NCBI GenBank assembly: GCA_016288155.1
Contig: JAEEYP010000058.1
Location: 1,364-65,363 of the forward strand
Length of the DNA: 64,000 nucleotides
Direction of reading: 5' to 3'
From: Clostridiales bacterium
Lineage (GTDB): Bacteria > Bacillota > Clostridia > Oscillospirales > CAG-272
Translations under genes and position numbers: made by a program
The notes under the pieces: generated by a model
What the model saw: the letters and a program-made list of their open reading frames with translations, nothing else
Databases searched by the model: none
What the model was told of the DNA's origin: nothing
Part shown: positions 1 through 64,000 of the stretch, piece by piece
How the letters are laid out: the number at the start of each line of letters is the position of its first letter
Numbering within the stretch: the first letter of the stretch is position 1

Positions 1-1056
1 CTCTCCGGTATTGAGGAGCCGCGCGGCGCGCGGCAGGGAGGGGAAGCGCGTCAGATAGACGGCGGAGGAACTGAGTCCGGCGGGGAAGTGGAGATACGTT
101 TTCCCGTCCTTCTTCACGGCGAGACAGTCGTCTCCCGCGCAGCGGATGCCGTAGTCCGCGTCCGGCGCTTCGTTGTCCTCGAGCGTTCCGCCCAGTTTGC
201 CGTACCATTCTCCGATGCGTTCGAGGAGCGCGCGCGCCTCGGGCGGGATGCGCCCCTCCGCCGTCGGTCCGACGTTCAGAAGGTAGCTGCCGCCCATCGC
301 CATCGTGCGGTCGATGGCGGACATGAGGGCGCGCGGCGTGAAATAATCCTCCTCGCGGCGAAAGCCCCAGCTCTGCACGCCGACGGACTGGCATGCCTCC
401 GTCATGCGCGTAAAGCGCCTGCCCTCCGGCATCGTGCGCTCCGGCGTCGAGAAATCGCCCGGATCGTAGCCGCGGTCGTTTATGAGGATGTCCGGCTGGA
501 GCGAGCGGGCATAGGCGTTGATCGACGGGTCGTCGATCCCCGGCGGGATGTCCCAGAACAGCGTATAGATCGGGCCGTAGTTCGTAAGCAGCTCGCCGAG
601 CTGCCGGCGCACGAAGGCGCGGTACGCGGCGGTGTCGGACAGCTCCGGATGCGGCGCCTTCTCCTGGTGGGAGGAGACCGGATTATAGGCGCACGGCTCG
701 TGCCAGTCCGGGAGCGAATAGTACAGCGAGAGCTTCACGCCCCGCCGACGGCAGGCGTCGGCGAGCATCGCCAGAACGTCCCGCCCGTAGGGCGTGTGCA
801 TGATATTGTAGTCCGTCTGCTTCGTGTCCCACATGCAGAAGCCGTCGTGGTGCTTGGTCGTGAAGCAGATGTATTTCATGCCCGTGCGCGCGGCGAGCGC
901 GGCCCAATCGTCCGGGTCGTACGCGGCGGGATCGAAGACGGAGGCGAGGCGCTCGTATTCCGCGTGCGGCATATCGCGCAGATTGAGCGCCTGCTCGTGG
1001 TCCTCCGTTTTGGCGTAAAGCCCCCAGTGGATGAACATTCCGAAACGGTTTTCCAT
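1..1056 (-). CDS. Alpha-L-fucosidase (GH29), runs off the left edge
   Basis: Manual minus-strand translation from ATG 1056 (AGGAGG RBS): MENRFGMFIHWG...MKYICFTTKHHDGFCMWDT, the GH29 signatures. Confidence 0.9.
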   Translation of the reverse strand, partial: MENRFGMFIHWGLYAKTEDHEQALNLRDMPHAEYERLASVFDPAAYDPDDWAALAARTGMKYICFTTKHHDGFCMWDTKQTDYNIMHTPYGRDVLAMLADACRRRGVKLSLYYSLPDWHEPCAYNPVSSHQEKAPHPELSDTAAYRAFVRRQLGELLTNYGPIYTLFWDIPPGIDDPSINAYARSLQPDILINDRGYDPGDFSTPERTMPEGRRFTRMTEACQSVGVQSWGFRREEDYFTPRALMSAIDRTMAMGGSYLLNVGPTAEGRIPPEARALLERIGEWYGKLGGTLEDNEAPDADYGIRCAGDDCLAVKKDGKTYLHFPAGLSSSAVYLTRFPSLPRAARLLNTGE

Positions 1057-1138
1057 GGGATCCTCCTTCGGCCGGCGGAGACGCCGGATGGCAAACAAAA
1101 TACCCGTCGGACGAGCCGACGGGTATTTTCTGAGAAAA

Positions 1139-1831
1139 TCAGCCGATCTTGGTGCCGTTGATCTTGATGCCGGGACCCATCGTCGAGGCGATCACGCAGC
1201 TCTTGATATACTGACCTTTGGCGGCGGCGGGCTTCGCCTTGATGATCGCGCCCATCAGCGTGTTGAAGTTCTCGCTGAGCTTCTGCTCGCCGAAGGAAGC
1301 CTTGCCGATCGGGCAGTGGATGATGTTCGTCTTGTCGAGACGGTACTCGATCTTACCGGCCTTCGCCTCCTGCACGGCCTTCGCCACGTCCATCGTGACG
1401 GTGCCGGCCTTCGGGTTCGGCATGAGGCCCTTCGGGCCGAGGATCTTACCGAGACGGCCGATCGTGCCCATCATATCCGGGGTGGCGATCACGATATCGA
1501 ACTCGAACCAGTTTTCCTTCGTGATCTTCTCGACGAAATCGACGTCGCCGACGTAATCGGCGCCCGCCGCTCTGGCGGCGTCCGCGCGGTCGCCCTTCGC
1601 AAAGACGAGGGTACGCACGGTCTTGCCGGTGCCGTTCGGGAGGACGACGGCGCCGCGGACCTGCTGATCCGCGTGGCGGGAGTCGACGCCGAGACGGACG
1701 TGGAGCTCGATGGTCTCATCGAACTTCGCCTTGGAAGTCTGGCAGACGAGAGCGATCGCCTCGCTCGGCTCATACAGCTTTGCCTTTTCTACGAGCTTGG
1801 CGCTTTCGGTATATTTCTTTCCCTTTTTCAT
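1139..1831 (-). CDS. rplA: 50S ribosomal protein L1
   Basis: [37 protein letters not shown] motifs. Confidence 0.99.
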
Positions 1832-1844
1832 CTCTGCGTCCTCC

Positions 1845-2270
1845 TTATTCCTCGACCGTGATGCCCATCGAACGGGCGGTGCCCTTCACCATGCTCATGG
1901 CGGCTTCGAGAGAAGCGGCGTTCAGATCGGGCATCTTCGTCTCGGCGATCTGCTTGACCTGCTCCTTCGTGAGCTGGGCGACCTTCGTCTTGTTCGGGGT
2001 GGCGGAAGCGGTCTCGATGCCGCAGGCCTTCTTGATGAGGACGGCTGCCGGCGGGGTCTTCGTGATAAAGGTGAAGGAACGGTCGGCGTACACGGTGATG
2101 ACGACCGGGATGATGAGACCGATGTCCTTCTTGGTGCGTTCGTTGAATTCCTTCGTGAAATTCGGGATCGCGACGCCGTACTGGCTGAGCGCCGGACCGA
2201 CGGGCGGTGCGGGCGTGGCCTTGCCGGCCTGAAGCTGGAGCTTCACGTAACCAACGATTTTCTTTGCCAT
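1845..2270 (-). CDS. rplK: 50S ribosomal protein L11
   Basis: [28 protein letters not shown]...GTARSMG; start at ATG 2270. Confidence 0.99.
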
Positions 2271-2288
2271 TGTTTGAAACCTCCATGC

Positions 2289-2330
2289 GTGGTTTATGAC
2301 GGAAGAATGAAAGAATTTTCTTCCTCCCAC
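2289..2330 (-). promoter_or_regulatory. Putative L1-binding autoregulatory leader of rplK-rplA
   Basis: mRNA GUGGGAGGAAGAA...UUCUUCCGUCAUAAACCAC hairpin with internal loop just upstream of the rplK RBS. Confidence 0.65.
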
Positions 2331-2382
2331 GGATTCCGGCGCATCGGCGCCTCGGCGCCGGGGAGACCGGTTCCCTCAGCCG

Positions 2383-2934
2383 TCAGGCGTCAGCCGAACG
2401 GCGGATGTGCTTGATGTCCAGATTGATCGGCATGTCGCGGCCGACGGTGGGGACGATGACGGTGACGGCGGTGCCGTCTGCCGAGATCTCGCTGAGCCGT
2501 CCGCTGTTCCCGGCGAAGAGCCCCTCGACGATGTCGACGGTGTCGCCGACGGCGAAGGACGCGTTGACGGTCGTCGGGACGTCGTCGCGGATGATGGCGG
2601 CGACCTCCTCTTCGGTGAGCGGGACCGGTTTCGATCCCGGACCGACGAAGCCCGTGACGCCGCGGATGTTGCGGACCACGTGCCAGCTCTCGTCCGTCAT
2701 GACCATTTTCACGAGCACGTAGGACGGGAAGATCTTGCTTTCGATCTCACGCTCCACGCCTCCGTTCGATTCGACGATCGTCTCGACGGGGATGCGGCAG
2801 TCGAAGATCAGATGACCGAGATTCCGGTTCTCGACGATCTTTTCCAGATTCATCTTGACCTTGTTCTCGTAGCCGGAGTACGTATGCGCCACGTACCATC
2901 TCGGTCCGGCGTTCTGTTCATTGAAATCGCTCAC
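2383..2934 (-). CDS. nusG: Transcription antitermination factor NusG
   Basis: WYVAHTYSGYENKVK, FPSYVLVKM, VTGFVG, C-terminal KOW. Confidence 0.98.
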   Translation of the reverse strand: MSDFNEQNAGPRWYVAHTYSGYENKVKMNLEKIVENRNLGHLIFDCRIPVETIVESNGGVEREIESKIFPSYVLVKMVMTDESWHVVRNIRGVTGFVGPGSKPVPLTEEEVAAIIRDDVPTTVNASFAVGDTVDIVEGLFAGNSGRLSEISADGTAVTVIVPTVGRDMPINLDIKHIRRSADA

Positions 2935-2954
2935 GCCTCGTCACCGGCCTTCCG

Positions 2955-3239
2955 TCAAAACAGCATGCTGAGTCCGACGACGGCGGAAGAGAACACGTAA
3001 TCGAGCAGACCGATCACGGCGGCGAGCGCGACCATCACGACGAGCACCAGCGCGGTGTTGCGCAGCACGGTCTTTCTCGGCGGCCACACGATCTTCTTGA
3101 GCTCCGCCTTGGTCGTACGGAACCACGCGGCGATCCGGGAGCCAAGCGAGGGCTTTTTGTCCTTCTTCGGCTTGACGTCGTCCTTCTTCGGCTCTTTTTC
3201 AGCCGGAGTATCGGGCGTCTTGGTTTCGATGTCAGCCAT
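2955..3239 (-). CDS. secE: Preprotein translocase subunit SecE
   Basis: AELKKIVWP plus TM helix; synteny. Confidence 0.95.
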   Translation of the reverse strand: MADIETKTPDTPAEKEPKKDDVKPKKDKKPSLGSRIAAWFRTTKAELKKIVWPPRKTVLRNTALVLVVMVALAAVIGLLDYVFSSAVVGLSMLF

Positions 3240-3257
3240 TGCTTTCTCCTTTTTCGT

Positions 3258-3407
3258 TTACTTGGATTCTTTGTGGAGCGTATGCTTGCGGCAGAAGCGG
3301 CAGTACTTGTTCAGCTCGATGCGGTCGGGGTCGTTCTTCTTGTTCTTGGTCGTGTTGTAGTTGCGCTGCTTGCATTCGCTGCATGCGAGAGTGATCTTGA
3401 CTCTCAT
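3258..3407 (-). CDS. rpmG: 50S ribosomal protein L33
   Basis: [17 protein letters not shown]...[14 protein letters not shown]. Confidence 0.98.
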
Positions 3408-3520
3408 GTTTTCGGCACCTCCTGTGATTGATATGTCCGGCGCTGCGCGCCGCGTACCTCCCTCGGCGGCGAGCGGCGAAATCACAACAGAAAAAAAGAG
3501 CCCTCGCCAGAGGTGAGGAT

Positions 3521-3550
3521 ATTATAACACGCCGCACGGCGCGCTGTCAA
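3521..3550 (-). promoter_or_regulatory. SigA promoter of the rpmG operon
   Basis: TTGACA-N18-TATAAT on the minus strand. Confidence 0.8.
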
Positions 3551-3632
3551 TAGGTTTTTCGCAAGTTTTGGGGCGGTTTCCCGGCTTTTTTTGTTTTTGG
3601 AAGGAAAATCCGTCCGGCGGGGGCGGCGCCGG

Positions 3633-4460
3633 TCACGGCGCCGCCTCGGCATACCCCTCCGGGAAAGTAAAGTTCACGATCCCGCAGAACAGATCGGTAT
3701 GCCGCCGGTACATTTCCTCCGTCCGCTTCTGCCCCTTGAACGCCGCCACCGCCGAGATGCGGCGGATGCACAGAACGGTGTCCTTGGGGAAGACCTGCAT
3801 CGACGTGAAATACCGTGCGAACTCCGTCTCGAAGAAGACGATGCCGTATTCGTCCGCCGCGCACGCGGGCGCCTCGCCCAGTACCTCCGCGAGCGGCATG
3901 AGTCCGCCCGCCCCCTTCACGGTCTCGTACAGCGCCGGATCGAGCAGGCACACGACGGACTCGCCGACCATGATCTCCATCTCGAAGCGCTCGTACTGGG
4001 ATACGTTTCCCTGCCGGTCGATGGCGAGATCCACGCCCTCCGCTTCCGCCTCTGCCAGCCTGTCCTCGATCTGCTGCGGGGAAAGATAACTGATATCCGT
4101 CAGCTGGACGGACTTCGTCCCGTCGCTGTCGTAGTCCTCCATCACGTGCCGGAAATCGGAGACGGCGTCCGTGATCTCCCGCCCGGTCAGGTACCGCGGT
4201 CCGGCGTACATCATGTACACGTCCGGCGTCTCCTGCGACAGGATCTGCCACAGACCGATCCCGAGGATCAGCGCCGCGGCGGCGATGACGATCGTCTTCC
4301 ATTTGTGGTGGTACCAGAAATTCTCCCAGAAGCCGACGTGGGCGACGGTGATCGGCGGTTCCGTTTCCGCGTCCTGTCCGAGCGCGCGGATGCGCCGCGC
4401 CGCCGCGGACTGCGGGATCTCTTCTTCCGCTTCCCGGAGCTCCCGTTCCTCCTCTGCCAT
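3633..4460 (-). CDS. Hypothetical membrane-anchored protein
   Basis: WENFWYHHKW followed by one TM helix; good RBS. Confidence 0.75.
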   Translation of the reverse strand: MAEEERELREAEEEIPQSAAARRIRALGQDAETEPPITVAHVGFWENFWYHHKWKTIVIAAAALILGIGLWQILSQETPDVYMMYAGPRYLTGREITDAVSDFRHVMEDYDSDGTKSVQLTDISYLSPQQIEDRLAEAEAEGVDLAIDRQGNVSQYERFEMEIMVGESVVCLLDPALYETVKGAGGLMPLAEVLGEAPACAADEYGIVFFETEFARYFTSMQVFPKDTVLCIRRISAVAAFKGQKRTEEMYRRHTDLFCGIVNFTFPEGYAEAAP

Positions 4461-4578
4461 GTCCGTCCCCCCTCGTCCGTTTTTCTACAGTATACATCCG
4501 CGCCGCCGTTTTGTCAAGCCGCGGCGGAAAATGCACCGTCCCCGCGCCGAAAAATCCCGCCCGGCGCGCGTTCGCCGC

Positions 4579-4607
4579 TTGACAAGGCGCGGCGCGTCCG
4601 TTATAAT
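4579..4607 (+). promoter_or_regulatory. SigA promoter of the malic enzyme gene
   Basis: Perfect TTGACA-N17-TATAAT. Confidence 0.85.
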
Positions 4608-4656
4608 AGTGTGTGTCGTTTCCCGACGAATACTATGCGCCGGAGGGTGAATAATT

Positions 4657-5829
4657 ATGAATATACGTGAGGAATCCTTGAAGAAGCATTACGAATGGCG
4701 CGGCAAGATCTCCGTGCAGGCGAACGTCCCGGCGGATACGGCGGAGGCGCTCGCTCTGGCGTATACGCCCGGCGTGGCGGAGCCGTGCCTCGCCATCCGG
4801 GACGACGTGGACCGCTCCTACGAGCTGACGCGGCGCTGGAACACCGTCGCCGTCATCACCGACGGGACGGCGGTGCTCGGGCTCGGCGACATCGGTCCGG
4901 AGGCGGGCATGCCCGTCATGGAGGGAAAGTGCCTGCTCTTCAAGCAGTACGGCGGCATCGACGCGATCCCGCTCTGCATCCGCTCGAAGGATCCGGACGA
5001 GATCGTGCGGACGGTGGCGCTGCTGCTCGGCAGCTTCGGCGGCGTGAATCTGGAGGATATCTCCGCGCCGCGGTGCTTTGAGATCGAGCGGCGCCTCAAG
5101 GAGGTCTCCGACATCCCGATCTTCCACGACGATCAGCACGGCACGGCGGTGATCGCGCTCGCCGCGCTCATCAACTCGCTCCGCCTGACCGGGAAGAAGA
5201 AGGAAGAGGTCAAAGTCGTCATCAACGGCGCCGGCGCCGCCGGGTGCGCCATCGGGCGGCTGATGCTCGGCTACGGCGTCGGGAATCTGATCTTCTGCGA
5301 CAAGAACGGCGCGCTCGTCGACGGCGAGCCGCAGATGCACGCCGAGCACGAGGCGCTCGCGGCGATCAGCAATCCGCACCGCGAACGCGGCGCGCTGCGC
5401 GACGTCATCCGCGGCGCGGACTTCTTCTTCGGGCTGTCGCGCCCGCGGCTCGTCGACGGCGATATGGTCCGCTCGATGGCTCGGGACGCCGTCGTGTTCG
5501 CCATGGCGAATCCGGACCCGGAGATCTTGCCCGAGGAAGCGCTCGCCGCCGGCGCGCGGATCGTCGGCACGGGGCGCAGCGACTACCCGAACCAGATCAA
5601 CAACGTCCTCGCGTTCCCGGGGATCTTCCGCGGCGCGCTCGACGTCCGCGCTTCGCAGATCAACGAGGAGATGAAGATCGCCGCCGCCCACGCGCTGGCG
5701 GGTCTGATCGGCGACGAGGAACTGTGCGAGACGACCATCCTGCCGAAGGCGTTCGATCCGCGCGTCTGTCCGACGGTGGCGGCTGCCGTCGCCGACGCCG
5801 CGCGCCGGTCCGGCGTCGCCCGGATCTGA
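4657..5829 (+). CDS. NAD(P)-dependent malic enzyme
   Basis: YTPGVAEPC, DGTAVLGLGDIG, FHDDQHGTA, GAGAAG, NQINNVLAFPG. Confidence 0.96.
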   Translation: MNIREESLKKHYEWRGKISVQANVPADTAEALALAYTPGVAEPCLAIRDDVDRSYELTRRWNTVAVITDGTAVLGLGDIGPEAGMPVMEGKCLLFKQYGGIDAIPLCIRSKDPDEIVRTVALLLGSFGGVNLEDISAPRCFEIERRLKEVSDIPIFHDDQHGTAVIALAALINSLRLTGKKKEEVKVVINGAGAAGCAIGRLMLGYGVGNLIFCDKNGALVDGEPQMHAEHEALAAISNPHRERGALRDVIRGADFFFGLSRPRLVDGDMVRSMARDAVVFAMANPDPEILPEEALAAGARIVGTGRSDYPNQINNVLAFPGIFRGALDVRASQINEEMKIAAAHALAGLIGDEELCETTILPKAFDPRVCPTVAAAVADAARRSGVARI

Positions 5830-5877
5830 CGCGGCGTGACGATTTGCGGCGCGTCGGAAAAAAAGATAAAAAAACTC

Positions 5878-5906
5878 TTGCAATCTGCCGGCGAGTGTGA
5901 TACAAT
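5878..5906 (+). promoter_or_regulatory. Promoter of tRNA-Val
   Basis: TTGCAA-N17-TACAAT. Confidence 0.7.
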
Positions 5907-5943
5907 AATACACGGTCCGGGCGCAAGTACGCACGGACGGCAG

Positions 5944-6020
5944 GGAGGCGTAGCTCAGCTGGTCAGAGCGCACGGTTCACATCCGTGAGGTCATGGGTTC
6001 GAGCCCCCTCGTCTCCACCA
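5944..6020 (+). tRNA. tRNA-Val(CAC)
   Basis: Cloverleaf: acceptor GGAGGCG/CGTCTCC, anticodon arm CACGG-TTCACAT-CCGTG, TTCGA loop, encoded CCA; one T-stem mismatch. Confidence 0.96.
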
Positions 6021-6022
6021 AA
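6013..6022 (+). other. Left att junction core CTCCACCAAA
   Basis: Identical to 58057-58066; the joined phage arms form an imperfect inverted repeat GGGTTCG..GTGC / GCAC..CGAACTC. Confidence 0.8.
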
Positions 6023-6072
6023 GCGCGCACATACGAACTCATCATCTATGAGAACGTGATGGCGCTCATAGC

Positions 6073-6109
6073 AAAAATACCGCAGAGGTGATCCCTCTGC
6101 GGTATTTTT
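6073..6109. terminator. Bidirectional intrinsic terminator
   Basis: AAAAATACCGCAGAGG...CCTCTGCGGTATTTTT. Confidence 0.85.
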
Positions 6110-6141
6110 CGACCAACTATCAACCAACTATCGACCAACTG

Positions 6142-9100
6142 TCATCGCCAGTTTGGGATGTCGTCACCGTATCCTGCGCTTATGTGCGCGTCGCAGACCG
6201 CGACGGCCTCCGTCTGGAAAATGTACTGCGTCCTATCAGTCAGCAGGTCGCGGAGCTGCCGGATCGTACAGGTGGGGTGCTGTTCATGGACGACGACCAA
6301 AAAGTCACTCGTGGCCTTTGTCGATCCGGCGACACGCCGTTTCCTTTTTCCGCTGAACACGTAATAGTCCACGCTTTTGAAATTTTTAGGGTACTTAGGC
6401 ATTACTGGTCCTCCTTATCCAACCGGAAAAACTGCCGGTCCAGCTGCACGTGTAGCAGCTCGCGTTCACGCCAGCACTTTTCGCATAGATCTTTGCCGGG
6501 GCCGTGGTAGTCTCCGAATATATCGCGCGAACTTACGAAGCGGCGCGGTTTGTCCGCGGCGATTTCGGTGAGACAATGATCACAAAAAAGCTTCACCATT
6601 AGTCCACAATCTCCTTCTCATCCATAAATTCAAGAATGCGGTCATCCGGGGTTTCCACATAAACGATGATCGCCTTCGTAAACGCACGGTCAGCAATCTT
6701 CTCGAGGTATGCGTCGACTCGCCTTTCAGCCTCTTTTTCTTCTTCAGTTTTTTCTGGGAGAATATACGTTTTACGGACAGCATCGTATTCCGCTAACTTC
6801 GGGGAGTATCCAAAATACTTGTCGATCGCCTCGTCATTACGAGCATAGTATTCTTCTATGAACGCCTGTCGGTCGTCATAATACCGCTCATTGTAGGACG
6901 CGAATTCTCCGACGGTAGCCGTCCCGATCGAAGCCATCCAGTAACCATAATCCTCTCCTACGACGTCGCCATCAACCATACAGAGGATCGGAAGATCTGG
7001 ATTTTCCTCCACCAGCTTCAATAGCTCTTTGAATTTCTCATTCATTTTGTGCTCTCCTTTCCCGGTAATACGGTTAGTCCTACTCGGACGATCTCGATCT
7101 TATTGCCCATACGTCGGGCCTCATGCTCGATTTTTGCAATTTCGTCCACCTCGCATGTGACAAGCAAAGGAGCACGGTACTCATCTGCGTAAACCAGACG
7201 TGGCGGAGCGAACCGGAAGTCCCGCCCATTGGATACAAGTTTTCCGGTTCGCTTGTTGCGAAAACCGTAGTAGGTCATTCGTCGCCATCCTCCTTTTCGT
7301 CCATTTTCGCGCCACACCACTTACAGTACGGAGGTAACGACTCAAACGCAGGGTGTTCTTGATCTGCTCGAGTTCTGTGCTTATCGTTGAGTCCACATAC
7401 TGAACAAATATCGTATTCCTCCGGACACTCTGGGCTTTTGATCCAATGTCCGTGCTTCACTTCCTGCACATCGGCTGTCGGCACGTGATCTATATGGGCG
7501 AGTATTGCGAGTATCTGTACGGACAGATGCCAGAGTCGTCTTATGTCATCTTTGAGTTTTTCCGCGTCAATGTATCTCTGCATTGTCACTCACCTCTTCG
7601 ACATCGTACCTTCCGATCACGCGAAATCCAGCTTCTATCACGCCATGCTTGAAATCTTCATCTTCGAAATAGAAATCCAAACAGCGTGACATCACGCCTG
7701 CGTGTTTCTTGACCTCGTTCAACAGCCAATCGTATGTCGCCGAATCTGTGCAGGCTGTCCAGTTCGCTTTGTTGCGTCCAACATCACAAAATTTACACAC
7801 GAACATCGTCTGTCACCTCCGTTGTGTAACTCGTCCGCACAAGGCTGCCTTGCAGCAGACTGAGAACGGCAGTCCCCAAAACCTCGCGGCACGATATCTG
7901 AATCTCATGGCTTTTAATGCCCTTATCACGATCGGTCATCCTCCTGTTCCACATTATCCAGCTCGTCCAAAGCATCCCGCGCCATTTCGATATTGTTCAA
8001 AACAACGTCAAGCATGGCGTCAGCATTGATGTTATGGGCAAATATCGTCTTTGCCTGAGCATCTGCATGGAAATAGCCGGTCAGGGTTTCACCCTTATCG
8101 TTGATCCCGACGACCGCTGCGCTGACAGGGTTCTCGTCCACCAGCACTTTTATGCACTCTTCCAGCCATGCGTAGAGCTCCTGCGCCTTCTCAACGTCCA
8201 TCACTGTCCTCCTCCGGCTTCTCAGCGGTATTTGTCGAATCTCTGAGTTCTTTTATTTTTTGAACGAGATCTTTATTGAATTTGCTCGATCGCTCTGCTG
8301 GGGTTGGAATTGTTTCGCTGTCTGCCCATCCGCATCCAAGATAGTAGAATGGGCACAATTTGGATTCGCCGCCCTCACACCAATGACATCTTAGATGCTT
8401 TCGGCACTCTGTTGTCCAAAGATGCAGAAATTCATACGCCGTTAGTTCCTTATCAGTTGCCATGCTGTTTCTCCTCCTCAAACGGATTTTTCAGAATCCC
8501 GCATTCCTCGGCGCGGTGAAATCCATTTGCAAAATCGATCAATTTTGCCAACTCACGCTTCGTCTCCTCGCTCGCGTTTCTGCTGTACAACCCCGCCTTG
8601 ACGAGATGATACGCGATCTGCTTTAACTGCCGATCGTCAAAATGTGCGTGGAGCGAACCGCACCAAAGCGGGAGGCAGGAAAAGTCAAGATCCGCATTGC
8701 GGAGGTCCGCTCCGAAGAGATCCGCATTGCGGAGATCCGCATATCGTAGATCCGCGCCTATGAGATTCGCATTCGTAAGCCACGCGCCTTTGAAACTCGC
8801 ATCGTGGAGATTCACGCCGCTGAAATCCGCGTCACTGAGATCCGTACAGCGCAGATCCGCACGTTCACCTCCTTCTTCATGAGTCAGCCATTTTTTGTGC
8901 TTTTCGAGAATAACATCCAATTCTTTCTGCGTCATTGTTCGTCCTCCTTTTCGTCCGTGGTTCCGTTCATCCACTCTTGAAGATCCCACAGACAGCCATA
9001 GCACAAATCATACGCACGGTGGCATGTATCAACAACAGCTATTCTTATTGTCTCGTTCTCATATGCGTGGCGCACTTCTTTCTCGTTGATATCCGCACCG

Positions 9101-10342
9101 CATCTGTCGCATCTTCTGATCGTCATTGTTCGCTCTCCTTTTCGTCCATCTTCGCGCCGCAGTTCGGGCAATACCGGTACGCGTTACCGAAGATTGTCTC
9201 GCACTCGGAACAGCTGTAAATCGAAGTCGATATCTGTTCCCACCGTCCGTGCTTCACTTCTGCCGGCGCATCACAGATCGTATAAAACGGAGACTGGATC
9301 ATGTCTTTGGCGGCCCTTTCGATGATCGAACGGTTGCCGCAACAGATCGCCTTGCCTTGGATGTATGCCTGCGCCGCGTGTAGCCGGTGCACCGCTTCGG
9401 CGCAGCTCTTACATAGATCGGCAGCCATACAATCCGGACTTCTGTCCGGATCCAAAGATATCTGGAGCATCATCCTTTGAAAACCGCCGGATTCATCTTC
9501 ATCAAATCGTTTGCGGCAAAGATCACATATGACGTATCTCATTTCTGGCTCACCTCTCCTGTCGGAATACTTCTGAGTTATCGACGCTTTTCGGTAGGTT
9601 GTTCTCGGGAGGTCCGGCGAGCACGTCCGTGGCTTTCCCGTCGGTGACAAAGGTCGATTCGGCATGGATGATGGCACTACCGATGACTTGATCAGACACC
9701 TTCCGCATCGGAGTGACGCACAAAACGCGGTAACCACACTCCCTGCAGCGATCGCCAAATCTGTCGGCGCACTCTTTTTTCCACGACATCATGAAATCCC
9801 ATGCGTTCACTTTTCTGGATCCTCCTTTTTACTTTTTCGGCGGAAAATGTTCACGGCCTTCCGAAGATTCGCCGTGATGGCGTTCTCCCGAGTCTTCTCG
9901 TCAGCCTGCAGCGCGTCGGAATCAAAAGGACGCGCCGGGTGGTACAAACTCTCCTTGCAGGCCGATTGGCATAGGAGCGATTGCATACTCTGTATTTGCG
10001 CTGCATATTGCAGACGATCAATCTCCCTCTGCAGGTCGGCCAGCGCCATTGTCGGATTGACGCCGCCGAGAAGCAGGTCCAGCGCCTCTACCTGCGCGTC
10101 CGTCAGGCAGTCGATTTTGGCCTGCAATGATTCCCTACTCATGCGTTCGCCCCCTCGACCCATTTACGGAGCTTCCGTAGACACTCTGGACAAAGATCAA
10201 TTTTTATTTTGCCATAGTCGCCGACCGTTTCCCGCGTGATCTTATACACACCGCCGTTTTGCGCCAGCTCGTCGATCATGGCGTTCACTATCGTCGGGTA
10301 GGAGAAATTCTCACCACACCTGTCACAAGTTATGGACTGCAT
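6142..10342 (-). other. Run of about 14 small, overlapping phage accessory CDSs, many with CxxC zinc-ribbon motifs
   Basis: Coupled ORFs 6142-6402, 6402-6599, 6599-7045, 7042-7278, 7275-7583, 7567-7806, 7926-8201, 8191-8463, 8453-8935, 8932-9126, 9123-9542, 9550-9810, 9807-10142, 10139-10342, mostly with GGAG-type RBS. Confidence 0.8.
8453..8935 (-). CDS. Pentapeptide repeat protein
   Basis: ADLRC-TDLSD-ADFSG...ADLRY-ADLRN-ADLFG-ADLRN. Confidence 0.9.
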   Translation of the reverse strand: MTQKELDVILEKHKKWLTHEEGGERADLRCTDLSDADFSGVNLHDASFKGAWLTNANLIGADLRYADLRNADLFGADLRNADLDFSCLPLWCGSLHAHFDDRQLKQIAYHLVKAGLYSRNASEETKRELAKLIDFANGFHRAEECGILKNPFEEEKQHGN

Positions 10343-10356
10343 TACTGCGCCTCCTT

Positions 10357-12093
10357 TCACGCGCCTGCTGTCAGCGCCGGCAGGCTCCGGGCCGGATCGC
10401 TGAGATAGAAGCCGGCGTCCTTCAGGACGGTCGCGTACTGCTTCTCGCCGGATCTGGCCGTTCCGTCGCCGTGGAGACCGTCCACAACGGCCTTCTCAGT
10501 TGCGCTCATTCGATCATATGCGGCCTTGCCGTAGTTCGGAGGGAGCCAGCCGCGGCCGCGGGCGGCATAGATGTTCAGGCGTTCCACCAGCGGCATGGCC
10601 GACGGCAGGAACTTTATGTGTGTCGTTCCTTTTTTGAACAGGTCGATCTTGAAATACTTGCACTCGATGTTCCGCGTCTGACCGGCAGCAGCCGCGGCGT
10701 GTAGCCGCTCCCTGAGGTCGACGTCTTCGGTCCGACCGCCGTCCAGATAATTGAACGCCTTTTCGATATCAGAAACGACATGGAACGCCGTGGAGACGTC
10801 GAACGCCTCCTTTTTCCAGCTGTACGACGAGAAAATACCTGATGTGGGGATGATGCACTTCGCGCCGATCTTGTGCGCCTTATTCGACGCCCAGCCGTTG
10901 TAGTAGTGACGGTTCGAGGAGCATTCCGGATACCATGCGTGTTCGAACGTCAGCTTGTCGAATAGGCCGTTGATGGCCTTCTCGACGCCCTCCATGATGG
11001 AGGCGTTCATCTCGGCGGCGATTTGTTTAATGTTGAATGCGGAGAATTCGTAATCGGCCATGCGCTCGATTCGCTCGCCGTACTTCTTCTGCATCTCGGA
11101 CGTCAGCCGGCCGGTGAATGCCGGATTCTCGAAGAGGGCCTGCCAGTATTTCAGCCGGACCGCTCTCATGTATTTCCGGTAGTCGAAACCTTTGAGGTAG
11201 TTGTCATCCGTGACGGTCAGCGTCAATATCGGCGAAGCGTCGAAACTGTCCTTCGCGTTCAGCCGGCGGCCGATGAACGGCTTCAGCGCGCGGTACTCCC
11301 GGACAAACGCCATCGTCGCGGCGCACTCGGTGCGGTACAGCGCGATCGCCTGCTCGATATAGTCGCCCGGGACAAGGGCGCGGAGCTCGACGTCAGGCTC
11401 GTCCATGTCCTCCTCCACGGCCTTCCGCATCCGATCCCAGATGGCACTGTTCTCCTTCACCTGCTCGAAATGGATCTTGACAATGGCCACGTCAACGCCG
11501 GCCGGACGCTCCGCATTGGCAAATGCGTTTCCGATGATCTCGGCATCCGCGTGATACTTTTCGAGCTGTCTGGACAGCAGCTTCCGTTCCATCGTGCACG
11601 GGTTCCGCAACGTCTCGGCGTTCAGCAGACAGACGATGGAGCCGCCGTCCTTCTGCATCTCGATCGCCCGGAGCAGGTGCTTGGCGCCCGCCGCGAACGG
11701 CGGATTCATCAGAATGAGGTCGTAATGCTTGTAGGTACGATACATCAGAAAATCGTCATGCACGACGTGGACGTCGACCCTCTCAAGCGCACTGGCGTCC
11801 GGATCGAACCGTCCGTCCGACCGCATCAGCTGCTTGCGGTGCTCGTCGGAAAACTGGTACTTCAGGATCTGCCGGAGTTGCGGGTCGATCTCGCAGCAGT
11901 CCACGTCCATTGTGTAAGCGTGCTGCGGGACACTGCGGGCGAGTTCCATGACAAGGTCACCTTTGCCCGCGGAGGGCTCGAGGACGGTCCGCACCATCCG
12001 AAAATCGACTCCCTCCAGCATCTTGCGCGCCACATCCGGCGGCGTGGGGTAGAACTGACCGTCCTGCGTGCTCGTAAGCTCTCTCGCTCTCAT
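10357..12093 (-). CDS. SAM-dependent DNA methyltransferase-like protein with DUF4942-type C-terminus
   Basis: QFYPTP, VLEPSAGKG, MNPPF; C-terminal YFKIDLFKKGTTHIKF. Confidence 0.85.
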   Translation of the reverse strand: MRARELTSTQDGQFYPTPPDVARKMLEGVDFRMVRTVLEPSAGKGDLVMELARSVPQHAYTMDVDCCEIDPQLRQILKYQFSDEHRKQLMRSDGRFDPDASALERVDVHVVHDDFLMYRTYKHYDLILMNPPFAAGAKHLLRAIEMQKDGGSIVCLLNAETLRNPCTMERKLLSRQLEKYHADAEIIGNAFANAERPAGVDVAIVKIHFEQVKENSAIWDRMRKAVEEDMDEPDVELRALVPGDYIEQAIALYRTECAATMAFVREYRALKPFIGRRLNAKDSFDASPILTLTVTDDNYLKGFDYRKYMRAVRLKYWQALFENPAFTGRLTSEMQKKYGERIERMADYEFSAFNIKQIAAEMNASIMEGVEKAINGLFDKLTFEHAWYPECSSNRHYYNGWASNKAHKIGAKCIIPTSGIFSSYSWKKEAFDVSTAFHVVSDIEKAFNYLDGGRTEDVDLRERLHAAAAAGQTRNIECKYFKIDLFKKGTTHIKFLPSAMPLVERLNIYAARGRGWLPPNYGKAAYDRMSATEKAVVDGLHGDGTARSGEKQYATVLKDAGFYLSDPARSLPALTAGA

Positions 12094-12446
12094 GCCTGCT
12101 CCTCCGTTTCTTTGTGCACGCGATCCCGCGTCTTGCTGGAGTCAAACGTGATCCTTTTGAATCCGATGCTGTCGCAGTAGTAGAACCCCGGCACAATTTC
12201 ATCCGCCGTAATGATCTCCACGACGTCCGACACAGAGAGGGAATGCCCCGTGAATCCCGCCGGGCGGGAATTGAACAGCGCATACACGTCTTCCAAATCG
12301 TGGAGATCGGCGATACCGTCGTAAATGCAGTCATAGATCCCGCTGTCGACGCCGGAATCGTGGCACGACAGCACCGTCTCAAGATCCACGAATGCCATAT
12401 GACGCGCGTCGCGCGACAAATCGATCTGATAGATCCTGAACCTCAT
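12090..12446 (-). CDS. YodL-domain protein
   Basis: IYQI...LEDVYALFN..PAGFTGHSLSVSDVV...YYCDSIGF. Confidence 0.85.
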   Translation of the reverse strand: MRFRIYQIDLSRDARHMAFVDLETVLSCHDSGVDSGIYDCIYDGIADLHDLEDVYALFNSRPAGFTGHSLSVSDVVEIITADEIVPGFYYCDSIGFKRITFDSSKTRDRVHKETEEQA

Positions 12447-12649
12447 GCCTGCTCCTCCTCTCCCGTCATGGCTGCGAGGAACGCCCTGTGAAGGATCCTC
12501 CGGTCCACAGCACGCAGATACCGAAACGACGCATCGTACGCCGTCATGAAGCGCTGCAAGTCCTTCGCGGCGATCGCCTGTTCCATCTCGAAGATCAGCT
12601 CCGTCGCCCGGCGGGCACAGCGTGCCTTCTCTTTTTCCCAGCTACTCAT
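12443..12649 (-). CDS. Hypothetical phage protein
   Basis: ORF with RBS downstream of promoter 12702-12730. Confidence 0.65.
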   Translation of the reverse strand: MSSWEKEKARCARRATELIFEMEQAIAAKDLQRFMTAYDASFRYLRAVDRRILHRAFLAAMTGEEEQA

Positions 12650-12701
12650 TGTTTGCCTCCGTCAATAATAATGTACAAGTCAAAGATTTTTGACTAACCA
12701 T

Positions 12702-12730
12702 ATTATACCGCGACGGAGGCTGTCTGTCAA
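12702..12730 (-). promoter_or_regulatory. SigA promoter for the YodL/MTase cluster
   Basis: TTGACA-N17-TATAAT with AT-rich upstream element. Confidence 0.8.
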
Positions 12731-12782
12731 GAACATTTTGCTAAAAATATCAAAAATATTTGATTCGCCAAAAAGACAAAGA

Positions 12783-12813
12783 AAAAGCCCGACCGGAAAT
12801 CCGGTCGGGCTTT
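12783..12813 (-). terminator. Intrinsic terminator
   Basis: AAAAAGCCCGACCGGA-AA-TCCGGTCGGGCTTT. Confidence 0.8.
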
Positions 12814-12820
12814 GCGTCTA

Positions 12821-13240
12821 TTACAGTCTGTCGATCAGCATTCGCAGGACGTCGCTGACAGTCCTGCGGCAGGATCGCGCGTACGTCTTGAGCTTGTCCA
12901 GCTCCTCTGGCGAGACGATCACGGACAGGCGGATCGGCTGCTCGCTCTCCGGGGCGCTGAACTCGTATGCGCAGATCTCCTCACCCATATAGGTGACGAT
13001 CCACGTGCGTGCCTCGTCATCTGTGAGAGGGATAAGCCGCTCCCCGGGCTCATATCGTCCGTGAGCCGTCCGACGGGCGTACCGGCTTTCTGGACCTCCC
13101 ACAGCGTGCAGGAAAAACTCCCCTGTACGCTTTCTTAGCAGAGTCTCCGTCTCATGCGCCTGACCAACACCGCGGGACGTTGTACCCACCTCTCGGGCGC
13201 TTTCGGTGTTGTACCGTTTGCCTTTGATGATCTGATTCAT
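12821..13240 (-). CDS. Phage protein with C-terminal ribbon-helix-helix-like domain, candidate repressor
   Basis: C-terminus IRLSVIVSPEELDKLKTYARSCRRTVSDVLRMLI; own promoter at 13265-13293. Confidence 0.65.
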   Translation of the reverse strand: MNQIIKGKRYNTESAREVGTTSRGVGQAHETETLLRKRTGEFFLHAVGGPESRYARRTAHGRYEPGERLIPLTDDEARTWIVTYMGEEICAYEFSAPESEQPIRLSVIVSPEELDKLKTYARSCRRTVSDVLRMLIDRL

Positions 13241-13289
13241 GCTCGTGCCTCCTTTTTTTTATTCATGATACCATGACTTTTGCAAAATG

Positions 13290-13645
13290 TCAATGCTTTT
13301 GGCATACGATGACGCGGGAATCTTCTTTGTATCGCTTTTCGGCCTCCGCCTTCGTGTAGCCGTAATATTGCCGCACGCCGTCCTCACCGTAAACCACCCA
13401 CGCGCCGTGTATGTTCCGCTCGGAGAAAAAGATCTTCATGCTGTTCACCTGTGCATTTCGCCGTTGATGAAGGTACAGTAGATGTACCACCCTTCGAGGA
13501 TACGTTCCCGGCACACCCAAAGGACTGAGTGCACCACAGCGTGCTTGCCCTTCTTATCCATGACGAAGTACCGCACGTCCGGGTACTCTAAGCTGCTCTG
13601 CCGGGCTCTTTCCATTGCCTCCCTGAGACTTTTCTTTTCGTTCAT
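13290..13645 (-). CDS. Two small hypothetical phage proteins
   Basis: MNEKKSLREA... and MKIFFSERNIHGAW... ORFs. Confidence 0.55.
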
Positions 13646-13697
13646 TCCACTCCTCCTGCCCGCGTACGACGCCCACGGGCGGGCGATTGTTATCGAA

Positions 13698-14871
13698 TCA
13701 GGCCGAGAGCTTGCAGCGCGTGAGGACCGTCTGAGCGACGCCGTCACGCTCGTCGTGCTTCTTCACGGTGCCGGTGATCTTCGTCGCGCCAGTAACTTCA
13801 CAGGGCGACGACGCGAACCACACCAGCGTGGCGCCGTCGGCGGCCATGAACCGGTACAGGTACGTCGTGCCATAATTGGTGTCCCACGACGTCACCAGAG
13901 CCGCTGAGCGAATCGGAACGGTGATGCGCTCCCCAACGGTGCCGATATGATGCGATCCCGCCTTAGCGGCCTCCTGCGCGGCCTGACGCTGCCGCTCGCG
14001 CTCCCGGTGCTCGCACCACTTCTCGTAGTCGCGCGGCAGATAGGCGATGCGTCCGACGTGTGACAGCTTGCACCACCCCTGCTCGATCAGCGGCCGGAGA
14101 TCGTAGGCGACGAGGACTTCCGCCGGCTGGAGATCCGGGGACAGCGCCCACTTCATGATCTCATCCGCCCGGGTGTACGCTGCTGCGTCCGGCGTGTAGC
14201 CGTCGCGCAGCTCGTCGCGGATCCGGACGGCGGTTGCTCCGGGAGCGTCAGACCGGACGAATCCGTGCTTGGCGATGGCCGCGACCGCCAGCGCGGTTGC
14301 CGTCCGAACTGGGAACAGATTGCCATGCCGTTCAACATCGTACTGGTCGCCGGTCGCCTCCGCGCTCTGAAGGAACGTGACGACCTCGGCGAACGCGATG
14401 ACCGACGCCGGGTTGATCCCGGTATAGTCCCGCAGACAGCTGCTGCCGACCTGATGCGTGACACCGTCATCCGATCGGACCATGAACGTGACGTTGCGGT
14501 CACGGTTTCGACGGCAGTGTTCGCACATCGGTGCGCAGGTACGCCACGCTTCCGGGAACGGCTGTCCGATCGGATACGTTGTGATCAGGTTACCGTTGTC
14601 CATGTGCTCCACCTTGGCCGTCAGTGTCCAACCGGGCGCCCTGACCGAGTCCGCGTCAACCTCCACGTCACAGGCGCTGACGGTGTACCTCGCGGCGACA
14701 TACGTCTCGTGGGTCGCCGGATCAAGCCCCTTGACCTCGATCTTCTGCGGGTGCTCCGGACCGATGGTAAACCGGATCGGCGTCCCGGAGAGCCGAACCG
14801 ACTTCCGGGACAGGGCCGTGAGCTTCTTCTCGACCGCATCGCGGTCGGCTGCAAAAAACGGTGATCGTCAT
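13698..14871 (-). pseudogene. Phage protein with C-terminal OB-fold-like domain, frameshifted near its start
   Basis: RBS and ATG at 14871 join the 322-aa ORF if one base of the A6 run at 14853-14858 is removed (MTITVFAADRDAVEKKL...). Confidence 0.7.
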
Positions 14872-14895
14872 GGTGTTCTCCTCACTTATGCGGTG

Positions 14896-14975
14896 CTGAT
14901 TTGGCGGGCTTGTGACCGCTCTGAGCCGCATTCCCGGCGGGGCTCTCCGGCCCCGCCGCCACTCTGCGTAGTCAG
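14896..14975 (-). ncRNA. Twister ribozyme (P5-type permutation), copy 2
   Basis: GCAGAGUGG-[9-bp P1]-G-GAAUGC-G-GC...GCGG-UCAC-AAGC-CCGC; both pseudoknots can form. Confidence 0.8.
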
Positions 14976-15787
14976 ACCTTATTGATCAGGGTCCTGAAGT
15001 GGAAGCATTGGACATTCCATCCGCCGGCACCTATGGTCTGGACCTTGGCCGTCCCGGCGTCGCCCTTGATGAACCCGTTCAGGTCGCCTTTATCACCGAC
15101 CGTAAGGCCCGCCGCGTCTGTGATCGTCCCCACAACGGTGTTCGTGCGCTCGATGATGAAATCGTACTTCCGGTCAGCCTCGTCGTTCAGATCCTTCGCC
15201 AGCTTCGCCATCGCCTCGTCCAGCGTACGCTCGCTCGTGTACGACCTCAGGTGCTCATACTCGCCGTCACGGACCTTCGTCTTGCCCTTGTACTTGTACT
15301 TGCGCCCGAAGCGCTCGTACTCGTACTCCTCATAGTAACCGTGGACCTTGCAGTAGAACGCATCCTGCGCCGCCTCGTAGGCTGCCCTCTTGGCCTTGTA
15401 CGCGTCGCTGCCGTAGAACTCCTCGCCGTAGGCTCTGTAGAGCTGGTAGACCGCTTCCTTCTCGTCGAAGAAGGCTTTCAGGCCTGTGCCGTAGAACAGC
15501 GTGCAGCGTTCCTTCCATTGCTTCAGGAACTCCAGAATCGCAGGGACGTTCCGGCTGCCGGCCTTCTGCTCGGCGACCGTCAGATCCGCACGGTAGTCCT
15601 CCAAAGCCTTCCGGGCGGCGTCCAGATCCCGGACGGTCCAGCGCAGGTCGCTCTCGCTGTAGTAGTAAGGGTTTTTCGTCCAGCCGGTAGCCTCGGCCTC
15701 GTGGATGCGCGCCAGCTTCTTCTCGAGCTTTTCGATCTCCTTCTCTTTGCCGGCGACTCTCTTCTGCAGAAATTCGATGGTAGCCAT
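14972..15787 (-). CDS. Hypothetical phage protein
   Basis: 271 aa, strong RBS and promoter; C-terminal GDLNG...TIGAGGWNVQCFHFR. Confidence 0.85.
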   Translation of the reverse strand: MATIEFLQKRVAGKEKEIEKLEKKLARIHEAEATGWTKNPYYYSESDLRWTVRDLDAARKALEDYRADLTVAEQKAGSRNVPAILEFLKQWKERCTLFYGTGLKAFFDEKEAVYQLYRAYGEEFYGSDAYKAKRAAYEAAQDAFYCKVHGYYEEYEYERFGRKYKYKGKTKVRDGEYEHLRSYTSERTLDEAMAKLAKDLNDEADRKYDFIIERTNTVVGTITDAAGLTVGDKGDLNGFIKGDAGTAKVQTIGAGGWNVQCFHFRTLINKV

Positions 15788-15843
15788 AACGGTTCTCCTT
15801 TTAGTCGTTAAATTTGACGAGTCAATCGTCCTTGACTGGCATC

Positions 15844-15872
15844 ATTATAACACTACTTTGGCATATTGTCAA
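15844..15872 (-). promoter_or_regulatory. Consensus SigA promoter with shared operator
   Basis: TTGACA-atatgccaaagtagtgt-TATAAT. Confidence 0.85.
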
Positions 15873-15956
15873 TACTATATTCAAAAATATTTGAAATATT
15901 TTTTGCCGGTCAAAAAAGGAGAGCCACCGCAGCTCTCCTTTCTGTGATCTCACCGT

Positions 15957-16193
15957 TTATTTGAAGCACTTGAAGCCTATCGCCGCTGCATGTGCGCAAA
16001 ACGCTTCTACCGTTTCCTTTGGTACGAATGAAGTAGTATGAATCGTTTTCCACTCACCGTAAGCGCCTTCGGGCGATTCAGGATCTTCTTCCCACTTCTG
16101 GTAGTATTCGCGGTACAGGTTGCTGTCGACTCTCTCAAAAACAATCTGTTCCTCGCCGTTCCTTATCAGCGTGATATACCGTTTCTTTCTCAT
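15957..16193 (-). CDS. Hypothetical phage protein
   Basis: MRKKRYITLIRNG..., GGAGG RBS. Confidence 0.65.
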   Translation of the reverse strand: MRKKRYITLIRNGEEQIVFERVDSNLYREYYQKWEEDPESPEGAYGEWKTIHTTSFVPKETVEAFCAHAAAIGFKCFK

Positions 16194-16226
16194 GCTCTCG
16201 CCTCCGCGTATGGCCGCCGCCCTTCT

Positions 16227-16290
16227 GCGCGCCCGGGGTTGTGACCGGGTCTCCCGCATTACCGGAGCTTTCGCTCCGTCACTCTGCGCG
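16227..16290 (-). ncRNA. Twister ribozyme (P5-type permutation), copy 1
   Basis: GCAGAGUGA-CGGAGC-GAAA-GCUCCG-G-UAAUGC-G-GG-AGAC-CCGG-UCAC-AA-CC-CCGG. Confidence 0.85.
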
Positions 16291-16440
16291 TTCAAGGGCC
16301 TTGAGGGCATCCTTGATCAGGATCATTACGATGTCGTGCTGTTCTTCCGGCGTCTTGGCGTCCCAGTTGACGCGCCCCATGACGACAATATAGGATTCGA
16401 CGACCATGTCGACGATCTTGTCAGCGGTGGTTTTTGTCAT
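16279..16440 (-). CDS. 53-aa hypothetical protein (not in the ORF track)
   Basis: MTKTTADKIVDMVVESYIVVMGRVNWDAKTPEEQHDIVMILIKDALKALERAE. Confidence 0.65.
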   Translation of the reverse strand: MTKTTADKIVDMVVESYIVVMGRVNWDAKTPEEQHDIVMILIKDALKALERAE

Positions 16441-16488
16441 TGTAGTTGCCTCTCTGCGTTTTAAGGCCGCCGCCCTTTTGATGATACT

Positions 16489-16517
16489 ATTATATCACTA
16501 CTTTTGCATATTGTCAA
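16489..16517 (-). promoter_or_regulatory. Consensus SigA promoter with shared operator
   Basis: TTGACA-atatgcaaaagtagtga-TATAAT. Confidence 0.85.
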
Positions 16518-16664
16518 TACCTTTTACAAAAATATTTGAAAAAATTTTGCTGGCCGAGTTTTACGGACTGGAGCCCGCCGGGACACCATTCGGGTGCCGC
16601 CATGCACAGCTGGGCTACACCCGAAAAGGCCCTCATCCTTCGACATCCCGCGGATCTCAGCCGA

Positions 16665-16925
16665 AATGTTACACGCACGCGCGTATATGAGCACGAATAC
16701 GTGCATTAGGCGGACGCACCGGGCGGTTTTACTGTCTATACGCCTATTTTGGGGTCTATTATATAAAAAATGTAACATTGTAACGGTAAGCTGAAAAGCC
16801 TTGTGGCATAAGGGTTTTTCCCGGTTACATTTTCGGTTACATAAACGTAACACTGTAACCGCAGAGCGTTACAATGTTACATTTCAAGAGGGAATTGTAA
16901 CACGATTGTAACGCAAAATGTAACA
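16665..16925. repeat. GTAAC/GTTAC iteron-like array, copy A
   Basis: 12 motifs in the same order and orientation as 43234-43503. Confidence 0.85.
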
Positions 16926-17017
16926 GTTCTTTTTGAGCCCTCCGGAGAACGAAAAAAAAAAGGCCGTGCACAGCCGGTTTTACCCGACTGCACACGGCCT
17001 TTTTGGCTCTGTTGCTC

Positions 17018-17233
17018 TTATTCGTCTTTGTCCTTGTTTGCCGCTCCGGCGGCGTCAATGGCCGCCTCGCCGACGATATACGCGACGACGGAGATTGCCG
17101 ACGTGACGACCCCCGCGAGTTGCGTATACTCCGACGCGTCGACGCCGAAGGCAGACGCGATCCCGATGATCACACCGATGATCGCCACCCAGAGCTTCCG
17201 GGACTTGAGCTTATCGAGGATTGTCCTTTTCAT
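17018..17233 (-). CDS. Holin
   Basis: KLKSRKLW plus two TM helices, YIVGEAAID. Confidence 0.8.
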   Translation of the reverse strand: MKRTILDKLKSRKLWVAIIGVIIGIASAFGVDASEYTQLAGVVTSAISVVAYIVGEAAIDAAGAANKDKDE

Positions 17234-17249
17234 GTTTTCCTTCCTTTCA

Positions 17250-18041
17250 TCACTGGATCGCCAGCTTGGCGAGGTTTTTCACGTGCACCGCCGCCGTCAC
17301 GACGGAACCGATGCCGATCACGACGCGGTCCCCGTTGACGGCGATCACGTCGTATGAGCTGTAGTACACGGCGAAGCGCCGGATACTGTGATAGACGTAC
17401 GGCGAGACGACTCGGACCTTGTCTCCGACGCGGATCGTGCTGTCCGCGGCAAAATACCCGTAGTCGATGTCCACGTCACCCCTCACTCCGTCTACAGGCG
17501 CCTTGGAGGGCTGCCATATCGTCGGACTGTACGCCAGCGCTTTGTCGGCCGTCACCCCCCAGTACGCAAGCCAGAGCGGGAGATCGGAGACGTCTCCGAG
17601 CCTGTACGTCAGATATCCCGGATTCGAGTACAGCATCGGTCTGTATCCGGCCCGGACGAGGATATCCGCGAATAGGTGGATCATCTGCGTGAGGGCGCCC
17701 TTCTCCGTCGGGAGGTTTGCATCGTCCTCCGCGTCGATCGCCGCCCACAGCGTCACCTTGTCCTTGACCGGCGCGACCGTCTTGATGAAGAAGGCAGCTT
17801 CCTTCTCCGTCTCGGCGATATTCCGCGCCGAGAGGTAGTGGTACACCCCGACCGGGATTCCGGCGCGGACCGCGCCTTTGAGGTGATTCATGAACATCGA
17901 ATCGGCGAACGGTCCGACGTTCGGGTTGGATGTCAGCTTCCCCTGCGACGCCTTCACCATCGCAAAGCTGACCCCGTCCGCCTTTGCCCGCTGCCAGTCG
18001 ATGACGGATTGCCAATTCGATACGTCGATTCCTTTGACCAT
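17250..18041 (-). CDS. Endolysin, GH25 muramidase
   Basis: GIDVSNWQ, VKASQG, GVYHY, IDAE, LWLAYW, VDID. Confidence 0.92.
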   Translation of the reverse strand: MVKGIDVSNWQSVIDWQRAKADGVSFAMVKASQGKLTSNPNVGPFADSMFMNHLKGAVRAGIPVGVYHYLSARNIAETEKEAAFFIKTVAPVKDKVTLWAAIDAEDDANLPTEKGALTQMIHLFADILVRAGYRPMLYSNPGYLTYRLGDVSDLPLWLAYWGVTADKALAYSPTIWQPSKAPVDGVRGDVDIDYGYFAADSTIRVGDKVRVVSPYVYHSIRRFAVYYSSYDVIAVNGDRVVIGIGSVVTAAVHVKNLAKLAIQ

Positions 18042-18051
18042 GAGCTTTCCC

Positions 18052-18372
18052 TCACTTTCCGACTGTGTCAGACGCGCTCTCCGGGAGGGCGATCACGTCC
18101 TCATACAGCTTTGTCGCCACGTCGTTACCTCCGAGGTCGTGATACGCTTGGTACGAGCGTTTCAAACTATCTTTTGCGTAAATAGGGCAGTAGCCCTTCA
18201 GGATGTACTCCTTGTGCTCCCGGATAATTTCGGCTCTGAGAAGACATTGCACTCCGTTTTCGAGCGCGTCGTTACGTTTGCGCAAATTCCGGACCGCGCC
18301 TGCGAGCCATGCGATCACCGCGCCGCACACAAAGGGTACGGCCCATTTCAGAACCAAATTTATGATCTCCAT
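18052..18372 (-). CDS. Holin-like membrane protein
   Basis: N-terminal TM; GVQCLLR...YHDLGGN. Confidence 0.7.
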   Translation of the reverse strand: MEIINLVLKWAVPFVCGAVIAWLAGAVRNLRKRNDALENGVQCLLRAEIIREHKEYILKGYCPIYAKDSLKRSYQAYHDLGGNDVATKLYEDVIALPESASDTVGK

Positions 18373-18528
18373 TTTTCATCTCCGATGTTTGTCAAGTTGA
18401 GGAGGGAGGGATTACCCGCACCAATTATAGCCGCCCGTCTCCCGCGTCGCTTTGACGCGCATAACGCGGCAAACCTCCCGGTGGGCATTTTACTGAGCCG
18501 CGTGGATATAGCACTGAGGCATGAAATG

Positions 18529-18765
18529 TTATTCGTTCACTTCGTTATCATCACTATCTTCGATCACGGGATGAAAATAGCACTGATACATCAGTTCGAA
18601 ACCCTCTTCGGTGATGATTGCCGCCGCGTGTTTCTCGACGGAAGAGATAGCTGCCGCCGCAAGGATCGTGTGGTACTTGCTCTCCGCCGCTTCACGTGTA
18701 GCGTGAGAGGTCACGAGGTGTGCGGTCTGCCCGCCAGTCGTTTGCAGTTCAATGACAAAATACAT
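18529..18765 (-). CDS. Hypothetical phage protein
   Basis: MYFVIELQT...AESKYHTILAAAAIS. Confidence 0.7.
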   Translation of the reverse strand: MYFVIELQTTGGQTAHLVTSHATREAAESKYHTILAAAAISSVEKHAAAIITEEGFELMYQCYFHPVIEDSDDNEVNE

Positions 18766-18811
18766 TTTGTTTTTTCTCCTTTTTATATTATTGAAATTTA
18801 GGGATACAAAA

Positions 18812-20698
18812 TCATGCGATTCGGAAACAAATCGGAATGCCTGCATTAAAAGGAGTGTCGCTTGCGTAGAACGCGGCACCACTTGTGACATAAGACCATT
18901 TCGCCGAGTCTCCTGAATTGGCTGAAAGAACCCACCAGTCCGATCTCGCTCCATTGACCGTCTTGATACGGTTCTCCATGCTTTGGAAAACAGGGTATTG
19001 AACGCAAGTGCCGCGCACAGAATTATTCCTTGTCCCGAATACGACACCGCCTGCTACTTCCCACTCCGACGGAAGCCACAATTTGCCGATGTTCGTCCAT
19101 CCCGCATCGACATCATCGGTGATTAGTTTAGCGGCATTGTACCTCTTCGGTAAGTTCACAGTTTTTTCGATGATCACCGCCTTGAGCGCGGAGGGGAGGT
19201 AGTAGTACACGCCGCCCTGCGTGTAATCCACGTGCTTCACAGCAGGGTTGAAACTTGCGCTATCCGGTACCTGACCTGCGAGGCTGTTCAGATAATGGTA
19301 CAGTTCAGATGCAATCCACGGGTGCGGTGTTCCAGTTCCAGTTACCGTGATTGATCCTGCGGCGGGTGCCTCCTCAAACGTCAGCGTATATGTTGACGGA
19401 TCATATGTCCACCCGGTCAGAGAAGTGCTTCCCACCTTGACAGAATCAACATCGTTCATCTGTTTTGTGAGAACAAACGCTGTTGTCTCTCCGTCACCGG
19501 TGATAGTCTCAACGGGGATCAAACCGTTGTTGTAGTTTTTTGAATTGATCTTATATTTGTTCGACCATGCTTCACGGCATATAAAATCTATGTGGTTAGG
19601 GATATTGTAATACCCCTTATAGGTATTAATCCCCGCAACACACGCATTGAATGCTTTGTTGTTCGTCGTTGTAAACGGGATATAGTCGTTTGCGTGAATA
19701 CCCGAAAAGTTCCCCGCGGTGATTCTTGCTTTAATCCAAGCCCACGGATCACCGCCATACGATGTTATTTCGTCTGCGAATTTCGTTGCGAGGTTTGTTC
19801 CCGTGTACCATGGCTCGACAGATGTCAGCGCACTTTCATCCACACCTCCGCCGCTCCCGGCCGCAAGTTCAGACGCGACATTTGTTTCCTCCGTGTTAGA
19901 GGACGAGATCGTCTCGCCAGTTGCAATCGCCGCTGTCGCTTTTAACAGAGCGCCGCCGACGACGACGAGGTCGCCGATTGAGTAGTTCCGCGTCGCTGTG
20001 GAGGATGCTTCTCTCGGCGCGATCATCTCCTGCGTATCGTGAATCGCGTCGCCAGTCGCTTTCGCGTCTGCCGCCGATCCGGGAACGGAGAGTGTCGGAT
20101 CGGTTGCCCACCAGTAGACGATATTCACACCATCAGACGCGGAAACGGTGCTGTCGTCGGATTTTGCCGCCACGATGCGGATAGAATCAGCACCGCTCGT
20201 CTCATATAGGTGGACGGGAGATGTATGCCAGTTTGGCGACTTTTCAAATTGCGTCCCTGTCCATGTTCCGACAAACGTATTGCCACTCCATCCGTAAACG
20301 ACAAATCTGTATCCCGTATTGCAAGATACGGTTTTTATCGCCCTGCTGATGAAATCTGTGCGGATGCGCGTTGTGGAAGATACTTCCGCCCCGGTGGTAG
20401 TGTTGATTACTCCGTTTACCCACTCGTCTGCGGATGTTGCGATCTTTCGAATGATTGCGTCGCGGAATACGCCGACAGCCTTCGCGTCAGCCGCACGCCC
20501 AGAGACAGAGAGTGTATCATCGACCACTAAAGTGGTTGCGGACTGGGCTGCCGCTGCGGCAGAGTCCGATGCCGCAGCGGCAGACTGCCCGGCTGCGTTT
20601 GCCGCTTCAGACGCCGTTTGCGCCGCAGCCTGCGCCGTCGCCGCGGCAGGCGCAGCCCGGTTTGCCATAATCAGCGCATACGTAAGCTCTTTGCCCAT
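18812..20698 (-). CDS. Tail fibre / receptor-binding-like protein
   Basis: Ala-rich N-terminus, two DxTLSVxGxAADAKA motifs, C-terminal LWLPSEWEV...WWVLS...PICF (DUF6273-like). Confidence 0.7.
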   Translation of the reverse strand: MGKELTYALIMANRAAPAAATAQAAAQTASEAANAAGQSAAAASDSAAAAAQSATTLVVDDTLSVSGRAADAKAVGVFRDAIIRKIATSADEWVNGVINTTTGAEVSSTTRIRTDFISRAIKTVSCNTGYRFVVYGWSGNTFVGTWTGTQFEKSPNWHTSPVHLYETSGADSIRIVAAKSDDSTVSASDGVNIVYWWATDPTLSVPGSAADAKATGDAIHDTQEMIAPREASSTATRNYSIGDLVVVGGALLKATAAIATGETISSSNTEETNVASELAAGSGGGVDESALTSVEPWYTGTNLATKFADEITSYGGDPWAWIKARITAGNFSGIHANDYIPFTTTNNKAFNACVAGINTYKGYYNIPNHIDFICREAWSNKYKINSKNYNNGLIPVETITGDGETTAFVLTKQMNDVDSVKVGSTSLTGWTYDPSTYTLTFEEAPAAGSITVTGTGTPHPWIASELYHYLNSLAGQVPDSASFNPAVKHVDYTQGGVYYYLPSALKAVIIEKTVNLPKRYNAAKLITDDVDAGWTNIGKLWLPSEWEVAGGVVFGTRNNSVRGTCVQYPVFQSMENRIKTVNGARSDWWVLSANSGDSAKWSYVTSGAAFYASDTPFNAGIPICFRIA

Positions 20699-20721
20699 TA
20701 TTCACTCACCTCCTCCCCCAC

Positions 20722-20952
20722 TTATTGCGCAACAAATTCGCCCGATTCATTGGCGAGATATATCTGATGCGCGGCCTCCGTGGAGACGACGTACAGCACC
20801 GAAAACGGTGCAAACACTTCGTCCGCGCTCATTCCCGTCACATTCTCCCCGGACGTCGGCAGCGGATCCGGCGTGTCGTCAGCGACGATGATTACGTTCA
20901 TCATTTGTTTGTCACCACGGCGGCCGAACGGTTCTTTTGATACGCATATCAT
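20722..20952 (-). CDS. Small phage protein
   Basis: ORF between the ferritin-like gene and the fibre gene. Confidence 0.65.
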   Translation of the reverse strand: MICVSKEPFGRRGDKQMMNVIIVADDTPDPLPTSGENVTGMSADEVFAPFSVLYVVSTEAAHQIYLANESGEFVAQ

Positions 20953-20954
20953 GG

Positions 20955-21266
20955 TTATACCCCCTTAAACAGGACCTGATAGTTCTTGGCTTCCTGTGCT
21001 TTTTCGATGCTCTTCTTGTGTAGGTAGTCATACACGGCCAGCATGTTGGCCGGCGGTTCACCCTTGCTCCGACGGTACTCGTCAATCAGCTTCGTGACCT
21101 CGGCGTGCAGCATGGCCATATGCTTCATCTCCTCGAGAGACAGAGTATAAAACACCTCCGCCAGCCCCGGATAAAGCGCCTTGTTTTCGAGCGCGAGCTT
21201 TGCATACTCCGCGGAATCGTGGATCTCATCGTCGATTTTTTCGGATAAAATCTGAATGATTTTCAT
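20955..21266 (-). CDS. Ferritin-like helical protein
   Basis: DEIHDSAEY...EEMKH (ExxH). Confidence 0.65.
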   Translation of the reverse strand: MKIIQILSEKIDDEIHDSAEYAKLALENKALYPGLAEVFYTLSLEEMKHMAMLHAEVTKLIDEYRRSKGEPPANMLAVYDYLHKKSIEKAQEAKNYQVLFKGV

Positions 21267-21331
21267 GTCTTATCCTTTCCGCCCCGGAAGACCGAGAGGG
21301 CCGAAGCCCTCCCGGTCCGGTGCTGTTAAAA

Positions 21332-21856
21332 TCAGGCAGAAGCGGCCGCCGGGTTGGCGACCCACTTACCCATGACACTGAGGAGATACTGAGACTGTGC
21401 GGCGTTCGACGCGTCATTCTGGACGGTACGATATTTCTCCGCGAGCTCGTCGTACTTGTCCTGAAGCATCTGCGTTTTGATCGAACAACAGCACGATTCC
21501 ATCTGGAATCCGAGCTGTGCGATCTGCTGACGCAGTTCCGCAAACTGGTTGGCGTTCTGGAGGTTGACCTGATTGAATCCCTGAATGGCATTGATCAGGT
21601 TCGTGTTTTGCTGCTGCATCATATTCATGGACTGCTGATTGATCTGCTGCAGCGTTTCGTAGTTGTTGTTCGCGCTGGAGAGGAGGATGTCACGCTGACC
21701 GTTCTGGAGGCTCTGGTTGTTGACCGCGGCGTTGATGGCCGCTTCCGTCGCACCGTTGCCGCTGCCGAACAGGCCGCCGTTGCCGCCGAGACCGAAGATC
21801 AGGGCAATGATCAGAAATGCCCAAATCCAGCCGCCGCCGATAGTGTTGTCACCCAT
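21332..21856 (-). CDS. Membrane-anchored N/Q-rich coiled-coil protein with CCC motif
   Basis: GGGWIWAFLIIALIFG TM, Gly linker, QMESCCC. Confidence 0.8.
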   Translation of the reverse strand: MGDNTIGGGWIWAFLIIALIFGLGGNGGLFGSGNGATEAAINAAVNNQSLQNGQRDILLSSANNNYETLQQINQQSMNMMQQQNTNLINAIQGFNQVNLQNANQFAELRQQIAQLGFQMESCCCSIKTQMLQDKYDELAEKYRTVQNDASNAAQSQYLLSVMGKWVANPAAASA

Positions 21857-21912
21857 AGTAGACACTCCTTTGTGGAAAAATATTTTCAAACCCGGCCGGG
21901 ATTTGAATCGGA

Positions 21913-22170
21913 TTACTTCTGCGCCGCCGCCTCCGTTTGGATCTGCTGGATGAGCTGACCTTCGTTGACACCCTTCTTAGCGGACAGCGCGTGCGCAGTC
22001 TGTTCGAGGTTGGCGAGATCCAGTCCCTGCAGCTCCGGTACGCGGTTGGCAAGACCCTGCATAAACGCCTCCGGTGATTCGCCGCGCATCATGGCCGCGA
22101 AGGCCTGCAGCATAAGAGATCTGCCGTTGTTTCCGCCCATGCCGCCGATCATTTGTAAGATAGGATTCAT
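21913..22170 (-). CDS. Small Met/Gln-rich protein
   Basis: MNPILQMIGGMGG... Confidence 0.75.
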   Translation of the reverse strand: MNPILQMIGGMGGNNGRSLMLQAFAAMMRGESPEAFMQGLANRVPELQGLDLANLEQTAHALSAKKGVNEGQLIQQIQTEAAAQK

Positions 22171-22658
22171 TCATCAGCCTCCGTTTCATTATGTGCGGCG
22201 GACGTTTCCGCCTTGCGCCGCTTCGATCCGTTCGCCTCAGGGGTGTAGCCGCCGGTCAGCATCGCCTTGATCTCCGCCTTGAAATCGTCCAGATCCTTCC
22301 GTGTGAGGGTGTTGCTCTCCGGCTCCGGTGCGTCTTTCAGCGTAAAAGGTCCGAGCTTGAGCGGCGCTTCCTTCCCGTTTGCGTCTTTCGACCGGAGATA
22401 GAACACCGATTCGTTTTTGTCAAACACAACGATCGTGGTGTTCGGTCGCATAGGGAGACTTCGCGCACTTTCAATGCCGTCCACGAACAGGACCGGCTGT
22501 GGGATTTCGGACGACGGCACGTCGTGTCCGGTAGCGTTTGCGGCTCCCCCGGCGTTCGGATCCGACGCGATCTGATTTTGCAGAGCAGAGAGCTGCGCGT
22601 ACTGTCGCTGTAGGTCTGCGAGCTGTTGCTGGACGAGCTGTGCGTAATTGGTCGCCAT
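22167..22658 (-). CDS. Gln-rich hypothetical protein
   Basis: VDGIESA...VFYLRSKDANG...LTRKDLDD. Confidence 0.75.
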   Translation of the reverse strand: MATNYAQLVQQQLADLQRQYAQLSALQNQIASDPNAGGAANATGHDVPSSEIPQPVLFVDGIESARSLPMRPNTTIVVFDKNESVFYLRSKDANGKEAPLKLGPFTLKDAPEPESNTLTRKDLDDFKAEIKAMLTGGYTPEANGSKRRKAETSAAHNETEADE

Positions 22659-22669
22659 GATCTGCCTCC

Positions 22670-23038
22670 TTATTCCTCCGCACCTTCGAGTTCGACGAAC
22701 CCTTGAAGCGCGCTGAGGTCATTATAGGAAAGTCGCAGGTTCTCGCAGACAGGAATGCGGACCGGGCTGACGTCATCCACCTCGACGTCCAGCAGCTCCG
22801 CCATACGCGCCTCGTAGGCCGGCAGATTCTCGGACGCGATCAACCATCTGCCCGGCTCGGTCTCGGTCTCCGTGCCGTACTTGGCAAGCGCCGTGTCTCG
22901 CTGCTCATTATAAAAATCGAGCTGTTTTTCGAGACTGTCCATCAGCCGCCCGACGCGGTAGAGCACGCTGAGTGAGAGATCCGTAGACGCCACTTTCTGC
23001 AGCGCCGGAACCGCGTTTACGATCCTACCAAGCTTCAT
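22670..23038 (-). CDS. Hypothetical tail-region protein
   Basis: ORF coupled to the tail gene. Confidence 0.7.
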   Translation of the reverse strand: MKLGRIVNAVPALQKVASTDLSLSVLYRVGRLMDSLEKQLDFYNEQRDTALAKYGTETETEPGRWLIASENLPAYEARMAELLDVEVDDVSPVRIPVCENLRLSYNDLSALQGFVELEGAEE

Positions 23039-23063
23039 TTCTTTGCCTCCTTGTTCCGGTTCG

Positions 23064-24932
23064 TCACGCAAGCATTGTGCTGGACGAGCCGTTGTAGAAA
23101 TACAGATGCCCGCTGTTGACGTACAGGGCGTTAGCGTAAGGAATCGATAGATACGTTGTAATCGGATTGAACGACAGCGTTTTCAAATATGCACTGTAAT
23201 TCGGTGCGGAGATTAACGGCGGCGACGTGCCCTGCTGGAATATGATCCCGTCCTCAGATCGCGTGGAGTAGTTGTTGGTTATCTGGACGGCATCTCCATA
23301 GATGTGTACCTTTTTTGGGAGACTCCACGACACACCGGTCGGGCTGCCATAAATCTTATTCAGGCCTATGATCACGCCGAGAGTGTTCTGACTATTTACG
23401 GTCTCATAGTAGGTGTCAAAAACGGCGGCCGTTATCGCAGGATTTGAATCGTGATCAAAATACAGTTTCTTTATGTGCAGGCTGTCGACGTCGATCCGAT
23501 CCGCAGACAGCGTACCGGTCGTGATCTTGCTTGCGTTGATATTGTTGATCGTTACCTTCGAGGCGTTAATCGTACCGGTTGTAATGTTCCCGCCGTTGAT
23601 GACGGTTGCACCCGACGTGGCAAGATCGGTTTCGAGGTCGGAAACACTCTGCACCTTGACTTCACCGGCAATCACGTACTTACCGGTCGCCGCGTCGAAG
23701 TAGATTCTGTCCACCCATGCGCCATTCTCCAGCACCTGCATGGAGAACGTGTTCGCGTTCGCGGTGAGACGCGCCACAGCGTTTCCGTTTACGACGCGCT
23801 CACTAACGAAGCCCTCCGATCTGTTGATCCGATTGCCGAAATACGTCGCGTCTGTCCGGACAGACCGCTTGAGCGTCAGGTCGCGCGCCGAGATGTACGG
23901 AAATTCGTCACCTGTCTCGTCCTCCGTCGCGGTCGACAGGTTGCACGTAGCGGAGACAGTGCACCGCAGTTCGATCGATTCGGCCACGACGGTATAAGAC
24001 GTGCCGCCCCGGTCCGTGACGGCGATAGTGTCGCCGAGCTCGACTGCAGGATCGAGATATGCGCCAGTAAGAGTGTACGGCCGGAACTGCGTGCCATACA
24101 ACACCGATGCGGGATTGCCGTCATCGTCGCACAGCCGATCCGCGATAGCCTGTGTAGCATAGTCGCACCGCACGCTGAGCTCCGTACCGGTATCGTCGCC
24201 GGCGGTGAACTCGTTACCCGCGCCGTCCGTGAGCGTCACCCGGGTGATCTCCCGGACCTTGCCCCGGAGCTTGAACCCGGTGTGCTCTTTGCCGATGTCC
24301 TGCTCGGCCACCACGCTTGGATCCGCGAGCACCACAAGCCGCAGGGCACCTGCCTCCGTGATGATCCAGTTTCCGCCGTGCGCTGCGGCGATCATGCCGA
24401 GCACCTCGGAAATCAGCACGTCCTCGTTCGGATAGTCTACCACGTAATCCGCGCCAGTCTGGATCTCCGTACGGGAATCGACCGTGACACCCATAATATC
24501 CGCGATATCGTCGACGACGTCCGCCATAGCCTGCGGCCACTGATCGAACGCGGTCTTGTCCTGATACATGACACCGGCCTTGATCATCGCGTCAAGGCAG
24601 GATAGCTCCTGCGGGTTTTTACCGTTCCGCTGTGTGATGTAAAACTTCCCTTGCGGAAGCCAGTCCGTGACCGTTGCTGCCGACAGGGACCGAAGGCGGC
24701 AGTACGCGTCGACCGAGGCGGCGCGCGGGATGTCAGCCTTCGGATAGATCGTGAGCTTAGCAGACGCCGTACAGCACCGTCCGATGGCGGGCTTGTCGAG
24801 CAAGGGCTTGCTGATAACCGGCGTTCCCTTGACGTCCGCTCCGGTGTATTCCACACCGTCGATAACGAACTTGTATTCCGTCTGATGGGGCCCCGCAAAC
24901 ACGGTGCCCCATCCGGTAGGTAGCGCCTGCAT
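23064..24932 (-). CDS. Tail / baseplate protein
   Basis: DPAVELGD motif, ITTGTINA repeats, position after the tape measure gene. Confidence 0.8.
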   Translation of the reverse strand: MQALPTGWGTVFAGPHQTEYKFVIDGVEYTGADVKGTPVISKPLLDKPAIGRCCTASAKLTIYPKADIPRAASVDAYCRLRSLSAATVTDWLPQGKFYITQRNGKNPQELSCLDAMIKAGVMYQDKTAFDQWPQAMADVVDDIADIMGVTVDSRTEIQTGADYVVDYPNEDVLISEVLGMIAAAHGGNWIITEAGALRLVVLADPSVVAEQDIGKEHTGFKLRGKVREITRVTLTDGAGNEFTAGDDTGTELSVRCDYATQAIADRLCDDDGNPASVLYGTQFRPYTLTGAYLDPAVELGDTIAVTDRGGTSYTVVAESIELRCTVSATCNLSTATEDETGDEFPYISARDLTLKRSVRTDATYFGNRINRSEGFVSERVVNGNAVARLTANANTFSMQVLENGAWVDRIYFDAATGKYVIAGEVKVQSVSDLETDLATSGATVINGGNITTGTINASKVTINNINASKITTGTLSADRIDVDSLHIKKLYFDHDSNPAITAAVFDTYYETVNSQNTLGVIIGLNKIYGSPTGVSWSLPKKVHIYGDAVQITNNYSTRSEDGIIFQQGTSPPLISAPNYSAYLKTLSFNPITTYLSIPYANALYVNSGHLYFYNGSSSTMLA

Positions 24933-25330
24933 TACGTCACCGTCGCCTCCTTAACGCTGATCAGCGTGAACGTCACGTTGTCGATCACAATGTCGTCATC
25001 CCGGAACTGCTCCTCGGCCGCGGAGATACTGGTCGAATAGAACAACCGGGAGCACATGCCATCCTTGAGATCCGGGTATTGCACGACCACACCCGCGTCG
25101 TGCCCCTGCAGATCCGTTTCGAGCTGCTGCGCTGCCGAGAACGGCATAGGACCTAACTTTACCGTCAGTTTCCTCTGATGCGATCTTACGTTCGTGTGCA
25201 TGATGTCGGCCTCGTCGCGGCCAGCGTCCGAGTCATTAGTATTCTCGCGTGCCCACGCGAGGCCGGTTTTTTGTTTGACGTATTGGGTATAGTCATGTCC
25301 GTTGATGATAAGAGCCCCTGTAATAGCCAT
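24932..25330 (-). CDS. Distal tail-like protein
   Basis: DSDAGRDE motif; directly after the tape measure gene. Confidence 0.7.
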   Translation of the reverse strand: MAITGALIINGHDYTQYVKQKTGLAWARENTNDSDAGRDEADIMHTNVRSHQRKLTVKLGPMPFSAAQQLETDLQGHDAGVVVQYPDLKDGMCSRLFYSTSISAAEEQFRDDDIVIDNVTFTLISVKEATVT

Positions 25331-25332
25331 CC

Positions 25333-28264
25333 TCATGCACCTCCGAATCCGCGCTGCGTGCGAGTCAGCGCATACGCCAGCGCATCTGCGATCTCATCGC
25401 CGCTCGTACGCAGCTTAGCGCGCTCAAGCAGCTCGAGGATCTGCCGTAGAATATACGACTGATCGGCAAGTCGTTCGTCGATGTCGCCGGACGCGTCCAT
25501 GACCGTGCCAGAGGCAGCGGAACTGACACGCGTTTTATACGGCACCTCCGTACCAGCTGCAATAGACGGAACCTGCAATCCGCCGGAGCCGAGAAGCGAA
25601 GCGTTGATTTCCCGGAATATACCGGCAATGTCAGACAGTTTTGCGGCAACCCCTGACAGCGAGGTCACAAGGCCGCCGCTCTCGGTCCCGATCTGAAGTG
25701 TAGCCGGGTTGTCCCCGAACTGCTCGACGACATCGTCCGCCATGTTGGACACCGACCGCAGGACCGAAGACTCGTAGTCATCGATGCCTTCCGCGAGACC
25801 GAGGTCGAGAAATTTACCGATCGCCGCGAACACAGCGGACGGAGAGCTGATCTGAAACACGTCCTTTGCCGCTTTAATCAGCCCGCTGGCGAGCGTCGTG
25901 ACTGTGCTGGTGACCCTTGACCACGCGGACTCGACCCCGGCTTGTACACCGGTGGCAATGTTTCTCCCGACAGATGTCCAGTCTTCCTTCTGCATATCGG
26001 TCTTCAGGCCGACGAACAGCCCGGAGACTGTGGTTTTGATGCCGCTCCACGCCGACTGCGCTGTGGTTTTGATCGCCGTCCAGTTATCCGACAGCGCCGT
26101 TCCGAGGAGCGACGCCTTCCCCGTCACGTCGCGCTGTGTGCTGTTGAAGAGCACGGAAATGGTCGATTTGATCTTTCCCCACCGCTCTTCCGCGCTTTGC
26201 CGGATGCTCGACCAGACGTTGGACAAAGTTTCCTTGAGCGCGCTCAGTTTCTCATCGAAAAACTGTGTGATGTTCTTCCACGTGTTCTCAAGGCCCTGAA
26301 GAAGGCCGTCAATGATGTATTTTCCCGTTTCAGCCATAACGGTTGACGGAGAATTGATGCCAAAGGCTTTCTTGAAACCGTCAATGAACGGCTTGAAAAT
26401 GTGATCGTAAATCCACTGTCCGATGTTTGCCAGCGCATTCACGATCCCCATGAAAAGCCCTGCAATAATATTCCCGCCGTAGGCTTCAATGTACTCGCTG
26501 AAGTAGGACTTGATGCCCTCCCATCCTTCCTTGAACAGCTCCCAGATCTTTTCACACAGCGTAAAGATAATCTGTGTAGCGGCGCCAATCGCTGCGCCCA
26601 GCAGTTCAAAGGCCAGCTCCACCAGCTTTTCAAAGTCGATGGCATTGACGATGCTCACAAGACCGTCCCAGAGCTTAGAAATCAGCTCGTGCCAGTCAAC
26701 TGTCTCGATGAAATGTACGACAAACTCCAAAACTCCGGTGGCAAACTCGCTGACGATCCGGGCCGCGTTGGTGAGCATTTCAGCAATGTCAATCTTGTTC
26801 ACGCCCTCGGCCAGACTACGGGCAACCTTGCCCCAGTCAAAGCCCTCCAAGACGCCAAGGATCAGCTCAAAGATGCTGTTCACGCCGTCAATGACCGTCT
26901 GGAACAGAGCGCCCCAGTCGATTCCGGACAGGGAATCGGACAGGAATTTGCCGATGTTCTGACCGATGCCGTTCCAGTCAACGCCGGTGAACAGGTGGTC
27001 AAAGGCTTCGACAATGCCGTTGATCGCGGTGATAATGGTCTGTGCGGTCTTGTCCCAGTCGATGGTGTCAAAGAAATTCTGGATAAACTCAGCAATAGAA
27101 TCTCCGACGTTCGCCCAGTCAACTTCACTCACAATGCCGAAAATGAAATCTACAAGGGCGTTCCAGCCGTTGGCAAAGGTCTGTCCCAGCAAATCCCACT
27201 CGACGTTATCAAACCAGCCGTTGATTGCCTTGCCGATGCCCTTTCCCAAAGCCTCAAAATCAAAGGTCGTCAGGAAAGTGTTGATAGCGCCAAAGACAGA
27301 GTTCAGGCCGTCAGCAAGGGTTTTCCCCATCAGCTCCCAGTGTAGCCCGGCAACAAGTCCGTTGAACACCTCCGCGATTCGGCCTGCCCATTCCTCGGCC
27401 TTCGGACGGAAGACGTTACGGATCCAGTCATCCACCGCGGTCAGAACGTCTCCGAACCCGGCGCTTATGCGCGCGCCGAACGTGAAATACTGCCCGTCGG
27501 TCCACAGCGCCTTGATCTCTTCGAGCAGACCCTTGATCTTGGTGGGGAGAACGGTATCGATCGGGACCTCTTCGAAGAGGTCGGAGGCGTCGGTTTCCTC
27601 ACCGTTGTCCTCGTTCCGTTTATTCAGCTCGTCGAACCCGTACACCTGTGCCTTCAGGTTCTTCGCGGACTCTGTCGCATCGTCAAGGCTGTCCCGATAG
27701 GACTCCATCTGTTCCTTGGCGACTGTCACGGACTGCTTGCCCTGCAGCGCGGCGAAGATCGTATTGATCTGAACGACCAGCTTGGACAGGGCGTCGAGGA
27801 ACACGGTGACCGCCGGTTCGACCTTCTCGACCAGCCCGCCGAGCGTCACGGACAAGTTGGCGGACAGCTCTTTGGCGGAGTTCTTGATCCGCGACATTGC
27901 ACCGTTGAACGCATCGGAATACCGCGCCAGCGCCTGCATACCCTCCTTGACCTGATTGAAGATCGCGGAGATAAACATGCGCTTGACGCGGGTAATCAAC
28001 AGTCGTTTCAGCGACGTCAGCGTTTTGACCAGTGCGTTGGACTGGAACTTTGCGCCTTTCGCGTGTGTGATGAAGTTTTTCAGTCGGCGTCCGAGCGCCT
28101 GTACGGCGGAGGCCGCGGCCTGTGCGCCCTTGGTGACGAGGTGATACGGGATTCGGGCGAGCGTGGACGTGATCCGCAGCGCGTGCGAGCCTGCCGTGGC
28201 GATCGCGTTACCAAACCGCACCCACGCCGACGTTTTTTCCTCTGACGGCGCAGGAAGGTCTGCA
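25333..28264 (-). pseudogene. Tape measure protein, 5'-truncated
   Basis: DW/xG helical repeats, FGINSPS twice, GFDELN; no RBS or start, reading frame runs into the preceding gene. Confidence 0.8.
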
Positions 28265-28364
28265 TGACCTGCTGGACCAGCCCGCCCTTCTCAAGGTGGT
28301 GCCGTTTGAGCAGATCCGACGATCCGTTGAACCGGACTTGCACCCGGAACACACCGTTGCTCAT
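28265..28364 (-). pseudogene. A118-type minor capsid / tail-completion gene, 3'-truncated
   Basis: LLKRHHLEKGGLVQQV, then out-of-frame tape measure sequence. Confidence 0.65.
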
Positions 28365-28774
28365 CGTCCGACCACCTTCCAGTGCGGTGCGTGAGGCGCG
28401 CGGCGGTTGTCCGTCACACCGAGGATCGTTGCCGTCTCGGTGTACGCCTTCTGCAGATCCGCCGGACGCGGATCCACGCCGGCGCTGACTGCACCGCGGA
28501 CGATGATGTCACCGTTCCGCAGCGTGAACGTCACGCTCGGGTCCGCGGACGTGTAGCCGACCGGATCCACGTACGCCTTCCCGCCGAAATCAGCATCGAC
28601 AGGAATGCGAATCGTGTACCGGTCGGCCGCTCTCAATCCGGACTGGTCTACGGTCGACGCGATTTCATCATACCACGATACACCGGCGATGACCGTGACG
28701 ACGTACACGTCACGGTCAAGCGCCGGATCGTAGCGGGCGTTGAACACGGTTATGCTGTCGTTACACAGACGCAT
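28361..28774 (-). CDS. Head closure-like protein
   Basis: ITVFN...GVSW...GDIIVRG...DNR...PHWKV. Confidence 0.7.
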   Translation of the reverse strand: MRLCNDSITVFNARYDPALDRDVYVVTVIAGVSWYDEIASTVDQSGLRAADRYTIRIPVDADFGGKAYVDPVGYTSADPSVTFTLRNGDIIVRGAVSAGVDPRPADLQKAYTETATILGVTDNRRAPHAPHWKVVGR

Positions 28775-29162
28775 ACGGGTACACCCCCCTGTACAGAAGC
28801 GGGACGCCGTGATCGTCAGTCTCCCCGTAGAGGTACTCCTTGATCACGGCTGTCATTCCCCTGTCGGCGTCTTCCGCGCCCATAGACTTGCCGTAGCTCT
28901 CGGAGTACCCATCCGTTGAGAAGGACGTGACCACAGGCTGCTCCGCCTGCGCTTGAATACCGACGACGTTCTCCATGGAGATCAGCGCCGTCATACAGAG
29001 CTTGACCGCCTCCGGGACGGTCTCCATGCCCTGCACGCGGCTGTCCGTGACGTAGTCGACGCGCTTTCTGGCCTTGAACTCCAGCACAGGGAACGCCAAT
29101 TCAGGAGCCGTACCGCCGTACCCCTGATACTCGGCATAAGTCAAATACTGCGAGTGCGCCAT
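28761..29162 (-). CDS. Head-tail connector
   Basis: YLTYAEY...STDGYSESY...LLYRG. Confidence 0.8.
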   Translation of the reverse strand: MAHSQYLTYAEYQGYGGTAPELAFPVLEFKARKRVDYVTDSRVQGMETVPEAVKLCMTALISMENVVGIQAQAEQPVVTSFSTDGYSESYGKSMGAEDADRGMTAVIKEYLYGETDDHGVPLLYRGVYPYASV

Positions 29163-29186
29163 CGTACGGCCCCCTTTCTGCGTTTA

Positions 29187-30395
29187 TCAGGCCTTCGCCG
29201 TGATGACGACGTGGCCTTCCTTGTCGACCGCCATGGAGCTGGTCTTCGCGCGAACGACGGTGAGATATTCACCGGTGGTCTGGCTGGCCAGCGTCGCCTC
29301 GCCGGAGGACAGCGTCAGCTCGGTCCACGCATCGTCACCGGTGGTGGCGATCACGTCGCCTTCATGGACCTCGATGACAGCCGCGCCGGTTCTGTAGTAA
29401 TACTTATAGCCCGTACCAGCGGACGCCGGGGAGACGGTGATATCAGTGCTGCCGGACGTGGAGGCGTTCGCAGCAGACGTGACGGTCAGGCCGCCGACAT
29501 ACTCGATGGAGGTGTTGAACTGGAGGGCATCGGACTTCTTGTTGAGGATGAAGACGTCCTCGAAGGACTCTTCGTAGTAGAAGTATTTGCCCTGCGTCAT
29601 CGCGGACGGAGCGTCCAGCTGCGAGAACTGGTAGCTGACCGGGGTGATGACGGCGTCCGGATGGACCAGAAGCATGTTGATCTGGTCGGCGCCTTCCAGC
29701 GCACGCCAACCGGACGTGAAGTCATACTCGGTTTTCATGAGGGACGCCGGGACGCCGACGACCTCGACCTCCTCGATACGGGAGACGGTGCGGTTGATCG
29801 CCGTACCACCGTTGAGGACGTCATAGTTGCGCGTAAGGCCGGCCGCCTGCTTGAGCATGGTCTTGACCTCATGCGTGCAGTAGAGAATGCGGCCGTTGGC
29901 AGGAACGCGGGCGTTGTCCATCTTGAGCATCAGGGAATCGAAGACGGAGAGGACGTTGGCGGTGGTCAGCTCGGTGTGATCCGCCGTGTGACCCTGCTCG
30001 GTCCAGAGCTTGTACAGCTCGGAAATGCAGTAAGCATCCATCTCCGGGAACTTCTGCTCAGCGTTGAAGGTCTGCGTGATGTTCGTGATCGACGCGGCGC
30101 CGTTGGTCTGGTCGATATCCTTCGGGTGGACGAGCGTGGACCACTTGCGCTGATTCTTCAGCGTTTTGGGCTCCCACGCGTTGTCATAGTTACGCGCGGC
30201 GTTGGCGATCGTGTCGCGGTCGGCATCCGTCCGACCGGTGGTCGACAGGTTGGGGATGTAGACGGTCTTTCCGTCCTCGCCCATGCGGTACCGACCGTTG
30301 TTCGGGGTGGCATACAGCGCGCCGAAATTCAGAACGTACGGAAACGCCTGAGCGAGCGCGGCGCTGTACTGCGCAGCATAGTTAATTGCAGGCAT
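29187..30395 (-). CDS. Major capsid protein with C-terminal beta-rich extension
   Basis: INYAAQYS, PEMDAY, QINMLLVHP; follows the scaffold gene. Confidence 0.88.
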   Translation of the reverse strand: MPAINYAAQYSAALAQAFPYVLNFGALYATPNNGRYRMGEDGKTVYIPNLSTTGRTDADRDTIANAARNYDNAWEPKTLKNQRKWSTLVHPKDIDQTNGAASITNITQTFNAEQKFPEMDAYCISELYKLWTEQGHTADHTELTTANVLSVFDSLMLKMDNARVPANGRILYCTHEVKTMLKQAAGLTRNYDVLNGGTAINRTVSRIEEVEVVGVPASLMKTEYDFTSGWRALEGADQINMLLVHPDAVITPVSYQFSQLDAPSAMTQGKYFYYEESFEDVFILNKKSDALQFNTSIEYVGGLTVTSAANASTSGSTDITVSPASAGTGYKYYYRTGAAVIEVHEGDVIATTGDDAWTELTLSSGEATLASQTTGEYLTVVRAKTSSMAVDKEGHVVITAKA

Positions 30396-30416
30396 TGTGT
30401 TTTTCCTTTCTGTCAG

Positions 30417-31100
30417 TTATTTTTTTTCGTCCGGATTCGGCCGGACGCCACGAAATACGAACCCGAATGCGTTTTTATCCGGTTCGGGCTTGGTGTTCTT
30501 GGGGAGCACGATCGTCGGTGCCTTGCCTCCATCCGGTCCCGATCCGTCACCGCCTTCTCCCGCAGCGGGCGTAGCCTCCACGAGCGCACCGGGATTCTCG
30601 GCCTTGTACTTCGTGAGGAAGTCCTCGTAACCGAGAATCACCTCGCCATCGACCTTGAAATCCTTGCCGTTCGCCTGCGAGATGAAGTCTCGCCGGGCGG
30701 CGGGAGAGGAGAACTGAAGGCCGTTGGCCTTTTCGCGGACCAGAAACTCATACTGCTGGCGCTGGTTTTTGGCTTCCCACTCTTTCTGATCCGTGGCGTA
30801 CTTGGTCTGCAGCCCGGTCAGGGTGGTCTGCACCTCCGTGAGCTTTGCCGCGTCAGCCTGCGCCGCCGTGAGCTTGGTCTGCAGGTCGGTGATGTCGGTG
30901 TCGCGCTTGGTGATTTGCCCCTGCAGGTCGGTCACGCGCTGGTTCAGGGTGTTATACTTTTCGACGGAAACGTAACCGCCCTCCGACAGGTCCGCAAAAC
31001 GAACGTGCTTCGTTTTGTCTTCCTGTCCGGCGTTCCGCTTGTCGATCTCTGCCTGCACCTGCGCGTACAGTTCCGGGGAAAGAAGATCCTTGAGTGTCAT
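30417..31100 (-). CDS. Scaffolding protein
   Basis: Coiled coil, ADLSEGGYV; precedes the capsid gene. Confidence 0.8.
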   Translation of the reverse strand: MTLKDLLSPELYAQVQAEIDKRNAGQEDKTKHVRFADLSEGGYVSVEKYNTLNQRVTDLQGQITKRDTDITDLQTKLTAAQADAAKLTEVQTTLTGLQTKYATDQKEWEAKNQRQQYEFLVREKANGLQFSSPAARRDFISQANGKDFKVDGEVILGYEDFLTKYKAENPGALVEATPAAGEGGDGSGPDGGKAPTIVLPKNTKPEPDKNAFGFVFRGVRPNPDEKK

Positions 31101-31204
31101 GCGTCCTCCGTTTTCGACGCGACTGAGTGTCCCGTCGGCGGCAGTTTAATCCACATACCGCGGGTGGAAATATGATCAAAGGCTGAGTGCCTTCAATACC
31201 GATG

Positions 31205-32356
31205 TCATACCTTGACTGCCTTAAAGCCCTCGACCGACAGCCGATCACCGTGAGGCGTCAGACCCGCCTCCTTGGCAAGGGCGTAATACTGCACCGTGCG
31301 TGCGTTTATACGGATCTGGCACTCCCGGCGGAGCTTGTCGTCCTCTGCAGTGCGTGCCGCGTTTGCGAGGTCTTTGTCACGCCGGACCAGTGTCTCCGTC
31401 CGCCTCATTGCCTGCTGCGCCTGATACGTCGTCATGTGCCTGCCGTTGACCGTACAGCCCTTCCGGTTGTCATCAGCCCATTGCTGCAGCTGTTCCTCGC
31501 TGTACCGTCGGACGGAATGTTCTGTCGAAAACGCCATGGCGATGTGCATACAGTTCCATTCGCCGATCGGGCGGCGGAATCCTTCGTATCGGCGCCCGTC
31601 GACGTCGGAGAAGTCCTCACCGGCCTGCATACGCTCGAACTCCTGTTTAAGGAACACACGGCCCTGCACGGGCTCGTGATCCGGTGCGCTGTGTGCATGC
31701 GCGGAGAGCTCGACCGCGTCAAAACCTAACGCCTCTCCCATGGCGAGAGAGGCGTTTTGGTTTATCTGGTTCACGCCGTCGATGACATTCTGGCGGACCG
31801 CGGTGTCCAGCCGCCTGTGGTATCCACTTTCGTAGTAGACCTGCAGGCCGTTGTAACCGATGTCCCGGATGATATCGCGCGTTGCACCCTTGTAGTCCTG
31901 CAGCCCAGTGGAGACTGCCGTGATCGCCTGATCGACCGCGTTTTTATATCGACCGGCTACCGCTGTCGTATTGGAAAGGTTCTGCATCGCCGTCGCAGTC
32001 TGCGCGGCGACGTTCTGCGCGAACTGAACGATCCGATCCCGCCGATCCTCCGGCAGCGGATTCTGCTGCAGGTACGCGGCGAACCGTCTGTCCGTGTAGC
32101 TCTCCGTGAGCGCCTTCTGGTAGATCGCCATGATGTCCCGGATGTTCAGCTCGGTTGCCTTCTGCAGCTGTTGGGTGATATCAGCGACGTCGGCGCCCAT
32201 GTCCTGCATGACGATCAGCCGGTTCACGCTGGTCTGGTTCAGCTCACCGATCCGCAGTATCTGCGCGGCGATCTTGCGCACGAACAGCCGGTTGACCTTG
32301 TTGAGCCGGTCGGTTACGCTCCGAAGCGCCTCTTCCAGCCTGCCCCGGGTCAGCAT
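31205..32356 (-). CDS. Phage minor capsid protein
   Basis: YESG...AVRQNV, SAHAHSAPDH, NCMH. Confidence 0.85.
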   Translation of the reverse strand: MLTRGRLEEALRSVTDRLNKVNRLFVRKIAAQILRIGELNQTSVNRLIVMQDMGADVADITQQLQKATELNIRDIMAIYQKALTESYTDRRFAAYLQQNPLPEDRRDRIVQFAQNVAAQTATAMQNLSNTTAVAGRYKNAVDQAITAVSTGLQDYKGATRDIIRDIGYNGLQVYYESGYHRRLDTAVRQNVIDGVNQINQNASLAMGEALGFDAVELSAHAHSAPDHEPVQGRVFLKQEFERMQAGEDFSDVDGRRYEGFRRPIGEWNCMHIAMAFSTEHSVRRYSEEQLQQWADDNRKGCTVNGRHMTTYQAQQAMRRTETLVRRDKDLANAARTAEDDKLRRECQIRINARTVQYYALAKEAGLTPHGDRLSVEGFKAVKV

Positions 32357-33835
32357 TTATTCCTCCTCGGGAAGCGTCGGCAGCATGCTGGCCGCGGCCG
32401 CCGCGGCGGCCGCCTGCTCGGTTGTGATCGCTTCAATCGCGGCGGCCGCCTGTGCTTCGGTCTCACCGAAATACCATTCGCGGAACTCGGCCTTACCCAG
32501 CAGGCCGTTGTTGTACAGCAGCAGACGTTCGTTCATCTGCTGCTCGGTATCGGTGATGATCGAATCATCCCACTCAAAGGAGACGTCATAATCGCCTTCC
32601 GGCGCGAGCTTGTACATGGTGGCGTATTTGTCCATCGTCCGAATAACGTCCTTCAGGCACGCTTCAAGCGCCTTCTGGTTATCGGCAACAGTAGCATAGG
32701 ATCGCTGTTTGACGATCCGCAGCTCCGTCGCTGTCCGGGCCTCGGAGTTTGCGTCAGAGATCATGCCGCGGGCGAACCCGACCTGATCCTCGATCCGCAT
32801 GAACAGCTGATTCAGGCCGTTCAGGAGCGAGGCGTCCCGGATCGCCGGCGCGAACACGTTGTAGGTGTCATCGTTACCCAGATCCACGGACCGGAACAGC
32901 CGTTCATTGAGGTGCGGCATTTCCGCCTCTCCGTTGACCTTCTTCGGGCGGAGAACGGTAGGATCCACGTCAATCGCCATCTCAGACGCCTCGTACTCCC
33001 ACAGGAGGCGGGAATACTGCAGGTCGGCCTGTTCGATCGTGCCGACGGCCTTGGCGAACGCGGACGCGCCCATCGGGCACTCCACGTCAATATTATTCGC
33101 GGCAGCGACCTTGTACCAGCCGAACATCTGGCCGTCCGTGTTCTGAACCGTCGCTTCCGGCTCCAGTTCTGCCCACTGCGGCACCTCGGACAGGCTGATC
33201 TCCACGCCGATCATGTCACGGATGGCCGACTTGAACGCCCGCTGCGTGATCTTGACGCCGTCGCCTTCGACGGTGTGCCGCTCGAGACGTGTGTAAAAAG
33301 TCTTGCCCTCGGTGAAGGTGTCGCGGAAAATGACGTCGCTGAGGTTGCCGTCGTCGTCGAAAGCGATCGGGTACAGCGCCCAGTCCATGGTCCAGTCAAA
33401 AAAGATGTGCTTGCCCTTGGGATACGGCTTGATGACCATTCCGCCGGCTGCGCAGCCGATCTCCAGCTTCTGCCGGAGCGCCGCGATACACTTGGCGAAC
33501 TCGGTTTTTAGGTATTCCGCCCGCGGGTTGGTGATATCCTCGCCGTTCGCGTCCTGCGTGTCACCGTTCTTGTTTTTGCCGGTGATGGACCACTTCATTT
33601 CGAGGGTCACCTGCCGAGACAGCTCGGCACAGATGAAAGAAGGCAGATTCAGCGACCGGACCGTGTCCGGCTTCAGCCAATCTGCCTTATTCAGGTACAT
33701 GTTGTACCACGTGTCAAGCGCCGTCTGCATCTCGGTCGACAGCGGCGTCTCGATCCGCTCGACCGTCTCTATGTCTTTGTACGGGAGGATACGCCTCACC
33801 ACCTGTCGAATGAAATTCAGGAGTCGTGTAAACAT
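32357..33835 (-). CDS. Portal protein (A118-like)
   Basis: YTRLERH, TATE, WDDSI, EFREWYFGETE. Confidence 0.9.
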   Translation of the reverse strand: MFTRLLNFIRQVVRRILPYKDIETVERIETPLSTEMQTALDTWYNMYLNKADWLKPDTVRSLNLPSFICAELSRQVTLEMKWSITGKNKNGDTQDANGEDITNPRAEYLKTEFAKCIAALRQKLEIGCAAGGMVIKPYPKGKHIFFDWTMDWALYPIAFDDDGNLSDVIFRDTFTEGKTFYTRLERHTVEGDGVKITQRAFKSAIRDMIGVEISLSEVPQWAELEPEATVQNTDGQMFGWYKVAAANNIDVECPMGASAFAKAVGTIEQADLQYSRLLWEYEASEMAIDVDPTVLRPKKVNGEAEMPHLNERLFRSVDLGNDDTYNVFAPAIRDASLLNGLNQLFMRIEDQVGFARGMISDANSEARTATELRIVKQRSYATVADNQKALEACLKDVIRTMDKYATMYKLAPEGDYDVSFEWDDSIITDTEQQMNERLLLYNNGLLGKAEFREWYFGETEAQAAAAIEAITTEQAAAAAAAASMLPTLPEEE

Positions 33836-33907
33836 GTTTCACCACCCTTTACGGCGGGATGTAAAAAGGGGCGCCATTTCTGACGCCCCCGGGAGGAGGG
33901 AAAAGCG

Positions 33908-34220
33908 TTATTGTGCATCGTCGTTCGTTACCCAGCGCTTGAAGCGTTTCGCTGCCGGGAGCTTGCTGGACAGGATCAAGGCGTACAGACCGCTTTCATT
34001 GATGATGACCACCTGTTGCACTCCGGAGGGGGTGTCTATTTTGGACACCCCCTCTGTCCTCACCATCTACGTGGTCCCGCACGGCCTTTGCTGTCTCTTT
34101 GTACCCGAGCGCCGAGGCGACGTCTTTGCCGACCGCCCACGGCACGTCGTCGATCAACAGTGTGCGCACGCTCCCGAATTCGGGGTTGCTGAACACCTGC
34201 AGTTCGTTCGTCACCGTCAT
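33908..34220 (-). pseudogene. BRO-N antirepressor, frameshifted and short
   Basis: FSNPEFGSVRT..PWAVGKDVA; removing one base at C5 34048-34052 continues with INESGLYALILSSKLPAAKRFKRWVT then stop. Confidence 0.85.
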
Positions 34221-34414
34221 GCGACCCGCCCCGCTTTCTCTTCCGCAGCCGCAACCGTGACCGCTTCGGCGAGGTCAGCCAGCAGGCCGAACACGTCCGC
34301 GTACATTTCGGACGGGAGGCTTCCGTGTTCTGCGCTGTCCTGCGCGACGAGAGCAACATTTCTGATAATCTGCGCGGCGTCCGTGACGCCTGTGTCAGTA
34401 ATGCGAATTTCCAT
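34217..34414 (-). CDS. Hypothetical protein
   Basis: MEIRITDTG..., RBS. Confidence 0.6.
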   Translation of the reverse strand: MEIRITDTGVTDAAQIIRNVALVAQDSAEHGSLPSEMYADVFGLLADLAEAVTVAAAEEKAGRVA

Positions 34415-34443
34415 AAACTTCTCCTGTTTCGATAAAAATAATA

Positions 34444-34555
34444 TTGACACACCACAGGAGAAGTGGTATAATGGATTTACCAAAGCTCCTGTGGTTTTGG
34501 GGAAAAGCACACTCCCGTTCACCGGCAAAGTAGGCGGGGGTGTGTTTATTTTTTG
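34444..34555 (+). ncRNA. Putative antisense small RNA with its promoter
   Basis: TTGACA-N17-TATAAT at 34444-34472, no ORF, ends in hairpin plus T-tract. Confidence 0.55.
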
Positions 34556-34716
34556 TCAAGTAGAGATCGAATAGCTTTTCGTATCGCCTCACCGCGTGTG
34601 ATCTGGTGCTTTTCGCAATGCGCCCGAAGACGCGATTCCGTATCGCGGTCAAGCCTGATACTGTAGCGGACATCTTTCGGCTTCTCCACTTTTGGTCTGC
34701 CCATTCGGGGTGACAC
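34546..34716 (-). CDS. Arc/CopG-like ribbon-helix-helix repressor
   Basis: MGRPK..PKDVRYSIRLD...TRGEAIRKAI; 10-bp inverted repeat at 34731-34770 over its promoter. Confidence 0.8.
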   Translation of the reverse strand: MSPRMGRPKVEKPKDVRYSIRLDRDTESRLRAHCEKHQITRGEAIRKAIRSLLDKK

Positions 34717-34857
34717 CCTTTTCACCTCACTTTCTGTCACACGTTTATTATAATTGCCGCGTGACAGAAAGTCAAGAGCTTTTTGAAAAATTTCTAAAAT
34801 TATTTTAGAAAGTCAAATATTGTTGGCTGGACGGGTTTCCAGTCAAAGATTTCGTTC

Positions 34858-35237
34858 TCAGTAGATCAGCGGGAACCCGTTTGCATCCTTGAAAGTCTTC
34901 GTGAACGCCAACCGGAACAGGTCAATGGTGCAGCCGATCAGCAGACCGCCAAAGGTGATCGTATAGAGCAGTCCCTTCTTGATCTTGCCGACGTAGAACT
35001 GATACAGCCCCAGACACAGCCCGAACACAGTCGCAAACCCGATGATTTCATCGTGTCCCGCGACGTGCCTATCACCAGACACGCAATGAACAGGGCGAGC
35101 GGAACGAGAATCAGAAGAATTGCTTTCTTCCGGCTCTTCGGACTGCACACGGTATTCAGCCCTTGCAGTCCCTGCTTGATGCCGACGCCTAATTCGGCGC
35201 CGTACGCCTGAATGTCGTTTTTCGGTTTCTTTGCCAT
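34858..35237 (-). pseudogene. TM2-domain membrane protein, frameshifted
   Basis: LGLYQFYVGKIKKGLLYTITFGG..IG..IDL; N-terminal half is in another frame, shift near 35057. Confidence 0.7.
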
Positions 35238-35345
35238 TACGTTTTGCCTCCGTAAAAGTGTGGTGCACTCATTATAGCAAAAACGCGAGGGCAAGTCAAT
35301 ACCGATTTACCAAATACTGGAAAATTATTTCATGCCGGCTGGAGA

Positions 35346-37441
35346 TCACTGGCCCTTCCGCTTCCATACGCGTTCAAGAGCGTACCGGACGGCGTCGATT
35401 GAATGGTTGTTGACGTCCGGATACCCGCTGATGATCTCATCGCTCGGCGTTCGCTCGTATTCGTATTCGGAAAATTCCTTCGCCGTGGCCGGGCACCGGA
35501 TCGGGTTAATGACGATGGACTTCAGAGACTGCAGCCATTTCACGCCGTACCGGACGCTGTCCGGGCCCTTGATCGCCTCGCGGCACAGGGAACCGTAGTC
35601 GCGGTAGTCACTGACTGACTTCGGCTCGGCGCTGTCCGCCGTGATCAGGTCCTCTCCGGTGACGCCCTTGAGCATGACCAGATTGTTCCACGTCTCGGCA
35701 TTTGATTGCTTGTTGGCGCGGTACTCGTCGTAGATGTACAGCGTTTTCCGCGTGCTGTCGTAGTGCATTTTCGCCCAATGGAACGGATCCGGGTACCAGC
35801 CCCAGTCGATTCCCATGAAGATATTATCGAAATGGCTGATTTCCTCAGCGGAAATCTCCCGGATATCAAGGTTCTCGAATACTTCGCCGCCGGTACCGAC
35901 CGGCTCACCGAGGTATTCGTGCTGATATGCGCGCGGGTTGGTCGCCTTCAGGTCTTCGGCATCGTCGAGGAACTGCTGGCCCAGCCATGCGGGCGGAACG
36001 TCCGTGTAGCACGATTTGTGCCGCAGCGCTCTTGGCTGCGGACGCATCACATACTGGTTGGCCCAGTTGGATCGGCTGATCGGCGGGTTGAACGTCTTGA
36101 AGACGATGCACTTGTCGCCGCCGCGGAGCACGGACTGCTGAACAGACCGGATCTCCTCCTCGCCGGCGAACTCATCCAATTCTTCACAATGTGTTGCGTC
36201 TGTGCCGCTTCCGCACAGACTCACCGTGTCTCCACGGTGTTCAGACTATATCATAAGCGCACAGCCTGTTACCAGCTGTGCGCTTCCCGCTTTTTCGACC
36301 TCGCTTGAGGCCTACTCTACTCGTTCTGAGCCGCGGCTTTCTCACGGCCTAACTTTCGATAGTCGTTGCACGTCATCACTCAACGTCGCTGTAGGTGGTC
36401 CGGTGAGCACACTTGTAAATCGTTGACTCACTGACGCCGTACTTTCTCGCAAGTGCCCGCATACCGTTTTTCTGGTCGTGTGACTTATACACCCGTCTGA
36501 TCTCCCGGACCTCGTCTTCAGACAAGACGTGATTTCCCTGCATGCAACCAACGACAGGCTCTTTCAAGCCATTGTCATAGGCGTGCCGCATCTGTTCCTC
36601 TCGGGTTGCCCACTCCAGATTATCGACGGAGTTGTTCATCTTGTTTCCGTCGATATGATTTACGGTACTTTTGCTCTCAGGATTCGGGATGAACGCCTCA
36701 GCGACCAGTCGGTTTGCACGTTTTGTAAAGCCCCTGCCGTGTTTACACAGCGAATACCACACGTAACCGTCATGGGAGATCCGGGGTTTCAGAATCGCTT
36801 CACGACCGTATTTGTGGCTCTTGACCCGACCTTCATCGCTGATCTCGTAGTCCTCGAAGCCTGCTATTGATTTCCAGTGTTCCATACTACAGCCCCCTTT
36901 ACTGATTTCGTCAGTATATTATACCACTACTGACTAACTTTGTAAAGGGTTGCCGAGTGATTTTCGCTCAGGATTGTCCTGCCATCAGGAGTTCCCCTGA
37001 ATTTAACGGGTTTAATGTGGTCAGAAGTTTTAACCACAGGTATTTCAGGTAACCGTGAGCCACCTTGATCGATTTGAGCTTTTTGGCTTTATCCAGCCCG
37101 CGGAACAGGATCACCTGCCCGGTCGGCTTGTAGGTGCACTTATACGGGGAAGTGATGCACCGCCACTGGTTTTCGACGCCGAACGCGCTTATCGCCCACA
37201 GGATCTGCTCATAGACGGACGTGCCGAGCGTGTTTCCGACCTTGCGGAAAATGATCCCGTTCGCGTTCTTGTCCTCCATGATCCCCATGACGAGTTCGAC
37301 GCCGACGAAAGACGACTTCGTCGATCCACGGCCGCCGTACAGGTCATAGAACGTGTGCAGGCCGTCATGAAGATCCCAGTGGACTGGATAGAACGAGGGC
37401 GCGATCAGCTCGGACAGACGAACCTCATTGTCACTCGGAAT
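35346..37441 (-). CDS. terL: Terminase large subunit (PBSX family), two exons: 37441-37032 and 36186-35346
   Basis: GGRGSTKS Walker A; splicing restores YLWFEELDEF; GIDWG, NHSIDAVRY; 416 aa from an ATT start. Confidence 0.92.
36187..37031 (-). ncRNA. Group I intron in terL
   Basis: Exon ends in U, intron ends in G; P1 UGUGGUU/GACCACA; P AAAUUCAGGGGAACUCCU, Q AAUCCUGAGCGAA, R GCAACGACUA, S AUGAUAUAGUCUG. Confidence 0.93.
36376..36885 (-). CDS. Intron-encoded NUMOD4-HNH homing endonuclease
   Basis: WKSIAGFEDYEISDEGRVKS, RLVAEAFIPNP, VNHIDGNKMNNSVDNLEW. Confidence 0.93.
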   Translation of the reverse strand: MEHWKSIAGFEDYEISDEGRVKSHKYGREAILKPRISHDGYVWYSLCKHGRGFTKRANRLVAEAFIPNPESKSTVNHIDGNKMNNSVDNLEWATREEQMRHAYDNGLKEPVVGCMQGNHVLSEDEVREIRRVYKSHDQKNGMRALARKYGVSESTIYKCAHRTTYSDVE

Positions 37442-37955
37442 GATTGTTCACCACCTTTGCTTTTTCAGAGGCATCTTTTGGCGGATCGCCTGTTTCCGCG
37501 TCCGCCGGTGCCTCTGCCGACGGCCGGGGAATGTCGCAGACGATCCTGACGATCGGCGCGCCCGATTCCTCGCTCTTGTCCTCCTTCCAGCCCTTGAAAT
37601 TGAACTGGAGGGAAAAGCGGGCGCCGTTTGCGCCGTCTTTATCGAACAGCCGCTCCTCCGTGTACATCTCAACGCGCATTTTAGCCTTGTCGATGACGTC
37701 GCGGAAAGCGGACCTCGCGCGGTAGTTTAGAAGCGTCTGACGGGAGCTGAAACCGATCGCGTACGCGAGTCCGGTGACCGTCGGCGGATGAGCGCCGACG
37801 ATGATCGGCCGGTCATACTTATCAAGCATGACCTTGCCGTTTTCGTCCGTCAGAATCTTTCCTTCGCACGAATCGAAATACTCGTCGATCTTCTCCTGCA
37901 TGTCGGCCGGATTCTTGTACTTCTGCATGTTGCTGGTCTTGCGGTATCTGCCCAT
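37431..37955 (-). CDS. Terminase small subunit
   Basis: KIDEYF, PPTVTGLAYAIGF, GARFSL; directly upstream of terL. Confidence 0.85.
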   Translation of the reverse strand: MGRYRKTSNMQKYKNPADMQEKIDEYFDSCEGKILTDENGKVMLDKYDRPIIVGAHPPTVTGLAYAIGFSSRQTLLNYRARSAFRDVIDKAKMRVEMYTEERLFDKDGANGARFSLQFNFKGWKEDKSEESGAPIVRIVCDIPRPSAEAPADAETGDPPKDASEKAKVVNNHSE

Positions 37956-38038
37956 CAGACTGCCTCCTTTCCAGAGCATGAAAAAAGCGCGGCCTTTTCA
38001 GGTCACGCTTTTTCACCCATCCCCCGCGGGACGGATAA

Positions 38039-38206
38039 TCACTTTTTCGAGCCGCTGCTCGCCTTCGTCGCCTTCTTCTGCGCGGTCCGCTTCTCGGCGC
38101 CCTTGATCACGTCCTCGTTGGCGGCGTCCATCGCGCGGCAGTAGGCCTCGAAATCCGCTTTAGTCTTCGGGTTGTAGGAGCTCGGCTTCTTCGTGTCTTC
38201 CCTCAT
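38039..38206 (-). CDS. Small Lys-tailed protein (partner 2)
   Basis: 55 aa, GGAGG RBS. Confidence 0.7.
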   Translation of the reverse strand: MREDTKKPSSYNPKTKADFEAYCRAMDAANEDVIKGAEKRTAQKKATKASSGSKK

Positions 38207-38233
38207 GTCGTTGCCTCCGTTCAGCACTTTATA

Positions 38234-39013
38234 TTATTTTACCACGATCACGGCGCTTCTGTCAATAACATTCTGATAGGTCGATGACGCGGGACCGCCG
38301 GAAATCGCGTTATAGCCCATTGCCAGCGCGTAGATGGAGACGTTTCCGCCCCGTCCGCGGGCAAACGAACCCACCGCGGCGGCAAACTTGGGATGGCTTC
38401 GTTCAAACGATGCCGCCTGCCGTCTCAGGTCGTAAAAGTCAATCACGCGCGCCGTCTGCGGATTGTAAATAGCCGTGATGGTCGTACCACTGCCGTATCC
38501 GGTGTTTCCGCCGCCGTTCATGTCAAAATACGTGCCCGCGCCGGTGACCTGTCCGCCGTACTTGCCGCCGATGTAATTGAGCTCGGAATACTTGAATGTG
38601 TCGGCGATCTGCTGAGCTGAATACGGCCCGTTGCTGTTCACACTGCGCGCCATGATCTGACTGCGCGGAATATTGTTCTGCCTTCGGAACTGATCAAACT
38701 GCGCCTGATCCATGACCGTCGGCGCGCCGTTCAGCCCGACCTGATAGACGAACTTCTGCGTCTGATCCGGCACGTCGTTCAGGAAGTTCGGCATGTCCAC
38801 GTTCCGCGAGGCGATCACCGCCTGCGCCAGCTCGTCATCGGTCATCGCCGCGATCTGCGCGAGCGTCGCCGTTGCCTGTGTAGCCGTCTGCAGCTCGCCG
38901 TTCGGCGTCAGGTCCACCGGTTGTGCGGGCGGCTGCAGGGGGTTCAACGGCCGGAGTCTGCCTGTCGGGGTCGGCGTCGCCGTCAACCCGCTGTTACTGC
39001 CTCTTCCTCCCAT
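38234..39013 (-). CDS. MGGRG-leader protein 2, putative ADP-ribosyltransferase-fold domain
   Basis: MGGRGSNSGLT; ARSV, GAGTYF, GYNAI, VIDRS pattern. Confidence 0.6.
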   Translation of the reverse strand: MGGRGSNSGLTATPTPTGRLRPLNPLQPPAQPVDLTPNGELQTATQATATLAQIAAMTDDELAQAVIASRNVDMPNFLNDVPDQTQKFVYQVGLNGAPTVMDQAQFDQFRRQNNIPRSQIMARSVNSNGPYSAQQIADTFKYSELNYIGGKYGGQVTGAGTYFDMNGGGNTGYGSGTTITAIYNPQTARVIDFYDLRRQAASFERSHPKFAAAVGSFARGRGGNVSIYALAMGYNAISGGPASSTYQNVIDRSAVIVVK

Positions 39014-39025
39014 GCCGACCTCCGA

Positions 39026-39181
39026 TCACTTCTTTTTCGCGGGCGTAGAAGGCTTCTTGCCGTTCTTGGCGTTCCACTCGTCGACGACCTTCTGCTGCTC
39101 CGACGTGTTCTTGCTGACGTTCGCCACCGCGCTTGCGGTAAAGCGATCGACGTCCTTGCGGTTCAGTTTTGTGCTTGCCAT
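39026..39181 (-). CDS. Small Lys-tailed protein (partner 1)
   Basis: 51 aa, AAGGAGG RBS. Confidence 0.7.
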   Translation of the reverse strand: MASTKLNRKDVDRFTASAVANVSKNTSEQQKVVDEWNAKNGKKPSTPAKKK

Positions 39182-39194
39182 ATCTGCCTCCTTA

Positions 39195-49051: not shown

Positions 49052-49725
49052 TTATTCCTGCTGCTCATATTCTGTTGCCTCCTTTGTTATATCTTCCAGT
49101 GCGTAGTCAAGATCAAAAAAGAGGTCGCCATCCTTGCATGCAAGGCATATCCAGTTAAACGCTCTCTGTGCAGACTCCCATGACGCAAACCCGAAAGTGC
49201 TTGCGTTACCTGTCGCACAGTAAAAATTTATCTGGCTCGGAACTCTCGGTGGCGTTTCAGCGTCGGTGCGAGACGCGCTATCCAAAGGATCGTTAGCAGG
49301 ACCGGGGCTTATACAGATCTTTACTATGCTGCTCATGTTGATGATTTCGTTTTTGTACTTTATGAACATTATTTCCGCTCCTCCTTCTCTGGGAACGGTT
49401 CGTTCCAGCACCGGTAGCAGTCACCGTCTGCGCCGCACGCGTGGTTTTCGGCTCTGTACACCGACTCTCTGCACGTCTTGGGCGTTCCATCTTCTTCCTT
49501 CGATGCCTCTGGGTTTCGCTCAAAGAAGTCGTCGGCGTAGGTTTTGCGGTGGGTGCACTCATATGCTTTTGCTATTGTTTTAGCTATTTCTTCGTCCAAA
49601 TTTTTCCCTGCGACGCGGGTAAACCCTGTAGGCGTACATTTGACGCCGTCAAACGGGCAATCGTAGCACGTTTTATGCTTTCCGCACTCGGTTGCAACAA
49701 TTATGAGATATTCTCTCGCATCCAT
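49052..49725 (-). CDS. Two hypothetical phage proteins
   Basis: MDAREYL... (Cys-rich) and MFIKYKNE... coupled ORFs. Confidence 0.6.
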
Positions 49726-49744
49726 CTTATCGACTCCTTTCTAT

Positions 49745-50503
49745 TTAGCCGGTGTAGCCGACTCCGTACGGATCCGGAATCGACCAGTCCCAATAGTGCG
49801 TCTCGGGCAGATCCACGAACGTATCGCGGAAATAATTGTGATAGCCGTCGCCGTGGAACCAGAGGTATTCCCGGGGGAGAACGCGCCCGACGTCCTGCAC
49901 GCCGCGCTTCTCGGCGTACCAGCGGCACATGACGTCGCGGGCGATGATCAGCAGATCCTCCCGGACCGGGTTGCCCGGTTTATATCCCGCGAACTGACCG
50001 GGCTGCGTGACGACCGACACGATATCGTCCGGAAACATCGGATCCGGCGAATCGACGCGGTTTAGAATGCACCAGACCACGGCGGCCTGCTCAAGCCGCG
50101 ATTCGCCGTTGAACTCGATGTACAGTGCCTTGGCGATATATGTTGCATAAACCTCATCGATGTCCGTCCACGCAAAGGTGGGAATGACGCTCTCTGCGTC
50201 CGTCTCGGGCGCGGTAACGGCCTCCGTGACGGGTTCAGTCACCGCCTCGGTAACGGCCTCCGTGGCAGGTTCAGTGACAGCCTCGGTGACGGGCTCGGTC
50301 ACTGTCTCAGTGATGGCTTCTGTCTCGGTCACGGCCTCCGTGACGGGCTCCGTCTCCTCGAGCGATTCGTCGTACTCTTCGGTGTACGGCGTGGTACACT
50401 CAATGTCCTCGCCCTCGGCGGGAGCCGTGCAGGCGACGATGAGCAGCACGGCCAGCGTGCTTAGACAGACGACAAGCAGAGCTGTCAAAACTCTCAGTCT
50501 CAT
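49745..50503 (-). CDS. Exported SleB-like cell wall hydrolase with EPVTEAVT repeat linker
   Basis: Signal/TM segment; AKALYIE, ILNRV, FPDDI..VVTQPGQF. Confidence 0.8.
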   Translation of the reverse strand: MRLRVLTALLVVCLSTLAVLLIVACTAPAEGEDIECTTPYTEEYDESLEETEPVTEAVTETEAITETVTEPVTEAVTEPATEAVTEAVTEPVTEAVTAPETDAESVIPTFAWTDIDEVYATYIAKALYIEFNGESRLEQAAVVWCILNRVDSPDPMFPDDIVSVVTQPGQFAGYKPGNPVREDLLIIARDVMCRWYAEKRGVQDVGRVLPREYLWFHGDGYHNYFRDTFVDLPETHYWDWSIPDPYGVGYTG

Positions 50504-50508
50504 TTCTC

Positions 50509-52536
50509 TCAATCCTTTCGGTAAAATTCGCCGACCCATCCGTCGGCCTTGAGCGGGAGGTCCGGCGCCCATGGCACCGGCATAGACATGATGTCCGCCA
50601 CCTTCTGCAGCATCTCTTTCTCGGTGCCGAATGGCGCGATGTCGATCACGACTTCATCGTGCACGTGAAACACGATCGGCAGCCCCGCAGCCTCGAGCCG
50701 GTCGATCGCTGCGGCGAGACAGTCGCGGGCGATCGCCTGCACGACGTTCTCGGTCAACTTGCCGCCGTACGTCTCGATCCGCGTCCATTTTTTCGTCGTC
50801 TGGTCAACGCCGGCGTAGGATATAGACGTTCCGCCGAAACGGTTCTCGCCGATGCCGGGCTCGTTGTAGTAGAGCTTTCGACCGGATGGGAGCTGAATAG
50901 AGAGATAACGGTAGAAGTCGTTGTCGTGCCGCTTATACCACCCGACCTCGAATGTGAGCCCCCGGACCGTCTGAACACCACCGTTGTTGATGACGTCCTC
51001 CACGGCGCGCTGGATATCATACCAGAGCTGAACCGTATGTGGGTTGGCCTTCCGCCAGTCGTTTACCAGCCCTTGCACCTCGTCGTCGGATGCTGCATCA
51101 AGCAGATGTCCGGTATCCATCCGGCGCATGGCGCCGACGCCGCCCTGATACCCGCAGGCCAGCACCGCGACCTTGCCGCGCTGACGCAGGTGACCGTTCT
51201 CGCCGCCCTTCACGACCGGGACGCCGAACATTTGAGACGCCGTCTCGCAGTAGATGTCCTTCCCGGCGCGGAATGCGTCGAGCACCCACTGCTCGCCCGA
51301 CAACCAAGCGATGACGCGGGCCTCGATCGCGGAGAAGTCCGCGTCGATCAGCACGTTCCCGGGTGTAGCGGTGAACGCGGTTCGGATCAGCTGCGACAGC
51401 ACGTCCGGCACCGGGCCGTAGAACACGCGCAGGTGATCCTTTTTCTGCTCTCGAACGAACTGCCGGGCGAGATCCAGCGGCTCGATGTACGTTCGCGGCA
51501 GGTTCTGCACCTGCACCAGACGTCCGGCCCACCGGCCTGTACGATTCGCGCCGTAGAACTGCAGGAGCCCGCGGACGCGTCCGTCGGCGCAGACACAGTG
51601 TTCGATAGCGTCGTACTTTTTCGTAGACGTTTTGCCGAGCTCCTGCCGGATCTCCAGCATCCGCTGGACCTCGTCGCTGTGTCCGCCTTGTGCGAGGAGA
51701 CCGGAGACGGTTTCCTTCCGCAGGTCAGTGATCTGCGTCTCTTCATCCGTCTCAGCGTTCAGCCACGTCGTGAGCTGAAACACGGAATTCGGGTTCTCGA
51801 GACCAGACAGACCTATTGCCTCTGTAGTTAGGTCCGTCTTGACGGTCTCTCCGAGCGTCCGGGCGGCACGGACGAAATCGGAATCGACCGCCACGCCGCG
51901 GGCGTTGATGAAGAGATCCGTCTCCCATTGTTTCTGGACGAACTCCGGGACCGGGTACGGAGCGAGCCTTGTCTCGATTTCCCGTTCCGTGACGACGTCC
52001 TGCCCGTTGTACTCCTTGAACGCCTGCCACTTATCGGGCGCGTCCGCCGGCATGTTGCGTGTGCGGAAGTTGTTTGCTTTCGTAGGCTTGCAGGGAGTGC
52101 AGAAAAACCGGATCAGCGCCTTGCCTGTGGCCAGCTTCTGCTTGTCCTCCGGCAGCCCCAGTGCGCGTCCTGTGGCGTCAAGACCGGCTGTAAACCCGGC
52201 GTAGAGTCCGTGCATCATGACGTCGCGCCACTGGTCGGGCGGCAGGCTGTAGCTCAGATCGCGCAGGATCCGACGGAAAAAAGTCGTCAGGCACGTCCAC
52301 TCAAACGCGGCGTTGTATGCAAACTTTTCGTACATGGGATCGCGGAGGACCCACGAGAGCTCTGACGGGATCGGATCCCCGGAGGCCAAGTCGATGACGG
52401 TCACAGGACCGTCATCGACCGCGTACGCGATGAGCAGGACGTCAAAAGCCGAACTCTCGGTGTACTTGTAAACTCCGGACTTTAAGAGGTCCACATCGGA
52501 GAATGTCTCGATATCTATGTGCAGCGCGTACGTCAT
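50509..52536 (-). CDS. DNA polymerase, family A
   Basis: IDIET, YNAAFE, RTGRWAG, DFSAIEAR, RQRGK...Y, HVHDE. Confidence 0.95.
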   Translation of the reverse strand: MTYALHIDIETFSDVDLLKSGVYKYTESSAFDVLLIAYAVDDGPVTVIDLASGDPIPSELSWVLRDPMYEKFAYNAAFEWTCLTTFFRRILRDLSYSLPPDQWRDVMMHGLYAGFTAGLDATGRALGLPEDKQKLATGKALIRFFCTPCKPTKANNFRTRNMPADAPDKWQAFKEYNGQDVVTEREIETRLAPYPVPEFVQKQWETDLFINARGVAVDSDFVRAARTLGETVKTDLTTEAIGLSGLENPNSVFQLTTWLNAETDEETQITDLRKETVSGLLAQGGHSDEVQRMLEIRQELGKTSTKKYDAIEHCVCADGRVRGLLQFYGANRTGRWAGRLVQVQNLPRTYIEPLDLARQFVREQKKDHLRVFYGPVPDVLSQLIRTAFTATPGNVLIDADFSAIEARVIAWLSGEQWVLDAFRAGKDIYCETASQMFGVPVVKGGENGHLRQRGKVAVLACGYQGGVGAMRRMDTGHLLDAASDDEVQGLVNDWRKANPHTVQLWYDIQRAVEDVINNGGVQTVRGLTFEVGWYKRHDNDFYRYLSIQLPSGRKLYYNEPGIGENRFGGTSISYAGVDQTTKKWTRIETYGGKLTENVVQAIARDCLAAAIDRLEAAGLPIVFHVHDEVVIDIAPFGTEKEMLQKVADIMSMPVPWAPDLPLKADGWVGEFYRKD

Positions 52537-52548
52537 GGTTGCCTCCGT

Positions 52549-52755
52549 TTATAACATGTCTGAGATCCGCAACAGCTCCTCACGGATGACTGTGATCCGG
52601 CGTCTTATGCTTTCCCTGCTATCCCATTTGGGGAGATCATAACCACCCTCTGGGCGCCTACCGTTTTTCTTTCTAACGGCTTCATAGCGATCGAGCGACC
52701 GACTCACGCTCTCCACCAGCGCCGCAACGGTATCGATGCGTTGCTGTTGGATCAT
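52549..52755 (-). CDS. Hypothetical protein
   Basis: Coupled ORF. Confidence 0.6.
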   Translation of the reverse strand: MIQQQRIDTVAALVESVSRSLDRYEAVRKKNGRRPEGGYDLPKWDSRESIRRRITVIREELLRISDML

Positions 52756-53369
52756 GCCCACGGGAGCCCGGTGACCGGGTTGATCGCAGGAACAGCATCC
52801 GCCGGTGTAGCCTGAGCGAGCTGTGCGAACTCGTTCGCGGACGGCTTGACGACGCCACCGAGCGATTCGCCGTCACGAATCTTCATCACACCGTCAATGG
52901 AACAGCCGATGCCCTTCTTGCCTGCATTCGCATACCCGAAGAAATGAATCGTACAGCGCGCGTACATGCCGCTGTAGCTGTCCTGCGGTGCCAGTTCGAC
53001 GTTGGGGTTGCTGATATCACACACCCAAGGGCGGCCGTCCTGCGCGCGCCGAGACGCGGTCATGACCCACATTCCCTTGCACTCATCCCCGAACGGGGTG
53101 CCGTCCTGCCGGACGCCGTCACCGTCGTGAATCGGGTTCGGGACGATCGGCGGCTTGACGCCGCCCCACGTCTTCGGAATTGCCGCGGCTACGGCTGCAG
53201 CAATGGCGTTCTGGAGATCATTCACAGTCGCCGTATCGTTCTTCGGGATCAGTAGCGTAACGGAGTATTTCGGCTCCGCATTAAGCTGGCCGGCGTACGG
53301 CGCGGCGAGGTGTACGTAGGACAGCCGGACCTCTCCGGTCAAACATTTATTAGGCTGATTCATATACAT
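52752..53369 (-). CDS. ssDNA-binding protein, DUF2815
   Basis: VRLSY, KYSVTLLIPK, HDGD, YSGMY, DGESLGG. Confidence 0.88.
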   Translation of the reverse strand: MYMNQPNKCLTGEVRLSYVHLAAPYAGQLNAEPKYSVTLLIPKNDTATVNDLQNAIAAAVAAAIPKTWGGVKPPIVPNPIHDGDGVRQDGTPFGDECKGMWVMTASRRAQDGRPWVCDISNPNVELAPQDSYSGMYARCTIHFFGYANAGKKGIGCSIDGVMKIRDGESLGGVVKPSANEFAQLAQATPADAVPAINPVTGLPWA

Positions 53370-53704
53370 GGTAGTTTCTCCTTTTCGTTTTTCGTTTGTC
53401 GTTTTTGGCCCTGATACCGGGCCTTCTCTGCGGAATAGATTTCCCACGCCTTCTTGACGCGGGCGAGCTTCTTCGGGAGTTTTTCGCCGAATCGCTCCAG
53501 CGTCTCGATATCGCTGATGTACTTTCGGAAAGCCCCGTCGAAAAACTCAATCGCCCGTTGGTTCTCCTCGAACCTCTCAAACTGGAACAGCCACCGGAAA
53601 AGCTTTTTGAACGCGTCGACGTGCCCTTCAAGGACGAACATCGGCCAGTTCAGCGAGAACCGACAAGCGTCGAAGCATCGGATCACGACCGTTTCGTCAC
53701 TCAT
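53360..53704 (-). CDS. Hypothetical protein
   Basis: Coupled ORF. Confidence 0.6.
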   Translation of the reverse strand: MSDETVVIRCFDACRFSLNWPMFVLEGHVDAFKKLFRWLFQFERFEENQRAIEFFDGAFRKYISDIETLERFGEKLPKKLARVKKAWEIYSAEKARYQGQKRQTKNEKEKLPCI

Positions 53705-54905
53705 CCGCTTTCACTCCTGCAAACTCGCCGGCGCCCGGTGCGGGCGTGTAATTCTTGCGCTTGTCGCTCTCGGTGACCAGCGTCGGACTGCCGGGGAGAT
53801 AGGTGATCAGCTCACCGAGCAATTCCTCAAACCGTTTTTTGCCGAGCGCCTTCTCGACCTGCGCCGGCGACTTCGGCTTCGTTGTGAAGAAGTCGGCCTC
53901 CGTCAGCCCTGCGGCCTTCAGGTGATCCAGCGCGACGCCATTATCGATGAAGGCGCGTTCCTGTCGCCCTTCGACGACCTTCCAGCCGGGGATGACGCCG
54001 CCTTCGAGGATCCGCTGGCGGGCGTAGTTCTGAAGGTCTGCATACCATGCCGCAAGGCCTTCGCCGCGCGTCAGAAGGTCGGCGACCTCCGCGTCCGTCA
54101 GAACACGGACCGGGGAAGCGTCCTCCATAGCACGACCGACCGGGACGGCCTCGACGTACTCGAACAGCTCTCCGAAGTGCTCCGCGCGGGCGCGGCATTC
54201 CGCCTTCCCGCGACAGAACTGGCACCACTCACCGGGCGCGAAATCGCCGGTCCCGACAAATGCGGCCTGTGCAATCGGCTTGATCGCCTCGCCCCACGCA
54301 AGCAGTTCGTCGACCGTGATCCATTCCTCCGTCACGTCCTCCGTGATCCGCGGCTGGACGATGGCCGTGCAGATTTTCGTGATCGTGTCACCGAAAATCG
54401 GCGCCCAGCGCTTCAGCGCACCGAGGGCGTACAGCCGCATCTGGCCGTTGTTGATGGAGCTGACCGGGACGCCTTTGCCGTGTTTGTAGTCCGTGATCCG
54501 CAAGGTGTCGTCGCCGATCATGACGCAGTCGCATGTGCCGAAGCCCTCCGGGATATAATCGGATAGATCGACGCGGACCTCGAAATCGACCTGCGGCGTG
54601 TCCGAATACTCGTGCGCTTTTTCGCTGAGGTAGCTCACGTAGATCTCGGCGGTCTGCAGCATCTCGTCGGACCATACCGGATCCGCCTGCAGTTTCTTCA
54701 GCGCCGACGTGAAAGCTCGCTTCGACATCGGCGTGAAGTGCTTGCGGCCGTGCAGTTCGCACACCGCGTGGGCCAGCGTGCCCTCCTCAGCATAGGACGA
54801 CGTCCCCGGCGGGAACTGCTCCTCAAACCGCGGAGCGGCGGTGCAGTGTGACCACCGCTCGTATGCGGACGCCGTTACAACGGCGTGTTCTTCAGGTCTC
54901 GGCAT
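53697..54905 (-). CDS. DUF2800 Cas4-like PD-(D/E)xK nuclease
   Basis: AEEGTLAH, GFGTCD, DYKHG, QMRLYALG, WCQFC....C. Confidence 0.88.
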   Translation of the reverse strand: MPRPEEHAVVTASAYERWSHCTAAPRFEEQFPPGTSSYAEEGTLAHAVCELHGRKHFTPMSKRAFTSALKKLQADPVWSDEMLQTAEIYVSYLSEKAHEYSDTPQVDFEVRVDLSDYIPEGFGTCDCVMIGDDTLRITDYKHGKGVPVSSINNGQMRLYALGALKRWAPIFGDTITKICTAIVQPRITEDVTEEWITVDELLAWGEAIKPIAQAAFVGTGDFAPGEWCQFCRGKAECRARAEHFGELFEYVEAVPVGRAMEDASPVRVLTDAEVADLLTRGEGLAAWYADLQNYARQRILEGGVIPGWKVVEGRQERAFIDNGVALDHLKAAGLTEADFFTTKPKSPAQVEKALGKKRFEELLGELITYLPGSPTLVTESDKRKNYTPAPGAGEFAGVKADE

Positions 54906-54916
54906 CGCGTGCCTCC

Positions 54917-55465
54917 TCAGATGTGCGCGCCGAGCTTACGGAGCCCTTCGGCAACGGCGGTGTACTGCTCGGGTTTCAACTGCGTCACTGCCTGCACGCC
55001 ATTCGCTTTGAGCAGGTCCATGAGCGGGCCGATCTTGTTCTCAGCAAGCAGCTCCGAGCCCGCCGCGGATATGTCTTTGAAGGTATACACCTTCTCCTTC
55101 GGCTCGGCCGGTTCGGTCGGAGTCGTCGGCGTGGACGACGCAGTCGTAGGAGCAGAAGGGGTAGGCGAATCCGTAGGGACAGAAGGGGTAGAAGGGGCAG
55201 GTGTTGGCTCCGGTGTCGGAACAAGCTCCGACGTCGGAATAGGGTTTGCCGGTGCGGCGGTCTCCACGCTCTTCTTCGCGGCAGGGCGTTCGGGCGTCAC
55301 GGGGATCTCATCCGGCTCCGGCATCGTGGGGATCTCATCCGACGTCGTCGGATAGTTCACTACGGCGATCGCCCGTTCCCGCAGCAGGGCGTCCGTGAGG
55401 CCCTTCAGCAGGTCGACAAGGGCCGGGCTCGCATCAATAACGTGTTTGATCGTGATCTCTGTCAT
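54917..55465 (-). CDS. Pro/Thr-rich phage protein
   Basis: Usual position upstream of DUF2800. Confidence 0.75.
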   Translation of the reverse strand: MTEITIKHVIDASPALVDLLKGLTDALLRERAIAVVNYPTTSDEIPTMPEPDEIPVTPERPAAKKSVETAAPANPIPTSELVPTPEPTPAPSTPSVPTDSPTPSAPTTASSTPTTPTEPAEPKEKVYTFKDISAAGSELLAENKIGPLMDLLKANGVQAVTQLKPEQYTAVAEGLRKLGAHI

Positions 55466-55618
55466 TTTCGTTTGCCTCCGTTCGATTTTCGTTTTTTAGT
55501 ATTCAGCAGCCACCGCTCAAAAGCCTCCCGGTTTTTCGGATCATCGTAAAACCGGTTCACAGCCTCGAGACATGACGCGCTGAGCGTACGCGCGTCCGTC
55601 TCGGTCATCGTCGAGAGA

Positions 55619-55843
55619 TCAATCATGGCGGCTCTTGACGACGTCTCGTCCCGGGGCCGTCTCCAGCTCGACCAGCGCGTCCTCAATGCGCCGACGACTC
55701 TTCTCGGTACCTTTTCGCCCGTTCAGAATTTCGGAGACGTAGGATTCGTTGTATCCGCACCGAATTGCAAGGATCTTCTGAGTGATCCCTACAATGTGCA
55801 TCCGGCGGACGATATCCCCGGACCATTCTCTGACATCATCCAA
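55619..55843 (-). CDS. Cro-like HTH regulator
   Basis: ITQKILA..CGYNESYVSEILNG; divergent from the repressor. Confidence 0.8.
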   Translation of the reverse strand: MDDVREWSGDIVRRMHIVGITQKILAIRCGYNESYVSEILNGRKGTEKSRRRIEDALVELETAPGRDVVKSRHD

Positions 55844-56082
55844 TAAGCATCAGCTCCTTTCAGTTTGTCGAATTTGTTTGACTTTTGGCGGAAGCTGTGC
55901 TATAATAAAAGCTGTCACCTGCTTTTCTCACAGCGCATGCCGTTCCACCGGCATGTTTGACAGGCCCGCAAAAGTCTAATTTCTTTGGCTGCTACGCACA
56001 TTATAGCACCGAATTTTGCGCCTGTCAATAGTCTTTGACTAAAAAGTCAAAAATTTTTGACAAAAAGAAAGGAAGTGCTGTC

Positions 56083-56529
56083 ATGACGTTTTTTGAGCGA
56101 TACTCAGATCTCTGCCTGTCGCACGGTTACAAGCCGGTATCAGAACAGGCGGCGCAGGCAATCGGATCCAGCCGAGGGACGATCTCCACGTGGAAGATCG
56201 GAAACAATCTCCCGCGACCCGAGGTGATCGTGACGATCGCCAACGCCTACCACGTTTCCACGGACTACCTGCTCGGCCGAACAGACGACCCGGTCGATTA
56301 TTCCGATCCGGAAGAGCTGGTCCGGATCGCAAAAGAGGCGACCGGCAACGACGCCCTCAGAGCTGCGGCTACACGGCGGCTCGTAGACCTCGACGCAAAA
56401 GAAAAAGCGGCCCGTCAGGCCGCCACCGTGCTGCTGTCTCTGTACGATCGCCTCGACGCAGCCGACAAGGGGAAGCTTGAAGGCTTTGCGCAGGGATTAC
56501 TGCTGCAGGGGAAATACAACAATGGGTAA
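56083..56529 (+). CDS. CI-like XRE repressor
   Basis: GSSRGTISTWK...IANAYHVSTDYLLG. Confidence 0.88.
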   Translation: MTFFERYSDLCLSHGYKPVSEQAAQAIGSSRGTISTWKIGNNLPRPEVIVTIANAYHVSTDYLLGRTDDPVDYSDPEELVRIAKEATGNDALRAAATRRLVDLDAKEKAARQAATVLLSLYDRLDAADKGKLEGFAQGLLLQGKYNNG

Positions 56530-58135
56530 GGTGGAGATCGTACCAACCGCAAGCCGGGAGAACACCGCCGGCACGATCGCTGTCGTCTATGCGCGGTACT
56601 CCTCGCACACGCAGGGCGAACAGTCCATCGACGGCCAGCTTGCGGCGGCGCGGACGTACGCGGCGGCCAAGGGTTACACAATCGTGCACGAGTACATCGA
56701 CCGGGCGATGACGGGCCGGAACGACGACCGCGAGGCCTTCCAGCAGATGCTGTCAGACTGCGGGAAGCACAGTTTTCAGATCATCATTGTCTGGAAGGTC
56801 GACCGATTCGGTCGTAACCGCGAAGAGATCACATTTAATAAGCACCGGTGCCGCAAGCACGGCGTCCGGGTCGAATATGTCGCCGAGACGATGCCCGACG
56901 GCCCGGAAGGCGTAATTCTCGAATCCGTCCTCGAAGGGATGGCGGAATACTACTCGCTCCAGCTCTCCCAGAACATCCGGCGCGGGACGCGGGAAAATGC
57001 GAAGCGCTGCCGGTTCACCGGCGGGAGGGTACCGCTTGGCTACACGCTGACGTCTGACCATGAATTCCGGATCGATCCGGAGACGGCACCGATTGTCCGA
57101 CGGATCTTCGAGGCGTATGCGGCCGGCACGTCCATGGCGGAAATCGCGCGGGGACTGACTGCGGACGGACTGCGGACGAAGTTAGGTACGCCGTTCACGA
57201 CCAATAGCATCCGGAGCGTCCTCACAAACGAAAAGTACATCGGTGTGTACGATTTCAAGGATGGGGAGATCCGCGTCGAAGACGGTGTCCCGGCAATCGT
57301 GGATCGGCAGACGTTTGAAAAAGTACGGAATGCCCTACGACGCGCCACAACGCCCGCTGCGGCCCGATGGCGCAGGGCAGATTATTTGCTTACAGGGAAG
57401 TTGTTCTGCGGAGCCTGCGGCGCGCTGATGGCAGGTGAGAGCGGTACAAGCAAGACCGGTGCCAAGCATGGTTACTATCTCTGCTCGCACCACAAACACC
57501 GGAAGGGCTGCAAGGCCAAGGCTGTCCGACAGGACTGGCTCGAAGAGTACGTGCTTGACACCGTTCGGGATTTGGTCATGGACGACGAGACGATCCAGTC
57601 TATCACGGACCTCGTATGGAACTACTATTCTGCGAACATGCGGACGGAGGATCGGAAAACCACGCTCGAAGCGCAGATCCGGGACCTCGACGCCGCCGAG
57701 CGAAACATCCTCCGAGCCGTCGAGGCCGGACTTCCGGTCACGGAACAGACAAAAAGCCGCCTGTCGGAGCTGGACGCACAGCGAACAGCTCTGCAGACGG
57801 CGCTCGCGGAAGTGAAGTACGACGACCGGCTACACCTCACACGGGATCACATCGAATTCTTCCTGCTGCAGTTCCGGGACGGAGACTGGACCGACCGGGA
57901 ATGGCAGCGCCGGGTGATCGACACCTTCGTCAACTCGATCTACGTCACGGACGATGACCTACTGATCAACCTGAACTACGGAGGCGCCCAGACGCAAATC
58001 AAGCTCGAAGACGCCCAAAAAGCGCGGGTCGGAGGGTTCGAGCCGCGTGCATTATGCTCCACCAAAAAAGCGGGATGCAGAAGCATCCCGCTTTTTTGGT
58101 GCAAGCAATGGAGGGGCTCGAAGGGCGCGGAGTGA
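56522..58135 (+). CDS. Large serine recombinase (integrase)
   Basis: YARYSS, DRFGR, PLGY, Zn ribbon CGACG, coiled coil. Confidence 0.96.
   Translation: MGKVEIVPTASRENTAGTIAVVYARYSSHTQGEQSIDGQLAAARTYAAAKGYTIVHEYIDRAMTGRNDDREAFQQMLSDCGKHSFQIIIVWKVDRFGRNREEITFNKHRCRKHGVRVEYVAETMPDGPEGVILESVLEGMAEYYSLQLSQNIRRGTRENAKRCRFTGGRVPLGYTLTSDHEFRIDPETAPIVRRIFEAYAAGTSMAEIARGLTADGLRTKLGTPFTTNSIRSVLTNEKYIGVYDFKDGEIRVEDGVPAIVDRQTFEKVRNALRRATTPAAARWRRADYLLTGKLFCGACGALMAGESGTSKTGAKHGYYLCSHHKHRKGCKAKAVRQDWLEEYVLDTVRDLVMDDETIQSITDLVWNYYSANMRTEDRKTTLEAQIRDLDAAERNILRAVEAGLPVTEQTKSRLSELDAQRTALQTALAEVKYDDRLHLTRDHIEFFLLQFRDGDWTDREWQRRVIDTFVNSIYVTDDDLLINLNYGGAQTQIKLEDAQKARVGGFEPRALCSTKKAGCRSIPLFWCKQWRGSKGAE
58057..58066 (+). 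other. Right att junction core CTCCACCAAA, inside the integrase 3' end
   Basis: Matches 6013-6022. Confidence 0.8.
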
Positions 58136-58341
58136 ATGACAGCCCGGGGGGCTGTCAGAGCGCGTCCCGGCCCGCCCGGAGGCGGGGAGCCCCCTCGTCT
58201 CCACCAAAAAGCGGGATGCAGAAGCATCCCGCTTTTTTGGTGCAAACAAAGGAGGGGCTCGAAGGGCGCGGAGTGAATGACAGCCCGGGGGGCTGTCAGA
58301 GCGCGCCCCGGCCCGCCCGGAGGCGGGGAGCCCCCTCGTCT
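58057..58341 (+). repeat. Two tandem ~142-bp tRNA-linked palindromic repeats
   Basis: Units begin at 58057 and 58199; terminator-like hairpin, TGACAGCCC/GGGCTGTCA hairpin, tRNA 3'-end copies. Confidence 0.9.
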
Positions 58342-58536
58342 TTTTTCTTCGCCCGTCTGAATGCGGTGAAATTTGTGCATTTTCCACCGATTCCGGTGAA
58401 AAATCCGCGTTTGCTCTTGCTTTTCCGGGCGATATATGGTATCGTTATTATACGAAGACCCGTATATCCCCCTCCCCGCGGACCGGAACGGCGTCGCGGG
58501 GATCGTATCGACGGAGAGAGAGAGGAGGCGGCGGGA

Positions 58537-59409
58537 ATGCCCTTGTATCTGACGGATCCGGACCCGTGGCGGCTGACCCTTCCGGTGAACTGCAGCCTGT
58601 GTCAGCTTCAGCCGCACGAGGGCTTTTTCGAGCATTATCACGACGCGATGGAGATCATCGCCGTCGTGCAGGGATCCATGGACTGCACCGCGGACAGCCG
58701 GAGCTGTTCGCTCGGCGTCGGGGACGTGATCGTGTTCAACCCCTACACGGTGCATTCCGGCTTCATGACCGCCAAGGACACGGAATACCTGTGCCTCACG
58801 TTCTTGCTTTCGGAGGTTTTGAATTTCCCCGATTCCGTTCTGAGCCGCTGCGTCGATTCTCTGGAAACGGGGCAGAACGTATTTGACGAGCGGTATCCGG
58901 CGGGGGGAGAGGACAGCGCCGCGCTGTTCGGACACATGGAGCGCCTGTACCGGGATCTGAGGAGCGGCACGCCGGAGAGCGAGGTATCGGTGCTGACGGA
59001 GCTGTACGGGATCTTCGGCATTCTGTTCGGGCGGCATTACCGCGTGAACACGGAAAGCAGCGTCCGCAAAAAGAGTCTGAAATTTCTGCGGCAGCTGTCC
59101 GCGTATATGGCGGCGCATTACTGGCAGCCGATCACCACGGAGACCGCGGCGCAGGCGCTGTTCATGAGCACCTCCCACTTCTCGCACGTGATCCGGCAGA
59201 ATTTCAATCTCAGCTTTTCCGAGTATCTGCGGAAGTACCGGCTCAACTGCGCGATGCGGTACGGTACCGATACGCCGAAGAGCGTCCGGCAGATATCCGA
59301 AGCGGTGGGATTCACGGATTACGCCTATTTCTCACGCGCTTTCAAGGAATATACCGGCGTCGCGCCGGGCGTCTACTTTTCAAAAAGGAAGAGACGAAGC
59401 GGGAAGTGA
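58537..59409 (+). CDS. AraC-family transcriptional regulator
   Basis: Cupin HYH..ME..H; VGFTDYAYFSRAFK..GVAP. Confidence 0.93.
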   Translation: MPLYLTDPDPWRLTLPVNCSLCQLQPHEGFFEHYHDAMEIIAVVQGSMDCTADSRSCSLGVGDVIVFNPYTVHSGFMTAKDTEYLCLTFLLSEVLNFPDSVLSRCVDSLETGQNVFDERYPAGGEDSAALFGHMERLYRDLRSGTPESEVSVLTELYGIFGILFGRHYRVNTESSVRKKSLKFLRQLSAYMAAHYWQPITTETAAQALFMSTSHFSHVIRQNFNLSFSEYLRKYRLNCAMRYGTDTPKSVRQISEAVGFTDYAYFSRAFKEYTGVAPGVYFSKRKRRSGK

Positions 59410-59535
59410 GATAAAAAAGCAGTACGGGACAACTTTCACACCATTATTCGCAATCCCGTGTATGTTTTTCGGCGCGGAAAAGGTGTATAATTATAAAAGA
59501 GCGGTATGCCCGCGAAAATGATCGGAGGGATCGAA

Positions 59536-61011
59536 ATGAAAAGGATCGGCGCATTCATTCTTACGTGCCTGATGCTCATCCCCCTTGCGGCCTGCGGCGA
59601 GGCGGGCAAGACGCCGGAGACGACGGATACCGGCACGAAAGCGACGGAAACGACCGCCGCGCCGGAAACAGCCGCGCCGGACGTCCTCTTCCCCGGCGTG
59701 GACTGGAACGGCAGGACCTTCAGCGTGCTCGCCAAGGAGAACACCATCTATAACTTCGGCAACAAGGAGATCTACGCGGAGGATTACACCGGGGAGCCGC
59801 TGAACGACGCTGTGTACGAGCGGAACATGAAGATCGAGGAGACATACGGCGTAACGATCGCGTATACCGAGCGTCCCCAACCGGACGACACGCTGCGCCA
59901 GACGGTCCGCTCGATGGATTCCGCCTTCGACCTTTCCTTCAACTGGCAGTCCACCATCGGGAAGCTGGCGGGCGAGGGACTGATGTACAACTTGCTCGAT
60001 CTGGCGTACGTCGATTATTCGCAGCCGTACTGGAACGAGGACGCCAACGACGCGCTGTCGCTCGGGGGGCTGTTGTTCTTCACCACGAGCGATTACGAGA
60101 TCCACGACAAGCTCCGTTCCTATATCGTCATCTGTAACGGGGATATGGCGGTCAACTTCGGGCTGGGCGATCTGCAGGACGTCGCGGATGCAGGGAAATG
60201 GACCATCGACTTCATGCTCTCCTGCTGCGAGGCGGTGGCGCAGGACGTGAACAACGACGGGAAGATGAAGGCCGACGACGTCTTCGGGCTGATCGGCGGC
60301 GATCTCAAGGACGTGGGGATGTTCACGCTCTCCATGGGGAACAAGATCGTCGACAAGGACGACGAAGGGAAGCTCTATATCTCCATGTACACGGACCGCA
60401 TGCTCGATTCGATCGACAAGATCCTCGATCTCTTCGACAAGAGCACGTCCGCGTGGCCGGGGGATCTGGAGCGTTACAGCGGCTCGGAGAACCTGTGGGA
60501 CTACGCCGCCAACATCTTCTACGGCGGCAGCGCGCTCTTCACCTCCCAGAACATGGTCGTTCTGGAGTCGTGCTCCGAGCTGTGCGATTTCGATTACAAG
60601 GTCCTCCCGATGCCGAAGTACGACGAGGCGCAGGAGAAATATATGACGCAGCCGGACAACATCGCGCTGCTCTTCGGCGTGCCGCTGACCGTCGAGGATC
60701 CGGATTTCTGCGGGTTCATGCTCGAGGTCCTCTCCGAGGCGTCGACGGAAACGACGCTGAGGACGTATTACGAGATGGGCTGCAAGCACAGACACGTGAA
60801 CGACGAGCGCTCGGCGCGGATGCTCGACACGATCATGGACGGGCTGACGTATGACATCGGCTTCGTCTACAATCTCGGCGAGCTGCGGAACATCATCTGC
60901 GATACGATCCCCTCGAGGAGGGACAACGTGCTGCCGGTACAGTACGCGAAGTACGAGGATTGGGCGCTCGAGGACATCGAGAACCTGATGAAGCAATACA
61001 ACATGGAATAA
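59536..61011 (+). CDS. Extracellular solute-binding lipoprotein
   Basis: Lipobox LAAC, T/E-rich linker, GKWTID, LPMPK. Confidence 0.85.
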   Translation: MKRIGAFILTCLMLIPLAACGEAGKTPETTDTGTKATETTAAPETAAPDVLFPGVDWNGRTFSVLAKENTIYNFGNKEIYAEDYTGEPLNDAVYERNMKIEETYGVTIAYTERPQPDDTLRQTVRSMDSAFDLSFNWQSTIGKLAGEGLMYNLLDLAYVDYSQPYWNEDANDALSLGGLLFFTTSDYEIHDKLRSYIVICNGDMAVNFGLGDLQDVADAGKWTIDFMLSCCEAVAQDVNNDGKMKADDVFGLIGGDLKDVGMFTLSMGNKIVDKDDEGKLYISMYTDRMLDSIDKILDLFDKSTSAWPGDLERYSGSENLWDYAANIFYGGSALFTSQNMVVLESCSELCDFDYKVLPMPKYDEAQEKYMTQPDNIALLFGVPLTVEDPDFCGFMLEVLSEASTETTLRTYYEMGCKHRHVNDERSARMLDTIMDGLTYDIGFVYNLGELRNIICDTIPSRRDNVLPVQYAKYEDWALEDIENLMKQYNME

Positions 61012-61032
61012 CAGAGACAACGTCAAAGGAGC

Positions 61033-62364
61033 ATGGCTATGGCGAAAGTATCCGTACGTTTCGGCCCCGGTCAGGGAAAGATCAAGCCGATGCACGCCGT
61101 GAACAACGGGCCGATCGATTTGAAAACAGAGCAGATCCGCAGCAACTTCGAGGCGTTCCGCGCGGCGAGGATCCCGTTCGTGCGCAATCACGACGCGTCT
61201 TTCTTCATCTGGTACGGCGGGGAGCACACCGTCGACGTCCACGCGATCTTCCCGGACTTCACGAAGAATCCGTACGACGCGGACAGCTATGATTTCACGC
61301 TGACGGACGAGTACCTCAAGAGCATCGTCGACGCCGGATCCTCGGTATTTTACCGCCTCGGCTCGAAGATCGAGCACTGGACGAAAAAGTACGGCACGAT
61401 CGTCCCCTCTGATTTCCATAAGTGGGCGGTCGTCTGCGAGCACATCATCCGCCACTACAACGAGGGATGGGCGAACGGGTTCCGCCACAATATCGTCTAC
61501 TGGGAGATCTGGAACGAGCCGGACGGCATAAAGGAGGACGGCACGTCGCCGAACTGGTCCGGCACGCCTCGGGAGTTTTACGAACTGTACGCCGCCGCGG
61601 CGACGCATCTCAAGGGGCGGTTCCCGCATCTGAAGATCGGCGGACCGGCGGTCTGCGGCTACGCCGAGGACGGGAAGTGGACGAAGGATTTTCTCGCGTA
61701 TCTGACCGCCGGAGGGCGGCGCGTCCCGCTCGATTTCTTCTCCTGGCACGCGTACACGGAGTATCCGTGCGTCATCCGCGAGATGGGCGAGTTCACGCGG
61801 GCACTGCTCGACGCCGCCGGGTACACGGAGACGGAATCGATCCTGGACGAGTACAATTATCTGGAGAACTTCACGGACCGCTTCGTTTCTTCCGTTCTGG
61901 AGATCATCGGCATGCACGGCGCGGCGCTCACCGCCGCCGCCATGGCGGTCGGTCAGGCCGGTCCGATCGACATGCTGATGTACTACGACGCGCGGCCGTG
62001 CATCTTCAACGGGATGTTCGACATCTACACGCTCGCTCCGCTGAAGGGGTATTATCCGTTCGTGATGTTCTCCCGGCTGTACGAACTGGGGAACGCGGCG
62101 GGATGCGTCTCGGACGACGAGGACATCTACGCCGCCGCCGCCGGGGGTGACGGGGGATACGCCCTCATGCTGACCCATTACCGGCAGGACAAGGCGAAAG
62201 TCGAGAAGACCGTGCGGCTGCGGCTGGACGGCGCGCCGGACGGCGAGTGGCAGGCCGAGGTGCTCGATGCGGACCGCACGATGGAGGGGCGGACCGTGAC
62301 GGTGAAGGACGGCGAGGCGGAGATCGTCATGCCCGCCGACTGCGTCGTTCTGCTGCGGCGCTGA
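61033..62364 (+). CDS. Glycoside hydrolase, GH39-like (clan A)
   Basis: WEIWNEPD, KIGGP, DFFSWH, LDEYN. Confidence 0.8.
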   Translation: MAMAKVSVRFGPGQGKIKPMHAVNNGPIDLKTEQIRSNFEAFRAARIPFVRNHDASFFIWYGGEHTVDVHAIFPDFTKNPYDADSYDFTLTDEYLKSIVDAGSSVFYRLGSKIEHWTKKYGTIVPSDFHKWAVVCEHIIRHYNEGWANGFRHNIVYWEIWNEPDGIKEDGTSPNWSGTPREFYELYAAAATHLKGRFPHLKIGGPAVCGYAEDGKWTKDFLAYLTAGGRRVPLDFFSWHAYTEYPCVIREMGEFTRALLDAAGYTETESILDEYNYLENFTDRFVSSVLEIIGMHGAALTAAAMAVGQAGPIDMLMYYDARPCIFNGMFDIYTLAPLKGYYPFVMFSRLYELGNAAGCVSDDEDIYAAAAGGDGGYALMLTHYRQDKAKVEKTVRLRLDGAPDGEWQAEVLDADRTMEGRTVTVKDGEAEIVMPADCVVLLRR

Positions 62365-62478
62365 GCAAAAAACGATCCGAGGCAGCTCCCATCGCGTCCC
62401 CCGGAGGGGGAGGGCGGGGGAGCTGCTTTTCGGCAGATGCGTCTGCCGTATTTTCTGAATTGCGGGAGGAAGAGGATC

Positions 62479-64000
62479 ATGCGGTTTCCCGACAGATTTT
62501 TCGCGGCGGGGACGGAGTGCTCGACTTTTGAGAAGCCGGTCCCGGCGCCGTGCTTTCGAAAATCGTTTACGTGCGCGGAGCCGGGGGAGGCTTCGCTCGT
62601 CATATGCGGCCTCGGCGTGTACGAGCTGTTCGTCAACGGCGCGCGGATCACGCGGGGACGGCTCTCCTCGTATATCTCGAATCCGGATCAGCTTCTGTAT
62701 TACGACCGCTACGACGTGACGGATCATATCCGGCGCGGGAAGAACACGGTCGCCGTCATGCTCGGCGGCGGGATGCTCGACTGTCCGGGCGGGCTCGTGT
62801 GGGATTTTGACCGGGCGCCCTACCGGAGCGCGCCGAAATTCGCTCTGCGCTTTACGATGGGGGAGACGTCCTTTGACGCCGGGGAGTTTGTAGCGGCGCC
62901 GACGCCGACGATCTTCAACGATCTGCGCGCCGGGGAATGGTACGACGCGCGCCTGTACTCCGGCGACGTGACGGCGCCGGAGTACGACGACGGCGGCTGG
63001 CGCCCCGTGATCCCGGCGCAGACGCCGAAGGGGACGAAGAAGTGCAACGAAACGGTGCCGATGCGCGTGACCGACGTGCTGACGGCGCGCCGCGTCCGTC
63101 CCGGCAGGATCTCGATCCTCCCCGCGCTCGAAGAAAAGATCCCCCGCCTTGCGGTGCCGGAGGACGAGGCGGCGACGGAAGGGATCCTGTACGATTTCGG
63201 CGTGAACATCACCGGCGTGTGCCGGCTGCGCATCCGCGGCGCGCGCCCCGGGCAGAAGATCATACTGCAGTACGGCGAGATATTGGGCGACGATCCGTCC
63301 GGGGACGCCGACGCGACGGTGCGGGAGGAGGACAGCGGGCTCGATCTCCGCGGGTTCCATTTCCTGCCCCACCGCTATAACAACCGGGACGTGTATATCT
63401 GCCGGGGAGACGCGGAGGAGACGTGGGAGCCGTATTTCACGCACCACGGCTTCCGGTACTGTCTCGTCCTCGGTCTGGACGGCGGACAGGCGCAGCCCGA
63501 CACGGTGACGGCGGTCGTGTTCCATACCGATCTCGCGCGGCGGGCGGAGTTTTCATGCTCCGATCCCGTCGTGAACGCACTCTGGGACGCCGGGATCCGC
63601 ACGGATCTCGGAAACTTCTGCCATTTTCCGACGGACTGCCCGCATCGGGAGAAGAACGGCTGGACGGGCGACGCGGCGGTGTCGGCGGAGCAGATGCTCA
63701 CGGTGCTGTATTGCGAGGAAAATCTGAGAGAATGGCTGTGCAGCCTCCGCTGTGCCATGAAGGAGAACGGCGAGCTGCCCGGCATCGCTCCGACCGCCGG
63801 ATGGGGATACGGCCTCGGACCGGCGTGGGACGGGGCGATCATCGAGGTGCCGTATCGGATATGGCGCCTCCGCGGGGACACGGCGATCATCCGGGAGAAC
63901 GCCGACGCCGTCGTGCGGTATCTGCGCTTCCTATGGGGGATGCGCACGGAGCGCGGGCTGATCGAATACGGACTGGGGGACTGGTGTCCGGCGGGCGGCG
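62479..64000 (+). CDS. Alpha-L-rhamnosidase (GH78), runs off the right edge
   Basis: Manual translation from ATG 62479: GLGVYELFVNG, YDFG, FT.HGFRY, PTDCPHREKNGWTGD, GLGDW. Confidence 0.92.
   Translation, partial: MRFPDRFFAAGTECSTFEKPVPAPCFRKSFTCAEPGEASLVICGLGVYELFVNGARITRGRLSSYISNPDQLLYYDRYDVTDHIRRGKNTVAVMLGGGMLDCPGGLVWDFDRAPYRSAPKFALRFTMGETSFDAGEFVAAPTPTIFNDLRAGEWYDARLYSGDVTAPEYDDGGWRPVIPAQTPKGTKKCNETVPMRVTDVLTARRVRPGRISILPALEEKIPRLAVPEDEAATEGILYDFGVNITGVCRLRIRGARPGQKIILQYGEILGDDPSGDADATVREEDSGLDLRGFHFLPHRYNNRDVYICRGDAEETWEPYFTHHGFRYCLVLGLDGGQAQPDTVTAVVFHTDLARRAEFSCSDPVVNALWDAGIRTDLGNFCHFPTDCPHREKNGWTGDAAVSAEQMLTVLYCEENLREWLCSLRCAMKENGELPGIAPTAGWGYGLGPAWDGAIIEVPYRIWRLRGDTAIIRENADAVVRYLRFLWGMRTERGLIEYGLGDWCPAGG

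What the first reader, a model, noticed from the sequence alone, without database searches (positions are those of the whole stretch)
14896..16290. Two twister self-cleaving ribozymes overlapping stop codons in the accessory arm
Seen on the minus strand: both elements match the twister core (GCAGAG-T1-P1 hairpin-N^AAUGC-T2-P4). T1 pairs GUGA or GUGG with UCAC. T2 is GG/CC in copy 1 and GC/GC in copy 2, a compensatory change. P1 stems differ completely but pair perfectly. Predicted cleavage is at 16261/16260 (U^A) and 14933/14932 (G^A). Each overlaps the stop codon of the first gene behind a strong promoter. Established: twisters occur in Clostridia, but their biological roles are mostly unknown. 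Inference: they cut polycistronic early mRNA to uncouple the stability or translation of downstream genes.
Basis: partly seen in the sequence, partly recalled or inferred. Interest (0 to 1): 0.75.

Follow-up and report, generated by a model that had tools for sequence, protein, structure and literature searches.

The report
Two twister ribozymes in a prophage
Two genuine copies of the known self-cutting "twister" RNA sit between genes at the accessory end of a prophage in a gut-type Clostridia genome; they are clean new examples of an arrangement already described in phages.

Summary
Both elements are real type-P5 twister ribozymes. Rfam RF02684 scores them 66.0 and 50.7 bits against a gathering score of 37.6.

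They lie on the minus strand of a 52-kb prophage inserted in tRNA-Val. The region follows the lysis genes. Each ribozyme follows the first gene of a short unit driven by a perfect TTGACA-17-TATAAT promoter.

In copy 1 the UGA stop supplies three of the four T1 nucleotides. In copy 2 the stop lies 3 nt before the ribozyme, so "overlap" holds for only one of two.

In my survey of phage twister-P5 sequences the ribozyme usually fills the whole gap between a stop codon and the next ribosome-binding site. The stop lay within -20 to +10 nt in 39 of 48 cases.

The best explanation is constitutive cleavage between cistrons, which gives the two halves separate fates. This is the published but unproven hypothesis (PMC3088659, PMC6765202). 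"Early polycistronic mRNA" is not shown.

The scan has already reported the same layout on other phage DNA. Verdict: new members of a known kind, modest interest.

The parts
16489..16517 (-). Promoter of unit 1: TTGACA-17-TATAAT, 12/12, with TG before the -10. The palindrome TTTCAAATATTTTTGTA lies just upstream at 16541-16525.
16279..16440 (-). Gene A, 53 aa, no family match. Its last codons (..GCA GAG) and its TGA stop are encoded by the 5' strand of the ribozyme (P2 and T1).
16233..16288 (-). Twister-P5 ribozyme copy 1. P2 16288-16285/16258-16255. T1 16282-16279/16244-16241. P1 16278-16273/16268-16263. T2 16254-16253/16238-16237. P4 16248-16245/16236-16233. Predicted cut U16261^A16260.
   Evidence: 66.0 bits; pairings read
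15957..16193 (-). Gene B, 78 aa, no family match. SD GGAGG at 16205-16201. The ATG lies 39 nt after P4.
15912..15941 (-). Terminator-like hairpin of 11 bp followed by a U tract, closing unit 1.
   Evidence: whole 61-nt stretch -23.0 kcal/mol, z -3.4. Not listed by the consensus scan.
15844..15872 (-). Promoter of unit 2: TTGACA-17-TATAAT, 12/12, with TG. A paralogue of the unit 1 promoter module. Palindrome TTTCAAATATTTTTGAA at 15896-15880.
   Evidence: family D2
14972..15787 (-). Gene C, 271 aa, no Pfam family. Stop TGA at 14974-14972, 3 nt before the ribozyme.
14904..14968 (-). Twister-P5 ribozyme copy 2. P2 14968-14965/14930-14927. T1 14962-14959/14915-14912. P1 14958-14950/14943-14935. T2 14926-14925/14909-14908. 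P4 14919-14916/14907-14904. Predicted cut G14933^A14932, with G at -1 where U is usual.
   Evidence: 50.7 bits
13698..14871 (-). Gene D, phrog_2319 family of phage proteins of unknown function. SD GAGGAG at 14883-14878, ATG at 14871. The reading frame is broken in the T6 run 14858-14853. The rest is open in the next frame and matches full-length homologues.
6001..58213 (.). Prophage of about 52.2 kb carrying the above. The 3' end of tRNA-Val is repeated at 6001-6027 and 58187-58213. Serine integrase 56477-58135(+). Lysis genes 17018-18372(-). Terminator 17003-16958(-). The accessory arm runs from 16.9 kb to 6.1 kb.
   Evidence: (D16)

Best explanation
Both elements are functional type-P5 twister self-cleaving ribozymes. 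They are transcribed as part of two short prophage accessory operons, each laid out as promoter, gene 1, ribozyme, gene 2.

Once the 56-65 nt have been made, the RNA most likely cuts itself without a cofactor at N^AAUGC.

The upstream product keeps an intact gene 1 with its stop codon. It ends in the GC-rich P1 hairpin, one or two nucleotides from a 2',3'-cyclic phosphate.

The downstream product starts with a 5'-OH, carries the P4 hairpin (with T2) about 12 nt from its 5' end, and has the Shine-Dalgarno of gene 2 some 20-30 nt after P4.

The two cistrons, made in equal amounts from one strong promoter, therefore become separate molecules with independent decay and translation.

What is shown: family membership, the geometry, and the generality of the stop-ribozyme-SD packing in phages.

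What is inferred: cleavage in vivo, the protective role of P1 and P4, and the direction of the effect on gene 2.
For: - Rfam scores both copies well above the gathering score.
- T1 and T2 pair in both copies although the model ignores them, and the two copies differ by a compensatory change in T2.
- On 42 Rfam-validated sequences (40 from other loci, plus the two copies here), 89.6% of cells pair. Shuffles give 71.3 +/- 1.0 (0 of 500 reach the observed value) and slid controls give at most 42.3%. The covariation score is 0.434 against 0.134.
- Of the 32 of 42 sequences I could parse, the middle T1 pair is complementary in 32, using four pair types.
- Each ribozyme is co-oriented with its flanking genes, downstream of a 12/12 promoter, with an SD and ATG 32-39 nt after P4.
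- The layout is general. Of 50 twister-P5 sequences (48 from viral contigs plus these two), 48 have an upstream ORF of at least 40 codons. In 39 of those 48 the stop lies -20 to +10 nt from GCAGAG. The next RBS-preceded start lies 16-59 nt after P4 in 41 of 47.
- The P1 hairpins are stable: -11.9 and -21.8 kcal/mol.
- P1 is phylogenetically conserved yet dispensable for catalysis (PMC5408937, passages read). That leaves room for a role after cleavage.
- The host encodes RNase J and RNase Y, both above curated cut-offs. It therefore has the end-dependent decay machinery typical of Firmicutes.
- Intercistronic processing is the published hypothesis (PMC3088659 passages; PMC6765202 section 13).
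Against: - No cleavage or expression data exist for this locus.
- Copy 2 has G at -1, where 30 of 32 parsed relatives have U. The review calls this base "nonconserved" and says it makes hardly any contacts (PMC5408937).
- Gene D downstream of copy 2 is frame-broken, so unit 2 may be decaying.
- Homologues of gene C (3 loci) and gene D (2 loci) at 34-44% identity carry no ribozyme at E<=1. The ribozyme is therefore not required for these genes.
- The tight spacing to stop codons is also what simple genome compaction would give.
- Promoter-proximal placement is not general. A promoter-like site lies within 1 kb upstream in 8 of 27 cases, against 7 of 27 on the antisense control.
- A 5'-OH product can be a target of RNase J1 rather than being protected, as I recall for glmS. 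I saw Collins 2007 only as a citation in PMC6765202. The sign of the effect on gene 2 is therefore open.
Confidence: 0.65

Rival explanations
1. Cassette-boundary element. The conserved ribozyme sequence of about 55 nt mainly marks and promotes exchange of gene cassettes between phages, by recombination at a shared intergenic sequence. Any RNA cleavage is secondary.
For: Near-identical ribozyme cores (L014, L114, L107, L044) are flanked by unrelated sequence. Flanking genes are unrelated: 77 of 88 flanking ORF products have no Pfam match and the 11 with a match fall in different families. Gene D follows a twister here but precedes one in L004. Homologues of genes C and D elsewhere lack ribozymes.
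Against: Selection acts on the RNA fold, not on DNA identity. P1 differs completely between copies yet pairs. T1 and T2 covary. A recombination role would not maintain the pseudoknots. The two roles are not exclusive.
Confidence: 0.12
2. Translation-gated cleavage. The stop codon lies in or next to the P2/T1 strand, so a terminating ribosome would unfold the ribozyme. Cleavage would then report whether gene 1 is being translated.
For: In copy 1 the UGA is three of the four T1 nucleotides, and the last codons of gene A are the P2 strand. In the survey the stop abuts, overlaps or lies inside the ribozyme in 26 of 48 cases, and TGA within T1 is the stop in 6 of 48.
Against: In 38 of 48 cases the stop lies before GCAGAG, and in 9 of 48 it lies outside -20 to +10 (5 more than 20 nt upstream, 4 deeper inside the ribozyme). 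TGA at +6 is present in 22 of 50 sequences but is used as the stop in only 6, which is no more than frame chance would give. Twisters are fast, by my recollection, and would probably cut before the first ribosome arrives. Compaction explains the spacing equally well.
Confidence: 0.1
3. Decaying or inactive relics with no present function.
For: G at -1 in copy 2. A frame-broken gene D lies downstream. Twisters are sporadic: 2 of 150 other genomes of the bacterial family and 0 of 2 of the same genus.
Against: All helices and both pseudoknots are intact in both copies, and both score well above the Rfam threshold. The -1 base is reported as non-essential (PMC5408937).
Confidence: 0.07
4. The two cuts release a 1.3-kb RNA (16260 to 14933) that is ligated into a circle or otherwise spliced.
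For: The ends produced (5'-OH and 2',3'-cyclic phosphate) are the substrates of RtcB-type ligases (general knowledge). Perreault et al. considered this possibility for hammerheads (PMC3088659).
Against: A terminator-like hairpin and a new promoter separate the two ribozymes. No RtcB was found in the 95%-complete host genome, and no ligase appeared among the prophage PHROG matches. Perreault et al. report that they could not detect such products (PMC3088659 passage).
Confidence: 0.03

Closest known systems
Type-P5 twister ribozyme (Rfam RF02684; class described by Roth et al. 2014, which I did not read and know only through the reviews PMC5408937 and PMC6765202)
   Same: Same helices P2-P1-P4 in the P5 permutation, the same double pseudoknot T1/T2, the same conserved GCAGAG / AAUGC / GGUCNCAA blocks, and the same cleavage position 5' of the conserved A.
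   Different: Copy 2 has G instead of the usual U at -1. Copy 1 uses the GG/CC form of T2, seen in 8 of 32 parsed relatives, and its T1 strand doubles as a stop codon.
Clustered self-cleaving ribozymes flanking genes in prophages (Perreault et al. 2011, PMC3088659, passages read)
   Same: Ribozymes lie between co-oriented genes of a prophage, the flanking gene identities are not constant, and the proposed role is processing into gene-length mRNAs.
   Different: The ribozymes here are twisters, not hammerheads. There is only one per transcription unit, each unit has its own consensus promoter, and the location is the post-lysis arm next to attL. Viral contigs in my survey carry arrays of up to 7 twisters in 4-5 kb, which this prophage does not.
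glmS ribozyme (reviewed in PMC6765202, section 13)
   Same: Self-cleavage of an mRNA in a Gram-positive host changes its fate through cellular RNases.
   Different: glmS needs GlcN6P and lies in a 5' UTR. Twisters have no known ligand, and these two are intercistronic.
Synthetic ribozyme insulators such as RiboJ (recalled, not retrieved; one search found no paper holding all four search terms)
   Same: A self-cleaving ribozyme placed before an RBS gives the downstream gene a defined 5' leader that does not depend on what lies upstream.
   Different: Those are engineered hammerhead-derived parts. These are natural twisters, and their effect has not been measured.

Membership tests
Twister ribozyme, type P5 (RF02684) | Covariance-model score at or above the curated gathering score, with a full-length match | tested here: met
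   66.0 and 50.7 bits against 37.6, model positions 1-58 of 58 for both. The same two hits appear in the whole-genome search.
Twister ribozyme, type P5 (RF02684) | Helices P1, P2 and P4 in the P5-permuted order | tested here: met
   P2 is 4 bp. P1 is 6 bp in copy 1 and 9 bp in copy 2. P4 is 4 bp in both (5 bp in copy 1 if extended). Read. MFE folds recover P1 and P4 in both copies and P2 in copy 2.
Twister ribozyme, type P5 (RF02684) | Double pseudoknot T1 and T2 between the internal loop or linker and the P4 loop | tested here: met
   T1 is GUGA/UCAC in copy 1 and GUGG/UCAC in copy 2. T2 is GG/CC in copy 1 and GC/GC in copy 2. These pairs are not part of the Rfam model. Family-wide, T1 is paired in 94.6% of cells and T2 in 64.6% in this register.
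Twister ribozyme, type P5 (RF02684) | Conserved core nucleotides, including the adenine 3' of the scissile phosphate | tested here: met
   GCAGAG, AAUGC and GGUCACAA are present in both copies. The -1 base is U in copy 1 and G in copy 2. It is U in 30 of 32 parsed relatives, and the review describes it as less conserved (PMC5408937).
Twister ribozyme, type P5 (RF02684) | Site-specific self-cleavage giving 2',3'-cyclic phosphate and 5'-OH ends | not testable with these tools
   No RNA sequencing run was listed for this stretch. An in vitro or in vivo assay is needed.
Ribozyme-punctuated phage operons (Perreault 2011) | Ribozyme in the gap between co-oriented genes of a phage or prophage | tested here: met
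   Prophage anatomy. Stop-ribozyme-SD geometry.
Ribozyme-punctuated phage operons (Perreault 2011) | Several ribozymes within one long transcript, flanking single genes | tested here: not met
   A terminator-like hairpin and a second 12/12 promoter lie between the two copies. The later gene junctions of unit 2 have no Rfam match at E<=1.

The most novel reading that the evidence does not exclude
The type-P5 permutation may be favoured in phages because it makes an mRNA end on both sides of the cut.

Cleavage leaves the catalytically dispensable P1 hairpin plus a cyclic phosphate as a terminator-like 3' cap on the upstream message. It leaves a 5'-OH plus the P4/T2 knot as a 5' cap just ahead of the next Shine-Dalgarno. 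One 55-nt element would then stand in for a terminator, a promoter and a leader between genes.

Where the stop codon lies inside T1, as in copy 1, terminating ribosomes would also gate the cut.
Probability: 0.2. Interest if true: 0.55.

Novelty: new member of a known kind. Interest (0 to 1): 0.25.

Why it matters
The biological role of bacterial and phage twister ribozymes is still described as elusive (PMC6765202).

This locus is a simple natural test bed. Each of two units consists of one strong promoter, gene 1, one ribozyme and gene 2, inside a prophage. A dead-ribozyme mutant could show directly what cleavage does to the two cistrons.

The survey made here gives concrete features to test:
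- The ribozyme fills the gap between stop codon and SD.
- P1 ends up at the new 3' end.
- P4 ends up near the new 5' end.

The finding does not change what is known about the class.

Tried and rejected
- RNA evidence: no RNA holder was listed for 14700-16600.
- Close relatives of the locus: blastn of 12000-17000 against phage records found no match.
- Gene C had no relative in viral contigs or genome contigs, and three relatives at 39-44% identity in metagenome contigs.
- Gene D had two relatives in viral contigs.
- None of these five loci has any ribozyme at E<=1, so an orthologous-site comparison was not possible.
- tblastn of genes A, B and C against all fetched loci gave nothing at E<=1e-3.
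- A P5-like helix between the flanks, which could have brought copy 2's stop codon into the structure, was rejected. The longest flank pairing averaged 3.6 bp in both real and mismatched flank pairs.
- Promoter-proximal placement as a general rule was rejected: 8 of 27 upstream, 4 of 27 downstream and 7 of 27 antisense. Four viral loci (L009, L014, L017, L048) do show 11-12/12 promoters 240-362 nt upstream.
- Function of genes A-D: no Pfam match. PHROGs gave only unknown-function families for genes C (one weak match) and D, and nothing for A and B. The Atlas gave no usable hit for gene C and only viral hypothetical clusters for a gene D homologue.
- Papers not held: PMC5785228 (Felletti 2017), PMC3867598 (Roth 2014) and PMC4509812 (Weinberg 2015). 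What they say about gene context and stop-codon spacing could bear on novelty.
- Literature searches found no paper on stop-codon overlap of twisters.

Full report
**Observation**

On the minus strand, Rfam's covariance model for type-P5 twister ribozymes (RF02684, gathering score 37.6 bits) matches 16288-16233 with 66.0 bits (E 1.7e-11). It matches 14968-14904 with 50.7 bits (E 1.4e-7). Both matches are full length. A permissive scan of the whole window at E<=1 adds no other ribozyme. The two are the only hits in the 2.84-Mb, 95%-complete genome, and the model hits 0 of 14 control genomes.

The pseudoknots are not part of the model, so I read them from the sequence.
- Copy 1: T1 is GUGA/UCAC and T2 is GG/CC.
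- Copy 2: T1 is GUGG/UCAC and T2 is GC/GC.

P1 is 6 bp with a GAAA loop in copy 1 and 9 bp with a 6-nt loop in copy 2. The two stems are unrelated in sequence and both pair perfectly, at -11.9 and -21.8 kcal/mol.

One detail fails. The TGA of the 53-aa gene A (16281-16279) does lie inside copy 1, where it forms three of the four T1 nucleotides. The TGA of the 271-aa gene C (14974-14972) lies 3 nt before copy 2 starts.

**Family-wide check**

I aligned the two copies with 40 Rfam-validated twister-P5 sequences from other loci. I then counted pairs for P2, the outer part of P1, P4, T1 and T2.
- 89.6% of cells pair, against 71.3 +/- 1.0 in shuffles (0 of 500 reach the observed value) and at most 42.3% when partners are slid.
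- The covariation score is 0.434 against 0.134.
- T1 is paired in 94.6% of cells.
- T2 is paired in 64.6% in this register. The remainder appear to use another register.

Of the 42 sequences, I could parse 32 with simple anchors. In those:
- The middle T1 pair is complementary in 32 of 32, with four pair types.
- T2 is GC/GC in 11 and GG/CC in 8.
- The base before the cut is U in 30, A in one (a parsing artefact) and G only in copy 2 of this window.

A review of the class calls this base less conserved and says it makes hardly any contacts. [quoted passage not shown]

**Surroundings**

The window holds a prophage of about 52.2 kb.
- The 3' end of tRNA-Val (5944-6020) is repeated at 6001-6027 and 58187-58213.
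- A serine integrase and a repressor-like gene lie at the right end on the plus strand.
- On the minus strand come replication genes, terminase, portal, capsid, tape measure, tail fibre, an endolysin and holin-like genes.
- A strong terminator follows at 17003-16958.
- The remaining 11 kb, down to attL, is an accessory arm.

The accessory arm contains:
- Three perfect TTGACA-17-TATAAT promoters (16517-16489, 15872-15844, 12730-12702) and one 11/12 promoter.
- Small genes of unknown function.
- A YodL-like gene and a DUF4942 DNA methyltransferase.

Unit 1 is promoter, gene A, twister 1, gene B (78 aa, SD GGAGG), then an 11-bp hairpin with a U tract. Unit 2 is promoter, gene C, twister 2, gene D and further small genes.

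The two promoters belong to one repeated module of about 60 nt. It includes the palindrome TTCAAATATTTTTGAA just upstream of the -35 hexamer.

Gene D belongs to phrog_2319, with a full-length match. Its ATG at 14871 and first six codons match the start of its closest full-length homologue (54% identity). The frame then breaks in a run of six T (14858-14853) and continues open in the next frame.

**Comparison with other phages**

There were 134 distinct matches, 133 of them in viral loci. Of these, 48 passed a structural filter requiring two T1 pairs, a 3-bp P4 and a P1 of at least 4 bp. Rfam confirmed 40 twister-P5 hits in the 20 loci I submitted. Arrays reached seven copies in 4-5 kb, and two hammerheads were also found.

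For these 48 plus the two copies here, I took the longest same-strand ORF ending between -150 nt and the ribozyme's end. 48 of 50 have an ORF of at least 40 codons. Among those 48:
- The stop lies within -20 to +10 nt of GCAGAG in 39.
- It lies before GCAGAG in 38.
- It abuts, overlaps or lies inside the ribozyme in 26.
- It is the TGA within T1 in 6, including copy 1.

TGA is present at that position in 22 of 50 sequences, so its use as a stop is no more frequent than frame chance. The next RBS-preceded start lies 16-59 nt after P4 in 41 of 47.

The ribozyme therefore typically fills the whole gap between a stop codon and the next Shine-Dalgarno. Genome compaction alone could produce it.

Further checks on context:
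- Flanking genes are heterogeneous. 77 of 88 have no Pfam match and the other 11 fall in different families.
- Near-identical ribozyme cores are flanked by unrelated sequence.
- Homologues of genes C and D elsewhere have no ribozyme.
- A gene D relative in another genome of the same bacterial family is followed, not preceded, by a twister.
- Twisters are sporadic in that family: 2 of 150 other genomes and 0 of 2 of the same genus.
- A promoter within 1 kb upstream is not a general feature: 8 of 27 against 7 of 27 on the antisense control. Four viral loci do repeat the layout of consensus promoter, short ORF, twister and ORF.

**Mechanism**

The best-supported reading is constitutive self-cleavage between the first and second cistron of each unit.

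The geometry is what the sequence shows. The 5' product keeps gene 1 with its stop and ends in the P1 hairpin next to the cut. The 3' product begins with AAUGCGG, carries P4 and T2, and has the SD 20-30 nt beyond P4.

The following is inference:
- P1 may protect the new 3' end. This would explain why it is conserved though not needed for catalysis.
- P4 may shield or expose the 5'-OH end.
- The ratio of the two gene products may be set this way.

The host has RNase J and RNase Y and no detectable RtcB. That fits end-dependent decay and argues against ligation or circularisation.

The idea of intercistronic processing with differential stability or translation is already in print for hammerhead and twister ribozymes, as is their association with phage genes (PMC3088659 passages; PMC6765202 section 13). 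That review also says the purpose remains to be defined.

Whether these units are "early" is open. They sit where temperate phages often carry lysogeny-expressed genes. The shared palindrome upstream of the promoters recurs near the repressor gene, so regulation by a phage factor is possible.

**Verdict**

These are genuine twister ribozymes in a typical phage context. They are new members of a known kind. The scan has reported the same layout several times on other phage DNA. One of those notes states that 44 other phage twisters put the stop before the ribozyme, which agrees with my independent count.

Unusual details are the T1/stop-codon double use in copy 1, G at -1 in copy 2, and the arrangement of one ribozyme per promoter-driven unit in a post-lysis arm.

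I could not read Roth 2014, Weinberg 2015 or Felletti 2017. Their text or supplements may already describe the stop-ribozyme-SD spacing.

Noticed in passing
window 35346-37288 (-): The large terminase gene is split. An N-terminal piece lies at 36968-37288 and a C-terminal piece at 35346-36224. Between them is an HNH endonuclease ORF (36376-36885) inside a sub-threshold group I intron match (36222-37041, 34.1 bits against a gathering score of 50, E 6e-5). This looks like an intron with a homing endonuclease in terL.
   Followed up: partly
window 14853-14858 (-), gene D 13698-14871: The phrog_2319 gene downstream of twister 2 is frame-broken in a run of six T after codon 6. Full-length homologues of 380-435 aa align from the first residues. 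The only protein-database entry at 99% identity is the truncated 322-aa call. It could be a homopolymer assembly error, a pseudogene or slippage.
   Followed up: partly
window 16525-16541, 15880-15896, 12749-12765, 56046-56062: The palindrome TTCAAATATTTTTGAA (core TCAAA-N6-TTTGA) lies directly upstream of the -35 of three accessory-arm promoters and once at the start of the repressor-like gene. There are 6 matches on both strands against 0.06 expected. It could be an operator or an UP element. A fourth, weaker copy of the promoter module lies at 34747-34806.
   Followed up: partly
window 16728-16901 and 43307-43479: An element of about 170 nt, full of GTTACA/TGTAAC repeats, occurs twice at 76-84% identity. 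One copy lies between the lysis terminator and the first accessory promoter. The other lies between the primase-helicase and endonuclease genes. These may be iterons or regulator binding sites.
   Followed up: no
window 6001-6027 and 58187-58213; 58065-58341: The 3' end of tRNA-Val is repeated at both prophage ends (25 of 27 identical), marking attL and attR. At the right end a 136-nt segment is tandemly duplicated at 98% identity, so the tRNA fragment may be present more than once there.
   Followed up: partly
L009 1449-1513(-), L048 1028-1092(-); L050, L063, L064: Viral contigs with twisters like the ones here also carry type II hammerheads 0.5-1 kb downstream. Some carry arrays of 6-7 twister-P5 copies within 4-5 kb, one per gene junction.
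   Followed up: partly
window 50205-50357: An imperfect 12-nt-period tandem repeat (7 overlapping copies of a 39-nt unit at 64-82% identity), lying partly in the gap upstream of the DNA polymerase gene (50509-52536, -).
   Followed up: no
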